64,000 nucleotides of DNA from NCBI GenBank assembly GCA_963783575.1, contig CAWAOD010000005.1, positions 544,001 to 608,000 of the forward strand, written 5' to 3'. Below the pieces are notes generated by a model. It made no database searches and was not told the origin of the DNA. It saw only the letters and a program-made list of their open reading frames with translations. Made by a program: the position numbers and the translations under genes. The stretch is from an uncultured Spirochaetota bacterium. Its GTDB lineage: Bacteria > Spirochaetota > Brevinematia > Brevinematales > JAOACQ01. Below are positions 1 through 64,000 of the stretch, one piece after another (position 1 is the first letter of the stretch; the number at the start of each line of letters is the position of its first letter).

Positions 1-629
1 GCATTGAGTATTGTCATTGATGCGATTGCCGGGGACATCAGCGGCATTATAATTGTAAACAGATAGTTGAAATAACTGCATCCGTCCATTGCCGCCGCGT
101 CATCAAAATCAGTCGGGATGCTCTTCAGGTAAGAGACAAAAACAAATAATGTAACCCCGCCGGTGACTAAACTGGTCAAAATCATTAAATATCCCAGGCG
201 GGTGTTATATAAACCGGCATTTAAAATCATCTGGAATTGAGGTATGGTTGCGTCCGGTACGAAAAGTCCGATTAGAAACAGGGTATAAAGGAATTTCGCG
301 CCTTTTATTATATTCCTGGCAATCGGAAAAGCGAGAAATAAGGTAAGAATGATCGATATGCCGGTACAAATGACGGTATATAAAAGGCTGTTGCCGATGT
401 ATGCACTGAAATTCGCCTGCTTCCATGCTTTCGTATAATTCACAAAATTGACTGCAGTTGTTATGGAAACCGAGTTTTTCATAAACTCCCTTTCCGTTTT
501 TAATGAAGCATTAAAAACATAAAATAGCGGGAAAAGGTAAAGAATCAATAATACAAGTATAAATAAATACATGAAAAACATTATGATAAACCAGCTTTTA
601 CCGGTAATCCTGCTGTTTTTTTGCATCAT
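1..629 (-). CDS. Carbohydrate ABC transporter permease (MalG-like), 3' end runs off window
   Basis: Not in ORF track. Hand translation from ATG at 629 (ATGA overlap with upstream permease stop) gives MMQKNSRITGKSWFIIMFFMYLFILVLLILYLFPLFYVFNASLKT..., with an EAA-like segment (IPTDFDDAAAMDG) near the window edge. Confidence 0.88.
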   Translation of the reverse strand, partial: MMQKNSRITGKSWFIIMFFMYLFILVLLILYLFPLFYVFNASLKTEREFMKNSVSITTAVNFVNYTKAWKQANFSAYIGNSLLYTVICTGISIILTLFLAFPIARNIIKGAKFLYTLFLIGLFVPDATIPQFQMILNAGLYNTRLGYLMILTSLVTGGVTLFVFVSYLKSIPTDFDDAAAMDGCSYFNYLFTIIMPLMSPAIASMTILN

Positions 630-1552
630 ATTTCCTTCTCCTTTCTATTCATAAAATACTGTGTGAACAAAGTTACGATCAATATAATGGCAAATAAAAC
701 CATCGATTGTGCCGCCGCGTAGCCCTGGCGCATTGTACTGGAACTGGCCCCGGCAATACCTGTGGTGTCCTGTCCGATATTAAAAGCGGTTCTGAAAACA
801 CGCATCGCCAGATTGGAAGTGTCGAACCCGCCTCCGGTTGTCAGCAGAATCACCTGATAAGCGGATAAGGAGCCGATGACAGCCAGTAAGATATTTACAG
901 TAACGGTTGGCCATAAGAGAGGCAATGTAATGTAAATAAACTGCTGACTTTGTGATGCTCCATCAATTTTTGATGCTTCGTAAAGATCAATCGGGATGCT
1001 CTGAAGGCCCGATAAGAATATGACCATGGAATATCCCATATACATCCAGCACTGGCAGAAGATAACAAGAGGAAAAGCAAGCTTGAGGTCGCCGAAAAAG
1101 TTGCTGGAAAGACCGAATAATGAAAGTAATTTTGTCGCCGGTCCGTCCAGCGTAAAAAATAAATTCCAGGTTGTTGCTGAAACCAATACTCCTAATACAA
1201 CCGGCATAAACACAACAGCCCTGTAAAAACTAATTCCCTTGAGTTTACTGTTAAGTAATAAAGCAACAAAAAGTGCTGCAGTGTTCTGGCATATTGTTAC
1301 AAAAAATGTGAAAACAAACGTCCTTATTATCAATGAATAAGAATCCCTGGTATTACTCTGGAAAAAGAATTCTTTATAATTATCCAATTTTATGAATTTC
1401 CAGGGAACTCCTTTAATACCGCTTATATCTGTAAATGACAGAATAAAAGTTGCAATGGAAGGGCCTAAAGTTAAAACCAAATAAATTAAAACGGCTGGAA
1501 GAATCCCCAGATAAATTGCCCCTCTATTCCAGTTACTTCTTGCTACCCTCAT
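626..1552 (-). CDS. Carbohydrate ABC transporter permease (MalF-like)
   Basis: Multiple TM segments; EAA motif LQSIPIDLYEASKIDGAS; lies between SBP and second permease. Confidence 0.93.
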   Translation of the reverse strand: MRVARSNWNRGAIYLGILPAVLIYLVLTLGPSIATFILSFTDISGIKGVPWKFIKLDNYKEFFFQSNTRDSYSLIIRTFVFTFFVTICQNTAALFVALLLNSKLKGISFYRAVVFMPVVLGVLVSATTWNLFFTLDGPATKLLSLFGLSSNFFGDLKLAFPLVIFCQCWMYMGYSMVIFLSGLQSIPIDLYEASKIDGASQSQQFIYITLPLLWPTVTVNILLAVIGSLSAYQVILLTTGGGFDTSNLAMRVFRTAFNIGQDTTGIAGASSSTMRQGYAAAQSMVLFAIILIVTLFTQYFMNRKEKEI

Positions 1553-1565
1553 AAAATCCTCTGAT

Positions 1566-1600
1566 AAAAGGCTGCCAGTATTTATAAAATACCGGCAGCC
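1566..1600 (-). terminator. Stem-loop/partial terminator between SBP and permease
   Basis: Minus strand reads GGCTGCCGGTATTT-TAT-AAATACTGGCAGCC followed by TTTT; includes one G-U pair that forms only on the minus strand. Confidence 0.7.
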
Positions 1601-1618
1601 GGATTTTTTGAATTTTAG

Positions 1619-2902
1619 TTATTGTACCGATTTTAAAGCATCTTCCCAATCCTTTTGTGAGAGATCTGCCAGTTCTTTGGGGGTCGCTACATCGCCTCCG
1701 AAAATCTTTAACTGGATCGGTGGAAATCCGCCGTATTTGCCTAATCCCTTTGGTGTGACGAAATATCTTTCAAACGCTATTCTGAATTGCTGGTTTATTG
1801 GCGCCAATGAATTTACAAAATCGCTTTTCATCTGTACACCCTGCATTGTGGGAATAAATTCGATCGCATTGATCAATTCAGTATAATTCTCTTTTTGAGA
1901 AATGAATTCCATCCATTTCAACGCTGCATCTTTATTCGGCGATTTTGCATATACTACGAAACCGATGTCATATTTTCCTGCAAGCTGCGGTGGAATTTTA
2001 CCTTTTTTGTCGCCTGGAATAGCGAAATAGCCGTACTTAAAATTCGGGTCGGCAGCCTCAATATTTGCCCCCTGCCACGAGCCGTCGGGCATCATAGCGG
2101 CCTTTCCGTTTACAAAACGTCCTATTACATCAGAATAACCGACGGCTGTAACCCCCGGTTCAAAATATGTTCCCCATTCGGCCATGTCGTTGAAAATAGT
2201 TAAGGTCTTTGCGTCATTAAACTTGCGTTTGCCTGTCCATAAATCCTTTACAAATGAGGCCGCGTCGGCTTCATGAGAGGCAACAAAAGCGCTTGCGAAC
2301 ATATTGATCGGCCATTGATCTTTTGCGCCCGATGTCATAGGTTCGATCCCCTTTGATCTCAGGGTTTTGCAAATGCTTATAAAATCAGCCCATGTTTCAG
2401 GCACTTTCAAATTGTTTTTGTCAAAAATATCCTTGCTGTAAAATATACCGTTGAAAGCGACTTTACCCATATTCAACTGGTATACCTTTCCATTATAAGT
2501 ACAAGCGTCTTTAATTGCAACAGGATCCCAGTTTTTTACAAAAGGCTGCCCTGTTAAATCAAGATAGTCGCCATTCTGGATATAAGTCAGCCAGTCCGGG
2601 ATATTGACGCCCTTCATAAAAGGCTGCGGAAGTAACTCGAATCCGGTTTGATTCTCAATAATGTCAACATCTCCTGCTGCTATCCTGCTCTGTTTTAATT
2701 GCGGATACTGTGTTATGGGTACATCTTCCATATTGACCTTGATGTTAGGGTACTTTGCAGTAAATTTTGCATTGATGGCATTCAATGCGTCAACAGTAGC
2801 CGGGTTGTTGTGAATAATGATTCTCAAGGTCACCGTTTTCTGGCTGAAAGCTATTCCAGCAGCCAAAAACATGCATGCGATAAGAAACAATACTTTTCTC
2901 AT
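1619..2902 (-). CDS. Carbohydrate ABC transporter substrate-binding protein (family 1)
   Basis: Signal peptide (AGIAFS); motifs FYSKDIFDKNNLKVPETWADF and FVNGKAAMMPDGSW; GGAGG RBS. Confidence 0.92.
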   Translation of the reverse strand: MRKVLFLIACMFLAAGIAFSQKTVTLRIIIHNNPATVDALNAINAKFTAKYPNIKVNMEDVPITQYPQLKQSRIAAGDVDIIENQTGFELLPQPFMKGVNIPDWLTYIQNGDYLDLTGQPFVKNWDPVAIKDACTYNGKVYQLNMGKVAFNGIFYSKDIFDKNNLKVPETWADFISICKTLRSKGIEPMTSGAKDQWPINMFASAFVASHEADAASFVKDLWTGKRKFNDAKTLTIFNDMAEWGTYFEPGVTAVGYSDVIGRFVNGKAAMMPDGSWQGANIEAADPNFKYGYFAIPGDKKGKIPPQLAGKYDIGFVVYAKSPNKDAALKWMEFISQKENYTELINAIEFIPTMQGVQMKSDFVNSLAPINQQFRIAFERYFVTPKGLGKYGGFPPIQLKIFGGDVATPKELADLSQKDWEDALKSVQ

Positions 2903-2992
2903 ACTATCCTCCTTATATAAATATCTTTGATTTAAATAATTTATTAAAGTGAGAATTAATTAGTGTTTATTGGACTATAGCAGTTTTGTATT

Positions 2993-3022
2993 ATTATATA
3001 TTATTTAATATAAATATGTCAA
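2993..3022 (-). promoter_or_regulatory. sigma70-type promoter for the ABC operon
   Basis: Minus strand TTGACA-18 nt-TATAAT. Confidence 0.55.
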
Positions 3023-3141
3023 TAGTTGATATGAAAAAAACAAAATTAATTATTTAATTGATTATTATATATTGATAGAAATAGAAATAATAGATCATAG
3101 ATATTTTTGTATTTTAATTAAAAATATTTTAAAAATAAAAA

Positions 3142-3159
3142 ATCTGCTATATTGCAGAT
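3142..3159. promoter_or_regulatory. Putative palindromic operator
   Basis: ATCTGCTATATTGCAGAT, near-perfect palindrome; related copies at 3384-3397 and a half-site at ~2976-2987. Confidence 0.5.
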
Positions 3160-3347
3160 GTCTTTTCGATAATGATCCAAAGAACTATATTCATTAATAA
3201 GTTTAAATGTAATTCATCCAGTAATTAAAACTAATAGATATTGATGGAATATGTGACTATCTAATTTATTGTTATATATAACAATAAATTAGAATTATAA
3301 TGATAATTTAACATACTAATCGGACATTAAAATATTTTTTAAAATCC

Positions 3348-3397
3348 TTGACTTTGTATAAAAAATAATATAACCTATGAAAACTGTTATATAGCAG
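3348..3397 (+). promoter_or_regulatory. Promoter plus operator for the GH16 gene
   Basis: TTGACT-17 nt-TAACCT, followed directly by palindrome CTGTTATATAGCAG (3384-3397). Confidence 0.5.
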
Positions 3398-3586
3398 ACT
3401 TTTTATACTATAATTTACAAATATTTATAAATGTTAAATTATATCTTCCTGTGAGGAATCTCCTGATATCGATTAATCTGGTTTAGGGGGATTCCTCATA
3501 TGGATTAAAGTAATCAAATCTTATGATTATATTGTTCATTATCATAAAAATTTTTGAAAAACCTGCTCAATTGATAGGAGGAAAAA

Positions 3587-5533
3587 ATGGGAGATAATTT
3601 AGATCGTTATTTTATTACTATTTTAATGATATTATTATTAATTATTGTCAGCGGACTAATTTATTCACAGGATCATCGGGTAATATCAATAGGAGACAAT
3701 ATTATAAGGAACGGCTCATTCGATCACCCGCTTTCAAAGGAGCAGCCCAATCCGGATACCGGTATACTTGATTCGGGAGGTTCGTGGTCTTTTTACTTGA
3801 ATAATGGAGCTGATGGAAAGGCTGAAATTATAAAAGGGGTATTAAAAATTACTCCTGTCACCATAAAAGCGCCGAATTACGGTATTCAAATTATTCAATC
3901 TCCGGTTACATTAGATAAATTAGGCAGATATAAGGTGAGTTTTGATGCCAGATCTACCGCACAGAGAAATATAATTGTAAAGATCGGCGGTATTGCAGCA
4001 AGAGGATGGGCTGCCTACACGGGTGAAAAAATTGTAGCTATTTCAACTAATATGGAAAATCATGAATTTGAGTTCACGATGAAGATGAATACAGATAATA
4101 CCGCCAGGGTTGAGTTCTGGTTTACAACTTCCATAGAACCAGTCTGGATAAAAAATGTTTCTGTAATAAAAATTGATCAGGGAATTCCAAAAAAAGAACC
4201 GGTATCAGGGACAAAGACGGTTAAGGATGAAAAAAAACTTGAAAACTGGCAGTTAATGTGGAGCGATGAGTTTGATGGAAAATCAATAGATACAAATAAA
4301 TGGTCTTTTGAAATCGGCAATGGGCCTTTAGGAAACGGGTGGGGAAATAATGAAATGGAATATTATACTGACGATCCAGATAATGCTTTTGTTGAAGATG
4401 GAAAATTGATCATTAGGGCTTTAAGAAGATATGTGACTGATAACGGCAGGGTTAATAAGTATACATCGGCGAGGATGATAACAAAGGGAAAGTTTTCAAC
4501 ACCTGGCTCATGCAGAATTGACGTAATGGCGAAATTACCTCAGGGTAAAGGTATATGGCCTGCTATCTGGATGCTGGGAGATAATTTTGGGGCCATACCC
4601 TGGCCGGATTGCGGTGAGATTGATATAATGGAATTAATTGGGCATGAGCCCTGGAAAGTTTATGGGACAGTGCATGGTCCTGAATCAGCAGGATCCGGAA
4701 TAGGCGGGTCATTTGTTTTGAATGAAGCGACAAATGGAAACAGGTTTTCTTATGGTTTTCATAAATTTTCAGTTGAAATAAAACCTGAAACTGTGGAATT
4801 TTATGTTGATGATGTTATATATTTTATTGCAAATAAAGATAAAGTGCAGTATGATTGGGGTGATGATGAATGGGTTTACAACAGTCCGTTTTTTCTGATA
4901 TTGAATCTTGCGGTAGGAGGAAACTGGCCGGGTAACCCGAACGATACTACGGTCTTTCCGCAGCAGATGGAAGTTGATTATGTCAGAGTCTATACCAATA
5001 AAGGCGCTTTCCTGGCTGAAGGCGAAGCTGATTGGGATACCGGGTATAAACAGCCTCCTGGAATTGTAAAAACTTATCCTAAAAGCGGTATGATTCTGGA
5101 TAATGCCTTTACGGATCCGGATGTTAACTGGGTTTACGGTTCTTTTGAAAGCGGTGAGGCTAAGACAGGCTTCAATAACGGAATTGCCAGATTCGATATT
5201 TATAAAGTAGGCGGCGAGGATTGGCATATTCAAATTAAAACCAAAAACTATTTGAATCTTGAGAATGGGAAATCTTATATTATAACTTTTAAAGCCAGAT
5301 CCAGCATTGAAAGGAAAATGAAAATAGTAGTCGAACAAAACGGGAGCGGCTGGGCAAGATACACGGAACAGGAAGTTTTACTTACTCCTGAATTTAAAGA
5401 CTACAGGCTTGAATTTAATATGACAAGGGGAAATGATCATTTAGCCGAGCTTGTTTTTATGCTTGGTACTGTCGGTAATTCAGGTGCGATTGGGAAACAT
5501 TCGGTTGAAATATCAAGTGTTGTTATGCAATAA
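3587..5533 (+). CDS. Secreted GH16 endo-beta-1,3-glucanase (laminarinase-like), CBM4-GH16-CBM4 architecture
   Basis: Signal peptide; GH16 motifs WSDEFDG, GWGNNEMEYY, WPAIWML, catalytic EIDIME, LNLAVGGNWPG; flanking CBM4-like modules (YKVSFDARS..R, YIITFKARSS.ER). Confidence 0.92.
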   Translation: MGDNLDRYFITILMILLLIIVSGLIYSQDHRVISIGDNIIRNGSFDHPLSKEQPNPDTGILDSGGSWSFYLNNGADGKAEIIKGVLKITPVTIKAPNYGIQIIQSPVTLDKLGRYKVSFDARSTAQRNIIVKIGGIAARGWAAYTGEKIVAISTNMENHEFEFTMKMNTDNTARVEFWFTTSIEPVWIKNVSVIKIDQGIPKKEPVSGTKTVKDEKKLENWQLMWSDEFDGKSIDTNKWSFEIGNGPLGNGWGNNEMEYYTDDPDNAFVEDGKLIIRALRRYVTDNGRVNKYTSARMITKGKFSTPGSCRIDVMAKLPQGKGIWPAIWMLGDNFGAIPWPDCGEIDIMELIGHEPWKVYGTVHGPESAGSGIGGSFVLNEATNGNRFSYGFHKFSVEIKPETVEFYVDDVIYFIANKDKVQYDWGDDEWVYNSPFFLILNLAVGGNWPGNPNDTTVFPQQMEVDYVRVYTNKGAFLAEGEADWDTGYKQPPGIVKTYPKSGMILDNAFTDPDVNWVYGSFESGEAKTGFNNGIARFDIYKVGGEDWHIQIKTKNYLNLENGKSYIITFKARSSIERKMKIVVEQNGSGWARYTEQEVLLTPEFKDYRLEFNMTRGNDHLAELVFMLGTVGNSGAIGKHSVEISSVVMQ

Positions 5534-5552
5534 ATTTACAACATAAAATATT

Positions 5553-5984
5553 CTACTGTAAAAGTTTTGCTTCGATATCGATTTTAGGTACTGCTGATAA
5601 AGCTTTTGATACCGGGCAGTCTTTTTTTGCCTGTTCGGCAATCTTCTTAAATTCTTCCGGGCTTATATTTGGAACATGCCCCTCCGTGTTAAGTTTTATT
5701 GAAGTTATGGCAAATCCCTGTCCGGAACTTTCGATTGCAACGGATGCTGTTGTTGTGATTTTTTTTGGAATAAAACCGGCATTACCGAGCATCATTGAAA
5801 ATGCCATTGAAAAGCACCCTGCATGCGCTGCTCCGATTAATTCCTCGGGATTTGTTCCCTTCCCGCTTTCAAACCTGGATGCAAAAGAATAGTTCGCTTT
5901 AACTTTTCCTTCCCCCAATTCCAAAATTCCCTTTCCATCTTTAATGGAACCTTCCCAAACTGCTTTTCCTATTCTTACTGGCAT
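5553..5984 (-). CDS. osmC: OsmC family peroxiredoxin
   Basis: AVWEG, TNPEELIGAAHAGCFSMA and CPVSKAL motifs. Confidence 0.95.
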   Translation of the reverse strand: MPVRIGKAVWEGSIKDGKGILELGEGKVKANYSFASRFESGKGTNPEELIGAAHAGCFSMAFSMMLGNAGFIPKKITTTASVAIESSGQGFAITSIKLNTEGHVPNISPEEFKKIAEQAKKDCPVSKALSAVPKIDIEAKLLQ

Positions 5985-6112
5985 AGGGACCTCCTTTTTA
6001 AAAATAATCTATTTAAATATAATAAGATTTAAATGTAATTGACAAATTAATCACATATAATTATTTTAATTTATTAGCTGTTTTGTTTGGAACAGTTATT
6101 GAGGAGGTTTTT

Positions 6113-7921
6113 ATGCTGATTCTTCTTTTTTTTGCGTTCATATCGGGTGTTATTACCATATTATCGCCATGTATTTTACCGGTATTGCCAGTTGTTCTTG
6201 CAGGCAGTGTAACGGGCGGGAAAGCAAGACCATTCGGAATTGTTATCGGATTTATAGTGAGTTTTACAGTTTTTACATTGACATTAACGGCAATAGTCCA
6301 GGCGCTCGGTATTCCGCAGGATGTTATGCGTTATGTTGCCGTTGCTGTTCTTATAATTTTCGGTCTTATAATGCTGGTTCCGTGGCTTAAAGAGAGATTT
6401 ATGATTCTTGTTTCAGGTCTTGCAAACATTGGTTCAAAACTGTCTTCATCGGAAAAGAATGGATCTGGTAAAATTTCTAATAAGAGTAAAGGATTTTGGG
6501 GTGGTGTTCCGGTCGGTTTAAGCCTGGGAATTGTATGGACTCCCTGCGTCGGCCCAATTATGGCTTCGGTCCTTGCCCTGGCTTTAACTCAAAAAGTAAA
6601 CGGTAGTGCAGCATTGATAACATTTTTTTATTCATTGGGAACATCAATTCCAATGCTTGCAGTTATGTTAGGGGGCAGAGAACTATTAAAACGTATCCCC
6701 TGGCTTTCAGTCAACACTGAGAAAATGCAGAAAGTATTCGGTGTTTTAATGATCCTTGTTGGAGTTGCTATCGGAGCGGGATGGGACAGGGGATTCCAGA
6801 CACTGGTTTTGAAAACTTTTCCTTCATATGGAAGCGGGTTGACTGCTATTGAAAATAATAAAATTGTAATAAATGCCCTGAAAATAAATGAACATGATAA
6901 CAGCTTGAATAAAGCTCAATCGGAGATTATTCTTCCTAATATTCCCGGTAATTCATCTTCCATATTTCATGGAGTGTCAGATACCACATTACCGGATATA
7001 TCGTTGCCGGATTATGGTGTAGCGCCTGAAATAATTCCCGGCGGGACATGGATAAATTCACCGGAATTAACAATGCAGAAACTAAGGGGTAGTGTGGTAA
7101 TTGTTGATTTCTGGACATATAGCTGCATAAATTGCATACGTACTTTGCCTTATATAAGGGCATGGTACGAAGCCTATAAAGATAAAGGACTAGTAATTAT
7201 TGGCATTCATACTCCTGAATTTGAGTTTGAGAAAAAGACCGGAAATGTCATTTCGGCAGTCAGGGATTTAAAAGTAAGCTGGCCTGTTGTTCAGGACAAT
7301 AACTATCTTAATTGGAACAGTTACCGCAATCAATACTGGCCTGCTGATTATTTTATCGACAACCGCGGGCATGTCAGATACTTCCACTTCGGAGAGGGTG
7401 ATTACGTTGGAGCTGAGCAGGTTATTCAGAAGCTTCTTAAGGAAAAGGGTGCAGTTTTAAAAAACCTGGTTTCAAAACCAATGTACGATATTGAGGCGAA
7501 TACTCCAGAAACATATCTTGGTTATGAAAGAGGTTCAGGCTTCGCAAGCTCTCCGCTTCCGGTAAAAGATAAATCTGCCATGTACAAACCTGGTCATATG
7601 AAAGCTAATGGGGAATGGACTCTTGAAGGTAATTGGATAATCAGCAAGGAATATATTGAACCTCAGGATTCCGGTATTCTGGAGTTTTCATTCAATGCAC
7701 ATGATGCTTATCTTGTAATAACTCCTGTCGAATCAAATGCAAATATTAAAGTAACAGTAGATGGAAAAATAAGCGGGGATACAGCGGATGTCAAAAGCGG
7801 TGCATTGACAATTGATGGAAGCCGTTTATATCATTTAGCCGGATTTAAGGAACCGGAATTTCATACTTTACACCTGGAAAATCATGGGAAAGTACGTTTA
7901 TTCGCATTTACCTTCGGATAA
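6113..7921 (+). CDS. dipZ: Cytochrome c biogenesis protein DipZ (CcdA/DsbD TM domain + thioredoxin-like + C-terminal domain)
   Basis: LSPCILPVLP and WTPCVGP TM motifs; DFWTYSCINC thioredoxin motif; TPETYLG and FAFTFG C-terminal features. Start moved to ATG 6113 after GAGGAGG. Confidence 0.9.
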   Translation: MLILLFFAFISGVITILSPCILPVLPVVLAGSVTGGKARPFGIVIGFIVSFTVFTLTLTAIVQALGIPQDVMRYVAVAVLIIFGLIMLVPWLKERFMILVSGLANIGSKLSSSEKNGSGKISNKSKGFWGGVPVGLSLGIVWTPCVGPIMASVLALALTQKVNGSAALITFFYSLGTSIPMLAVMLGGRELLKRIPWLSVNTEKMQKVFGVLMILVGVAIGAGWDRGFQTLVLKTFPSYGSGLTAIENNKIVINALKINEHDNSLNKAQSEIILPNIPGNSSSIFHGVSDTTLPDISLPDYGVAPEIIPGGTWINSPELTMQKLRGSVVIVDFWTYSCINCIRTLPYIRAWYEAYKDKGLVIIGIHTPEFEFEKKTGNVISAVRDLKVSWPVVQDNNYLNWNSYRNQYWPADYFIDNRGHVRYFHFGEGDYVGAEQVIQKLLKEKGAVLKNLVSKPMYDIEANTPETYLGYERGSGFASSPLPVKDKSAMYKPGHMKANGEWTLEGNWIISKEYIEPQDSGILEFSFNAHDAYLVITPVESNANIKVTVDGKISGDTADVKSGALTIDGSRLYHLAGFKEPEFHTLHLENHGKVRLFAFTFG

Positions 7922-7939
7922 TAAGCATTCCGCTTGATG

Positions 7940-8719
7940 CTATTTATTAGTAGCCTGATCCTTATCAGCCCATTGATAACCGCTGAGTCCCAGAAGAATA
8001 AGAGCCGGTCCGTAGAATAACCATGTTATCCTGACGGCAATATCATAAACAGGCGTATTCATTGTGGCTAGTTTCAATGCTTCTCCCATATCGCAGAATG
8101 AAAAAAAGATTATTCCCGCCGTAATCAATCGTGCATTGATTAATGGAAAAGCTTTCAAAGTCAGCGTGTTGATTCCGAAAAATACATCGGTTACAAGCAC
8201 CAGGCCATATATAGAAACGGGAATAAACAGTTTCTGTTCAATAAGTTTGCCCGATAATGCAAATAGGAGCGCAAATATTGCACAGATAAGTACAACTGCT
8301 GTTATAATCCTGAAAGGAACAGGATTAATGCCATCTCTTGTTTCCTTAATTCCGTTAGTATATCGGAATATACTCAGAATATGGAAGATTATATAGCAGC
8401 TCATAGCAACGACGAAAAGCCATTGAGGATTATAAGTTGTTAGAGGAGGAATGATAAATCCGATATCGCCGATAAAAGTAAATAAAAAAGATATTTTAAA
8501 CAGGGTGGTCACTTTTTGTTTAAGCGTGTATTTACCGGCGGACCAAACTATAATAGTGCTGATTAGAGAAAATAATCCTTTTAAATAAAATGGGAAGCCT
8601 GATATGATTTTTACCAGTTCTTTTCCCCAGTCAGAATAAATGAACATTCCGGCAAAAAAAATGTTAATACCTGTAAGAACAAAAACAAAATACAATCTGA
8701 TCCTTGAATCTTCCTGCAT
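7940..8719 (-). CDS. YhhN/TMEM86 (lysoplasmalogenase-like) membrane protein
   Basis: About 8 TM segments; motifs FIGD, PVSIYG, GIIFFSFCD, TWLFYGPA typical of YhhN. Start ATG 8719 after GGAGG. Confidence 0.65.
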   Translation of the reverse strand: MQEDSRIRLYFVFVLTGINIFFAGMFIYSDWGKELVKIISGFPFYLKGLFSLISTIIVWSAGKYTLKQKVTTLFKISFLFTFIGDIGFIIPPLTTYNPQWLFVVAMSCYIIFHILSIFRYTNGIKETRDGINPVPFRIITAVVLICAIFALLFALSGKLIEQKLFIPVSIYGLVLVTDVFFGINTLTLKAFPLINARLITAGIIFFSFCDMGEALKLATMNTPVYDIAVRITWLFYGPALILLGLSGYQWADKDQATNK

Positions 8720-8824
8720 ATTGACCTCCATATATAATATTAAAAATTCACTTTATTTCGTAAAAGTCTTTGTCAAAGGACATCTATTCCTCATTTATAA
8801 AATGCAAATAAGCTTGCAGGATAA

Positions 8825-11014
8825 TTATTGAACTTTAAGTAATTTCATCAATTTTCTCATGTTTTCAATATTCCATTCATCTTCAGGTTTATATTTAATG
8901 TATTTGGATAAGTTATTTAATGTGTTGCTGTATCTGGATTTGAATTCTGAATTATTAATACTGTTTGATTGCGCTTCTTCGATTAAATAGTGTATATATT
9001 CCTTTACATTTTGTTGCGCCTGATCCGATAAATACCAGCCTACAGGAACTTCTTCCCCGCTGAATAAAAGATTCAATTCGATAACTTTGGATTTTCCAAG
9101 TAAGTTTTTAAGTACCGATGTCGAATATGGAGTTCTAGACATCCATGTATTAAAGAAAGTCAGAATCGGCTGTGTAATCTCGTAACACCACCTGGAAGGT
9201 TTGGTTTTTGTCACGGGATCATTTTTTATAACAATGGCATAAATGTTTTTTGGATTAAAGTTGATCTTGGTTTGATTTGTTTTATCGTTTTGACCGGATT
9301 CATTCTTTAAGATACATGTCAGTATATCAAAAGCCGTTGCAGAACCTGAATTCTCAAAATAACCGCCGTCATCAATATGTCCCCAGATTTTATTTGAGAC
9401 AAAAAGTTTGTCAGGTTCATTGTAAACTCTTGCTGCAGGAGTAATATACGGGAATCTAGCGCTGAGGAATGATGCGGTACTCAGGGGTATGCGGCTGCTG
9501 TAATTGGAAAATTTAGTGTTAAAATCAACACAGTCACTGAACTGTTTGTAGAATGGCAGCGTACTGATAATAACCCTGTTGCCTTTTTCTACTGATGATG
9601 TATTTAAAAATAAGAACGGTAATGAATAAGTTTTTGTTTTAAAGTAATCATCCCAGAGGCTGTAAAATGCATTTGTAAAATAATTGTCACTTCCTTTAAA
9701 AGTGTCCTGCCAGGATGATTCCAGGGCTTTTTCAAGTGCCAAAGCCCTGTCGAAATAGTGTATTGGGAAAGGAAGAAAACGCTGAAGAAAATCAGGATAA
9801 AATAATGAACCGATAACCGGGGATAAAAAGTCTCTTCCAAGTATAGAACCGGACTTTTCGGCAAGGAGGGATTGTTCTTTCTGCTGTGAATTTTCCTTTA
9901 CTAAAGCCAGATAAACCGCTGATCCCAAAGATCCACCCGAAACGCTTGATATTGCGAATACATGTTCGTTTAAACGGCAATAATTTGTATTAGTTATTGA
10001 CAGATCCTGCAGACTTGACAGCAGATATGAGGACCAATAAGCGGACCGCATTCCTCCGCCTTCAACGGCAATAATGAAAATGTTATTTGTTTTATTGGAA
10101 GAATATTTATTTGTGAAATTATTATTTTCATATTCGAACCAATTCTTAAAAAAAATGTCAAAATTAATTTTTGCTTTATTATTTTGCATATCCTGTGAAA
10201 AATTATATGCCGGATTGATATTTTGTTTTTTGGGGAGTAATTTGATCCAGTGGTTATTATTTACATAACTGCATAAAACGAATAATATAACCGCGATTGC
10301 AAAGACAGGTATTGACTTATATTTTTTTAGATAAATAAGTATAACAAAAGTTGAAGTAAAAAAAGCCAGGAATGAAACAATAATGGCATCGGTTCCGAAA
10401 AATTGTGGATCGGAAACCTTGCTGATAATAAAAAGGATCATAAAAAAGATAAATACAGCTATCGATAAAAAATCATACCCCCACATATTCATAATTTCCT
10501 TAAATGAGCCTTGAATAAAATACGCTTCATCCTGGATCTTCCTTTTTATATCAATACTTTTAAAAATTCTTCTTCTGATTATCACAAATACAAAAAATAT
10601 AATTAGTAAAATCAGGTTTATTATAAGAAATAATATCAAATATTTTGATGAGTTATCTTTATTATTGGAAAAAATAAAGGCAAATGAAATTATTAAAAAA
10701 ATAAAAGCTCCATAAAACCTCGGCAGCCATTTTTGGAAAAATCTATGAGCTTTCTTATTTTTTGGTTTAAATTCCGTAAAATCAAATAATGACCTGGAGC
10801 TATACCAAGTCTGTATTGCCCAGAATACTGCAAGTATCTGAAAAATGAAAAACTTAAACTTGAATCCACTGTATAAAATTTCCCTGGTAACATCTCTTAT
10901 CTGGTCAATATCCCAGAATATTATACACCCCATTATTATCATTATGATGATAAAAGTACTTTTTCTTAATAAATAAATTAATTCAATTGACCAGGTTTTT
11001 AGAATATTAAACAT
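8825..11014 (-). CDS. Membrane-anchored patatin-like phospholipase
   Basis: N-terminal multi-TM region; EGGGMRSA oxyanion motif, SSVSGGS nucleophile elbow, SARFPY, DGGYFENSG. Confidence 0.85.
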   Translation of the reverse strand: MFNILKTWSIELIYLLRKSTFIIIMIIMGCIIFWDIDQIRDVTREILYSGFKFKFFIFQILAVFWAIQTWYSSRSLFDFTEFKPKNKKAHRFFQKWLPRFYGAFIFLIISFAFIFSNNKDNSSKYLILFLIINLILLIIFFVFVIIRRRIFKSIDIKRKIQDEAYFIQGSFKEIMNMWGYDFLSIAVFIFFMILFIISKVSDPQFFGTDAIIVSFLAFFTSTFVILIYLKKYKSIPVFAIAVILFVLCSYVNNNHWIKLLPKKQNINPAYNFSQDMQNNKAKINFDIFFKNWFEYENNNFTNKYSSNKTNNIFIIAVEGGGMRSAYWSSYLLSSLQDLSITNTNYCRLNEHVFAISSVSGGSLGSAVYLALVKENSQQKEQSLLAEKSGSILGRDFLSPVIGSLFYPDFLQRFLPFPIHYFDRALALEKALESSWQDTFKGSDNYFTNAFYSLWDDYFKTKTYSLPFLFLNTSSVEKGNRVIISTLPFYKQFSDCVDFNTKFSNYSSRIPLSTASFLSARFPYITPAARVYNEPDKLFVSNKIWGHIDDGGYFENSGSATAFDILTCILKNESGQNDKTNQTKINFNPKNIYAIVIKNDPVTKTKPSRWCYEITQPILTFFNTWMSRTPYSTSVLKNLLGKSKVIELNLLFSGEEVPVGWYLSDQAQQNVKEYIHYLIEEAQSNSINNSEFKSRYSNTLNNLSKYIKYKPEDEWNIENMRKLMKLLKVQ

Positions 11015-11657
11015 ATAGCCTCCGGTTATTTGATTATTTATTAATGAATTACAGTTATTTGCATTGTATAAAATATTTAATAAAATAATTTATGAATATA
11101 TCGGATAACTATATTTATATCTTAAAACATTATTCAAATTTAAATGATCTCAAACATAAAAACTTAAAATCAGAAATAATTCTTTGTTGTAATGATTATA
11201 AAACTTTTTTGATTTTTGGTAATGTGAATATTACATGAGAAAAAATATTTTGGATGATAAATTTATTTACTATATTTGTTACTTACACACAAGTATGGAT
11301 TTGTAAATCAGTATATTAGTCAACTCCTTTTTAGTCAGATAAACCATAATTTAAGATGATTATTATTTGTTATTTATTTTTTTTTTCTTTATCATAGAAT
11401 TATAGGAATAAAGAAACTGCTAATACAAATTTAAAATTAGTTTTTGTTATAGGTAAAATTTTTTGGAACCTGTAGTGAAACCAAAAGAAGGGAATGCAAT
11501 CTGAAATTTCTTTTCACTGCGAATGATACCAAATTACTTTATTTAAGGCGATAATTACTGAGACATATTCCGGCTCTTCCGGTAAGGCTAAGCGCGTTTT
11601 AATTTAAAAACAATACTGATTTTACTTAGAACTTGGCTATAAGTATGAGGATATCAA

Positions 11658-13181
11658 ATGAGTTCAAATAATGAAAATTTTATCCTGGAAATTGACGGTG
11701 TATCAAAGTATTATGACGGTGTTAACGCCATAGATGACATCTCTTTAAAAATACATTATAATGAGGTTCATGCTATCGTCGGTGAAAACGGAGCCGGGAA
11801 ATCCACTCTTATGAAGATAATCGGCGGTATTATATTGCGCGATAGAGGCAGAATAAAATTTCTGGGCAAAGAAGTTAATTTTCAAAAACCTTCCGATGCA
11901 ATAGCCGCCGGCATTTCGTTTATTCATCAGGAGCTTTCACTGGTTTCTACACTTAGTGTTATGATAAATATATTTATGAATCACATCCCGGGTTGGTTCG
12001 GAATTATACGCATAAACGAACTTGAAAAAAAAGTCGGCACAATAATGGAAAAGGTGGGATTGAATATTAACCCCCATATTCTGGTGAAAGACCTGAGTTT
12101 TTCCCAGCGCCAGCTTGTCGAGGTAGCTAAGGCTATTTCTTTAAACAGCCGTCTTATAATAATGGATGAACCCAATTCAACTCTGACAGAAAAGGAGACT
12201 GAGCGCTTGTTCCAGCTCATTGATGAGCTGAAAAAAATGGGTGTTTCCATTATTTATGTTTCGCATAAAATTGAAGAAGTATTAAAGATATCCGACAGGA
12301 TCAGCGTCCTGAGGGACGGGAGATATGTTGGAACACTTGATAAGAAGAACGCCAATCTGGACATGATTATCCAAATGATGATTGGAAGGAATTTGATGTA
12401 TTCCACTCTATCAGGCACTTATAAAAAGGGACCTGTCCTCCTTGAAGTGCATGAACTGACAGGGAAAAAGTTTAAGAATGTAAGTTTCACTTTGCGCGCG
12501 GGTGAAATCCTCGGATTCGCCGGGCTGGTCGGCGCGGGAAGAAGCGAGGTTGCTAGGGCGATATTCGGTGATGAACCTTATCATTCCGGTTATATAATTT
12601 ATGAAAATAAGAGGATTAAGTTTAAATCACCGAAAGAAGCAATTAAGAACGGCATTGTCATGGTTCAGGAGGACAGAAAGGACTTATCTCTTTTTATAGA
12701 TCTTTCAGTCGATCTGAATATGTCAATTACAAAACTTCCTGAAATCAGCCGGGGCGGAATTATTGCCCGCACGCAACTTTATGATACATTGAATGAAATG
12801 GTGCATAGGCTGAATATCAAACTGAATTATTATGGAGATCCGATCTCAAGGCTTTCCGGAGGTAATCAGCAAAAAGCAGTACTGGCACGCTGGCTGGCGA
12901 TGAATCCAAAGCTTCTCATTCTGGATGAACCGACCCATGGCATCGATATCGGTGTAAAACTTGAAATCTACCAGCTTATACATAAGCTGGCGAGGAAAGG
13001 TATCGGTATTATTCTTGTATCATCCGAACTTCCTGAAATAATGATGATGGCGGACAGGGTGATAGTCATGAGGGACGGCCATATCACCGGTATACTTGAA
13101 GAAGACCAGATCGCTGAGGATGCGATAATGACCTACGCAACATATGATTCAGTGCATGAAAAGCAGATGTGCACAACATAG
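11658..13181 (+). CDS. Monosaccharide ABC transporter ATP-binding protein (RbsA/MglA-like, two NBDs)
   Basis: GENGAGKST Walker A, LSGGNQQK signature, DEPTHGIDIG. Confidence 0.93.
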   Translation: MSSNNENFILEIDGVSKYYDGVNAIDDISLKIHYNEVHAIVGENGAGKSTLMKIIGGIILRDRGRIKFLGKEVNFQKPSDAIAAGISFIHQELSLVSTLSVMINIFMNHIPGWFGIIRINELEKKVGTIMEKVGLNINPHILVKDLSFSQRQLVEVAKAISLNSRLIIMDEPNSTLTEKETERLFQLIDELKKMGVSIIYVSHKIEEVLKISDRISVLRDGRYVGTLDKKNANLDMIIQMMIGRNLMYSTLSGTYKKGPVLLEVHELTGKKFKNVSFTLRAGEILGFAGLVGAGRSEVARAIFGDEPYHSGYIIYENKRIKFKSPKEAIKNGIVMVQEDRKDLSLFIDLSVDLNMSITKLPEISRGGIIARTQLYDTLNEMVHRLNIKLNYYGDPISRLSGGNQQKAVLARWLAMNPKLLILDEPTHGIDIGVKLEIYQLIHKLARKGIGIILVSSELPEIMMMADRVIVMRDGHITGILEEDQIAEDAIMTYATYDSVHEKQMCTT

Positions 13182-13435
13182 ATACGTTCCGCTACGGTTC
13201 GACAGAGCCTGCCGAACCATCAGGGCAGGCGCTGTTCACCAGCCGCGCATAGATGCGCATAAGCCAGAAGTGGAGCATAGATACTCCATGAGGGCTCTTC
13301 AAGCAACATAAAGACAGTGGTGAACGAAAGTTCGCCAAGCCCAAGTCATATAGGGAACAAGGATGTTCCATGAGAGTTTTACTTTTACAATGCAAATAGT
13401 GGCGAACGCTAGTTCGCCAAGCGCCACTATGGCGC
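13175..13435. repeat. GC-rich structured non-coding element with an 82-nt-period duplicated two-hairpin module (REP-like or ncRNA)
   Basis: Hairpins GGAGCATAGATACTCC (13272) / GGAACAAGGATGTTCC (13354) and TGGTGAAC-GAAA-GTTCGCCA (13318) / TGGCGAAC-GCTA-GTTCGCCA (13400), plus GCGCATAGATGCGC and GCCTGCC/GGCAGGC stems. Confidence 0.7.
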
Positions 13436-13527
13436 AGGGTCACGCTTATTAAAAATATGTATTAAATGAAACGCAATTTTATTGCGATAATTAGTCAATT
13501 AATTGTATAATCAATATAGATTCATCT

Positions 13528-14765
13528 ATGAAAACCAATCAAATAAAAGAATTTTCTCTTGACAGCGATAAGTTTTTAGAGCAGGTTGAAATTGTCAAGG
13601 ACATGTATTACAGGGAATTCGGAATAAAATCTATCCTGGTTGACCGGAACGCATATATAGTCAGGGAAGATTCCGAATCCTGGTGTTGCAAAGATTATTA
13701 TTGCCAAAACAAGGAAAACTGCTTGAAAGATCACAGCATCGTTCTAAAGGAATCGCTGCAATGGGGCGGGAATTTCTTTTACTGCTGCCACAAGGGATTT
13801 GTACTCTGGAGCGTACCGTTATTGATTGAAGGTGAGTTTCATGGAGGATTGATTGCCGGATTTTGCTTATTTGAACAGGATAAGGATATCAGCAGGGAAA
13901 GGGAATACAGGGAGTCTTTAATACGGCCGAAAAAATAAAATATATCAATCCTGCAAATTTAAACTATACCATAAACTTCTTTTCACTATTGGCTGGAAAA
14001 TACGGAGTTTCAGATATCAATTACCTCCTGACACTTCATAAAAAATATTATGTTCAGAAAGAAATATCCGAGAAGGTCGCCAATAAAAAGAACCATAAAA
14101 CTCAATATGAAAATCTTTTTTCAGACAAACTCAATAAGTTTTTGGCTTCCTTTAAAATTGCCGATGCCGATGAGATTAAAACTAATTTGAACAATGTCCT
14201 GAGCGAAATATATCATGAATCGATTAATGATATGGGTATACTGAAATTCCGCATGCTTGAGCTTTTTGTACTTATATCCAGGGCATTGGTCGAACAGGGA
14301 GACAGGCCCGAAAAATACTATGAAATGACTAAAGAATATATAAAGAAATCCGAGGAACTGTCCGATGTCTTTTCCTTCTCATTATGGATTACTGATCTAA
14401 TCGATGGGATTATGAAAGATATCCTGGAAAAAAGGAATAATCTTAACCGGATAAAAATGGAAAATGCCATAGCCTATGCGGTGAAAAATATTGATAAAAA
14501 TATAACACCAGCAAATGCGGCTGCCTTCATCGGATTTTCCGAATCAAAATTTTCCCATCTCTTTACAGAAGAGTTTGGAATACCCTTTTCAAAATATATT
14601 ATGAATTTGAGAATGGAAGAGGCTAAAAAAATACTCAATACCACATCCGAAAGCATTACGATTGTAGCATCAAGCCTTGGTTTTTATGATCAGAGCCATT
14701 TCACCAGGATTTTTAAGCAATTTACGGGTTTTACGCCAAAGGAATACAAAAAAAAGCAACAATAA
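13528..14765 (+). pseudogene. PocR sensor domain + AraC HTH regulator, split by a -1 frameshift near 13884-13938 (possibly an assembly error)
   Basis: First ORF is PocR-like (YCCHKGFVLWSVPL..GEFHGGLIAG); second ORF has an AraC HTH (LGFYDQSHFTRIFKQFTGFTPKEY). The second frame is open from 13884, and adding one A to the A6 run at 13930-13935 fuses them. Confidence 0.8.
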
Positions 14766-14963
14766 TCTCAAAAGAACTTTCTTTAAAAATTTCCACTTTT
14801 TTATTTTTTTGCACTGATGTACAAAAAAAAAGCAGAAATTTACTATACTGTTTAGATCATTTAAACCTAAAATCTATCCGCTATCTTTTATGAAAGGATA
14901 ATAAGTATAAAGTTTTTAGATAAAATTATCAGACATTTAATACTTATTAAATATCATTTAAAA

Positions 14964-15006
14964 TTTAGTTTACTTATTTGACATAAAATTAAAAAAATGT
15001 TAAGAT
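14964..15006 (+). promoter_or_regulatory. Promoter of the sugar ABC operon with overlapping ROK/XylR-like operator
   Basis: TTGACA(14978)-17 nt-TAAGAT with extended -10 TG; overlapped by TTAGTTTACTTATTTGACATAAAAT, which resembles Firmicute XylR boxes. Confidence 0.6.
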
Positions 15007-15072
15007 TAGCTTCTTTAAAAATCGAAATTCAAAAATATTCATGTATATAAATTCTTAAAGGAGGAATATATT

Positions 15073-16149
15073 ATGAAGAAGAGAATTCTCGTAGTAGTAG
15101 CTGTTCTAGTAGCAGCTTTCGGTCTTTCTTATGCAGCCGATTATATCGGTATTGCAATGCCGGAAACCCATGTTGAAAGATGGGTAAAAGATGGCGCAGC
15201 TCTGAAAGCTGATGCAATTGCCAAAGGTTACAAGGCTGATGACACTTATGCTGATGCTGACCAGGGCACACAGAATAAGCAGATCGAAGATATGCTTACA
15301 AAAGGTGCAAAGCTTCTTGTTATTGCAGACATTAACGAAGGTGTTGATCCTGTAGTAGCTGAAGCTGCTAAAGAAAAGGTAACCGTTATTGCTTATGACC
15401 GTATGATTACCGGTTCGGCTGATTATGACTATTATATTACCTTTGATAACTTCCAGGTTGGAGTATTCCAGGGTAAAGCCATTGAAGAAGCTCTCAATCT
15501 TCCTAAGGCTGCAAAGTCTCATCCAAAGATCATTACCCTTTTCTCAGGTTCTCCTACAGACAACAATGCAAAGGTATTCTTTGACGGCGCAATGAGCATT
15601 CTCGCTCCTTATGTTACAAAAGGAGTCGTTAAGCTTGTTGGACCAGCTCCTCTTAAATCTTCAGACGCTTCTTGGATGAAGATCACAACAGAAAACTGGC
15701 ATGCAGATGTTGCTAAAACCCGTATGGAAAATCTTCTGAACAATGAAGCTGCAAAAGTTGTTCTCGATGCAGTTCTTGCTCCGAACGACACCCTTTCCCG
15801 CGCTATTCAGGAAGCATGCGCTGCTGATGCGAAATATGTAAAAAAACTTCCTATTATAACAGGACAAGACGGCGAAGTTGCTTCTATAGCAGCTATCCGC
15901 GATGGAAAACAGTATATGACAGTATTTAAGGATACACGTCAGCTTGCTACAGCTACTATTGTACTTGCAGACGCTTTACTGAAAGGTCAGACCCCTGCTA
16001 TCGAAGGTGCTCGTCTTGACACAACATCCTACAATACCGGAAAGAAATTTGTTAAAGCTTATCTCCTTAAACCTATTAATGTAACAAAAGAAAATTGGAA
16101 AGCAGTTATGATCGACAGCGGATATTACAAATTAGAAGATATCAAATAG
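15073..16149 (+). CDS. chvE: Multiple-monosaccharide/xylose ABC substrate-binding protein (ChvE/XylF-like)
   Basis: Signal peptide; IGIAMP..ERWVKDG, IAYDRMI, YYITFDNFQVG, GSPTDNNA, ITGQD, MTVFKDTRQLA. Confidence 0.88.
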   Translation: MKKRILVVVAVLVAAFGLSYAADYIGIAMPETHVERWVKDGAALKADAIAKGYKADDTYADADQGTQNKQIEDMLTKGAKLLVIADINEGVDPVVAEAAKEKVTVIAYDRMITGSADYDYYITFDNFQVGVFQGKAIEEALNLPKAAKSHPKIITLFSGSPTDNNAKVFFDGAMSILAPYVTKGVVKLVGPAPLKSSDASWMKITTENWHADVAKTRMENLLNNEAAKVVLDAVLAPNDTLSRAIQEACAADAKYVKKLPIITGQDGEVASIAAIRDGKQYMTVFKDTRQLATATIVLADALLKGQTPAIEGARLDTTSYNTGKKFVKAYLLKPINVTKENWKAVMIDSGYYKLEDIK

Positions 16150-16166
16150 TTTATTATCGATTTGAC

Positions 16167-16205
16167 CGGGTCAACCCAAAGCTGGGTTGACCCGCTTTGT
16201 TTTTA
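16167..16205 (+). terminator. Intra-operon stem-loop/terminator after SBP gene
   Basis: CGGGTCAACCCA-AAGC-TGGGTTGACCCG followed by a T-rich tract. Confidence 0.8.
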
Positions 16206-16229
16206 TAATTTTAGACAGAGGATACTACA

Positions 16230-17771
16230 ATGAGTGAATATTTATTGGAGATTCAGAAGCTGACTAAAGATTTTCCCGGTGTTCGTGCTTTGGATTCGGT
16301 AAATCTTAAAGTTAGTAAGGGAGAAATACATGCGATTTGCGGAGAAAACGGGGCCGGAAAATCCACATTGATGAGTGTTATAAGTGGTGTCCATCCTAAA
16401 AGTTCTTATGAAGGCAAGGTTTTTTATAAGGGAAAAGAAACACACTATATGAGTGTAAAGGACAGTGAAAAAGAAAATCTTGCTATTATCCATCAGGAAC
16501 TTGCCCTTAGTCCGTATTTATCCATTTACGAAAATATGTTTCTCGGTCATATGAAAACATTTTTGGGTATCATTAACTGGGATAAATATATAATGGAATC
16601 AAAAAAGTATATGGATCAGGTCGGTTTAAAGGAAGCTCCCGGAACGGTTGTAAGTAAACTGGGGGTCGGAAAGCAGCAGCTTGTGGAAATTGCCCGCGCA
16701 CTATCAAAAAAAGTTGAGCTTCTTATTCTTGATGAACCAACATCGTCTCTTAATGACGATGAGAGCGACAAGCTTCTTGATCTTATACTGGAACTGAAAA
16801 AGCAGGGAATTACGTGTATCTTGATATCACATAAGCTCAAGGAATTACTCAAGATCGCCGATTCTGTTTCGGTAATGCGTGATGGAAAATCGATCTCAAA
16901 TTATGATATGAAAAAAGATGCGGTGACCGAATCTATGCTCATAAGGGATATGGTAGGCCGCGATCTTGATACCCGTGTGGAAGGTAATAAAACAGAATTG
17001 GGAGAAAAGGTGCTCGAGGTAAAGAACTGGACCGTATATCATCCCGATTATCATTCCTTAAAAGTTGTCGATAATGTTTCGTTTTATCTGCGTAAGGGTG
17101 AAATCCTAGCTTTCTGCGGGCCGATGGGCGCCGGAAGAACTGAATTGATGATGAGCATTTATGGACAATCTTATGGTTCGAGCTGTAAAGGGGAAATTTA
17201 CCTAAAAGGAAATCGTGTACATACTAATAATCCTAAGATGGCTCTTGACGCGGGTATTGGGTATGTTTCAGAAGACAGAAAGACTCTTGGTCTGATTTTG
17301 ATACAGGATGTCAAAACAAATATTTCACTTTCCAGTTTAAATAAGCTTTCAAGAATGGGGATTGTTTCTTCGCAGGAAGAAATTCTCGCGGCGGAAAAAT
17401 ACCGGGAATCGTTGCGCATTAAGACCCCTTCCATAAATCAGATCGTGCGGAACCTATCCGGCGGAAACCAGCAGAAGGTTGTTTTGAGTAAAACTCTTCT
17501 CGCCAATCCGGATATTTTTATAGTTGACGAGCCGACACGCGGGATCGATGTCGGCGCGAAGTTCGAAATTCATTCTATCCTGAGAGATCTGGTAAAACAG
17601 GGAAAGAGTATTATTGTCATTACATCGGAAATGCCGGAAGCCCTCGGAATAGCGGATCGTATATATGTTATGAACGAAGGTAGGATAAAAGGGATGCTGA
17701 TGCATGAAGAGGCTACACAGGAAAAAATAATGCATATGGCATTACTACATCAGGAGGAAGTAACAGTATGA
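16230..17771 (+). CDS. gguA: Multiple-sugar ABC transporter ATP-binding protein (GguA/MmsA/XylG-like)
   Basis: GENGAGKST, LSGGNQQK, DEPTRGIDVGAK; follows chvE-like gene. Confidence 0.88.
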   Translation: MSEYLLEIQKLTKDFPGVRALDSVNLKVSKGEIHAICGENGAGKSTLMSVISGVHPKSSYEGKVFYKGKETHYMSVKDSEKENLAIIHQELALSPYLSIYENMFLGHMKTFLGIINWDKYIMESKKYMDQVGLKEAPGTVVSKLGVGKQQLVEIARALSKKVELLILDEPTSSLNDDESDKLLDLILELKKQGITCILISHKLKELLKIADSVSVMRDGKSISNYDMKKDAVTESMLIRDMVGRDLDTRVEGNKTELGEKVLEVKNWTVYHPDYHSLKVVDNVSFYLRKGEILAFCGPMGAGRTELMMSIYGQSYGSSCKGEIYLKGNRVHTNNPKMALDAGIGYVSEDRKTLGLILIQDVKTNISLSSLNKLSRMGIVSSQEEILAAEKYRESLRIKTPSINQIVRNLSGGNQQKVVLSKTLLANPDIFIVDEPTRGIDVGAKFEIHSILRDLVKQGKSIIVITSEMPEALGIADRIYVMNEGRIKGMLMHEEATQEKIMHMALLHQEEVTV

Positions 17772-18958
17772 GTAAAAGTCAATCGCAACACACTTCTTTA
17801 GGTACTTTGATGAGAAGTAATCTTCGTAATTATTCAATGTTTATTGTGCTTGCCGTGATTTTGATTTTTTTTGCGTTTGGTACCAATGGAGTCAATCTGA
17901 ATTCCCGTAATATTTCCAATATTTTTATGCAGAACAGTTATGTTCTTCTGCTTGCCATAGGGATGATGATGGTCATCGTTCTCGGGAATATCGATCTTTC
18001 CGTAGGCTCTTTTATCGCCGTGACAGGAGCATTCAGTGCTATGCTTTATAATGCGGGAATCGGTCTTGTCCCAACGGTAATAATAACTATAATCATCGGC
18101 ACTTTAATCGGAGCGTTCCAGGCTTTTTTTATCGCATATTTCAGGATACCCGCGTTTATCGTTACTCTAGCGGGAATGACCGGTTTTCGCGGAGTAGTTT
18201 ATCTTATAACCAAGGTTACCCCGATAGCGATTATTAATGACAATTTTAAGCAGATCACTTCCGGTGTGGCAAATATAGATAGCCTGACCGTTGGCGATGT
18301 ATATTATACAGCGGTAGCTGTGGGCGCCCTGATATTTATTATTTTTATAATTTCCGAAATCATTACCCGCAACAATAAGAAACGTAATAATTTTGAAATA
18401 TTGCCATTAGGATTAGAGATAGCGAAGATAGTTTTATTGGGTCTTTTCATAGGCGCATTGAGCTGGAAGTTTGCTACTTACCGTGGGCTTCCGATAGTTG
18501 TAATCGTATTAGGTGTAACGATAGCGCTCTTTGTGTTTATCACCAATAATACTATTCTCGGACGTTACATATATGCCGTAGGCGGAAATGCGCGTTCCGC
18601 AAAGCTTTCCGGCATCAATACCGAAATGGTTGTATTTGTTGTTCATTGCATCATGGGCGCTCTCTGTGGAATTGCTGGAGTTGTTTTTACGGGATACATG
18701 AATTCTGCGCTGCCCCAGGCTGGGCTTGGTTTCGAGCTTGACGCCATCGCGGCATGTTTTATCGGAGGCGCTTCGACATCCGGCGGCATCGGCACCATTA
18801 TCGGCGCGATAACCGGAGGCCTTGTGATTGCTTCAATCAATAACGGTATGTCTCTGATGGAGTTTGCCGCTCCCTGGCAATATGTGGTAAGGGGTTCTGT
18901 TCTTTTATTGGCTGTTCTTTACGACACATATAACCGCCGCAGATCCGGTTTGGGATGA
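17768..18958 (+). CDS. gguB: Multiple-sugar ABC transporter permease (GguB/MmsB/XylH-like)
   Basis: IDLSVGS, IPAFIVTLAGM, GRYIYAVGGN, FELDAIAACFIGG; ATGA overlap with ATPase. Confidence 0.88.
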   Translation: MSKSQSQHTSLGTLMRSNLRNYSMFIVLAVILIFFAFGTNGVNLNSRNISNIFMQNSYVLLLAIGMMMVIVLGNIDLSVGSFIAVTGAFSAMLYNAGIGLVPTVIITIIIGTLIGAFQAFFIAYFRIPAFIVTLAGMTGFRGVVYLITKVTPIAIINDNFKQITSGVANIDSLTVGDVYYTAVAVGALIFIIFIISEIITRNNKKRNNFEILPLGLEIAKIVLLGLFIGALSWKFATYRGLPIVVIVLGVTIALFVFITNNTILGRYIYAVGGNARSAKLSGINTEMVVFVVHCIMGALCGIAGVVFTGYMNSALPQAGLGFELDAIAACFIGGASTSGGIGTIIGAITGGLVIASINNGMSLMEFAAPWQYVVRGSVLLLAVLYDTYNRRRSGLG

Positions 18959-18976
18959 TTTTCTATCTAATGATAT

Positions 18977-19020
18977 AATTAAAATACCCGCGTTCATAAT
19001 AGAATGCGGGTATTTTAATT
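18977..19020. terminator. Bidirectional intrinsic terminator
   Basis: AATTAAAATACCCGCGTTC-ATAATA-GAATGCGGGTATTTTAATT between convergent genes. Confidence 0.85.
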
Positions 19021-19042
19021 TAATATTTTATGGAATATACTT

Positions 19043-20210
19043 TTATTCAAGATATTCCTGAATAGGCAGTAATGCCGCACCGAGCACTGGTGCCTTGGAC
19101 CCAAGGCGTGATGCAGCAATCAATACGTCGCCTGTTCCTTCAAAAACGCGAGGTGTAAACACTCTCTCTTTCAGAAGTTCAATAAATAAATCACCAACGG
19201 ATCCAATTTCCCCTCCTATCAAAATTGCCTGAGGATCCAATCCCAGACATGATGTTTTGAATTCCAAGCGCAAAGTAATCCAGGTATTCGTTCCATAAGT
19301 TGATAACTGTTTTATCACCTGATTTCAATGATTTAAGAAAATCAGAAATAGAATAACCGACCGGATTTTGAATTTCCATGGCTTGAAAATATCTTTCCAT
19401 AAGCGCTTTTTCCGATGCATATAGTTCCCAGCAGCCTTTCCTGCCGCAATTACATAGTTTTCCATCTGGAACTACCGTCATATGCCCAAACTCACCGGCA
19501 CGCTGATTTTTTCCTTTATATAATTTTCCATGAATTATAAGTCCGGTTCCTATTCCTCTTGCAACTGAAACATATATAAGTTCACTTGATTTTGAAGGTT
19601 TGCCGAATTTCATTTCGGCTAGAGCACCTGCGTTTGCTTCATTTTCAATAAAAATAGGGTAGCGGAAAATATTCTCAAAAGGTTTGAATTGAATATCTTT
19701 CATTCCAAGATTTGGGGCCAACTCCAGGGTCATCTTATTCTGGTTGACCGTACCGGGAAGTGAGAAACCGACTCCGAGAACTTTTTCATGCGGGATTTTT
19801 AATGATAGGAGGATGTGTTCTATTTCATCAGAAGTCCGGTTCACCACTTCATCGATACGGCCAAAAGATTCTATTGAAAGTTCGGATTCAAAACGGACCT
19901 CTAAATCAAGATTTGACAAGATAATCCGAACTTTTTCTTGTGTGAATTCCACTCCGAATGATACCCGCGAGTCCGGCAGGTAGCGTGCAATTATTGCTTT
20001 CCTGCCGCCTGTGGATTCTGCTGTACCGGCTTCCTCAACAAGGCCTTCTTCTATTAATTCCTGTATATTTGTAGCAACAGTGGGAATGCTGATGCCGGTT
20101 TTCAAAGATATAGACTGTCTAGTTAATTCTCTCTTTACAGTGAGTAGATTTATAATTTTCCGGCGATTGTAATTCTTAATAGCCTTATGATTGATAACCG
20201 GAGAATTCAT
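19043..20210 (-). pseudogene. xylR: ROK family repressor (XylR-like) with a +1 frameshift at ~19242-19247 (possibly an assembly error)
   Basis: N-terminal wHTH, STGGRK, ENEANAGALAE, GEFGHM, CNCGRKGCWE. The C-terminal LDPQAILIGG...APVLGAAL lies in another frame; removing one base restores GIQNIM(S/L)GLDPQ. Confidence 0.82.
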
Positions 20211-20229
20211 TCGTTTGCCTGCCTAGAAC

Positions 20230-21552
20230 TTATTTTGTTTCTAGAATGTATTGGTTGACCAGTGCCTCAAGCATTTCCTGCCTTCCGGATATATTATTAA
20301 TTTTGTCGTTTGATAGTGCATATTTTTCGAGAGATATAAAATCCGCTTTGCCATTTACAATTTCTTTACCGATGCCTGTTTGGTAACTGGAGTAACGGTT
20401 TTCAACAAATTGATCTAGCGCTTTATCGTCAATAATTTTTTGTGCTACTTTTAACCCGCGGGCAAAAGCGTCCATTCCGGCAATGTGACTGTAGAATAAA
20501 TCTATGGGTTCAAATGAGCCCCTCCTTACTTTTGCATCGAAATTAGTACCACCCTTGCCAAGACCGCCGTTTTTCAAAATCTCAAACATTGCTAAAGTTG
20601 TTGTATTTAAGTCGGTTGGAAACTGGTCAGTGTCCCAGCCCAGAAGCATATCACCCTGGTTTGCGTCTATGGAACCGAGCATACCGTTGATACGGGCCAT
20701 ATTAAGTTCATGCTGAAAGGTGTGTCCGGCCAGGGTAGCATGGTTAACTTCGATATTGAGCTTAAAATTATTATCAAGTCCGTATGTTTTTAGGAAACCC
20801 ATGACTGTAGCGGCATCAAAATCATACTGGTGTTTGGTCGGTTCCTTGGGTTTTGGTTCAATAAGGAATTGTCCTTTGAAACCGATCTTCTTAGCATAAT
20901 TGACGGCCATACCCAGGAAACGTGCAAAATTGTCAAGTTCCAGTTTAAGATTTGTATTAAGAAGGGTTTCATATCCTTCGCGGCCGCCCCAGAAGACATA
21001 ATTTTCACCGCCAAGTTCAAAAGTGATTTCAATCGCTTTTTTAACCTGGGCTGCTGCAAAAGCGAATACATCAGCATTGCAGGAAGTAGATGCGCCGTGA
21101 ACAAAGCGGGGATTGCTGAAAAGGTTTGCTGTTCCCCAGAGAAGTTTTATTCCCGTTGATTTCTGCAATTCTTTTGCTATTTTAACTATTTCATCAAGAC
21201 GCCGGTTGGTTTCACTGAGAGTGTCAGCTTCCGGCGCGATATCACGGTCATGAAAACAATAAAAAGGTATACCGAGTTTTTCGATGAATTCGAAATTCAC
21301 CATCATTCTTACCTTAGCTTTTTCCATGGGATTACTTTCATCATCCCAAGGCCGGATCATAGTAGCAGAACCAAATGGATCGGTGCCGGTTCCTGTCATT
21401 GTGTGCCAGTATGCAACGGAAAACCTGAGATGATCTTTCATAGTCTTTCCATTAATTTTTTCTTCTGCATTATAATACTTGAATGATAACGGATTTTTTG
21501 AATTGGCACCTTCATAAGGAATTGCCGGTACATCTTTAAAATATTCATTCAT
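20230..21552 (-). CDS. xylA: Xylose isomerase (class II)
   Basis: [52 protein letters not shown]. Start moved to ATG 21552 after GAGG. Confidence 0.97.
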
Positions 21553-21583
21553 ATTATCTTCCTCGCAATAAATAAAGTAAGAA

Positions 21584-21612
21584 ATTATATCATTTATTAG
21601 ATTACATGTCAA
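21584..21612 (-). promoter_or_regulatory. Consensus sigma70 promoter of xylA
   Basis: TTGACA-17 nt-TATAAT with TG extension on the minus strand. Confidence 0.75.
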
Positions 21613-21773
21613 TTAAATAAATATCTTATTAAATAACATTTAGAAAGTATTTTATTTTTCTATTTTCTAATCCCGACTATTTGAATATCTTTGTGATTGT
21701 TTGCAGCGCCTGCCGTTTTTTGGAAATATTTTTCCCTCAAACTGATGGAAGAGGCAGATTTGGAATTAAACTA

Positions 21774-22906
21774 GTGCTTAATTGCGTAAGTTAACGATAG
21801 TATTTCTTAATTGAGAACCTTTCACTTCCCGTTTTCTCCACACAAAAGGTTTTGCGGTTTCAGTGTATGCTTTAACAAATGCATCTATTGCTTCTCTCAA
21901 TTCTTCCGTGTTTTTAAAACTGGCGCCTCTAAGAGCTTTTCGGCTCATAATACCAAACCATATTTCCACCTGATTTAACCAACTTGCCGAAGTAGGCGTG
22001 TAATGAAAAAAAACATTCTTATTCCGGGATAACCATTCATCGTTCTTTTTGTGAATACAATAATTGTCTAAAATTACATGAATTTCTTTATCTTTTGAAA
22101 CATCTACCACCACTCTATCCATAAACTCAAGAAATTCAATACGTCTTTTGTATTCAGTAGTTTGGGTGTGTATTAACCCTGTAGCTACTTCCAGCGCAGC
22201 AAATAGGTTCAGCGTTCCATTTCTTTTATATGTACTTTTGTATCCTCTTACAATTTTTCCATTATCCGTCTCTACATAGCCGGTTGTCCTTTCCAACGCT
22301 TGAATACCAGGTTTTTCGTCTACAGATATAACCAATGCATTCATCGGCGGATTTAAATACAACCCAATAATATTTGTGGCTTTTGTCGAAAATTCAGGAT
22401 CAGTGCTGACACACCAACTTCGCTGTCGGGATAAGCAAATTCCTTCTTTTCTTAAAACCCTCCATACCGCATGCGTTGATGTGTTTAAATGTTTTGCTAA
22501 AGCCGGACCATCCCAAATTGCCTGCCCGATAGGCGGTGTTTTTTCCAGAGTTTCTAAAACTTTGTCCCTGAAATTCTGCCCATATATTTTTGGCTTTCCT
22601 GACCTGGGCAGATCATACAATCCATCAATTCCTTTTTGCTGAAATCTTTTTTTCCAATCAATAACCGTATTTGGTCTTATGTGAAGGTCAGCCGCAATCT
22701 CAGATACATTTTGTCCTTTCAGGCTATTGACAATTATTTTCGCCCTCTCTACAAGTCGCGCTTCCATAGTTCGGCTTCTCACCCAACTATCAAGAATAAT
22801 TTCATCCGCTTTGGTGCATGTTATAACTTGCGTTTTCTTAGACATACAACCTCCTTTTTTATGTCTAAGATTATAATTAATAACGCTTATTATTGCAATT
22901 AAGCAC
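21774..22906 (-). mobile_element. IS630-family insertion sequence (~1133 bp)
   Basis: Terminal IRs GTGCTTAATTGC / GCAATTAAGCAC flanked by duplicated TA within a CTAG target. Confidence 0.92.
21778..22845 (-). CDS. IS630 family transposase
   Basis: N-terminal HTH, DLPRSGKP; DDE motifs VDEK, LDNY, SWLNQVEIWF; single uninterrupted ORF. Confidence 0.95.
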   Translation of the reverse strand: MSKKTQVITCTKADEIILDSWVRSRTMEARLVERAKIIVNSLKGQNVSEIAADLHIRPNTVIDWKKRFQQKGIDGLYDLPRSGKPKIYGQNFRDKVLETLEKTPPIGQAIWDGPALAKHLNTSTHAVWRVLRKEGICLSRQRSWCVSTDPEFSTKATNIIGLYLNPPMNALVISVDEKPGIQALERTTGYVETDNGKIVRGYKSTYKRNGTLNLFAALEVATGLIHTQTTEYKRRIEFLEFMDRVVVDVSKDKEIHVILDNYCIHKKNDEWLSRNKNVFFHYTPTSASWLNQVEIWFGIMSRKALRGASFKNTEELREAIDAFVKAYTETAKPFVWRKREVKGSQLRNTIVNLRN

Positions 22907-22986
22907 TAGGTTAAAAGATAAGAAGATTCGACTTAGCAAGGATAGCAACCAAAATAAGGCTTACTTATACCAGGTCTAATAAAATA

Positions 22987-23838
22987 TCATTTTACATTCG
23001 ATATTTCCTCGAGAATAATTTCCTCATCCTGAAATACTTTTTTTATTACAAGCCTTCTGTCCGAATCCTCAATATATGCACTTGTACTTTTTAAAAAAGT
23101 TCCCATCAGCTTGCCAAGGAATTGATCCCCCATAGAAATATGCCCTTTATAAACCCTGAATGTTCCCGCTTTTACGGTTAAATTTTCTTTATTTTCATAA
23201 TTAAATGTCATTGCTAACGGTTCTTTCATGAAGGTTGGGAGTATAATATAAATGATTCCATGACTGCTTGGGTCAAAAAAACGGCCGGCATATTGACTCA
23301 TTGAAAACATATCCAGAACGGGAAAACCCGGTTTAACATTAATCCTGTATTTTATCGAATTTGTTACATCATTCTTTATTGACTTAGCTGAATATTCAAC
23401 AAATCCTTTATCCCGGTTCAATTTGTAATAGGATGAGACAAGGCCGCTGAATCCGAATTTCTCCCAATTTTTCCAATAATTCGTGTTTAAAGTAACAATT
23501 GCTTCTAATGTTAATCCCTCGATCGGATCGAATAGGGTTATTACCGGCCAGTTAGTATAATTTTCATTTAATTTTTCACCTGAAACACTCACTATGTTGA
23601 AATATAACCGGTAATAAAATCCACCGTTTTCATTTGTTATCTTTTTTGTTACCTGATAAAAATCAAAAGCTTTAGATCCATCGACATAATCACCGTAATG
23701 CAGAAATTCACAGTCAGATATTTCAATAGCAGGAAATGTCTTCATTGGCTGCTGATTTTCCATAATTGTACAGGCGCTTACTGTAAAAAAGGTAATTAAC
23801 AGTATTCCTCCGAAGATTAACCTTAAATAATTAAGCAT
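22987..23838 (-). CDS. Uncharacterised lipoprotein, paralog 1 (tentatively DUF3108-like)
   Basis: Lipobox VSAC; motifs LHYGDY, KEPLAMTF, LTVKAGTF, GDQFLGKL, EDSDRRL shared with two neighbours. Confidence 0.75.
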   Translation of the reverse strand: MLNYLRLIFGGILLITFFTVSACTIMENQQPMKTFPAIEISDCEFLHYGDYVDGSKAFDFYQVTKKITNENGGFYYRLYFNIVSVSGEKLNENYTNWPVITLFDPIEGLTLEAIVTLNTNYWKNWEKFGFSGLVSSYYKLNRDKGFVEYSAKSIKNDVTNSIKYRINVKPGFPVLDMFSMSQYAGRFFDPSSHGIIYIILPTFMKEPLAMTFNYENKENLTVKAGTFRVYKGHISMGDQFLGKLMGTFLKSTSAYIEDSDRRLVIKKVFQDEEIILEEISNVK

Positions 23839-23862
23839 AATTCATACCTCTTTATTTTATTA

Positions 23863-25137
23863 TTATGGATGCAGAAAACTTATTAAAAGCATTATATTCA
23901 TAGCAGTCACAATGCTTCCAATAAAAATCAGTAGAAAATTTGTTGATTTTACATTCGCAAATTTACCCATTACTTTCCCTGAAGAGGTCAAATAGATTTG
24001 AGTAAAAATCGTTATGGGGAGCTGAATACTCAATATCATCTGTGAAAAAATTAGTCCTTGGAATGGATTTCTAATAAAAAAGATAATAATTAAAGCGGCG
24101 ATTACCGTAATCCATATACCGATGAAAGTATGACTATCCTTGGGGTTATAATGTTCGCCAAAAATTCCCGAAAAGATTGAGCCTCCAGCCATTCCAGCTG
24201 TAATACTGCTTGATATTCCGGAAAAGAGAAGGGCAATGGCAAATAGTATTGAAGCACTGTTTCCAGCAAGTGGTGTAAGCATTTTTTGCGCCTGTCCCAG
24301 TTCATTTACATCTATCTTATTTTGGAAGAAAGTTGCGGCTGCAATAATGATTATTGCACTGTTAATTGCCCATCCGATTACCATTGAAAAAAGCGTATCA
24401 AAAAATTCGTAATTAAGCTGGCTTTTTATAATTCTGTCATCTTTCAGGTTCCACTGACGGCTCTGTATAATTTCAGAATGAAGAAACAAATTATGCGGCA
24501 TCACAACCGCACCCAGAACACTCATCATAACTGGCATTGACCCTTTCGGTATGGAGGGCTTAATCCAGCTGATAATTGCTTTCGGCCAGTCAACATGAAC
24601 AAAACCCAGTTCAAATAATAATGAAATTCCTATAATAGAAACAAACCCGATAATAATCCTCTCCATTTTTTTATAAGAATTTGTGAATAGAAGTATAAGT
24701 GTTAAAATTGAGATTAAAATAGAACCGATTACTAACGGTAAATTGAAAAGGATTTGAAGCGCAATAGCAGCCCCGAGAATTTCTGCAAGCGCGGTTGAAA
24801 CGGCAGCTACCATAGCGGTAAAAAGGATTGTTCCGGAAATCCAGGGTTTCATGTATAATGCAGAAGCCTCAGCGATACATAAACCGGAGGCAATACCAAG
24901 GTGCGCCGCATTATGCTGGAGAATTATAAGCAAAATTGTAGATAGAGTAACAATCCATAGTAATGTATATCCATATTTTGAGCCGGCAGCGACATCGGAT
25001 GCCCAGTTTCCAGGGTCGATAAATCCGATCGTTACAAGAAGGCCTGGCCCGATGTATTTCAATATTTCGAGAGCGCCAAACCTGGCCTTATGAGCTTTTA
25101 TGTTAAAAATGCCTTTTATTAGTTTTTGAAATTTCAT
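23863..25137 (-). CDS. mntH: Nramp family divalent metal (Mn2+/Fe2+) transporter
   Basis: GPGLLVTIGFIDPGNW and GAVVMPHNLFLHS signature motifs; about 11 TM segments. Confidence 0.93.
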   Translation of the reverse strand: MKFQKLIKGIFNIKAHKARFGALEILKYIGPGLLVTIGFIDPGNWASDVAAGSKYGYTLLWIVTLSTILLIILQHNAAHLGIASGLCIAEASALYMKPWISGTILFTAMVAAVSTALAEILGAAIALQILFNLPLVIGSILISILTLILLFTNSYKKMERIIIGFVSIIGISLLFELGFVHVDWPKAIISWIKPSIPKGSMPVMMSVLGAVVMPHNLFLHSEIIQSRQWNLKDDRIIKSQLNYEFFDTLFSMVIGWAINSAIIIIAAATFFQNKIDVNELGQAQKMLTPLAGNSASILFAIALLFSGISSSITAGMAGGSIFSGIFGEHYNPKDSHTFIGIWITVIAALIIIFFIRNPFQGLIFSQMILSIQLPITIFTQIYLTSSGKVMGKFANVKSTNFLLIFIGSIVTAMNIMLLISFLHP

Positions 25138-25217
25138 TCTATTTCCCTCAACTAACTATATTTTAGACTCCTGATGATTTAGTGATGTAAAATCCGTTAA
25201 ATTAAATTTTACAGTAT

Positions 25218-26036
25218 TTATTGTATTATTTTATCCAGAATAATAACCGATCCGTCTGAATCTATGGCTTTTACCATCAGACCTCTCTCGGAATCCTCAA
25301 GCCAGAAATATATTTGCTTTGTAAATCCCTCCAATAGTTTTCCAAGAAAAGGATCGGCAATCCTTCCCCCGATTTTTAATGTATCGAATTTTCCAATTGG
25401 GGTTTCTATTATTTCCTTACCGATAAAATTAAAGCTAACAGGTATCGGTGTTTTTGACATAAGAGGTTCGGCCACATAAATTATTCCCTTTCCCCTCATA
25501 TCGAGAAAACGCCCGCCGATCATTCCAATCGAATCGAGATCCCAGATTGGATATTCCGGATTATATTTAATTTTACCGCTACTTGATTTCAATGTATAAC
25601 CATCCCAATATTTAAAACTGTAAAAAATTTGTCCACTGTTTTTATTAATTATAATTTCACGATAAGTCATTCCTTTTTCATTATTTTCCATCATATTGCT
25701 GTAATTGTCATAACAAGATTCAGTCAAAGAAACATTGCGGAGTGATACTTCCAGTTTGAAATTATAATTGCTGTAATTTTCGGGATGCATATTTTCCTTT
25801 CCTGCCTTAATCACCTGGCTATAAACAACAATTCTTTCTTCAGAATTATAAACCCGGTATAAATTATAATAGTTATCTGTTTTCTCACCGTTTTTATAAA
25901 TATTATAATGAAGTGTTTCACCATCCCGAATTAATAATTTTTTAGCTTTCATTGGAGACATTTCATTTTTTACACAACCTACAAACAAAATAAAGCATAA
26001 TAATATAAATATTGAAAGTATTATATTATGTTTCAT
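25218..26036 (-). CDS. Uncharacterised lipoprotein, paralog 2 (tentatively DUF3108-like)
   Basis: Lipobox FVGC; DGETLHYNIY..GEK.D, PIPVSF, IETPIGKF, ADPFLGKL, EDSERGL. Confidence 0.75.
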   Translation of the reverse strand: MKHNIILSIFILLCFILFVGCVKNEMSPMKAKKLLIRDGETLHYNIYKNGEKTDNYYNLYRVYNSEERIVVYSQVIKAGKENMHPENYSNYNFKLEVSLRNVSLTESCYDNYSNMMENNEKGMTYREIIINKNSGQIFYSFKYWDGYTLKSSSGKIKYNPEYPIWDLDSIGMIGGRFLDMRGKGIIYVAEPLMSKTPIPVSFNFIGKEIIETPIGKFDTLKIGGRIADPFLGKLLEGFTKQIYFWLEDSERGLMVKAIDSDGSVIILDKIIQ

Positions 26037-26125
26037 AAAACCTCCTAGGATTTGTTTGGTTTTTTAGGATTATTGATTTTTTAATAAGGAATATTATTAA
26101 ATCTTTTACTAAGGTCTGCCTTCCG

Positions 26126-26728
26126 CTAAAAATATCTTCTCACTTTTTTCATATATTCCAGATATTCCCGGCCGCATTGTATTTTTAAGAACTTTTCTTC
26201 CTCCATAATTTGATAATGTGTACCCAGGATCACAATGATTGCAAATATCAAAAAAAACAGATTACTGTAAATAAGCCATGTTCCAATAAAATATAGATCT
26301 ATGAATACAAAAATAGGGTTTCTGGTTTTTGAAAAAATGCCCGTTGTAACCAGTTTTCCCTGGTTCTGTTTATCAATGCCGACCCTCCAGGAATTTCCAA
26401 ATGAAATAAGAGATAGAATAAATAAAATAAAACCTGCTGATGTAATGATTACTCCCGCTGCTTTTAATTGTGAAATATTGAATAACTGAGTATAAAAAAT
26501 GTCAGGGAAAAGGTGCCATTTCAATTGAATAGAATAAGATATAACCACAAAAGACCATATTAGCAATCCTGCAATAAATAATATTTCAAGAACAGCATTG
26601 AAGCCTTTTTTCCCCTTTCCAATGACAAAAGGCTTAATACCTTTTGTCATTAGCTGGAGAGTCCTGCCAATCAGAAAAAGATACAGTAAAAAGAGGCATA
26701 AAAGCTCGAAATAATTGATAAAATTCAT
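26126..26728 (-). CDS. Isoprenylcysteine carboxyl methyltransferase / PEMT family membrane protein
   Basis: GNSWRVGID, LVTTGIFSKTRNPI, EEKFL..GREYLEYMKKVRRY motifs. Confidence 0.88.
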   Translation of the reverse strand: MNFINYFELLCLFLLYLFLIGRTLQLMTKGIKPFVIGKGKKGFNAVLEILFIAGLLIWSFVVISYSIQLKWHLFPDIFYTQLFNISQLKAAGVIITSAGFILFILSLISFGNSWRVGIDKQNQGKLVTTGIFSKTRNPIFVFIDLYFIGTWLIYSNLFFLIFAIIVILGTHYQIMEEEKFLKIQCGREYLEYMKKVRRYF

Positions 26729-26772
26729 TTTTCTTCCTCTTGTATTTAGTTTATGTGAATTTAATTATAAAA

Positions 26773-27705
26773 CTAATGCTTTATCACATTTGAAATTTCT
26801 TCCAGAACCTCATAATACCCCTGAACCTGTGTTTTCAATGGTAGCCTTCTATCAGTATCTTCAACCATCACACTTGAATTTTTTAAGAAAGATTCCGCCA
26901 GTTTACTGAGAAAAGGGTCTCCTATATACATAATGATTTTATTTACTTTGAAAGTTCCTGTTTTAATGGTCAGGATATCTTTTTTTTCAATTTTGAATGT
27001 TACCGGCAGGGGCTCTTTTGTAAAATTCGGAACAACAAAGTACATAATACCCGGGCTGTGCGGGTCAATCAGGCGGTCGGAAATAAAATCCTGAGAAAAA
27101 GCATCCATCAGTGGAAAGCTGGGTTTTATATTTATTGTATAGCTTGTTGTAATTATTGATTGGTCCTTTAATGATTTCGAGGTGTATTTTATATAGCCTT
27201 TATCCTTGATTAAATTTCCTTTATCCTTGATTAAATTTCCTTTATCCCTTGATAAATTTCCTTTATCACGGTATAACTGATAATGAAAATAAAATAGACC
27301 GCTAAAGCCGAATGACGAAAAAGAAGGATCATCCATAGCATTTGTGTTCAAATTTCCTTCCGCTTCTATCGTTTGAGCCCTTACAGGATCAACCAGTGCG
27401 GATATCGGCCAGTTAGAATAATTTTCTGGCAAATTTTTTGCTCCTGAAACAGGAATAATATCCATATAAAGCCTGTAATAATTATCTCCCGAACCATTTG
27501 TCACTATTCTTGTTACATAATAATAGTCCATAACCTTTTCCCCGCCGTTATAATATCCGTACCTGAGATATTCTCCATCCTTAATGTCAGTAAAGTGATA
27601 GGTTTTCATTGGAATTATCTGTTTGCTTCCCATTGAAAAAGCGTCAAGTTCAATAAATACTAATAAGAACAATATGCTGATAATAAACCGCAATCCTTTC
27701 TTCAT
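26773..27705 (-). CDS. Uncharacterised exported protein, paralog 3, with internal 7-aa repeats
   Basis: Sec-type signal (DAFS); DGEYLRYGYY..GEK.D, KEPLPVTF, LTIKTGTF, GDPFLSKL, EDTDRRL; C-terminal EEISNV shared with paralog 1. Confidence 0.75.
   Translation of the reverse strand: MKKGLRFIISILFLLVFIELDAFSMGSKQIIPMKTYHFTDIKDGEYLRYGYYNGGEKVMDYYYVTRIVTNGSGDNYYRLYMDIIPVSGAKNLPENYSNWPISALVDPVRAQTIEAEGNLNTNAMDDPSFSSFGFSGLFYFHYQLYRDKGNLSRDKGNLIKDKGNLIKDKGYIKYTSKSLKDQSIITTSYTINIKPSFPLMDAFSQDFISDRLIDPHSPGIMYFVVPNFTKEPLPVTFKIEKKDILTIKTGTFKVNKIIMYIGDPFLSKLAESFLKNSSVMVEDTDRRLPLKTQVQGYYEVLEEISNVIKH
27197..27267. repeat. 21-bp coding tandem repeat, ~3.4 copies
   Basis: CCTTTATCCTTGATTAAATTT x2, CCTTTATCCCTTGATAAATTT, CCTTTATC; encodes (R/K)DKGNL(S/I). 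Confidence 0.92.
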
Positions 27706-27759
27706 AGTATTACCTCCATTCTATAATAAAAAAAATGAGATCCTATATATTATTAAAAA

Positions 27760-27788
27760 GTTATAATGATAATAATAATCAATATCAA
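27760..27788 (-). promoter_or_regulatory. Promoter with a Fur-type box between -35 and -10
   Basis: Minus strand TTGATA-17 nt-TATAAC; TGATAATAATAATCA (27767-27781) has 1 mismatch to the 7-1-7 Fur consensus. Confidence 0.55.
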
Positions 27789-27935
27789 TATTAAATAATA
27801 AAAATTTAAAAAATTGATATTCTTTTCCGTAATCATGACAAATATGGGCCGATTTATAAGTTCAAAGTTTCTCACTGCTATGTGCGATTGTGTTAATGAA
27901 AAGTAAGACTAATGATAAAAAAAACTTTTTATTAT

Positions 27936-27985
27936 TGATAATAATTATCATTATTATTATATCACATTATAAGTTTATTTGTCAA
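27936..27985 (-). promoter_or_regulatory. Promoter with a perfect 7-1-7 Fur-type box at the transcription start
   Basis: TGATAAT-A-ATTATCA at 27936-27950; minus strand TTGACA(27985)-18 nt-TATAAT(27956). Confidence 0.65.
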
Positions 27986-28019
27986 ATAAAAAAACATTTT
28001 AGTAAATGTTATACGACCA

Positions 28020-28048
28020 TTGACAAAATTTTCCTTGATAGATAGAAT
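28020..28048 (+). promoter_or_regulatory. sigma70-type promoter
   Basis: TTGACA-17 nt-TAGAAT upstream of the hydrolase gene. Confidence 0.65.
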
Positions 28049-28125
28049 ATTGGATAAGGGGTTTGTCCTAGAATAAAAATTTGTTATTATTAAACCAAAT
28101 ATTTATTTAAAAAAGGAGGAAAGTT

Positions 28126-28938
28126 ATGGCAATAAAAGGTCAGTGGATAGAATATGAGGATCAGCGCGGCTATTTTGCAATTCCTGAAAAGGCGGCGGAA
28201 TCGCTTCCTGGTATCATTGTAATCCAGGAAATAGGGGGTGTGAATGAACATATTGAAGATGTGACAAGGCGTTTTGCCGCAGCAGGTTATGCGGCCCTCG
28301 CTCCTGATCTTTTCGTGGTCGGTGGTGCCAGACCGGCAGCCCTTACGCCGGAACGGATAAAAAAGGCTATGAATTTTATGAGACAGTTGCCTCCCGCTGC
28401 TTGGGGAAACACTTCGGTAAGAGATACAGAACTTGCAAGACTTCCGGAAATTGACCGGAAAGAGATCAATGAAACATTTGGGCTCTTATTCACCGGACCT
28501 GGGCGGTTGCTGGAATATTTACCCCACCTCAGGAAAGCAGTCCATCATCTAAGGACTGAACAGCCGGAAACAAAGAATCAGAAAGTAGCCTGCGTCGGCT
28601 TCTGCATGGGAGGTGGTCTTTCGGCCCTGCTTGCCTGTGAGGAACCGGAAATTTCAGGCGCCGCCGTCTTCTATGGGAATACTCCTCCTGTTGATAAAAT
28701 TCCATCCATAAACTGCCCGGTAATAGGCTTCTACGGTGCCAATGACCAGCGGGTTAACCCTGGGATTCCAGTTTTTGAAGAAGCAATGCTTAAAGCAGGA
28801 AAGTCTTATGAACACTACATCTATGAAGGAGCAAACCATGCCTTCTTTAATGATGACGGTTATTCATACAATGTCAGGGCTGTCCGGGATTCATTCGTAA
28901 GACTGTTGACTTTCTTTCATAAAACGCTGTCGGATTGA
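28126..28938 (+). CDS. Dienelactone hydrolase family protein
   Basis: IVIQEIGGVN, GFCMGG nucleophile motif, YEGANHAFFND. Confidence 0.92.
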   Translation: MAIKGQWIEYEDQRGYFAIPEKAAESLPGIIVIQEIGGVNEHIEDVTRRFAAAGYAALAPDLFVVGGARPAALTPERIKKAMNFMRQLPPAAWGNTSVRDTELARLPEIDRKEINETFGLLFTGPGRLLEYLPHLRKAVHHLRTEQPETKNQKVACVGFCMGGGLSALLACEEPEISGAAVFYGNTPPVDKIPSINCPVIGFYGANDQRVNPGIPVFEEAMLKAGKSYEHYIYEGANHAFFNDDGYSYNVRAVRDSFVRLLTFFHKTLSD

Positions 28939-28948
28939 GTAAAGTTAG

Positions 28949-30103
28949 ATGGATCGTTACGAATGTCTGATAATGGCCAAACCGGGAGGGCCAAGATGTA
29001 ATATGAGATGTTCTTATTGTTATTACCTGGGCAAAGAGAGTCTCTTTCCAAAAGAACCTATGCTGATGACATATAATCTTCTTGAAAAGTATATAATGGA
29101 GAAGATTGAAGCCTCGCCCGGGCCCAATACCCATTTCGAGTGGCATGGTGGGGAGCCTACACTTCTTGGGTTGGGTTATTTTCGAAAAATCATTCATTTT
29201 CAGCGAAAGTATAAACCTGAAGGATGGACCTTTTCCAATGGCCTGCAGACAAACGGCCTTCTGCTTGATGAAGAATGGGCGGAGTTCCTTGCTCAAGAAA
29301 GTTTTTCAGTGGGGCTAAGTCTTGACGGGCCAGTTGAATTTCATGATAGGTTCAGAAAAACCTCTAATAAAGATCCAACGCAGGCAAAGGTTGTAAAAGC
29401 TTTCCATCTTCTGAAAAAACATAAAGTCTTCTGCAATATACTCTGTGTTCTCAATTCGGCAAATGTTACAGAACCTGATAAGTTATATGATTTCTTCAGG
29501 GAACTGGGTGTTGCTTATATCCAATTCCTGCCCCTAGTCGCACAGGAAAAAGGAGGCGGTGTCAGTGACATTACTGCAAGACCAGAAGTTATAGGGAACT
29601 TTTTGTGCCGGGTTTTTGACCGGTGGATCAGGGAAGATGTAGGCAGGATTGTAATCCAGATAATCGATGAGGCATTGCGTCCTATATATGGAGTTCCTCA
29701 TGCTTTATGTATTCACAGGGAAACCTGTGGAAATGTTGCTGTCCTTGAACATGATGGAAGTTTTTATGCATGTGATCATTTTGTCGATCCGGAGCATTTA
29801 ATCGGAAATCTAAAGGAAAGAAAACTGAGTGATTTGGTAGCCGATCAGGAAATGATCCGTTTTGGAAAAATCAAATGGAATAAACTTCCTCAATATTGCC
29901 TGGAATGCGAGGTACTTTCAATGTGCAACGGGGGCTGTCCCAAAGACCGGATATCTAAAACTACGGATGGACATGATGGGCTGAATTACCTCTGTTCTGC
30001 TTATAAAGCCTATTTTACTCATTCCAGACCTGAACTTATACGTCTGGCGGCCCACATGAAAACCGGTAAACCCCTTAGAGCTTTCAGGGCTTCAATCCAA
30101 TGA
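28949..30103 (+). CDS. Anaerobic sulfatase maturase-like radical SAM/SPASM protein
   Basis: CNMRCSYC, WHGGEPTL, LQTNG, SLDGP; SPASM cysteines (C..RETCG, YACDHFV, C..C...CNGGCPK, NYLC). Confidence 0.9.
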   Translation: MDRYECLIMAKPGGPRCNMRCSYCYYLGKESLFPKEPMLMTYNLLEKYIMEKIEASPGPNTHFEWHGGEPTLLGLGYFRKIIHFQRKYKPEGWTFSNGLQTNGLLLDEEWAEFLAQESFSVGLSLDGPVEFHDRFRKTSNKDPTQAKVVKAFHLLKKHKVFCNILCVLNSANVTEPDKLYDFFRELGVAYIQFLPLVAQEKGGGVSDITARPEVIGNFLCRVFDRWIREDVGRIVIQIIDEALRPIYGVPHALCIHRETCGNVAVLEHDGSFYACDHFVDPEHLIGNLKERKLSDLVADQEMIRFGKIKWNKLPQYCLECEVLSMCNGGCPKDRISKTTDGHDGLNYLCSAYKAYFTHSRPELIRLAAHMKTGKPLRAFRASIQ

Positions 30104-30148
30104 AAAGCGTCACGCTTGCTTTATATTAGTATATTTAAGAGGAGTTAT

Positions 30149-31192
30149 ATGGGAAAAATAATTTTCGGTAAAACCGGATTAAAAGTCAGTAGGATAGCAT
30201 TCGGAGGAATTCCGATTATGCGCCTTTCAGTACCTCAAGCTGTCAAAGTAGTAAAGGAATCATTAGATTTAGGGGTAAATTTCATTGATACGGCGGCTGG
30301 TTATGCAGACAGCGAGGAAAAAATAGGTCTTGCAGTTAAAAACTTTCCAAGGCGAGAGCTTGTAATAGCAACAAAATCACCGGCTGGCGATAAAAAAACC
30401 TTGCTGGAGCATGTCGATAATTCTTTGAAAAGATTGAGAACTGATTATATAGATATTTACCAGCTTCACGGCGTAAGCACCGAAGAAAAATTTAATGATG
30501 TAATGGCAGAGGACGGGGCTTATGAAGGGCTAATGCTTGCAATAAAACAGGGAAAAGTTAGATTTGCCGGGTTCAGTTCTCATACAATGAGTATCGCTAA
30601 AAAATTACTATTAACCGATAAATTTTATTCTATACAGATTCCATATAATTTTATAGACAGACAGGCGGAAGATGAAGTAATACCTCTCGCGAAAAAAAAG
30701 AACCTGGGTATTATAGCAATGAAGCCTTTGGGCGGGGGACTTTTAAACAATGCGAATCTGTGTTTTAAATATCTTTTACAGTTTGAAGGCATTGTCCCTG
30801 ACCCGGGAATTGAAAAACTCGGTGAAATGAAAGAAATAGCCGGCATTGCCGATAAGATGGTTCCGTTATCCAAATCGGAAATTATGGAGATTGAAAGAAT
30901 ACGCAGTGAAGTCGGCAGCATATGGTGCCACAGGTGCGATTACTGCCAGCCATGCCCGGAGGATATTAAAATAAGTACCGTGCTTTCGGTTAAATCATTC
31001 ATTAAAAGGATGCCTTTAGAAAGGGCATTTTCAATGGTTAATAATCAGGTTTTACAGGTTGATAAATGCACGGAATGCAGGAAATGCGTCAGTAAATGCC
31101 CTTATAATATGGATATTCCGGTATTATTGAAACAAAATCAAATATTCTGGAATGAATACGTCGAAAAAAACAGGGCGCCGGATGAAAAGTAA
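30149..31192 (+). CDS. Aldo/keto reductase with C-terminal 4Fe-4S domain
   Basis: FIDTAAGY, SLKRLRTDYIDIYQLH, AMKPLGGG; CHRCDYCQPCP and CTECRKCVSKCP. Start ATG 30149 after AGGAG. Confidence 0.92.
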   Translation: MGKIIFGKTGLKVSRIAFGGIPIMRLSVPQAVKVVKESLDLGVNFIDTAAGYADSEEKIGLAVKNFPRRELVIATKSPAGDKKTLLEHVDNSLKRLRTDYIDIYQLHGVSTEEKFNDVMAEDGAYEGLMLAIKQGKVRFAGFSSHTMSIAKKLLLTDKFYSIQIPYNFIDRQAEDEVIPLAKKKNLGIIAMKPLGGGLLNNANLCFKYLLQFEGIVPDPGIEKLGEMKEIAGIADKMVPLSKSEIMEIERIRSEVGSIWCHRCDYCQPCPEDIKISTVLSVKSFIKRMPLERAFSMVNNQVLQVDKCTECRKCVSKCPYNMDIPVLLKQNQIFWNEYVEKNRAPDEK

Positions 31193-31234
31193 ATTATTTC
31201 ATTATATGTTAGAGACTAATGATAGGAGGATCCT

Positions 31235-31939
31235 GTGATTGGTAAAAGTGCAAAAAAAGTAACTCAAAACAAATCTGTGGCCGGTTCTACAATAAATCAA
31301 CCGCCGATAGAGCTATTGAAACCCAAATTCTATAAAGAAAAATCGGTTTTAAGGGCATTTCAGAAAAGAAAAACTATCCGTGAAATAAGCGATAAAAATA
31401 TTTCCCTGCAAATGCTTTCAAATCTTTTGTGGGCTGCAAATGGAGTGAACCGCAAAAAAGGCCCGTTTGGAATTGCCGGAAGAACCGCTGCCTCTGCAAG
31501 TAATTCCCAGGAAATCGATATTTATGTTGCCATTAATACCGGAACATATTTTTACAATGCATTTAAAAACAGGCTGGAGCCGGTAACCGATGAGGACTTG
31601 CGATCTCTGGCAATCGGCCAGGGCCAAGTGAATTTTGGAGATAAGGCCCCGGTTCGTTTCATTTATGTCGCGGATGTTTACAAACTTTCACATACTTCCG
31701 GTTATCAGGAACCCGGACTTCAGAATCCGGAGGTACAAAAATCATATTATTATGTTGATACAGGCCTGATTGCGGGTAATGTATATTTATTTACCGCATC
31801 CGTTAGTCTGGCATCCTGGTTCCATAACTGCAATAGGACAGCCCTTGAGGCAAAACTAAAATTACGTGCCGATCAACGTGTACTCTTCGGACAGACAATC
31901 GGATACCCTGCTAAACAATCTCTGACAGGTAAGTTATGA
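31235..31939 (+). CDS. Nitroreductase family protein (SagB/ThcOx-like)
   Basis: KRKTIRE, LSNLLWAANG, RTAASA.N.Q, DTGLIAGNVYL motifs. Confidence 0.85.
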   Translation: MIGKSAKKVTQNKSVAGSTINQPPIELLKPKFYKEKSVLRAFQKRKTIREISDKNISLQMLSNLLWAANGVNRKKGPFGIAGRTAASASNSQEIDIYVAINTGTYFYNAFKNRLEPVTDEDLRSLAIGQGQVNFGDKAPVRFIYVADVYKLSHTSGYQEPGLQNPEVQKSYYYVDTGLIAGNVYLFTASVSLASWFHNCNRTALEAKLKLRADQRVLFGQTIGYPAKQSLTGKL

Positions 31940-32835
31940 AAATATCAGTTTGTTCCATTTTATTTATGATTATCACACCTTTAATGCTCTTATCGAAACC
32001 CCTTCAATTCGGAACTTTACCTTCTGAATCGGCTATTCCAATAATAATTGCCGGGGAAAAGGGCTTTTTTAAAAATGTGGGCGTTGATATTAATCTTGTA
32101 CCTTTCAACTCTCCCGATGACCGTAATATCGCCGTACAGGCAGGGAAAATTGACGGTATTATCGCGGATGTTATGACTTCCCTGACTTTCATTGAGGCCG
32201 GTTTCCCAATGAAAGTCACATCAGACATAAACGAAGACTTCAAACTGCTGACATCGCCGAAATCCGGTATCGACACTTTTCAAAAACTGAATAATAAAGA
32301 TATTTCTATAGTTCCCAACTATGTGCTGGAATACATTATGGATAAAATGGCACAAAAAAATAATATAACTTACAAAATTGTAACAATTCCCTCAATTTCT
32401 GCCCGGTTTGAAGCCCTGCTGGCCGATAAAATCAGCGCTGTAGTTTTCACCGAACCCCAGGCAACGCTTCTGGCTTCAAGGGGAGCAAAGGTTCTCGCAT
32501 CCGCCCGGGAGTATGGCTTGAAGGCCGGTGCAATCCTGTTCAATGATAAAATCCTGGTTTCAAGGCCGGATGCAATAAAGGCTTTTTACAAAGCTTATAA
32601 TAAAGCTGTAGAGTACATTGTTAAAACCAATGCGGCGGAATACGGGGGAATTCTGAAAAAATACGGTTTCCCCGATGCTGTTACAAACTATCTAAGCTTG
32701 ACCTCCGCATATAATAAGGCCGGTAAAATCACAGACGAATCATATAAAAGTGTACTGGAATGGTCAAAGTCAAAAGGTCTGATAAAAAAGGATTATAAGT
32801 TTCAAGACATTAGTAATTACAAATTCATTGAATGA
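31936..32835 (+). CDS. ABC transporter substrate-binding protein (NitT/TauT/SsuA-like)
   Basis: Signal peptide; PIIIAGEKGFF, AVQAGKIDG, EPQATL; upstream of TauB/TauC-like genes. Confidence 0.85.
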   Translation: MKISVCSILFMIITPLMLLSKPLQFGTLPSESAIPIIIAGEKGFFKNVGVDINLVPFNSPDDRNIAVQAGKIDGIIADVMTSLTFIEAGFPMKVTSDINEDFKLLTSPKSGIDTFQKLNNKDISIVPNYVLEYIMDKMAQKNNITYKIVTIPSISARFEALLADKISAVVFTEPQATLLASRGAKVLASAREYGLKAGAILFNDKILVSRPDAIKAFYKAYNKAVEYIVKTNAAEYGGILKKYGFPDAVTNYLSLTSAYNKAGKITDESYKSVLEWSKSKGLIKKDYKFQDISNYKFIE

Positions 32836-32859
32836 TTTTGATGAAGGATATTTATAATA

Positions 32860-33594
32860 ATGATAAATGTCGAGGGATTAAAGGTTAAATACGGCAGTGA
32901 AACTGCATTGAATGATATTGATTTATACATTCCGAAAAACACAACCTGCGCTGTTATAGGGCCTTCAGGATGTGGAAAAACCTCTTTGGTCTATGCTCTT
33001 GCCGGGCTTATAAAACCTTCGGAAGGCTTTGTCCGGATCAATAATAAACCATTAACCGGTATACGAAAAGAGACCGGGATTATTCTTCAGAATTTCGGGC
33101 TCCTGCCATGGAAAACCGTCTGGAATAATGTTTCGCTTGGTTTATCCTCAAGGAAACTAAATAAATCAGCAGTAAAATCAAAAGTCGATTCCATACTGAA
33201 AGACCTTGGTATTCCGGAGCTTAAGCACAAATTTCCCGCACAGTTAAGCGGAGGACAGAAACAGCGTACGTCCATTGCCAGAACACTCGTGGCCGGGCCG
33301 GATATTCTGCTTATGGATGAGGCCTCTTCGGCGCTTGATGCCATAACGAAAGAACATATTCAGGACCTAGTCCTCGATATTTATAGAAAGAGTCCGATTA
33401 CGCTTGTCATCGTGACGCATAATATCGAAGAAGCTGTTTTTTTAGGCCAAAAAATTGCCGTAATGGGAAAGGCAATGATCAGGCGTATTATGGATAATCC
33501 CTGTTTTGGGATTGAAAATATAAGATTTAAACACGATTATCATAACATGTGCCTTGAAGTTAGGAAGTGTCTTCAGGAAGGAAACATCTTATGA
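32860..33594 (+). CDS. ABC transporter ATP-binding protein (NitT/TauT family)
   Basis: GPSGCGKT, LLPWKTV, LSGGQKQR, SALDAITK, VTHNIEEAVFLG. Confidence 0.92.
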   Translation: MINVEGLKVKYGSETALNDIDLYIPKNTTCAVIGPSGCGKTSLVYALAGLIKPSEGFVRINNKPLTGIRKETGIILQNFGLLPWKTVWNNVSLGLSSRKLNKSAVKSKVDSILKDLGIPELKHKFPAQLSGGQKQRTSIARTLVAGPDILLMDEASSALDAITKEHIQDLVLDIYRKSPITLVIVTHNIEEAVFLGQKIAVMGKAMIRRIMDNPCFGIENIRFKHDYHNMCLEVRKCLQEGNIL

Positions 33595-34361
33595 AACTGC
33601 TTAAAAGAATAATATTAAACAAAACGCTGTTTGGTGCGCTGATTGTCATCCTATTCTGGCTTATCCTGCATATTTTTGTAAATTCAAGAATAATCCCCGG
33701 TATATTTGAAACAGCGGCTGCCTTTTTTAAGCTAATGAGCGGAAACCTGATTATCCATATTTCCGCCAGTCTTTTAAGGATTATTCTGGCAGTTGTGATT
33801 TCGATTTTTATTGGAGTACCGCTTGGTTTATGGACTGGAACAAATAAAAATGCCGATTCTGTAATATCTCCGGTGGCATATATCCTTTATCCAATTCCGA
33901 AAATAGCCTTTCTTCCCGTTTTAATACTGCTTTTGGGTCTCGGGGAAAGTTCAAAGATTATTTTGATTATAACAATTATTGTTTTCCCGATACTTCTGGC
34001 TGCAAGGGATGGAGTCAGGGAAATACCTCTTGAGCTGTTTTATTCTGTAAAATCGCTCGGATTAAATGACCGGCAGATTTATTCAAACTTAGTCTTTCCT
34101 GCCGTCCTCCCGAAAATCTTATCATCCCTAAGGATTAGTATAGGGATAGGTATTTCTGTTTTGTTTTTTGCGGAAAATTACGCAACGTCATATGGAATAG
34201 GATATTTTATTATGAGAAGCTGGACGGCGATGAACTATGTCGAAATGTTTGCGGGGATCCTGGCCCTGAGCCTTACAGGAATGATGATTTTCCGGCTAAT
34301 GGACCTTCTGGAAAGAAAACTCTGCCCATGGATTTTCATTATTGATCAAGTAGATGAATAG
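33591..34361 (+). CDS. ABC transporter permease (NitT/TauT family)
   Basis: SLLRI, YPIPKIAFLP, AVLPKILSSLR, AENY...GIGY; ATG 33591 overlaps ATPase stop. Confidence 0.9.
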   Translation: MKLLKRIILNKTLFGALIVILFWLILHIFVNSRIIPGIFETAAAFFKLMSGNLIIHISASLLRIILAVVISIFIGVPLGLWTGTNKNADSVISPVAYILYPIPKIAFLPVLILLLGLGESSKIILIITIIVFPILLAARDGVREIPLELFYSVKSLGLNDRQIYSNLVFPAVLPKILSSLRISIGIGISVLFFAENYATSYGIGYFIMRSWTAMNYVEMFAGILALSLTGMMIFRLMDLLERKLCPWIFIIDQVDE

Positions 34362-34441
34362 ACGAACTCTTGTTATTTTTAAAAATTGTGCCCCTTTGGT
34401 TTGACCGGGCTCATAACCGCGGCATGCTTGTGAAGGCCTTC

Positions 34442-35185
34442 TTATTCCAGTATGTCAATGAATTTATCCATATCATAACTTAATAATATACCTTCTCTGG
34501 ATAATTTCATAGGGTCTTTCAATCTGGTGTTAAAGCCTCCATTTGTTGTAAAAGCCAGCTTAAATCCAAGTTCTTTAAGCCATTCTTTTATTTTGTCCGT
34601 TGCAATTCCAAATGGATAAGCAAAGGCTCCTCTGGAGCCGGTAAATAACTCACATTCTTTAATATCTTCAATAAAAGTTTTTCTATCAACCTTTTGCAGT
34701 GCTGTAAACCCGTTTTTCCTGGTATGAAGGGCTTTTGAATGATTGGCACATTCAAAGACATCATTCATTTCAGAAAGTTCTTCCGTTGATAAACATATTG
34801 ACTCTTCAGTCGAATATTGTACTGGTTCGTCGAAAAGCCAGTCCAATACTACAAAACCGACAGCGTTAAAACTATATTTTTTCAATACCGGATAGGCATA
34901 AATCATTACGGATTTATACATATCGTCAAATGTTATCAATACAGATTTTTCCGGGAGTCCCTTACCTTTGTAATAGAAATCTACAATATTTTCAAGTTTT
35001 AAAGTAATGTAACCGTTTTTGTATAAATAATCCACCTGTTTTTCAAACTCTTCTAAAAACACAAAAAGTGTTTTAGGTAGTATATCTGTATAATTCTGTT
35101 TAACTTTTATATTTGAAACATTATCGGCATTCCAGTCTACACGTTTAATAATTTCATGATACATCAGGGTATGAAAACCTTCCAA
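34442..35185 (-). CDS. Polysaccharide deacetylase family protein (NodB-type)
   Basis: LMYH, LITFDD, NHS..H, FAYPFG, GFKLAFTT. Confidence 0.88.
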   Translation of the reverse strand: MEGFHTLMYHEIIKRVDWNADNVSNIKVKQNYTDILPKTLFVFLEEFEKQVDYLYKNGYITLKLENIVDFYYKGKGLPEKSVLITFDDMYKSVMIYAYPVLKKYSFNAVGFVVLDWLFDEPVQYSTEESICLSTEELSEMNDVFECANHSKALHTRKNGFTALQKVDRKTFIEDIKECELFTGSRGAFAYPFGIATDKIKEWLKELGFKLAFTTNGGFNTRLKDPMKLSREGILLSYDMDKFIDILE

Positions 35186-35264
35186 TTATTTCTCCCTAAA
35201 AAACTTTCAGCTTTTTTTGGATAAGCTTATATTATAATAAATCCTGCTGAAATAGTCATTTCTT

Positions 35265-36743
35265 TCAATCAGGGTTCTTCAGGGTCTGGTTTAATATTTG
35301 TTTGATAATAAGATACAAAATGGTGACACATACTATTAATAAATTTAACCAGCAAAACCAATTCCCGTATTTTGAATAAAATGTATTTATTTTTTTTACC
35401 CGGAATCCGGCCGTTAAAAAATTTTCATTGTTATCTATTTTAAATGTGCTCTCTTTTACAATCCGTCCATAAGGATCGCTGATTGTCTGATCCCCTTCTC
35501 TGGCTGATCTTATTACGGTAAAACCGTTTTCCACTCCTCTCATAACAGCCATTCTTGAATGCTGCCAGTTATCAATTTGAAAATCCCAGGCCGGAACAAG
35601 TAAGATATCTGCGGTTGAATACTTCCTTATCCAGCCCGGAAAATCCATATCTTTACAAATGGCCACACCCAGTTTCAATTTTTTGTAATCAAAAATCAAA
35701 ATACTGTTTCCTCTTCCGAAAGTCCTTTCCCAACCGCCGACCAGGTATTTTTTTTGATATTCAAAAAAGGTTTCGTCATTTGGTAAAAATACCGATGCTA
35801 TATTTTTATCCGGATTATTTTTTATCTTCCATCCGGCAACGATAAGGCAATTATTTTTAACGGTAAGAGCTGAGAAATTACTGTAATAAGCAGTTTTTTC
35901 ATCCTGTTTTAATTCTGTAATTTTTTCCGGCAGCAATATGCAGTCTAAATTCTGAGAATTACTTTTATCAATTAATTCGTCATACATATGTATAACAAGA
36001 TCCCTGTTTTTCGGGTTGTTAATGTTTGAATGAGCCGGTAAGTGTTCGACATCAAGGCAAAGCACATTAAAATATCTTAAATTTTGGTCTTCGTTGTTAA
36101 CATTTTCTCTAATATTTGCGATCCTGAGAATACCGAATATAAAAATAATTATAAGGATTACTGAAGGAAAAATTAGGTCAGAAAACCTTATTTTTTGATC
36201 CTTTAAAGTTAATAAAAATGCCGATAATGATGCAAATAAAGATATTGTAAATGTGATTCCATAAATTCCGGTTATTGAAGCAATCTGGATTAAAATAACA
36301 TTATTTGCCTGAGTATATGCCAGGCTTCCCCAGGTTCCATCCGGAAATGTTATACTCATAATAAATTCAACGACCATCGTTAAGACCGGAAAGATCAAAA
36401 TTCTCAGTGGATTTTTTATTTTTGAGATTAAAATCTTGTTTAACAGAAAGATACAGGCAAAAATTAAAGCCCAAAAGAAAATCATAATTACAGCGATAGC
36501 AGGAAAGAAAATCTGGTTACTCAAGAAGAAAAAAATATTTATCTTTGACAGCACGATGGCAATTAAAGCTGCAAAAAAAGCCGCAGCTTTTGTATTATAA
36601 AAACCATAGATCAAAAGTGGAACAGGTGCAATCCAGAGTAAAAACCAATAATCTCCGCTTAAGCCGGTTGAAAAATAATACAATGCTGCTGAAAAGAGAA
36701 TCACCGGGATAATAGAATACTTTTTCAGGAAAAAATGGCTCAT
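35265..36743 (-). CDS. Apolipoprotein N-acyltransferase-like nitrilase-superfamily membrane protein
   Basis: N-terminal TMs (WIAPVPLL, WGSLAYTQ, QIASITGIYG); E-K-C triad motifs LPEK, KKYLV, ICKD; RGVENG. Confidence 0.82.
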   Translation of the reverse strand: MSHFFLKKYSIIPVILFSAALYYFSTGLSGDYWFLLWIAPVPLLIYGFYNTKAAAFFAALIAIVLSKINIFFFLSNQIFFPAIAVIMIFFWALIFACIFLLNKILISKIKNPLRILIFPVLTMVVEFIMSITFPDGTWGSLAYTQANNVILIQIASITGIYGITFTISLFASLSAFLLTLKDQKIRFSDLIFPSVILIIIFIFGILRIANIRENVNNEDQNLRYFNVLCLDVEHLPAHSNINNPKNRDLVIHMYDELIDKSNSQNLDCILLPEKITELKQDEKTAYYSNFSALTVKNNCLIVAGWKIKNNPDKNIASVFLPNDETFFEYQKKYLVGGWERTFGRGNSILIFDYKKLKLGVAICKDMDFPGWIRKYSTADILLVPAWDFQIDNWQHSRMAVMRGVENGFTVIRSAREGDQTISDPYGRIVKESTFKIDNNENFLTAGFRVKKINTFYSKYGNWFCWLNLLIVCVTILYLIIKQILNQTLKNPD

Positions 36744-36760
36744 TTTAAATCCTCCTGGTT

Positions 36761-37627
36761 TTATTTAATCGGAATATAAATATCCACTTCCGGCTCAGGC
36801 AGATTAATTCGTTTATCTTCATAAACTTCGAGGTCCTCAGCATTGCCCCTTTCATAACCGGATTTATTAAACCATTCACCGTATATGTAGCGGGTTACTT
36901 CATGTATCTTATCCGGGATTTTTCCCTTAGCTGTAAAAACGGCATAACTGCCGGCCTGTATAACTTTACCTGTCATTCCCTTCGGGATATTTTCCAGTGA
37001 TGTTACTTCATTGGCCGCAATATATTTAAAACTGCCGTCCGGGTTAATGTCCGTACAAATGCCATAAAACTTTCTTTGATCAACCTTGTTTGGAATTTTC
37101 TCCCAATATTTGAGTTTAATACATTTTTCCCAGAATTTTGGTATCTGGATAGAGTTCTGCCCGTTTTCCAGGGTAGACCGGATGCCCGGACCAATAACCA
37201 TAAAAGATTCTTTGTTAATTATCATTGGCTCCATAAATATCCCTCCGACATAAAATGATAATTTCCCATCAGGAAAGATTTTTCTATCGTATAATTTCAA
37301 TCTTTCCCTGTTTTTGCGGCATTGACCCGGAGTGATGCCATAGAACTTTTTAAATGCACGGGAAAAAGCCTCCTGTGACTCGAACCTATATAAAAAAGCG
37401 ATTTGAATAATGCGTTCATCGGTAAAAATAAGTTTTTGCGCAGCAGCGGACAGCCGTCTTTTCCGGATATATCCCATAACCGAATCGCCGACCATTATTT
37501 GGAATATCCTATGAAAATGATAAATGGAAAGATGACCCTCACGGGCAACATTCTCAACGGTAATTTTTTCAGTTAGGTTATTCTCAATAAAATCTATAGC
37601 TTTACCGATTTTGTCCAGGTAATACAA
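36761..37627 (-). CDS. AraC family regulator with C-terminal GyrI-like effector domain
   Basis: SIYHFHRIF, FESQEAFSRAFKK HTH; C-terminal GSYAVF, IYGEWF, IYIPIK; TTG start after GGAGG. Confidence 0.92.
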   Translation of the reverse strand: MYYLDKIGKAIDFIENNLTEKITVENVAREGHLSIYHFHRIFQIMVGDSVMGYIRKRRLSAAAQKLIFTDERIIQIAFLYRFESQEAFSRAFKKFYGITPGQCRKNRERLKLYDRKIFPDGKLSFYVGGIFMEPMIINKESFMVIGPGIRSTLENGQNSIQIPKFWEKCIKLKYWEKIPNKVDQRKFYGICTDINPDGSFKYIAANEVTSLENIPKGMTGKVIQAGSYAVFTAKGKIPDKIHEVTRYIYGEWFNKSGYERGNAEDLEVYEDKRINLPEPEVDIYIPIK

Positions 37628-37834
37628 GGCTTATACCTCCAGGATTTGTTTCAACAAAGAGGAATATTATAACATATTATAATTAATTTTTTATGACAGG
37701 AATTGCTATTTTTTTTCTATTTTCTTCAATTTGATATTTTTTCAAAGAACAAATAATTTGAAAGATACTTTTGTACAAATTTTATAAAAAGATGCAGATC
37801 CATAAAAACAATTGATTTTTATTTATGTTTTTGA

Positions 37835-37942
37835 TATGCTTTAAAAAGAGCAGAAAAACTTGTGGGTATTCATATGGCTCTTGATTATTTGATGCCTAAT
37901 ATGGATGGCAGAATCTGTAGTGAATTTTTAAGATTACGGTAA
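37835..37942 (+). pseudogene. Remnant of a response-regulator receiver domain
   Basis: Hand translation YALKRAEKLVGIHMALDYLMPNMDGRICSEFLRLR* contains the LDxxMPxMDG motif but not the rest of the domain. Confidence 0.5.
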
Positions 37943-38054
37943 AGATCTGGAGTTTAAATTTTAAAGAGGAGGCATAATAGATGTATAGACTTCCCGGAAA
38001 AACCGGGGTGGTAGGTTATTACTCCCGGCTAATTGAATGGTCATTATGGTACTT

Positions 38055-38186
38055 ATGAAACTGAATAATAAGATTGCCATTGTCACCGGCGGCGGAAGAG
38101 GTGTTGGGAAAGCTATCGCCGAAGCATTTGTTGCTGGCAACTGTAATTGTAACTGCCGCCCGCCAGACAAAAGGTCTCATTTATAA
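38055..38186 (+). pseudogene. Truncated SDR oxidoreductase N-terminus
   Basis: MKLNNKIAIVTGGGRGVGKAIAEAFV (TGxxxGxG), with ATVIVTAAR in a shifted frame; ends at the 3' end of the ABC cassette. Confidence 0.75.
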
Positions 38187-39154
38187 AGTTCCTTAATAAC
38201 ACTCTCAATTGGCAGTTCCTGGATGGAAATATCTCTGATGCCGCAGGTTTCGCTCGCGGTCTGGATAAAGTCTTTGAGCGGGATGATTGAAATATCGATC
38301 TCAAGTTCCAGATCAGTTGGAGAAATAGTCTGCATGACTTTCACACCCGGAATGCCATTTCCTTCCCATTTCCGTTCAGCGTTGAGTGTAACAGTTTTCA
38401 TTGTTCCGAAATAATTCCGGAGTTTTTCCATCGATCCCTCAAAAACTATTATACCGTGGTTGATCACAATTACCTGACGTGCAAGGCGTTCCACATCATT
38501 GAGATCGTGGGTTGTGAGAATGAAGGTGACACCCTTTCGGTTCATTTCCATAATAAATTCCCGGATTTTTTCCTTTGCGATCACATCAAGCCCAATGGTC
38601 GGTTCATCGAGAAAAACAATCTTAGGAGAATGGAGCATGGCCATTATGAATTCACATTTCATTCTTTCACCAAGGGAAAGTACCCGGGTTGGTTTACGGA
38701 TAATGTTTTTCACATCCAGAAGTTCTACCATTTCATTCAGGATTTTTTTAAACCGGTCTTCCGGAATATTATAGATCGCCTTGTTAAGCACAAAAGCATC
38801 CAGGGGCGGTATGTCCAGGAGAAGCTGGGATTTCTGTCCGAACACAGCGCCGATGTTCCCCACGTAGCGTTTCCTGTCTCTCCATGGGATGTAACCGAGA
38901 ACATTTGCTTCTCCGCTTGTCGGGAAAAGGATTCCTGTGAGGATTTTAAGCGTCGTAGATTTTCCGGCTCCGTTCGGTCCAAGGAACGCTGCGATTTCAC
39001 CCGGTTCGATATCGAAAGAAATGCCTTTGAGCGCTTCCACAGGAATCATTTTCCGGTAGAATAGGCTTTTCAGAACTTCCAGAAAATTTTCCCCTCTTTC
39101 ATAGGTTTCAAATACTTTTTTCAAATCCCGTACGCGGATAATAGGTTCTTGCAT
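38177..39154 (-). CDS. ABC-2 type exporter ATP-binding protein
   Basis: GPNGAGKST, VFGQKSQL, LSLGERMKCE, DEPTIGLD. Start moved to ATG 39154 after GGAGG. Confidence 0.92.
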   Translation of the reverse strand: MQEPIIRVRDLKKVFETYERGENFLEVLKSLFYRKMIPVEALKGISFDIEPGEIAAFLGPNGAGKSTTLKILTGILFPTSGEANVLGYIPWRDRKRYVGNIGAVFGQKSQLLLDIPPLDAFVLNKAIYNIPEDRFKKILNEMVELLDVKNIIRKPTRVLSLGERMKCEFIMAMLHSPKIVFLDEPTIGLDVIAKEKIREFIMEMNRKGVTFILTTHDLNDVERLARQVIVINHGIIVFEGSMEKLRNYFGTMKTVTLNAERKWEGNGIPGVKVMQTISPTDLELEIDISIIPLKDFIQTASETCGIRDISIQELPIESVIKELYK

Positions 39155-39158
39155 AAAA

Positions 39159-39941
39159 CTAACCTCCGGCACTGGTGTAATATTCGAGCATCCTTTTCCA
39201 GTAATATAGGCTGAAAACACAGAACAGGACACTCATAGCGGACGCTATAAGGCTTTCCGGAGCGGGACGGGACAGCAGGGCGGAAGCCGGGAAAAAGCCG
39301 ACCATGGCGACCGGGATAATAAAACTGATTATAAATTGGAACGGTTTGGAAAATATCGAAATAGGATAAGTACCGAAAGCCGTTACAGCCTGAAAAATCT
39401 CATAAACACGAAAATTGCCGACCCAATAAATACCTGTGGCTGCCATAAAAACAGCAAAACCGAAAAACAGGATCATTGCAAAAAAATACAGTATAATAAA
39501 AGCCACCCATGCTTCCGGTTTCAGTGGTCCAATATGTGAGAGTGCAATTCCTGTAATGATAAGCCCACTCAATAATTTGCCCAAATCATCGGAATCGAAG
39601 CCTGTTACTACGGCCATGAGGAGTGTTGAGCGCGGTTTGATTAAAAGCAGGTCGAATGTGCCTTCGCGAACACGGGTTATGGTATTCCCCACAATCCCGA
39701 AGAAAAATGGGAATGAAATCCCCTTTGCGAGCAAAAATATACCCTGTATCAGCAGGGCTTCATACAGGGTCCAGCCGGGAAAAGCAGTTCCTGAACCGTA
39801 GATCAGGAAAGTAACAAGTGGCGCGACCAGCTCAACTGCAAGCATTATAAACAGGCTGAAAAAGAAATCCGCTCTGTAGGCCATCCTGGATGCAAACGCT
39901 GTCCGGATACCAAGCCAGTAAATCCTGAAAAAATCCTTCAT
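39159..39941 (-). CDS. ABC-2 family permease (DUF990-like)
   Basis: AYRADF, VREGTFDLLLIKP, YPISIF, YYTSAGG C-terminus. Confidence 0.9.
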   Translation of the reverse strand: MKDFFRIYWLGIRTAFASRMAYRADFFFSLFIMLAVELVAPLVTFLIYGSGTAFPGWTLYEALLIQGIFLLAKGISFPFFFGIVGNTITRVREGTFDLLLIKPRSTLLMAVVTGFDSDDLGKLLSGLIITGIALSHIGPLKPEAWVAFIILYFFAMILFFGFAVFMAATGIYWVGNFRVYEIFQAVTAFGTYPISIFSKPFQFIISFIIPVAMVGFFPASALLSRPAPESLIASAMSVLFCVFSLYYWKRMLEYYTSAGG

Positions 39942-40744
39942 GCGCCAACCCCTGTAAAGTGCTTGATCGCTGCACGGTACATGATTTCAGAAACTCCCAA
40001 CATAACGAGAACAGCAGATGACTGTATCGCAACGATCTGCGGAATGGGCATTGTTATCCCGGCCATTTCATAATTCCCAAGAAATACCCGGATCGGTACG
40101 TAGGAAATAAACTGGAAGGGCAAAAACAAAAAGAGCTTCTGGAAATAATCCGGAAAAAAAGCAAGCGGGATAAACGATCCGGCAAGAATGTCACGGAAAA
40201 GCAGGAAAACCCTTCTTAAACCCTCCGCCTGGGTCAGCCAGAAACCGGTAATCCCGATACAGTAATTTACAAGGAACATCATCATAAATCCCAGAAAAAG
40301 TGATATCAGAAACCAGAAAGGGTAGGCCGGAGCCAGTTTAACTTTAAAAACAAAGATAAATAAAAAATAAACCGGCAGGAATTCAACAAAAAATCCCAAA
40401 GCCCGATGGCCGAATTTCTGGGATAACGCGTAATACCGGTGCGAGATCGGACGGAGAAGGAAAGTTAAAAATTTTCCGGTTCTGATAAGCATCTGTAAAT
40501 TCCAGTCTGCAAAATCCATGGTTATATAATAAATGAGCGATGCAACCGCGAAATAAATAAGCATATCGCTCAAAGTCAGACCTTTCAGCGACACTCTTGA
40601 GCCGTAAACCGCTTTCCAGATGGATATCTGGATAAAGTACGTCACCGGTCCCACAAAAAGCGAAACCAGAGCATGGGAACGGTAAGCCGCCCATTCTTTG
40701 TATGTGGCGGCTGCCGTTGATAGTAAAATCCTGATTAAACGCAT
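39938..40744 (-). CDS. ABC-2 family permease (DUF990-like)
   Basis: AYRS, IRTGKFLTFLLRP, LAGSFIPLAFFP, LPFQFISYVP. Confidence 0.9.
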   Translation of the reverse strand: MRLIRILLSTAAATYKEWAAYRSHALVSLFVGPVTYFIQISIWKAVYGSRVSLKGLTLSDMLIYFAVASLIYYITMDFADWNLQMLIRTGKFLTFLLRPISHRYYALSQKFGHRALGFFVEFLPVYFLFIFVFKVKLAPAYPFWFLISLFLGFMMMFLVNYCIGITGFWLTQAEGLRRVFLLFRDILAGSFIPLAFFPDYFQKLFLFLPFQFISYVPIRVFLGNYEMAGITMPIPQIVAIQSSAVLVMLGVSEIMYRAAIKHFTGVGA

Positions 40745-40751
40745 AAAATAC

Positions 40752-41876
40752 CTATTTTAAACCCGCCCAGATAATATTTCTCGGTGCGACTACGGAATCC
40801 ATCGACCAGATTCCGTAATTAACGGCTATATATACCGCTACCAATTGTTCCGACGGATCGATATATAAAGCGGAAGAACCGTATCCTTCGTGGTTATATG
40901 TTTCCTGAGATGCAAGAGACTTATCACCGCTGTAACTCCAGCATAAACCAACCTTCCAATCCGGGTCTTTCCGGCCCCAGGAGAATCCGAAAGCCCCTTT
41001 AAGCTGATACATAATCATAGACTCCACGGATTTGCGGGAAAGTATACGAATTCCATCAAGTGTCCCATTGTTCAGCATCATATTTCCAAAACGGCTCATG
41101 TCCATTAGAGTGGATAGTATTCCACTTGAAGGTAAATTTTTATTGGTGCTAAATCCTGCCTTCCGGATTACCATATTTCTTTCCCAGTTATCCATTACAC
41201 AAACTTCTTTTTCCAATTCCTCAGGAACCTGGAAATAAGTATCATTCATACCGAGCGGCCGGACGATTCTGGATAGGATGTAATCCTCAAAACCCATCCC
41301 TGATTTTCTTTCGATAATTTCTCCTAATATATTGAATCCCATGGAACAATAATTCCAGCATTCCCCGGGTTTCGACTGAAGCGGACCCTGAAGGATTGCT
41401 TTTATCCAGTCCGGATTATTTTCAATTTCATTATAGATCCTTCTCTGGTAAGGCTCATTAAAATATCCTGGCTCTGCCACAATACCAGAAGAATGGGTCA
41501 GAAGATGAAAAATTTGAATATCTTTATGAATAGGGGTGTTGAATTCAGGCAGGATCGTGGAAATGATCTGTTCCAGGCAAATTTTTCCGTCCTCGATCAA
41601 TTGCATGATCGCCGTCGCTGTAAAAACTTTGGTGATAGAAGCCATTCTCCGGAGCGATTCCGGCTTGAATGCCGATTCAGGCTGATCGTATGCGAGCTTT
41701 CCGGAAGTACGGTGTGCGAATATTTTATTATTCCGGGTTAACAAATACCCGGAAGCCATGACTTTACCGCTTTCAATCAGACAATCGAAATGCCCTTCCA
41801 GTTTATCCAAATATTCCGGGAAATAACCTGCATCTTCCGGTAAACAATCCGCTTTTCCACTGTACCACATGATCAT
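40752..41876 (-). CDS. Serine hydrolase, beta-lactamase/AmpC-like family
   Basis: SxxK (ASITK), HLLTHSSG, WNYCS, PLGMNDT, HEGYG; no signal peptide. Confidence 0.9.
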   Translation of the reverse strand: MIMWYSGKADCLPEDAGYFPEYLDKLEGHFDCLIESGKVMASGYLLTRNNKIFAHRTSGKLAYDQPESAFKPESLRRMASITKVFTATAIMQLIEDGKICLEQIISTILPEFNTPIHKDIQIFHLLTHSSGIVAEPGYFNEPYQRRIYNEIENNPDWIKAILQGPLQSKPGECWNYCSMGFNILGEIIERKSGMGFEDYILSRIVRPLGMNDTYFQVPEELEKEVCVMDNWERNMVIRKAGFSTNKNLPSSGILSTLMDMSRFGNMMLNNGTLDGIRILSRKSVESMIMYQLKGAFGFSWGRKDPDWKVGLCWSYSGDKSLASQETYNHEGYGSSALYIDPSEQLVAVYIAVNYGIWSMDSVVAPRNIIWAGLK

Positions 41877-42151
41877 TCTCCATTATTAACTTAAAATATA
41901 TTCTAATTTAAAAATTGAGGAAACTGGGAAGAATTATAATAAAAAGAATAATAAACTGCAAAAAAAGAAGTAAAATATTTAAAAGAAATTATTAACCACA
42001 TTCCCTTTTGTTTGATACCAGTATTTACAGAATTTCTCACCGAAAAACCTGAGATGGGCGGTAAGCAGGAGGACTTTATATCTTATTTGTGATAATTTCG
42101 ATTTTTTATAATAATTGATTAACTGAATCAAGTGCTAAAAACTCATTTATG

Positions 42152-44350
42152 TTATAAAATAAATGTACCGAATGCCTGCAGGTGTTTTTCAAAAGTTTCC
42201 AGCATTTTCCATTCAATTATAGGAATATTTTTTAGCGCTTCGATTGGGATGGCCATAATTTCCGCAGATGTTTTTGCGACAGCTGTAAAAATGTTGGACG
42301 ATCCTATCAGGAATTCCTCTTCTCCGAAGAAATCACCCGGAAGAAGAAAATCGATATACTTATTTTCAGCATAAATTTGTGCTTCTCCGCTCTTCAGCAG
42401 GATAATCCTTGGATTATCGGCCTGAATCAATGAATCGCCGGGCTGGACCGATTCAATAACAATTTTTTTTGCTATCCAGTACTGAATAAGGCTGGAAACC
42501 ATTTCTCCAAAAAGTTCCGTGCTTTGTAAAAAACTAATAATCTCGTAAATTCTTTTTAATTCTTCTTGATTTACATTTCTGCTGATAAATTCATTATAAA
42601 TTTCAATGGGTATTTTTAAAACTTTAATATAGCTGACTGCACGATAGGTTCTTCTGGAGGGTTCCCGAAACAGTGCGGAAATTTCGCCTAGAAAGGACCC
42701 TGGAGATAGTTTATAAGAAACCTTTTTTTCGGAATCTATATATTCAGCTACACCGCCCAAAATAAGATAAATATGCCGGTTTTCATCCCCTTTTTTAATA
42801 ATTATTTCACCGACACCGCATGTTATTACACTGCAATTTAGCAGCATATCCAAATCAAAGACGGGAGCCTTTGGAAAATATTCTCTCAGGAAAACATAAG
42901 CCGATTGCATATAATAATCCTTGTTAGACTTTATAAGAATGTCTTCCTGCCCGAAAGTAGCGTTTGATCCGATTTCCTTCTCCTGGGGCGTCAGTTCTCT
43001 TGAAGTATGGCTTAAAATAATCTTTAAAGATTGATCTTTCGAAAAATCCGCTGCTTCGCCATGAATCATCCCGCCGCCGATATCTATTTTTTTCTCATTG
43101 ACAGGCAATAAAAGACTGGTTTTAAACCGTTCATAGAGCATTTTGGCTGCAGGATTGCTTTCAGATTCTTTCAGCAATACCGAATCCAATACTTTCAAAG
43201 AAGGGATATCGGCAAAATGTGCATAGGTTTTATAACCGCCTTCCCAGAATGCGCGGAAAAACATAATGGAGTTTTCAACAGGATGAGGTGAAAATATCGG
43301 CATTACCTCCAGCCCATTAATATTATTCCATTCATCGAATTGTAAGTCATGAATGATAAAGGTGTTTTCAAAGCGCTGTTTCGATATTGACATAAGTGCG
43401 GACAATTTTTTTGATATTGAAGCCCTAACAAGCGGGGTAGCATAATAATTTATTTTATGATCCGATCGGACAAGGGATGTCAGGCCGGCAAAATGGTCGT
43501 CATGGGCATGAGTATGGAAAATTCCTTCAATCTCATTTACGCTGATGCCCAGCGCTATTAAGCTTTGTAAAATATTAGGACCGGTATCGATCAAATAAAA
43601 TTTACCCTGAAAATTAATGATACTTGACATGCAGGGTTTTGTGACATCCCAGCCGTCACCTTCGCCAATATGGATAACAGAGAAGTATTCGCGGTTGATA
43701 TGGTGATAATCGAGATTTACAGGCGGTTTATATTCCTCTCCTTTTCCCAATGAAAGATCTACCGTCAGACTTATATCTTTATATTTAAATTCATATATGT
43801 TCAAACCTTTTCTTTTGACGGTTACATCGTTCTTAATTTCAACCGGGGAGGATTCTACAGCCCGGAAGTCAATCAATTCCTCGGTTTTTTTGATTTTGTC
43901 AAAAGCGAATTTCAGTTTTAACTTAAACATTGCTTCTGCAATATCTCTGGATATACCGGTTTCCAGAATTTCATCTAAACTTGTCAATCCATAATTTCCT
44001 CTCAGCAAGTACTCACTTTGAGCTGTAACCTGAATCGGATGACCGATCAATATTGGCTTTTCCCCTGTATTATTCGGGTGGCCGGGCAGAATCATTCCCT
44101 GCCTGTACAGCATCTGTAGTATTGGAAATTCGGCCAGATTTGAAAATTGACCGTTTTGTATTGATACATCCGATAAAAGGATGGCATTAGGGCCGGTTTC
44201 ATATGAGATGCCGTTTTTCATTTTCGGCACGATAAAACCTCGAATCATTAAGTGTTTAACTACATCGGCCGGACATCCGCATAGAATGTAGAGATTTTCC
44301 TCGGGAATTTCAACCCAAAACACACCATTTGTAATTTTAATTTTATCCAT
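42152..44350 (-). CDS. MBL-fold metallohydrolase with two C-terminal cyclic-nucleotide-binding domains
   Basis: HTHAHDDHFAG (HxHxDH), SPHPVE; cNMP-like segments IYLILGG..GSFLGEIS..R and LLKSGEA..GDFFGEE. Start ATG 44350 after AAGGAG. Confidence 0.82.
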   Translation of the reverse strand: MDKIKITNGVFWVEIPEENLYILCGCPADVVKHLMIRGFIVPKMKNGISYETGPNAILLSDVSIQNGQFSNLAEFPILQMLYRQGMILPGHPNNTGEKPILIGHPIQVTAQSEYLLRGNYGLTSLDEILETGISRDIAEAMFKLKLKFAFDKIKKTEELIDFRAVESSPVEIKNDVTVKRKGLNIYEFKYKDISLTVDLSLGKGEEYKPPVNLDYHHINREYFSVIHIGEGDGWDVTKPCMSSIINFQGKFYLIDTGPNILQSLIALGISVNEIEGIFHTHAHDDHFAGLTSLVRSDHKINYYATPLVRASISKKLSALMSISKQRFENTFIIHDLQFDEWNNINGLEVMPIFSPHPVENSIMFFRAFWEGGYKTYAHFADIPSLKVLDSVLLKESESNPAAKMLYERFKTSLLLPVNEKKIDIGGGMIHGEAADFSKDQSLKIILSHTSRELTPQEKEIGSNATFGQEDILIKSNKDYYMQSAYVFLREYFPKAPVFDLDMLLNCSVITCGVGEIIIKKGDENRHIYLILGGVAEYIDSEKKVSYKLSPGSFLGEISALFREPSRRTYRAVSYIKVLKIPIEIYNEFISRNVNQEELKRIYEIISFLQSTELFGEMVSSLIQYWIAKKIVIESVQPGDSLIQADNPRIILLKSGEAQIYAENKYIDFLLPGDFFGEEEFLIGSSNIFTAVAKTSAEIMAIPIEALKNIPIIEWKMLETFEKHLQAFGTFIL

Positions 44351-44779
44351 AAAATCTCCTTTACCAAAAGTCAAGTACTTCTGAATAAAAAATTCCAAAT
44401 CTATTAGTCTTAACTTTTTACCCGATTGTGTTTTTCCTTATTTTTCTTTCTTAACTAAAATTATCTCATATTATAAAGCTGTTGCAATTTTTTGCAATCA
44501 AAAAAGAATTTATTTTTTCATTTTGTTGGATAGTTTTTTATAACATATTTTCTTTTTAAACTTTTATAGAATAAACCTTTCTTAAAGGTAAATTTAAATA
44601 CAATTATATTATTTGACTTTTATAATTTATAATATTATGTTATGGAACAATTTAATAATAATAAGTAATATTGTTAATAGATGTATGAAACGTCAGTGTG
44701 TCTTAAGTTATAATTTCCTAAGCCGATTTAACACGCTATTATCAGAACTTTATTTATAAAATTTTTATGGGGATTCATT

Positions 44780-45271
44780 TTGAAATACAATGAATCTATA
44801 ACAATTAGAAATGATATTAAGCCTGGAGATTTGGGTTATATTACTTATTTCCATGGGATAATATACAATAAAGAATACGGATTTGATATTACTTTTGAAA
44901 GGTATATAGCAGTACCTTTATCCGATTTTATTTTCATCAGAGATCCTAAAAGTAGAATCTGGATATTAGAAAGAAAAGGTAAAATATTAGGAAGTATAGC
45001 AATAGTAAATATTGATAATATTCAAGCGCAATTGCGATGGTTTTTAATAGATCCATCACTCCGAGGGAAAGGACATGGAAAGAAATTACTGGAAGAATCG
45101 TTAACGTTTTGCAGAGAGATGAATTTTAAAAAAATCATATTGTGGACAATAAACTTTTTGGATGCGGCAATTCATTTATATATAGAATACGGTTTTGTAT
45201 TTGTGGAGGAAAAAAAACATGTTATTTGGGGAAAAGAAATAATAGAACAGAAATATGAATTAATGTTATAG
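44780..45271 (+). CDS. GNAT family N-acetyltransferase
   Basis: AQLRWFLIDPSLRGKGHGKKL, LWT..L.AAIHLY..YGF. Confidence 0.9.
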   Translation: MKYNESITIRNDIKPGDLGYITYFHGIIYNKEYGFDITFERYIAVPLSDFIFIRDPKSRIWILERKGKILGSIAIVNIDNIQAQLRWFLIDPSLRGKGHGKKLLEESLTFCREMNFKKIILWTINFLDAAIHLYIEYGFVFVEEKKHVIWGKEIIEQKYELML

Positions 45272-45292
45272 AAAGAATTATTTCCGGCTTTT

Positions 45293-45769
45293 TCAGGTGT
45301 AACGTTTTTTCATATCATTGAGGATTGTATAATGCTTTCTTTCCTCTTCAATAATCTTCTCAATGGCTTCATACTGAGTCTTGGGAATAAGATTCTTTAT
45401 TTCATGATAATAAAAAATGGAATCCAGCTCCCGCTGCAATGCGAAATTAAAAGCATCAACCGTATCCTTTACCTGCGCCAAGTGTTTATCCATAACTTCT
45501 TTTGTAAAAATAATGTTGTTATCCACATAACTGCGAAGATAAGCGCTATATTCACCGGCATAGTTTTCCTGCGGATTGTAGTTTTCTATATTGGCAGATA
45601 TAGATTCAAAAGTATCTTTATGCTCTGCTTCCGCTTTGGCAAGAGAGGCAAAAAGCTTTTTTGCTTCCTCTTGCTTGGCAAGTTGCTCTGCAAATTTATA
45701 AAAATTAATACCATTCTCTTCAATCCGGATAGCAACTTCCATTATATCGCTTGCTGAAAAACTCTGCAT
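45293..45769 (-). CDS. Rubrerythrin/ferritin-like family protein
   Basis: AIRIEENG..FY, AEAEH, E.DSIFYY, EEERKH di-iron motifs. Confidence 0.88.
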   Translation of the reverse strand: MQSFSASDIMEVAIRIEENGINFYKFAEQLAKQEEAKKLFASLAKAEAEHKDTFESISANIENYNPQENYAGEYSAYLRSYVDNNIIFTKEVMDKHLAQVKDTVDAFNFALQRELDSIFYYHEIKNLIPKTQYEAIEKIIEEERKHYTILNDMKKRYT

Positions 45770-45848
45770 TCTATAACCTCCTAAAGAATTACCCTTTTAC
45801 AAACATTTGCATTCACTTAGAAAGCAAAAAATACCAATATAATCAAAT

Positions 45849-46913
<1,065 letters not shown>

Positions 46914-47185
46914 TTAAGTAATTTAAACAGCTGTACCTATAATGTCAAATCATAACGGAAAATAGATAATTACTTATTAAGAATAATAATAATAAAAAGA
47001 ATTTAAAATTCAGTACACAATATTTCATTACCAAGTAATTACATTTAAGCATTGGCTGAAAGTAAGTATCTTCAACAGTCAAAGAAAGAAAATGGTTCGC
47101 TTGGAAAAATAGAAAAAGCTCTTTCTAGTTATGAAGAAATAAAAATGGTGTATTAAAAATTTGAAAATATTATTTTTTATTGATC

Positions 47186-47874
47186 TTAAAATAATTCATT
47201 CATATTAAATGGTTTTCCATGTCCGGGATATACTTTGTTAATTTTTAACCTCTTCAGTCTTTCCAAGCTTGCATTTAATTTGTTTAAGTCTTCACCCTGC
47301 GGGCTAACAGCCGGTTTCCCATAATTTCTGAGAATGTCTCCGGAAATTAAATCGTTGTTTTCTGTCAGAATTCCTATAGAACCTTTTGTATGACCGGGAA
47401 TGTGAAGCACAATTGCATTGAATCCATATTTATTAAGTTCCTGTCCATCCTCTAAATACAAATCCGGTTTAAAACCATCATAACCAGACTTTATTTTATT
47501 TTCAATAAATTTAATCCCTGTAATTAACCCGCTAATTTTCAAAATAATCCTGGAAATAAGCAGATTAGCCTGCCTGTTCTTTAAACTTTTCGCATGTTCT
47601 TCAAAACTTTCTGTCATAATCGAATCATTTTATGCATAACTATTATTGTTTTATATCGATTGCGGATATACAGTGCGTTACCGGTATGATCAGCGTCTCC
47701 ATGTGTCAAAATTATTAATTTAAGATTTCCGGGAATGCAGCCTGCTAATTTCAATTCATTTTCAAGCTTGATACGATTGCCTGAAAATCCTGTGTCTATT
47801 AAAACAAACCCGGTATCAGTTTTTATAAGGAAGCTGTTAACAACACCTAATTTAATTGTTATAATTTCCTGCAT
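47186..47874 (-). pseudogene. MBL-fold metallohydrolase split by a single-base frameshift (possibly an assembly error)
   Basis: First ORF LIDTG..THGDADHTG; second ORF PGHTKGS..GD..YPGHG. Adding one A to the A4 run (T4 at 47628-47631 on +) gives continuous VMHKNDSIMTES. Confidence 0.82.
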
Positions 47875-47898
47875 AACATTTTATCCTAAATATTTGAG

Positions 47899-48720
47899 TC
47901 AGGCTGAAAACTTTAAATGAACAATATTAATTGACTTCCATTTATCAATAATTTTTATTGTCTTTATTGTATTTTGATCCCAGCTGTCTTCCATTTTAAT
48001 TTTTGAAAAAATTGGATATTGTTCCAATATCACTATTCTTTTATCCCATTTTTTTATTTTATTTATATTGTTAATTTTCCATTTTCCGGCTTCCGCTTTT
48101 TCCATTCCTATGCGTTTCATTGTAGTATATGCTATAAATGTAGTTACAATATTTTTACGTATTGTATTAAATATAATTTCACTTTCCGGAAAATTATCAG
48201 CTAAATCCGAAAAAAAATTTTTGACAATATTTTTATTAAAATAATCCAGAACACCGCCTGAAATAAACAGTACTCCATCTTTAACATTATCAATATATTT
48301 AATCCACCGTAAATCAAAAATAGATCCTTCAATGCAGTGAGAATTTTTTGTCTCGGGAATAAGTTTTTTTCGTATTTCAATAACATCAGGGAGATCAATA
48401 TCATACCAATTCAACTGTCCGTTATCAACTCGATAAAAAGTCGTGTCAAGGCCTGCTCCCAGATTTATAATCGCTGCTTTCGGATGATTTATCAAGAATT
48501 CATTTACGGTATTTTCAAGCATTTTTGCTCTTACTAGATGCATTATGTGAAGAGATTCGGGATAATATTTTTCTATTTTACTAAAATCATATTGTATTTT
48601 ATCAACGATATCAATTGCTTTTAAATCAATGAGAATAGAATTTTTTTCCCTGCTTAATTTTGCGCGGCTCCATAAAGGTAATAATAACGTTTCCTGAATA
48701 CCATCCAAATTTATTTTCAT
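47899..48720 (-). CDS. Class I SAM-dependent methyltransferase (leucine carboxyl methyltransferase/TcmP-like)
   Basis: QETLLLPLWSRA, INLGAGLDT, WYDIDLPDVI. Confidence 0.88.
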   Translation of the reverse strand: MKINLDGIQETLLLPLWSRAKLSREKNSILIDLKAIDIVDKIQYDFSKIEKYYPESLHIMHLVRAKMLENTVNEFLINHPKAAIINLGAGLDTTFYRVDNGQLNWYDIDLPDVIEIRKKLIPETKNSHCIEGSIFDLRWIKYIDNVKDGVLFISGGVLDYFNKNIVKNFFSDLADNFPESEIIFNTIRKNIVTTFIAYTTMKRIGMEKAEAGKWKINNINKIKKWDKRIVILEQYPIFSKIKMEDSWDQNTIKTIKIIDKWKSINIVHLKFSA

Positions 48721-48970
48721 ATAGCAATTCCTTCAAAATTCTCTAAAAAAATCATTTTACTTTAATATTGTTAAAATAGAATAATCAGATATTCTAATAC
48801 TTCAATCTGAATTAATCAAATTTTAAATAAAATTCCAGGAATAAGATGTGAAGATTATAAGGATTGGCTTTATCTTTTTAAATAACAAACTTAATATTAT
48901 CTTTTCAATTTGATGAGTTTTTTAATCAGTTAAATTATAATTAGTTAAATTAGTAAGAAGGCAAAAGATT

Positions 48971-49846
48971 ATGATGCAAAAAAGACATTTAAGTATATTT
49001 TTAAAACTTTTGCCTCTTCTGTTCCCTTTTCTGGCACTTGTAGCAACAGGTTTATGTTTTACCGTATTGCAGTCTTTCGGAATAGGAATGTTCGGGTACC
49101 ATTATTCATCGCCATTTTTTGCTTACAAAACGGTATTTTCAGAAAAATGGTTTGTTAATTCTTTCTTTTTTTCATTTTATGTGGCTATTGTATCCGCTTT
49201 GATCGCTACTGCTCTGGGGATACTTTTTTCCTGCTGGGTCTGGTCCTTACCAATTAAAATACGGCAATTTGCCGTTTTACAACGCATATTTCTGATCCTT
49301 CCGCATATTTCGGTAGCTTTCATTATCGTGATTCTTTTCAGCAGGACAGGGGTCTTATCCTCAATATTTTACCAGCTCCACCTGATCCAAAGAGCCGAAC
49401 AATTCCCTTCTTTTGTCTATTCAGGAAACGGGCTGGATGTTATCGCCGGTTACATATTCAAGGAAGTGCCGTTCGTTATGGTTATGGTTCTGGGAATACT
49501 GGCTAAATTGGATGTCCGGCAGGTCGAAACCGCCAGGATGCTTGGCGGAAATAACCGGATGATCTTTTTCCGCATTATACTGCCTTTTATAATGCCGGTT
49601 ACAAATACAGCCTTCCTGATAATTTTCATTTACAGTTTCGGCGCTTTTGATTTACCGTTTGTTCTTGGCGGCAGCTACCCCGGAATGATTTCTTTGAGGG
49701 TATACGAATACTATTTTCAAAGGGATTTATATTACCGGCCAATCGCAATGGCCATACTTACGCTGCTTTTCTTCTTTTCCCTCTTTTTTATATTGCTTTA
49801 TTCCCGGCTTGCGGAAAGACTTGAGAATGATGTGAGGAAGATATGA
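48971..49846 (+). CDS. ABC transporter permease (PotB-like; YnjC N-half-like)
   Basis: Multi-TM; LPHI, KEVPF, ETARMLG EAA-like motif, FGAFDLP. Confidence 0.85.
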   Translation: MMQKRHLSIFLKLLPLLFPFLALVATGLCFTVLQSFGIGMFGYHYSSPFFAYKTVFSEKWFVNSFFFSFYVAIVSALIATALGILFSCWVWSLPIKIRQFAVLQRIFLILPHISVAFIIVILFSRTGVLSSIFYQLHLIQRAEQFPSFVYSGNGLDVIAGYIFKEVPFVMVMVLGILAKLDVRQVETARMLGGNNRMIFFRIILPFIMPVTNTAFLIIFIYSFGAFDLPFVLGGSYPGMISLRVYEYYFQRDLYYRPIAMAILTLLFFFSLFFILLYSRLAERLENDVRKI

Positions 49847-50640
49847 AAAAAGGATGGGCTGAAGTATGGATTCCCGTTATTATTTTTAACGCTGTCTTTA
49901 CCTTTCCGGGACTGGTACTTGTCTTTTATACCTTCTCCTCAATGTGGAAATTCCCGGAGATAATACCGGGGCGTTATGATTTCCACAGTTTCAATTATCT
50001 ACTGAAAGAAGCCCCGGGAATAATAAAAAGCCTCGCCTCTTCTTTAATTTATTCGATCTGTTCAGTTGCAGCCACATTTGTCATATCTGTTTTACCGGCA
50101 TCTGTTTTTGCCCGCTACAGCTTTCCTTTCCGCAGACTTCTCGAAGGATTATTCCTTGCGCCGGCATTGATACCTTCCATGGCTTTTTCTATGGGAATCC
50201 ATATCTTATTCATTAAAGCGGGACTTTCCGATACTCTAACCGGAGTTGTAATTGTATTGTCGATTGTTAATTATCCTTATATGCTGAGGGCGCTGACAGC
50301 CGGTTTTCAATCTTATGGATTCTCTTATACCGAATGTGCTGGGAATCTTGGAGCCGGCTTTTTCCAGACCCTCCTTGAAGTGGAAATCCCTCTTTTAATA
50401 CCGGCCATTGTTTCCGGCGGATCTGTTGTTTTTCTTATTTCCTTCTCTGAGTATTTCCTTGTATTTCTTATAGGCGGGGGCAGCGTTCCTTCCTATACGG
50501 GTTATTTATTCCCTCTTCTCAATTCTTCGGATAGGAGCACGGCTTCATTATTAACTTTGATCTTCCTCATTCTTCCCGTTATGCTTTTTTTTCTAATTGA
50601 TTTAATGGTAATGCGGATTTATAGAAAAAAAGGGATATAA
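49843..50640 (+). CDS. ABC transporter permease (PotC-like; YnjC C-half-like)
   Basis: WKFPEIIP, ECAGNLGA EAA-like motif, FLISFSEYF..LIGGG. Confidence 0.85.
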   Translation: MKKGWAEVWIPVIIFNAVFTFPGLVLVFYTFSSMWKFPEIIPGRYDFHSFNYLLKEAPGIIKSLASSLIYSICSVAATFVISVLPASVFARYSFPFRRLLEGLFLAPALIPSMAFSMGIHILFIKAGLSDTLTGVVIVLSIVNYPYMLRALTAGFQSYGFSYTECAGNLGAGFFQTLLEVEIPLLIPAIVSGGSVVFLISFSEYFLVFLIGGGSVPSYTGYLFPLLNSSDRSTASLLTLIFLILPVMLFFLIDLMVMRIYRKKGI

Positions 50641-50655
50641 TAAAGTCTCCGGCCC

Positions 50656-51858
50656 CTATTTTCCAAGGACTTCCCGGCTCCAGCCATCCTCGAGTTTTTC
50701 AACATAAGCCGAAGGTATTTCAGGAACGCCGTTCTTCGCCAGTATTTCAAGCGGAAGCGTTGCCTCTCCGAGATCAAGCTTATGGAAGTTATTCTGCCAT
50801 TCGCTAGAAAGCCGCTTAATATCGAGGACGGTAAAATCCCCCCAATTTTTAGGTTCATTCTTGGAATACTGGGCTTCGGGAGACATTAAAAAATTAGCGA
50901 CCATCATGGCACCCGCTTTATTCCGCGCGTTATAAGCGATCGCGGTAAAATGAGTATTGAATATGGAACAATCCTGCATTACAGTAGTCCTGACTGTTGA
51001 AGGATAACGGCCTTCTATAATCCGGTTCTGAGCATCGGCCTGGTGGTACGACATATTGAAATCCACTTCTCCCCTTTCAAAAAGAGTATCGAGAGCGGCT
51101 ATATCCTTCGGATATGTTTTTCCCTCCTGCCATAGGAAGGGTTTCATATCGTTCAGATATTTCCAGAGGCTTTTTGTCTTTTCTTTAAAAAGATTTTCGT
51201 CATAACCCTTCATATATTGCATAAATCCCCCGGTCGAGGCGTAAAAAGCCTGCCGGATAAATGCCGAGCCCGTGAAGTCCGGAGGCTGGGGATATGTAAA
51301 ACGGCCGTGGTTTTTCTTAACCCATGCGAGCAATTCCGAAAAATTTTTTGGAGGATTCCCGATCTTTGCCGAATCGTACTCAAAAACGAATTGCGCCCTT
51401 CCATATGGAGCTTCAAAGCCTTTAACAGGATAACCGAAATCAAATTCAACCGATACGGGATCAACATAATTTTTGAAATTTGGCAGTTTTTGAGTAAATG
51501 GCCCAAAAAGAAGCCCGTTTTCCATAGCATCGCGAAAATTTTCACCGTTAATCCATACCAGGTCGATCGTACCGCTTGATTTTCCGGCCTGTTTCTCACT
51601 TAGAAGCTTATTTACAAATACTCTTGCATCAGCAGGAACCCTGACAAGGTTAATCTCATAACGCGATTTTACTTCCTTCGTAACATATTCGTCTATCCAT
51701 AGATTAATACTTGCGGATCCTCCCCACATATAAAAATTTACCGTAGTATTCCTGGCTGCTTTTTCAATTTCATCATAATTCTTTGAAAGCCAATCGGTGT
51801 CAAAATGCTTAGAGCAGGAACCGAATAAAACCAATAATAAAACAAAAAGTTTTTTCAT
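50656..51858 (-). CDS. ynjB: YnjB-like ABC substrate-binding lipoprotein
   Basis: Lipobox; VNFYMWGGS..IN, DLVWINGENF, GRFTYPQPPDFTGSAF, NTHFTAI..NA, ANFLMSPEAQ, WGD motifs typical of YnjB. Confidence 0.85.
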   Translation of the reverse strand: MKKLFVLLLVLFGSCSKHFDTDWLSKNYDEIEKAARNTTVNFYMWGGSASINLWIDEYVTKEVKSRYEINLVRVPADARVFVNKLLSEKQAGKSSGTIDLVWINGENFRDAMENGLLFGPFTQKLPNFKNYVDPVSVEFDFGYPVKGFEAPYGRAQFVFEYDSAKIGNPPKNFSELLAWVKKNHGRFTYPQPPDFTGSAFIRQAFYASTGGFMQYMKGYDENLFKEKTKSLWKYLNDMKPFLWQEGKTYPKDIAALDTLFERGEVDFNMSYHQADAQNRIIEGRYPSTVRTTVMQDCSIFNTHFTAIAYNARNKAGAMMVANFLMSPEAQYSKNEPKNWGDFTVLDIKRLSSEWQNNFHKLDLGEATLPLEILAKNGVPEIPSAYVEKLEDGWSREVLGK

Positions 51859-51878
51859 ATTTCCTCCCGACTCACCCC

Positions 51879-53229
51879 CATAAGCGCTAACTTGTTAAGG
51901 AAAAATATTCCACAATTTGCATTTTTCTTCTTCTCTTTTTATTAATAAGTCCTCTGGAAATTCTTATCCAATTTATAAAAATACCGGTAAGCGAAAGGCA
52001 TGGAATAATTACTCTCTGCATTTCATGAAGCATAAATGCAAATTCACGCCAACGGCTTACTATCCCTGCCCTGATTAATAATATCATAACCCCAGGGGGA
52101 AAAAGTCTGGGCTTGCCAGATAAGTTTGTCGTTTAACAGGGCCACAAACAATTTGCCATACAGCCAAGCCTTGGAACTTTCATCTGTATATTTAGGCAAA
52201 TGCCCAAGTTCCGCAAGTTGCTTAAAACGTTTAAATACTAATTCAACCTGCCATCGTAATCTATACCATCGCAGTATTTCTGCCGGCGGAAAACTTGACT
52301 CTTCAAAAGTTGTGAATACAATCACAAACTCCGCATATATTAGTGTCTCCGGTTTTAACTTCTGACTCTTTTTTATAGCATGCTTTTTAATACGTTTGTG
52401 AGCCTTAAGAATAGCTTGTTCAGATTTTCTTATAACACAAACTCTACCGGAAACAGTGGTTTTATCAGGGCATTGTAAATGAACATTCCATGAACATGCT
52501 TGTCCCGATTTCGAAACTTCTGATAATCTATCCAGCCAATTAAATGGCTTACCGGATGAATCGCTAACTACAACATGATGAGGGCTGATGCGGACCAATA
52601 GAGAAGCTTTCTGCTCAACGGCAAACTTTATTCCCGGAGCCTGACCATAACCTCGATCACCTATAATATAATCACCCGGTTTCAAATCAAATTGTTTAAA
52701 CGACTCACCCGTCCCTATACCGTTCATTTGAGTTACGCGAAAGTAGTCACACTTGAATGTAGGTAGTCTAAGACTGTAATGAACCTTCCATAAACTTCCC
52801 GTCCTTCCAGGTTCTTTAACTACAGTAGCATCAAGAAGGCGAACTTCAAATCCATCTTTATTTTCCAGTTTCACACCTCGCTCCTCAAATAAACCTTCAC
52901 ATAATGACGCCAACCAATCCGAACTCTTTCTTAATCGCTTCAGCAAGGCAACATCAGATAAATCTGCTAAATTGGCTTCACGAGCCCTTACTACTGTTTC
53001 TCTTAGAGAAAACCCGCCAGCCAGATGAATCAAAAGGGTTCTGAGCAAGTCCTCCTCAGATTTGCACTTACGCAATCCCCTTAATGCACCCGTTTCCTTT
53101 GCCTTTTCACGCCAACCTATTGGAAACATTGAAACTAAAATATTCCAATCTTCATTAATCATAGCCACCTCCATATAAATATTATAGCTATGATTTGTAA
53201 AAATATCAAGAATCAAGTTAGCGCTTATG
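51879..53229 (-). mobile_element. IS4-family (IS186/IS421-like) insertion sequence, 1351 bp
   Basis: Perfect 16-bp IRs CATAAGCGCTAACTTG / CAAGTTAGCGCTTATG; 4-bp CCCC target duplication; internal promoter TTGATA-17-TATAAT (53209-53181). Confidence 0.92.
52044..53162 (-). CDS. IS4 family transposase (IS186-like)
   Basis: LSDVALLKRLR, LLDAT, GDRGY, YRLRWQVELVFKRFK (YREK motif). Start ATG 53162 after GGAGG. Confidence 0.93.
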   Translation of the reverse strand: MINEDWNILVSMFPIGWREKAKETGALRGLRKCKSEEDLLRTLLIHLAGGFSLRETVVRAREANLADLSDVALLKRLRKSSDWLASLCEGLFEERGVKLENKDGFEVRLLDATVVKEPGRTGSLWKVHYSLRLPTFKCDYFRVTQMNGIGTGESFKQFDLKPGDYIIGDRGYGQAPGIKFAVEQKASLLVRISPHHVVVSDSSGKPFNWLDRLSEVSKSGQACSWNVHLQCPDKTTVSGRVCVIRKSEQAILKAHKRIKKHAIKKSQKLKPETLIYAEFVIVFTTFEESSFPPAEILRWYRLRWQVELVFKRFKQLAELGHLPKYTDESSKAWLYGKLFVALLNDKLIWQAQTFSPWGYDIINQGRDSKPLA

Positions 53230-53276
53230 CCCCCCTTCCCCCTCTCTTTGGTAAAGAGAGGGGGAAGGGGGGTGAG
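53230..53276. repeat. REP-like G/C-run palindrome (left tip displaced to 51871-51878 by the IS)
   Basis: CCCCCCTTCCCCCTCTCTTT-GGT-AAAGAGAGGGGGAAGGGGGGTGAG; CTCACCCC on the far side of the IS completes a 24-bp stem. Confidence 0.85.
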
Positions 53277-53280
53277 AATT

Positions 53281-54225
53281 TCAATCCTCTATATTAAGCC
53301 TCAATTTTACGCGATCACCGGCCCTGATCCCGCCATGAATACGGTAAACTGTGCAAATCCAGTCTTCAATTGAAACACGGTATATGATAAAATGACCTGC
53401 AAAACGCACTTCCTCGACAATGCCGGGTCCCATGTCATCTTTTTCTATGGTAAATGACTCGGCCCTGGCATAAATTTCCGACCGCTCTTTCAAATTGCTT
53501 TTATTAATTCCAAGGATATTATGAAGTTTTTCCGGTATGATATTTACATGTCCTAGAAAATCCGCCACTTCTAGGGACACGGGACGATTATAGACTTCAT
53601 AAACGGAATCATACTGGCAAAGCACTCCTCCTATCATAATACCAATCCTATCCGAAATCATAAAAGCTTCCTGAAGGTCATGCGTAACAAGGAGAGTGGT
53701 GATTTTAAATTCCTTCTGAGTTTTCCGGATAAAATCCGCCATTTCGAACTTAAGGTTTTTATCCAGGTTGGCAAAAGGCTCATCTAAAAGTAAAAGCTCA
53801 GGGCTTAGCACCATAGCCCGGGCTATGGCAACCCGCTGCTTCTGCCCGGCAGAAAGCTCGGCAGGATATGAGCTTGATTTTTCAAAAATTCCAAAATGCT
53901 TGAGGATCTCTTGCACCTTAATCCGAATATCTTTTTTGTTTTCATGCCGGGCACGAAGGCCGAACGAGATATTGTCAAATACGTTCATGGTAGGGAAAAG
54001 AACATAGTCCTGAAAAACAAGTATCGCCGAAAAATTATTTTGTTTTTCAATGCTTCCGGCATCAGGATTTTCCAATCCCGCAATAATTTTAAGAAGCGTG
54101 GTTTTCCCTGCTCCCGAAGGGCCGATAATTGAAACCAGCTGTGCTTCATCTACGGCAAAACAAATATCTTTTAAAACGGACTTTCCATTATACTGCTTGC
54201 AAAGTCCTTCTACTTTAAGAACCAT
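53281..54225 (-). CDS. ABC transporter ATP-binding protein (PotA/YnjD-like)
   Basis: GPSGAGKT, VFQDYVLFP, LSAGQKQR, LLLDEPFANLD; C-terminal TOBE-like region. Confidence 0.92.
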   Translation of the reverse strand: MVLKVEGLCKQYNGKSVLKDICFAVDEAQLVSIIGPSGAGKTTLLKIIAGLENPDAGSIEKQNNFSAILVFQDYVLFPTMNVFDNISFGLRARHENKKDIRIKVQEILKHFGIFEKSSSYPAELSAGQKQRVAIARAMVLSPELLLLDEPFANLDKNLKFEMADFIRKTQKEFKITTLLVTHDLQEAFMISDRIGIMIGGVLCQYDSVYEVYNRPVSLEVADFLGHVNIIPEKLHNILGINKSNLKERSEIYARAESFTIEKDDMGPGIVEEVRFAGHFIIYRVSIEDWICTVYRIHGGIRAGDRVKLRLNIED

Positions 54226-55208
54226 TCAGCCTCGCTTAAGTAAGACTTTATTTTCTTAAAAGTCGCTTCGTTTTTAATAGGCCTGGGAAGATGGACATAT
54301 TCATAATACGCCATATAACACCAGGACATAGCCCTCAAAAGAATTACGCTTTCTGTCAATAATGTCCTCTCCTGTAAAATTTCAAGACTGACACCAGGTA
54401 AAGCCCGTGAATGGTAACTTTTCAGGAAAAGCCTCTTTTCATCATCCGAAAAACGGTAATTTATTTTCCAGAGCGTTGTCGTTGCAACAAGAAAATGAGC
54501 AAGATCCAGATATCGGTATGAAAACACCGCCTTTTCCCAGTCGACCAGGCAGCTTTTATTTTCCCCGATTATAAAATTATGAGAGTTTACTTCCGTATTC
54601 ACAACACATAAAGATTCACCCTCAAAAATTCGGCCCGGATCCTCAAACCTCTTAACCAGCCGGTCATGATAATTAAGAAGAAGGTTATAAACACCGGGAT
54701 ATTCTACGGCCGGGTATTTTTCAAGCATCCTTATGCTCTCGGACATAACTTCATCAAAAGGATCACTCTGAATGATCAATTCTCCTTTCCTCAGGACGCC
54801 GTGGATTTTTGCGAAAATAAAAGCCGCCCGGTCAACGTCTTTTGTATAATCCAGGGGCCTTCCCTCAATATATTCCTCCAGTAATACGCCATTAAACACT
54901 ATGCCATTGTTCATTGTTCCAATAACTGCTTCAGGGTTTTCAGTATTAAATTCTTTATCATAATAAAAGGCGCGAGGCGTCACGCCGGTTTCTTCAATGA
55001 GTTTTAATGTCTTAAACTCGTATTCAATCTGGCTTGAAAGTCCAAGCTGGCTTCCCTGGTTTATCCGGAAAACGTATATTCCCGATTTATCAATGATGCG
55101 GTAATTAGTGTTGTACTCGCCGGAGGCTAAAAATTCCACATTCTGTATGGCCGATAGCCAGCCTTTCCTTTCGGCAAATTCTTTAATCGATTCCGGAATA
55201 TCAGCCAT
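54210..55208 (-). CDS. Aminoglycoside phosphotransferase / choline kinase family protein
   Basis: ASGEYNTNY P-loop region, VFRIN, Brenner-like VNTEVNSHNF, LVDWEKA, DLAHF. Confidence 0.82.
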   Translation of the reverse strand: MADIPESIKEFAERKGWLSAIQNVEFLASGEYNTNYRIIDKSGIYVFRINQGSQLGLSSQIEYEFKTLKLIEETGVTPRAFYYDKEFNTENPEAVIGTMNNGIVFNGVLLEEYIEGRPLDYTKDVDRAAFIFAKIHGVLRKGELIIQSDPFDEVMSESIRMLEKYPAVEYPGVYNLLLNYHDRLVKRFEDPGRIFEGESLCVVNTEVNSHNFIIGENKSCLVDWEKAVFSYRYLDLAHFLVATTTLWKINYRFSDDEKRLFLKSYHSRALPGVSLEILQERTLLTESVILLRAMSWCYMAYYEYVHLPRPIKNEATFKKIKSYLSEAEWFLK

Positions 55209-55335
55209 TTTTTATTATGCCTCACCTGAAATTTTCTTATTATAGTTTTCATAAAAATTAATTGCAAAATTTATTGATGTTCAATTATTGAATGATTACT
55301 ATTTAATATAGAATTGGCAATAAAGGAGGTATTTT

Positions 55336-56073
55336 ATGCCAAAAGATAAAGTTTCTTATTGGATTACATTACCGGGTTTTATTGTGGCTGTCATTTCCGC
55401 GCTTATCTCACTCATGGCGGGGATAGGAACGAGATTTGACTGGTGGTTTTTCCGAACGGGGCTCACTATCATCGCCGCTTCTGCATTTGTAGGAATAGCG
55501 GGCATTGTTATTTCACTCATAGGAATAATAGCCGTGATTTTTTTGAAAGTAAAAAAGGGTTTAACATATACGATCTTGGGGCTTGTTATCAGCCTTTTAG
55601 TAGCTGGAGGTCCCTGGTCTATGATGAAAATCGCGAAATCTGTACCCCCCATTCATGACATTACCACAGACATGGCTAATCCTCCCCAGTTTTCGGCGGT
55701 ATTAACTCTTCGGAAAAATGCCGTAAATCCGCCCGAATACGGGGGAGCAGTAATCGCGGCTCAGCAGGAAAAAGCCTACCCTGATATCAAACCATTGATT
55801 CTGAATATACCGGCGGACCAGGCTTTTGATAAGGCGCTGAAAACGGCCCAAAAGATGAAATGGAGTATTGTCTCGACAAACCGGGAGGGTGGGATTATTG
55901 AAGCGACAGCAACAACCTTCTGGATGGGCTTTAAGGACGATATTGTCATCCGGATCGCGGTAAAAGACACAGGCAGTCTCCTTGATATCAGGTCCGAATC
56001 CCGTGTCGGAAAGGGAGATTTCGGTGCAAACGCGAAAAGGTTAAGGAGATTTTTAAAAGAAATGCAGAAATAG
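55336..56073 (+). CDS. DUF1499 domain membrane protein
   Basis: 3 N-terminal TMs; PPIHDITTD, Q..AYPDIKP, GFKDDIVIR, DIRSESRVGKGDFGANAKR. Confidence 0.85.
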   Translation: MPKDKVSYWITLPGFIVAVISALISLMAGIGTRFDWWFFRTGLTIIAASAFVGIAGIVISLIGIIAVIFLKVKKGLTYTILGLVISLLVAGGPWSMMKIAKSVPPIHDITTDMANPPQFSAVLTLRKNAVNPPEYGGAVIAAQQEKAYPDIKPLILNIPADQAFDKALKTAQKMKWSIVSTNREGGIIEATATTFWMGFKDDIVIRIAVKDTGSLLDIRSESRVGKGDFGANAKRLRRFLKEMQK

Positions 56074-56092
56074 AAATCTTAAAGGATGTAAA

Positions 56093-56800
56093 ATGACGAT
56101 TTCTGTTATCATTCCGGTTTATGGGGAAGAAGATAAAATCAATGAAATAATAAGCAGACTGAAGGAACAGGCGAATTATTCAGCCTGCGAAATTGAGGTA
56201 GTTTTTTGCAGAACGGATGAAGGAGTAGAACTTAGCGGGCTTGAATCAACCGGTTCACAAATGAAGATCAGGTTTGTTATGTCGGGAAAAGGCCGGGGGT
56301 TACAGATGAATACAGGAACGAAAGCCTCGGCAGGCGATGTTCTGCTTTTTCTGCATGCGGACAGCGTTCTGCCAGATAATGCGTTTGGAAAGATAAAATC
56401 TGCGCTTTCCGATACTGCGATATCCGGGGGTGCTTTCTCTCTCAGGATTGACGTAAAACATCTTTTTTTAAAAGCAGTATCCGCTGTTACAAACCTTCGC
56501 TGCCGGTTAAACCGTATTCCTTACGGCGATCAGGCTTTTTTTATAAGAAAAGATATCTTTGATAAAATCGGCGGATTTAAAGAAATACCGATCATGGAGG
56601 ATGTGGAGCTTATGCGCCGTATCAGAAATGCAGGGTTAAAGATTGCAATACTGAAGGATAAAGTTACGACTTCTGCAAGGCGCTGGGAGAAAGAGGGCTT
56701 TTTTTACACAACAATACGCAACAGGTTTCTTTCGCTTCTTTATACGTTTGGAGTTAAGCCGGAAAAGCTTGCAAATTATTACAGGCCGCATTCGGATTAA
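56093..56800 (+). CDS. TIGR04283-type GT2 glycosyltransferase (rSAM/selenodomain- or arsenosugar-associated transferase 2)
   Basis: ISVIIP, GRGLQMNTG, LLFLHAD, PYGDQAFFI, IPIMEDVEL, TTSARRW. Confidence 0.87.
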   Translation: MTISVIIPVYGEEDKINEIISRLKEQANYSACEIEVVFCRTDEGVELSGLESTGSQMKIRFVMSGKGRGLQMNTGTKASAGDVLLFLHADSVLPDNAFGKIKSALSDTAISGGAFSLRIDVKHLFLKAVSAVTNLRCRLNRIPYGDQAFFIRKDIFDKIGGFKEIPIMEDVELMRRIRNAGLKIAILKDKVTTSARRWEKEGFFYTTIRNRFLSLLYTFGVKPEKLANYYRPHSD

Positions 56801-56810
56801 GGCAGGAATT

Positions 56811-57485
56811 ATGAAAGATAAAGGGATTATACTATTCCTGAAATATCCCGAAGCAGGAAAAGTCAAGACCCGGATAGGGGCCGAGCTTGGGGATGATTTT
56901 ACGGTAGTTCTTTACAAAAAATTTGTGTCGGACATTTTAAAAAAGATTTCATCACTTGAGCCGGATTTGATTATTTATTTTACACCCATGGAAAAGCAAA
57001 AAGAAATCGCTGATTGGCTCGGTTATTCCTTACCTGTTATTCCCCAGTCCGGGAATAATGTCGGTGAAAGGATGCGCAGCGCTTTCCGTGAGCAATTTAT
57101 GGCTGGTTACAGCAGGCTGATCCTTATAGGAAGCGATATTCCCCATATTCCTTCAATATACCTGTTAAACGCATTGAATTTTCTGGAAAATAAGATCCCG
57201 GTTATCGGACCGGCTTCCGATGGGGGATATTACCTGATCGGGTTTAACCGTAATAATTTTCTGCCTTCCGTATTCGAGGGCATCAATTGGAGCACCGGTT
57301 CGGTCTTTACAGAAACTATTACGGCTTTTGAGAAATATGGGTTTAAACCCTCGGTTTTACCGGTATTGAGCGACATCGATACGGCGGACGATTTAAGAAA
57401 AATCCTCCGTGAATATGAAATGTCGGAACTGCCCGAAACTTCTCGTTTCTGGAACCGGGAAAAAGGAAGAATTTATGGACCCTAA
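56811..57485 (+). CDS. TIGR04282/DUF2064-type CofC-like transferase (rSAM/selenodomain- or arsenosugar-associated transferase 1)
   Basis: KYPEAGKVKTR, Q.G..GERM, IGSDIP, IGPASDGGYYLIG, I.WST, DIDT..DL. Start moved to ATG 56811. Confidence 0.87.
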   Translation: MKDKGIILFLKYPEAGKVKTRIGAELGDDFTVVLYKKFVSDILKKISSLEPDLIIYFTPMEKQKEIADWLGYSLPVIPQSGNNVGERMRSAFREQFMAGYSRLILIGSDIPHIPSIYLLNALNFLENKIPVIGPASDGGYYLIGFNRNNFLPSVFEGINWSTGSVFTETITAFEKYGFKPSVLPVLSDIDTADDLRKILREYEMSELPETSRFWNREKGRIYGP

Positions 57486-58272
57486 AACTTTATCCGGTAT
57501 TATCTCATTTTTTTCAGTATTTATTCTGGAAAGGTCTTTTCCGCATTATTCCGGAAGACTTCACCATTCGCGCCACACTTTGTATAATCTCTCTATAACA
57601 CTATTGAATGGAATCCTGGGCCGGTTTATTTTTTTGAGTGTGAATATCCTGATCTTCAGTTTTATTGGATTGAAGCGGGCCGGTTTAATTTATTTATTTC
57701 CTCTGCCATATCTGCCGAGGGCGGCAATTGCGTTGCTCCTGTTTGATCTCTGGATGTACTTCTGGCACCTCGCCAATCACCGTATACCTTTATTCTGGCT
57801 TTTTCACCGCGCCCACCATAATGATCCAGAGATGGACGCCTCGACAAGCCTGCGCCTGCATCCGGTTGAGATATGCTTTTCATCGGTAATCCGGCTGCCG
57901 GTTTTTTTGTTGATAGGTATGGATGTTTCAATGCTTGCCATTTATGAATCCGTACTCATGGTCTCTATTTTATTTCATCACAGTAATATTTCATTACCGG
58001 TAAAGGCAGATAAGATTCTGAGGATTTTTATCGTTACACCGGATATGCACCGGATGCATCATTCTATTAATCCGGATGAAATAAACTCAAACTATTCGTC
58101 GATTATCTCCATCTGGGACAGAATATTCAATACTTTTACAAAATGGGGGAACACAAAAGCCATGCCGCTGGGGCTTCGTGTTTTCAGGGAGAAGAAGTGG
58201 CAGACACCCTTGGGAATCCTGGCGGTACCTTTTATGGGAGAAAATAACGGAGGGAACAATGGAAAAGAATGA
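57475..58272 (+). CDS. Sterol desaturase / fatty acid hydroxylase family protein
   Basis: His boxes WHLANH, FHRAHH, FHHSN, HRMHH; NYSS..IWDRIF. Start ATG 57475. Confidence 0.9.
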   Translation: MDPKTLSGIISFFSVFILERSFPHYSGRLHHSRHTLYNLSITLLNGILGRFIFLSVNILIFSFIGLKRAGLIYLFPLPYLPRAAIALLLFDLWMYFWHLANHRIPLFWLFHRAHHNDPEMDASTSLRLHPVEICFSSVIRLPVFLLIGMDVSMLAIYESVLMVSILFHHSNISLPVKADKILRIFIVTPDMHRMHHSINPDEINSNYSSIISIWDRIFNTFTKWGNTKAMPLGLRVFREKKWQTPLGILAVPFMGENNGGNNGKE

Positions 58273-59749
58273 TTTTGATGTCATAGTAATCGGGGGAGGG
58301 GCGGCGGGCATTTCTGCCGTAAAAACGGCCCACGGGTTTGGAAAAAAAACCGCGATAGTTGAGAACAAAAAACTCGGAGGGGAATGCACATGGAACGGAT
58401 GTGTTCCGAGTAAGGCGCTGATTCATGCTGCCGATAAAGCATTTTCCATCAAATCTGAGGCAATAATGGCTGGCAGGAATGTCTCCGAATTTATATCCGC
58501 GGAGGGTTTAACCAAAGGAGGCATGGCCTCTGAAGAAAAGGTAAAAAAAGCCCTGAAATATGTGGAAAAAGTAATACAAAATGTCTATTCCGAAGAAAAT
58601 CCTGAAAGCTTTGAAAAAGCAGGAATCACCGTAATAAAGGGGAAAGCCGTTTTTATCGACAGCCGGACAATTTCAGTTGATGGAAAAAAGCTTAGGGCAG
58701 CCAGGTTCATAATTGCGGCGGGCTCTTCTCCATTTATACCTCCTGTTGAAGGTATAGATAAAGTCCCATATTATACCAATGAAAGCATTTTTGAAATGAC
58801 TGAAATACCTTCCTCGATGATAGTCCTTGGAGGCGGCCCGATAGGGATTGAGCTGGCGCAGGCTTTTGGCCGACTGGGCGTAAAAATAACTGTCGTTGAG
58901 ATGCTTGAGCGCATACTTTTCAGGGAAGATCCCGAACTTACCGGTCTTCTGGAATCACGCCTGCGTTCGGAAGGGATCACACTCCTGACGGGAACGAAGG
59001 CTCTTAAATTTGAGCCGGGTGACGACGGTGTCTCATTGATCATTGAAAATAAACAGAAGGAAAAACAGATGATCTCAGGCCGGGCCGTACTTGTGGCGGT
59101 GGGACGAAGGCCGAATATTGAAGGGCTTAATCCGGATAATGCACGTATAAAATTTACAAAACAGGGAATATTGGTAAACGCTTATCTCCAGACAAGCCAG
59201 CCTAATATTTATGCCTGCGGCGACATTGTCGGCCCGTATTATTTCAGCCATGTGGCCGGGTACCAGGGCATTACGGCCGGAATAAACGTTTCGATCCCCT
59301 TCCGCAGGAAGGCCGACTACAGCCAGGTTCTCTGGACTACTTATTCCGATCCTGAATTGGCAAGGGCCGGGTTGACTGAAGCCGAGGCTAAAGAAAAATT
59401 TGGAAAATCCGTTAGGGTATACAGGGTGCCTTACTCCAAACTCGACAGGGCTAAAACCGAAAGCAGGGAAGAAGGTCTTGCCAAATACATCCTCAATAAA
59501 AAAGGCAGGCTGATCGGGGCCCACATTTTTGGCCATCTTGCCGGTGAATTGATCCACGAGGCGCAATTGGCCCGCGTTTTGAAATTCAATTTTACCCGCC
59601 TTCAATCCGTTATGCATGCCTACCCGTCTTATTCTGATATCATACGGCAGGCCTCTAGGGACGCTTACCTGTATAGAATCCGCAGCAACCCGGTTGTAAA
59701 ACTGGCAGTCCGGCTGGCAGGTCTCTTTTCCGCAAAAAAGGAGAAATAA
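58259..59749 (+). CDS. Class I pyridine nucleotide-disulfide oxidoreductase (LpdA/MerA-like, no MerA Cys pair)
   Basis: IGGGAAG, LGGECTWNGCVPSK redox disulfide, GGGPIGIELAQ, C-terminal HAYPSYS. Start ATG 58259. Confidence 0.88.
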   Translation: MEKNDFDVIVIGGGAAGISAVKTAHGFGKKTAIVENKKLGGECTWNGCVPSKALIHAADKAFSIKSEAIMAGRNVSEFISAEGLTKGGMASEEKVKKALKYVEKVIQNVYSEENPESFEKAGITVIKGKAVFIDSRTISVDGKKLRAARFIIAAGSSPFIPPVEGIDKVPYYTNESIFEMTEIPSSMIVLGGGPIGIELAQAFGRLGVKITVVEMLERILFREDPELTGLLESRLRSEGITLLTGTKALKFEPGDDGVSLIIENKQKEKQMISGRAVLVAVGRRPNIEGLNPDNARIKFTKQGILVNAYLQTSQPNIYACGDIVGPYYFSHVAGYQGITAGINVSIPFRRKADYSQVLWTTYSDPELARAGLTEAEAKEKFGKSVRVYRVPYSKLDRAKTESREEGLAKYILNKKGRLIGAHIFGHLAGELIHEAQLARVLKFNFTRLQSVMHAYPSYSDIIRQASRDAYLYRIRSNPVVKLAVRLAGLFSAKKEK

Positions 59750-60445
59750 ATGAAACGCTGGGCAAAACCCCTGATCTTTTTCGGTATTTTAATTGTGATT
59801 TTTATCTTAATCCGTTTTACAAAAATCGGCGCTATCCTGACCTTTGAAAATCTAATGCATTCAAGAGAAGCTGTTAAAAATTTCGTTTCTTTTCACTACT
59901 TAATTTCGGTTTTAATTTTCATTGCCATATACATTATCGTAACGAGTTTTTCCATACCCGGCGCGCTTATTCTGACATTGTCCGGAGGATTTCTTTTCAG
60001 CACCGTTCCCGGTGCTTTATTTGTGAATGTCGGAGCGACAATCGGGGCCTGCAACGCTTTTCTTGCCTCACGCTATTTTCTTGGGGATTTTGTTCAGGAA
60101 AAATATGCTGATAAATTATCCGGTTTTAACTCAGAGATAAAGTCAAACGGGGCAGGCTATCTTCTGACATTACGTTTTATACCGGTTTTTCCATTCTTTC
60201 TTATCAATCTTCTTGCCGGATTGACAAAGGTCCGATTTTTTACATTTTTCTGGACAACATCGGCAGGCATTTTACCCGCTTCACTGGTCTATACTTACAC
60301 GGGCAGCAACCTGGCCGAATTGAAATCGGTTTCAGGCATATTTTCATGGAAAATATTATCCGTTCTCATCCTGCTTGGGGTTTTCTCGATACTTCCAGGT
60401 TTTTTAAAAAAGATTTTCCGAAAAAATAATTTAAGGAGTAATTGA
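59750..60445 (+). CDS. TVP38/TMEM64 (DedA superfamily, YdjX/YdjZ-like) membrane protein
   Basis: SIPGALILTL.GG, GATIGA..AFLASRY, LRFIPVFPFFLIN, GILP..YTYTG. Confidence 0.9.
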   Translation: MKRWAKPLIFFGILIVIFILIRFTKIGAILTFENLMHSREAVKNFVSFHYLISVLIFIAIYIIVTSFSIPGALILTLSGGFLFSTVPGALFVNVGATIGACNAFLASRYFLGDFVQEKYADKLSGFNSEIKSNGAGYLLTLRFIPVFPFFLINLLAGLTKVRFFTFFWTTSAGILPASLVYTYTGSNLAELKSVSGIFSWKILSVLILLGVFSILPGFLKKIFRKNNLRSN

Positions 60446-60455
60446 GGAGGTTTGT

Positions 60456-60905
60456 ATGCGTAAAATTTTGTTTAATATTTTAGTTGGGGTGGCGGTCACA
60501 TCTCAAAGCCAGGGTAAGATAACCCTTGGTGTTGTTGACGGAAAACTTGCCCCCTGTCCTGCTTCACCGAACTGCGTTTCCACACAGGCCGATCCTTCGG
60601 ACAAGGAGCATTATATTCAGCCTATACATTATGCAACAGCCCGTCAGCAGGCGAAAGAAACCCTTTTATCGGCAATTATGGAAATAAAAAAAGTCACCGT
60701 CATAACAAACACCGATGACTACATTTACGCTGAATTCCGGACGGCCCTGATGAATTTTACCGATGATGTGGAATTTTATTTTCCCGAGAATGAGCCTGTG
60801 ATCTATTTCCGTTCCGCTTCCCGCATAGGTTACGGGGATATGGGCACAAACCGTAAAAGAATGGAAGATGTCAGGAAACGCTTCATGCAGAAAATAAAAT
60901 TATAA
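60456..60905 (+). CDS. Exported DUF1499 domain protein
   Basis: LAPCPASPNCVSTQ, FTDDVEF, RSASRIGYGDMGTNRKR. Confidence 0.88.
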   Translation: MRKILFNILVGVAVTSQSQGKITLGVVDGKLAPCPASPNCVSTQADPSDKEHYIQPIHYATARQQAKETLLSAIMEIKKVTVITNTDDYIYAEFRTALMNFTDDVEFYFPENEPVIYFRSASRIGYGDMGTNRKRMEDVRKRFMQKIKL

Positions 60906-60971
60906 GAAAAAACTATCAGACACGTTTCTTTTTTATTATCTGATAATTGATGCTATTCAAAAAAATCTATT

Positions 60972-61014
60972 AATACACCACACTGTCACTAAAAACAGTG
61001 TGGTGTATTTTATT
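60972..61014. terminator. Intrinsic terminator between convergent genes
   Basis: AATACACCACACTGT-CACTAAAA-ACAGTGTGGTGTATT followed by a T-rich tract. Confidence 0.85.
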
Positions 61015-61039
61015 GTTTTTTTATACCTGAAGAAATATA

Positions 61040-62098
61040 TTATTTGCTGAACCTTGCCCTTTCATCAAGAGGCACAAGCAGTATTACAATTCTCCTGTTC
61101 TGTGCCCTGCCTTCCTCAGTATCATTTGAAGCGATCGGGTTGTATTTCCCATACCCCGTCGCTTTCATAAGTGAAGGATTTACACCCTGCGATTCCAGGA
61201 ACCGGACAATGGTCGTTGCCCTGGCTGTTGACAATTCCCAGTTGGATGGATATTTCCATTTATATTTATCCGCAATCGGCACATTGTCAGTGTATCCTTC
61301 CACCCTGATCTGTTTATCTGTGATGTTCTTCAAATCTTTTGAAATTCTCTGCAGTACTTTTTCTCCGTTTTTCTTGATATCGGCTCTCCCCGAATCAAAG
61401 AATATTTTATCGAGAAAATCGATGCTGAGCTGGTCGCTCAACTGTTTGATCTTGACATCGCCGTTAGCGATTTCATCTTTAAATTCCGCCGTTAGATTGC
61501 TTGATGTTGCTGTTAATCTTGCTATTTCGGCGTCCTTCTGCGCCGTGATATTGGAATTTTCAGTCGAAATGGATTCCAATCTTTTTTCCAGCCCTGCTAT
61601 CTCATTGTCTTTTGAATTGATCTGATCCTGCAGGGCTTTCATCTTCTGATCGTTATCCTTCATGGTTGCATTCAGGCTGTCGATCTGTTTTCCGAGTACG
61701 CCTTTTTCGTTATTAACAGTGTTTTTCATACTTAAATAATCGTTACTCAGCTTTGATATTGTTTTCATTAAAGCATTATTCTGAACCTGCAGCGTGCCAA
61801 GCTGCTCCTTATCCAGATCCCTGTCTTTATTCAGGCTGTCAATTTCAGCAGCCGAATTGGAATAATCATCCTGAAGCTTGGCAAGCTGATCTTTAAGCCC
61901 GGCGTTCTGAATCAGTGAATTAGAATAGTCGCTCTGAAGACCGGCAAGCTTCGAGCTCAGGTCCTTGTTCTGTGAGGCCAGGCTGGCGTTTTCTTCCTGC
62001 AGTTTTGCCGATTCATCAGGCTTCACAGCGGCCTTTGAACATCCTATAAATAGTATAAGTATTAAAGTTACAATAATAATATACAATGATCTTATCAT
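61040..62098 (-). CDS. Coiled-coil lipoprotein with OmpA/MotB-like peptidoglycan-binding domain
   Basis: Lipobox FIGC; long heptad region; IFFDSG.A, VEGYTDNVPI, SNWELSTARA, AQNRRIVI. Confidence 0.88.
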   Translation of the reverse strand: MIRSLYIIIVTLILILFIGCSKAAVKPDESAKLQEENASLASQNKDLSSKLAGLQSDYSNSLIQNAGLKDQLAKLQDDYSNSAAEIDSLNKDRDLDKEQLGTLQVQNNALMKTISKLSNDYLSMKNTVNNEKGVLGKQIDSLNATMKDNDQKMKALQDQINSKDNEIAGLEKRLESISTENSNITAQKDAEIARLTATSSNLTAEFKDEIANGDVKIKQLSDQLSIDFLDKIFFDSGRADIKKNGEKVLQRISKDLKNITDKQIRVEGYTDNVPIADKYKWKYPSNWELSTARATTIVRFLESQGVNPSLMKATGYGKYNPIASNDTEEGRAQNRRIVILLVPLDERARFSK

Positions 62099-62181
62099 AT
62101 AAACCTCCTATGATAAAAATTTCATATAAAAATCATGTTTTGTTCATTATAATCTCATTTCCAAATTAAATATTGTTCCAA

Positions 62182-63018
62182 TTATTTATTCTCGATCTCA
62201 CTCAATTGATAAACCTCTTTATCAACTATTACAATCTGTATCCTTCTGTTCCTTGACTTTCCTTCATCTGTATCATTTGGAGCAATCGGCCTGTATTCAC
62301 TGTAAGAGATTGCTGAAAGTCCGCTGGGATTCAGGCCCTCTTTTTCCTGCAGGTACCTTACAACATTAATAGCCCTTGCCGCGCCTAATTCCCAGTTTGT
62401 AGGATATTTAGCCCTCAGTTCCGATCTTATCGGCACATTGTCAGTATGCCCTTCTATTCTTATGACCTTACCGGTCAGCTGTTTGAAAACAGGGGCAATT
62501 TTATGAAGAAATGTTTCCCCGGCTGGTTTTATGACCGCTTCACCGGAATCAAAAAATATCTTTTCTTTAATGTAAACTGTAATAGCGTTATTTATCACAT
62601 CAAGCTGGATATCTCCGGAGGCTATTTCATCCTTCATTTTATTTTTCAGGTCATTGTAAACAACATCTCCGCGGTAGGCTTTCTTCATTAAAATATCTTT
62701 TTCCGCCTGATCCGCGTCTTTTAACCTTTTGATCTGGTCAATAAGAGAAGCATTAGCTTTTGACAACCTTTCCAGATCAGCGGCAGCAGCCCCTGACTTG
62801 GTAAGCCGGTCAAGCTCAGCCTGGCTGTTGCTCAGATCAGTTTCAAGTTTTTGAGTGTAAGCCTCGAGATCGGCGATCCTTTCCTGCGCCTTTGTGTCCT
62901 CATTTGCCGCAGGCGGATTTGCGGTTACAACCGGTTTAACCTCGGGTTTCTGCGTTCCGCATCCTGCGAATGTCAGTATTCCTATAATACCGGCAACTAG
63001 AACTAAATACTTCTTCAT
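62182..63018 (-). CDS. Coiled-coil lipoprotein with OmpA/MotB-like peptidoglycan-binding domain
   Basis: Lipobox FAGC; IFFDSGEA, IEGHTDNVPI, TNWELGAARA, SRNRRIQI. Start ATG 63018. Confidence 0.88.
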   Translation of the reverse strand: MKKYLVLVAGIIGILTFAGCGTQKPEVKPVVTANPPAANEDTKAQERIADLEAYTQKLETDLSNSQAELDRLTKSGAAAADLERLSKANASLIDQIKRLKDADQAEKDILMKKAYRGDVVYNDLKNKMKDEIASGDIQLDVINNAITVYIKEKIFFDSGEAVIKPAGETFLHKIAPVFKQLTGKVIRIEGHTDNVPIRSELRAKYPTNWELGAARAINVVRYLQEKEGLNPSGLSAISYSEYRPIAPNDTDEGKSRNRRIQIVIVDKEVYQLSEIENK

Positions 63019-63214
63019 AATCAATTACCTCCAAATTATTTTTGTATTATTTGATTATATTCTTTATCAGTTTCCATAGATTACTGCCTTTCCAATAATC
63101 TATTTTTAATATTATTAAAAACTTGTCAGAAAGGCAAGTAAGTAATATGAAATATAATATATTTATCCATCCCTTAATATCTGATAATAAATAATTGATA
63201 ATCATAACAGCTCC

Positions 63215-63367
63215 TCAATGAATCAATACATTTCTTATAATATACAGTATTCCAATTATTCCTATTAAAAATAAAATTGAATTCAGCAGGAAATAATCTC
63301 GAAGAATCATAGCAATAGTTAATAAGAATACAGATAAGATTAAAATAATAATTTTATTCGGATTCAT
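63215..63367 (-). CDS. Possible small two-TM membrane protein
   Basis: MNPNKIIILILSVFLLTIAMILRDYFLLNSILFLIGIIGILYIIRNVLIH; weak RBS, and AT-rich DNA can produce such ORFs by chance. Confidence 0.35.
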   Translation of the reverse strand: MNPNKIIILILSVFLLTIAMILRDYFLLNSILFLIGIIGILYIIRNVLIH

Positions 63368-63538
63368 CTTAAAAACCTTTTTTATTTTAATACGATAAAA
63401 AAAGTTAATTAAAAAGAAATAAATCGACATCAGGTTAAATCACTGAATTTTGAAAATTCAGTATCGGGAAAATTCACTTAATTTAATTTCAAACATCAGG
63501 GATTTCCTCTGATAGCAGTAGAAATTTATTATTATGAT

Positions 63539-63615
63539 TTGACGGAAATAATTACTATGCTTATAATTGACACGAATATGACTGATTAATAAAATTATTA
63601 TGATAATAATTATTC
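63539..63615 (+). promoter_or_regulatory. Tandem sigma70 promoters followed by a degenerate Fur-like box
   Basis: TTGACG-17-TATAAT (63539-63567) and TTGACA-17-TAAAAT (63567-63595); TGATAATAATTATTC at 63601-63615. Confidence 0.5.
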
Positions 63616-63681
63616 CTTATTTTATTTGATTTGATTTTTTAGAAGAATCTTATTAATATAAAAATTGACGGAGGCGGGTTT

Positions 63682-64000
63682 ATGAAAAATATTATTATTC
63701 CATCTATTATAATAATTGTCATGAGTTTTGCCGGATGCGGCGTTAAACCTGAAGAATACGCCTTGGCAACCAATGATATCCGGATTCTGGAAGGCAAAAA
63801 TCAGAATCTTGAATCCGATTACAGCAATAAAATTATGGAATTTGATAATTTAAGCAATGCTTATGCTTTTCTGTCAAATAATCCGCCGTATATAACTGAT
63901 ATAATTATCTCCAATACTATCCAGACTGATTTTGCGACCAATGTGGAAATCTCAAATATTTATTTCACCAATATAGAAGTGTTGACCAACACTGCTATTG
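63682..64000 (+). CDS. Lipoprotein, N-terminal part only (runs off window)
   Basis: Not in ORF track. GGAGG RBS; MKNIIIPSIIIIVMSFAGCGVKPEEYALATNDIRILEGKNQNLESDYSNK... with lipobox FAGC; open to the window end. Confidence 0.85.
   Translation, partial: MKNIIIPSIIIIVMSFAGCGVKPEEYALATNDIRILEGKNQNLESDYSNKIMEFDNLSNAYAFLSNNPPYITDIIISNTIQTDFATNVEISNIYFTNIEVLTNTAI

Follow-up and report, generated by a model that had tools for sequence, protein, structure and literature searches.

What an importer of the YnjBCD type, a kinase with an unusual catalytic loop and the transferases TIGR04282 and TIGR04283 might be doing together, in an uncultured Spirochaetota genome in which arsM and arsS are not found, is the question raised by this locus (Table 1), where "the window" is the whole stretch of 64,000 nucleotides that was analysed. 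We suggest, tentatively and with somewhat less than even confidence, that the cluster is a branch of the "arsenosugar" lipid pathway devoted to salvage, by which a 5-substituted ribose is brought into membrane lipid. Profile searches (Pfam and models with curated cut-offs) upheld every family call of the initial annotation, and both the length of its divergent gap and its terminator at the end of the right arm were borne out; intergenic gaps across that rightward arm run from -14 to +19 bp.

Table 1. Features of the locus, positions 48971..61009 of the window.
Feature	Position	Strand	Remarks
YnjC-type permease A	48971..49846	+	PF00528; inverted relative to related loci
YnjC-type permease B	49843..50640	+	PF00528; convergent with binding-protein gene, 15-bp gap
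YnjB-family substrate-binding lipoprotein	50656..51858	-	NF008633 530 bits, cut-off 203
IS4-family insertion sequence	51879..53229	-	1351 bp; NF033592 124 bits, cut-off 115; outside pathway
IS4 transposase	52044-53216	within IS	16-bp terminal inverted repeats bound the IS
GC-rich hairpin, perfect 20-bp arms	53230..53272		at IS insertion point
YnjD-type ABC ATPase	53281..54225	-	PF00005; 16-bp overlap with kinase stop
APH/choline-kinase-fold kinase, N-x-E catalytic loop	54210..55208	-	PF01636
AT-rich divergent intergenic region, 127 bp	55209..55335		between kinase and first DUF1499 gene
Membrane-anchored DUF1499 protein	55336..56073	+	PF07386
TIGR04283 GT2 glycosyltransferase	56093..56800	+	226 bits, cut-off 182
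TIGR04282 / DUF2064 CofC-like predicted nucleotidyltransferase	56811..57485	+	183 bits, cut-off 134
Sterol desaturase / fatty-acid hydroxylase family protein	57475..58272	+	PF04116; His boxes present
Flavin disulfide reductase, PRK06370-like, redox CxxxxC	58259..59749	+	profile matches and Cys motif
TVP38/DedA (VTT) membrane protein	59750..60445	+	PF09335
Short DUF1499 protein	60456..60905	+	PF07386
Bidirectional terminator-like hairpin, 16 pairs	60972-61009		3' of right arm

The transferases are the part of the cluster that points to arsenic. Both pass their curated, ArsS-associated cut-offs, and they are fused in close relatives; the TIGR04282 protein has a PDB relative, 3cgx. In a quick version of the TIGR04283 tree, kinase-linked enzymes are interleaved with ArsS-linked ones, and the best identity of the window enzyme is to an ArsS-linked enzyme. 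The product of ArsS is reported as 5'-deoxy-5'-dimethylarsinoyladenosine (PMC13598754). The absence of arsM and arsS proposed earlier was confirmed over cut-offs in a genome that is 89.85% complete: the best arsS match (TIGR04167) scores 38 bits against a cut-off of 300 and the best arsM match (NF008823) 79 against 263, tblastn with four ArsS proteins found nothing in the genome at E 1e-4, and no TIGR04169 ortholog was found there. The window shares both transferases with the ArsM/ArsS cassette (TIGR04167, TIGR04283, TIGR04282, TIGR04169), but its genome holds an importer and a kinase in place of the other members. No experimental test of TIGR04282/3 was found in the open literature searched, so "arsenosugar" is a label by association, and the case for arsenic is the link with ArsS only.

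The cassette is a conserved gene set in sediment-type anaerobic bacteria. YnjBCD/ABC genes accompany 69 of 80 kinase loci, a nucleoside hydrolase six and TIGR04282/3 only five; ABC genes and hydrolase are together in none of the 80, and in two metagenome loci (L212, L257). The two halves that the initial annotation had joined recur elsewhere, kinase, ABC genes and TIGR04282/3 sharing one locus in 14/80 related loci, which argues that the window arrangement is not due to chance. Genome-wide, TIGR04283 is present in 48/50 and TIGR04282 in 53/55 kinase genomes, against a TIGR04283 background of 144/281 sampled phylum genomes; TIGR04283 also occurs in 101/105 ArsS genomes, and ArsM exceeds its cut-off in 11/55 kinase genomes. 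The expectation that kinase genomes lack ArsS holds for most (ArsS in 5/50), but not as strict exclusion, given that a random phylum sample has ArsS in 3/5 kinase genomes; the two co-occur in seven genomes. Among desulfobacterial genomes, in which kin are not independent, ArsS is found in 7/35 with kinase and TIGR04283 versus 98/139 with TIGR04283 and no kinase. The other 41/139 hold neither kinase nor ArsS, and there the transferase pair may have another feed, or the assemblies may be incomplete. No ars genes were among the recurring neighbours of kinase loci, and neighbour clustering of 20 arsS loci revealed no recurring phosphorylase or hydrolase. We found no description of the cassette in the open literature searched, a scope that may bear on its novelty.

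The importer offers a second line of evidence. The binding protein passes the YnjB-family cut-off and shares 39% identity with E. coli YnjB across 330 aa; the thiB model gives it 19 bits. A profile search against solved structures yielded weak matches to polyamine binders (best E 1e-5 over 80 positions), a single-sequence search found no solved relative, and a structure model folded without alignment reached pLDDT 34, too low for use. A polyamine or thiamine is therefore a conceivable ligand. The CDP-alcohol phosphatidyltransferase YnjF adjoins kinase-less YnjBCD in 11/12 picked loci, and is found in 0/80 kinase loci and 2/55 kinase genomes; one locus (L126) combines kinase and YnjF. Among 43 metagenome loci of at least 8 kb, 14 hold the kinase, 10 YnjF, none both and 19 neither. 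In the binding-protein tree, kinase-linked and YnjF-linked proteins are interleaved, and a YnjF clade contains one row that is kinase-linked (support 1.0 and 0.94). That either YnjF or the kinase with the transferases stands beside the same importer suggests that the ligand likely ends in phospholipid by either route. The E. coli ydjXYZ-ynjABCD-ynjE-ynjF region and other YnjBCD-YnjF operons resemble the window in YnjB, permeases, ATPase and TVP38/DedA neighbours, but the source genome has no YnjF (best match 31 bits, against 212 or more) and E. coli has no TIGR04282/3. The open literature searched reports no substrate for E. coli YnjBCD or YnjF, and the alternation of entry modules would offer a specific ligand class. 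Some YnjB loci hold catabolic sugar genes, namely Dak1/Dak2 kinases, an isomerase and an aldolase (L209, L233, L276), and another (L248) holds an ADP-ribosylglycohydrolase with a hydrolase.

The importer genes of this genome are out of their usual order. The divergent region was first described as driving the leftward kinase, ATPase and binding-protein genes, with the permeases adjacent, and it has one leftward sigma-70-like match (10/12 positions), a candidate only, as a match does not imply function. The permease genes, however, are + strand genes that converge with the binding-protein gene, and a divergent promoter could not drive them. An IS4 element overlooked in the first description, one of 11 copies in the genome at at least 99.4% identity, separates the ATPase and binding-protein genes. 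Permeases and binding protein are on the same strand in 54/54 related loci holding both, so the co-directional, single-operon YnjBCD arrangement is lost here, and import may be impaired. No contig bridging the inversion or the insertion was recovered from one low-coverage DNA run.

The kinase belongs by fold and by profile to the APH/choline kinase superfamily (PF01636 at E 2e-10, 41 bits against a cut-off of 23; structure model pLDDT 90), and a protein atlas search matched APH-family clusters only. The best fold match of the model is choline kinase (Z 22.4, rmsd 3.3, 294 aligned); LicA follows at Z 20.8, and methylthioribose kinase, at Z 17.4 (rmsd 4.5, 280 aligned), shares the superfamily only. 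The loop NTEVNSHN, rightly called atypical, is a family trait: N-T-E replaces the H-x-D loop, its N and E are invariant in 44/44 aligned proteins, and N204, E206, N208, N211 and D223-W-E-K are the invariant positions. With the catalytic Asp replaced by Glu, kinase activity remains a prediction, and such a conserved family is enzymologically interesting. It is very improbable that the N-x-E protein is a pseudokinase, serving as sensor or binding subunit, with the import arm decaying here and the transferases working on internal substrates. The change of Asp to Glu and His to Asn would fit this, as would the insertion and inversion, unique to the window among related loci. Yet the positions that bind metal and ATP (N211, D223 and E225) are invariant, in other lineages the place next to YnjBCD is occupied by kinases of the H-x-D and N-x-D types (L212, L236, L258, L263, L272, L269), and the import genes are all full-length, single-copy and not clearly accelerated (permease A is 61-64% identical to four close relatives).

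From the families and the order of the genes, their conservation, and the patterns of co-occurrence and alternation, we infer the ligand, every reaction, the acceptor and the roles of the accessory genes. YnjBCD would import a ribose, free or as a riboside, that is blocked at C5, with 5-dimethylarsinoyl-ribose the likeliest candidate; the kinase would make its 1-phosphate, the predicted nucleotidyltransferase TIGR04282 would activate this as a nucleotide sugar, and TIGR04283 would transfer the sugar to a phospholipid, most simply phosphatidylglycerol to give an arsenosugar phospholipid, or alternatively to a lipid phosphate. The TVP38/DedA protein may then move the product across the membrane and the reductase may cycle the oxidation state of the 5-substituent, with importer and kinase standing in for ArsM/ArsS. 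The order of import, phosphorylation, activation, transfer and flipping first proposed fits the gene families. A nucleoside hydrolase (PF01156) lies directly 3' of the kinase in nine genome loci, and hydrolase with APH-fold kinase is the MtnN plus MtnK logic for a C5-blocked ribose; no kinase-linked hydrolase was found in the source genome, where some other enzyme would have to cleave the ligand if it is a riboside. MtnN plus MtnK and MTA phosphorylase are likewise two entries to a 5-substituted ribose-1-phosphate, the compound proposed here. Methionine salvage differs in that the window kinase, with its N-x-E loop, is not MtnK by sequence (at E 1e-5, TIGR01767 matches no protein of the genome), the kinase-linked hydrolase is of the PF01156 type, and the proposed product goes to lipid rather than methionine. 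Natural occurrence is reported for arsenoribose in free form, for glycerol arsenosugar and for arsenosugar phospholipids (PMC7345539). Several observations run against the salvage reading: the genomes with TIGR04283 but neither kinase nor ArsS, those in which ArsS and kinase co-occur, the exceptional loci L126, L212 and L257, the lack of ars genes among the recurring neighbours, the Glu in the catalytic loop and the missing kinase-linked hydrolase. In addition, the kinase fold is nearer to choline kinase than to methylthioribose kinase, and the cell's own MTA phosphorylase could supply methylthioribose-1-phosphate.

The lic operon has the same sequence of import, choline-kinase-fold kinase, nucleotide activation and transfer, although the window has an ABC importer, a CofC-like activator and a GT2 in place of LicB, LicC and LicD. 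CofC activates three-carbon phosphates, and the Pcs and Lic routes to phosphatidylcholine are a precedent for two routes. It is conceivable, if rather improbable, that the kinase acts on a primary alcohol, either a choline-like one or the glycerol arm that an imported arsenoriboside carries, whose phosphate TIGR04282 activates for transfer to diacylglycerol; the best fold matches favour this, and the interleaved binding proteins may all take the same alcohol. Such a scheme leaves no role for a GT2 so widely kept and often fused to TIGR04282, and leaves unexplained both the kinase-adjacent hydrolase and the feed of the same pair in kinase-less ArsS genomes.

The same chemistry could also proceed without arsenic, 5-methylthioribose, its sulfoxide, 5-deoxyribose or a selenium analogue being salvaged into a glycolipid that resembles the methylthioxylose lipid donor of mycobacteria, which we regard as unlikely but not negligible. 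The actinobacterial methylthioxylose (MTX) cluster also pairs a DUF2064 protein, which presumably acts with the GT2 on the 5-substituted pentose, with a lipid-bound end product, but it has another GT2 clade, an epimerase and a phosphorylase, and neither importer nor kinase; an operon of MTA phosphorylase, epimerase and polyprenyl-phosphate GT2 is not what the cluster holds. In locus L281, a protein distantly related to TIGR04282 (119 bits, below the cut-off of 134) does share one operon with an MTA phosphorylase (443 bits, cut-off 306), an epimerase and a GT2, which points to a 5-substituted ribose-1-phosphate as substrate of the TIGR04282 family. The source genome encodes an MTA phosphorylase on another contig (290 bits, cut-off 275), and MtxS is reported to make a methylthioxylose polyprenyl phosphate (10.1101/2021.09.08.459334). 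The occurrence of YnjBCD-YnjF in E. coli, Klebsiella, Bacillus and Cetobacterium fits as well, as do selenium/sulfur-linked neighbours (a SelD-like gene, called by sequence only, upstream in six loci; TIGR03169; rhodaneses). Against this, the window transferases score above the ArsS-associated cut-offs and their branches lie among ArsS-linked ones, whereas the L281 relative falls below and its GT2 is of a different type (36 bits against TIGR04283); a cell with MTA phosphorylase needs neither importer nor kinase for methylthioribose-1-phosphate; and only if ArsS and the kinase yield a common product would kinase genomes be expected to be depleted in ArsS.

The initial annotation had spoken of salvage or dismantling rather than synthesis, and salvage is the part that we favour. 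That the cell degrades imported arsenosugar to obtain carbon or phosphate, with the transferases reversed or bystanders, seems a faint prospect: the catabolic genes of the four YnjB loci above would suit it, but none recurs in the 80 kinase loci, and the partners that are conserved serve activation and transfer and are shared with de novo clusters.

If the arsenic reading is true, anaerobic sediment bacteria and enterobacteria re-lipidate arsenosugars and do not only degrade them, and several orphan proteins, E. coli YnjBCD among them, would gain a function that can be tested; for the post-ArsS steps of arsenosugar and arsenolipid synthesis, the alternation of entry modules suggests ligand class and reaction order. 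A bolder version, which we consider doubtful, is that many bacteria unable to make arsenosugars purposely scavenge them into arsenosugar phospholipids, by two interchangeable routes that start from one importer family. In E. coli, Klebsiella, Bacillus and roseobacters YnjBCD would work with YnjF, in a single step that uses CDP-diacylglycerol; in the present cluster the Glu-base kinase and TIGR04282/3 would take the place of YnjF. Both routes would share a DedA flippase, a disulfide reductase and partners of a peroxidase-like kind, for which the arsenic head group would be a redox buffer of the membrane that can be recycled. On this view bacteria seek out arsenic as a building block of lipids, those of the gut that meet dietary arsenosugars included.

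The genes first read as redox and oxidative tailoring are not peculiar to this cluster. Desaturase, reductase, VTT and DUF1499 genes also flank arsS (L144, L148, L154, L155), many YnjBCD-YnjF operons carry the same reductase and desaturase, and all three entry modules, whether ArsS, YnjF or kinase, repeatedly have these four families for company. The reductase is a class I enzyme (best model PRK06370, 366 bits, below its 620 cut-off) with an intact CxxxxC and three Cys in total, none C-terminal. A C-terminal Cys pair is the motif of mercuric reductase MerA, and this identity was rejected on its absence and on TIGR02053 (328 against a cut-off of 454). An arsenic link through neighbouring GAPDH was likewise discarded, the proteins of the window (360) and of L194 (265) both falling below the 450 cut-off and neither being of the ArsJ type. 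The desaturase-family protein retains its His motifs, and DUF1499 is also present in related loci L007, L008, L015 and L018.

We conclude that the cluster is a real and conserved variant of the ArsS cassette, undescribed in the literature searched, whose mechanism is testable and whose link to arsenic is by association. Profile searches of every listed gene bore out the reading frames and families of the initial annotation, and the cluster genes are single-copy in the genome, members of the ATPase and reductase superfamilies excepted. The absence of arsM and arsS noted locally extends to the genome (89.85% complete), in which neither ArsS nor ArsM exceeds its cut-off; the kinase is present in 4 of 11 genomes of the same family. 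Subscription papers and supplements aside, the literature yielded no description of the kinase cassette and no YnjB ligand; in the available portions of the sources, ynjB is mentioned in tables (PMC9405208, PMC2731931) and TIGR04282 once in passing (PMC8801600).

Features of the cluster and their support
Feature	Arm	Window position	Support or size
Two permeases, ABC ATPase, APH-family kinase	left		profile search
YnjB-family binding protein	left		530 bits (cut-off 203)
IS4 element, 16-bp inverted ends	left	51879-53229	1351 bp
Divergent gap, kinase to first DUF1499 gene			127 bp
DUF1499 gene	right (opening)		
TIGR04283	right		226 bits (cut-off 182)
TIGR04282	right	likely start 56811	183 bits (cut-off 134)
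Desaturase-like protein	right	likely start 57475	
Flavin disulfide reductase	right	likely start 58259	
TVP38/DedA (VTT) gene, then short DUF1499 gene	right (closing)		
Hairpin ending the cluster		60972-61009	

Two tandem genes for coiled-coil OmpA/MotB-like lipoproteins (61040-63024, minus strand) share this terminator hairpin. At 42152-44398, also on the minus strand, lies a gene for a metallo-beta-lactamase-fold protein of 748 aa that carries two cNMP-binding domains and matches Apyc1 weakly, below cut-off.

By gene content, the right arm is the standard arsenosugar cassette minus ArsS, since VTT, reductase, desaturase and DUF1499 genes recur, with TIGR04169, in 20 ArsS neighbourhoods; the earlier view of these genes as tailoring functions particular to this cluster is thus abandoned. 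Among 50 of the 80 kinase genomes, picked for long contigs and spread, TIGR04283 occurs in 48 (over cut-off in 43) and ArsS in five; in the set of 55 obtained by including that of the window and four others, TIGR04282 exceeds its cut-off in 53 genomes and ArsM in 11. An even background sample of 281 genomes from one desulfobacterial phylum held the kinase in 5, YnjB in 2, TIGR04283 in 144 and ArsS in 105, of which 101 also carry TIGR04283. ArsS accompanies 7 of 35 kinase-plus-TIGR04283 genomes versus 98 of 139 TIGR04283 genomes without the kinase, a contrast whose Fisher p of 1e-7 is overstated because the genomes include kin, which are not independent, and come without completeness values. 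Strict alternation is countered by ArsS in three of the five kinase genomes of the sample, and by the 41 of those 139 genomes that have neither kinase nor ArsS. In a rapidly built tree of 80 TIGR04283 domains the kinase label is clustered without forming one clade, needing 13 changes, at least six of them forced; the window's TIGR04283 finds its top identity (48%) in an ArsS-linked enzyme. In two of the genomes compared, ArsM-like domains (G249:C189:24185-24793 and G127:C72:7678-8277) lie within frames of about 1100 aa adjoining TIGR04282/3, possibly a large fusion enzyme.

The kinase had been singled out for its atypical catalytic loop, and the N-x-E motif is indeed present; it is a family trait, as all 44 aligned homologues keep the loop Asn and Glu and also the Asn, Asp and Glu that bind metal (686 homologues were found at E <= 1e-10). 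A locus scan confirmed 471 loci, and the best 80, which were kept, gave N-x-E in 80/80, a partly circular figure because the loop was among the search patterns. These 80 loci, labelled Spirochaetota and desulfobacterial lineages, contain ABC genes in 69 cases, a nucleoside hydrolase in 6 and TIGR04282/3 alone in 5, with ABC genes and hydrolase together in none. The two halves of the cluster do co-occur elsewhere: kinase, ABC genes and transferases stand together in 14. Desulforhopalus vacuolatus DSM 9700 (L041) carries kinase, ABC genes, TIGR04283 and TIGR04282 as an intact run. The nearest loci among these best 80 are labelled Brevinematales or Spirochaetota, and the four closest share the divergent arrangement of the window, with TIGR04283 and TIGR04282 fused; DUF1499 and the desaturase are not constant members (4, 4 and 5 of 80 loci). 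Six loci (L013, L014, L023, L024, L027, L028) have a SelD-like gene, recognised by sequence, upstream of the kinase, which may reflect shared ancestry.

The modelled fold leaves the substrate unsettled: it matches choline kinase (Z 22.4), LicA (20.8), N-acetylhexosamine 1-kinase (19.0) and MtnK (17.4). We consider Lic-type phosphorylation of an alcohol rather unlikely. In 9 genome loci, all without the importer, the gene next after the kinase encodes a PF01156 nucleoside hydrolase, whose clade reaches at least 340 bits in 10 of 55 kinase genomes; the profile search of these 55 did not find the clade in the window's genome. Ordinary nucleoside hydrolases partner ribokinase, which requires a free C5; the combination of a hydrolase and an APH-fold kinase is known from MtnN plus MtnK, which handle a C5-blocked ribose. 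The ArsS product, 5'-deoxy-5'-dimethylarsinoyladenosine, has a C5-blocked sugar (PMC13598754, available portion).

On a Rhodococcus plasmid, a distant TIGR04282 relative stands in one operon with an epimerase, a GT2 and an MTA phosphorylase, the gene set of which the methylthioxylose cluster is composed. In that cluster a lipid-linked 5-methylthio-pentose is the product of MtxS, according to the accessible parts of two sources (10.1101/2021.09.08.459334; PMC12088412). Within 6 kb of three other distant relatives, one of them in an arsS cluster, a phosphorylase was not seen. The window's genome encodes its own MTA phosphorylase, which favours the same salvage acting on a sulfur, deoxy or selenium sugar instead of an arsenic one, a reading we hold to be unlikely but worth keeping in mind. 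A Methylobacterium plasmid operon (L283:5962-9812) with a TIGR04282-labelled gene, GT87, radical SAM, GT2 and molybdopterin oxidoreductase is a candidate for another 5-modified-sugar cassette.

An alternative partner of the importer is YnjF, a CDP-alcohol phosphatidyltransferase. Of 12 loci, one from E. coli K-12 and the others from 11 plasmid records chosen out of 78, YnjF adjoins YnjBCD in 11, and these frequently also hold VTT, DUF547, desaturase or the same reductase; the exception is the locus whose binding protein is most distant. No kinase locus (0/80) contains YnjF; a full-score match occurs in 2 of the 55 kinase genomes and a weak one, of 60-63 bits, in three others. Among metagenome YnjB loci of at least 8 kb (43 of 80, the 37 shorter ones excluded), 14 carry the kinase (four as distant H-x-D forms), 10 YnjF, none both and 19 neither. 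Kinase-linked and YnjF-linked binding proteins interleave in a FastTree of 62 rows, and exceptional loci combine kinase with YnjF (L126) or importer, kinase and hydrolase (L212, L257). Sugar catabolism genes or an ADP-ribosylglycohydrolase in some loci with neither are in keeping with sugars or ribosides as YnjB ligands. Three YnjBCD loci (L209:4231-7546, L233:1276-4998, L276:909-4298) contain Dak1/Dak2 kinases, L209 and L276 also an aldolase of DeoC/LacD type and an enzyme resembling xylose isomerase; these genes could form a route by which the ligand is catabolised. A separate YnjBCD clade (L236:9207-10067, L263:8068-9027, L272:9303-10142, L267:2039-2965) has a small radical SAM-like gene, not ArsS, with an H-x-D kinase in three of the four loci, and is possibly another biosynthetic entry module. 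Two YnjF-type importer loci (L245:596-3244, L250:5138-7483) hold VTT, an LPG-synthase-like membrane protein and a GrdB-like protein.

We propose, at somewhat short of an even chance, that the cluster salvages a ribose or riboside substituted at C5, most likely with a dimethylarsinoyl group, into phospholipid. The importer would bring in this ligand, the kinase would phosphorylate C1 of the sugar, TIGR04282 would activate the 1-phosphate as a nucleotide sugar, TIGR04283 would transfer it to a phospholipid and the VTT protein would flip the product, with the flavin disulfide reductase serving redox upkeep. Arsenosugar phospholipids are ribosides of phosphatidylglycerol. They could arise when phosphatidylglycerol accepts the sugar from a nucleotide sugar, or when glycerol arsenoriboside reacts with CDP-diacylglycerol, two routes that match the two gene sets (kinase with TIGR04282/3, and YnjF). 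Lake biota contain free arsenoribose, glycerol arsenosugar and arsenosugar phospholipids (PMC7345539, in the portion available). Of the original suggestion that the ligand is salvaged or dismantled we retain the former; breakdown of the imported ligand seems improbable.

The leftward import arm was correctly described as to kinase, ATPase, binding protein and permeases, but an IS4 element and a permease inversion had been overlooked. The element separates the ATPase from the binding-protein gene and is one of 11 copies in the genome (at least 99.4% identical), several at GC-rich REP-like hairpins; the window's copy adjoins a hairpin with perfect 20-bp arms. Some copies have 11-bp target duplications and others none, which together with the hairpin sites suggests hairpin targeting and rearrangement between copies of this active element. 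In the assembled window the permease pair is inverted and faces the binding-protein gene; the three lie on one strand in 54/54 related loci holding both. None of the import genes is truncated, and they share 61-73% identity with four close relatives, in line with reductase and VTT (59-63%), so that their decay is not evident from sequence. H-x-D and N-x-D kinases adjoin YnjBCD in other lineages, which argues for a working kinase; a pseudokinase beside a decaying importer we regard as very unlikely. A low-GC LCM-family methyltransferase gene (47899-48720, minus strand) is divergent from the inverted permease pair, and the AT-rich gap of 250 bp between them may now provide the permeases with a promoter.
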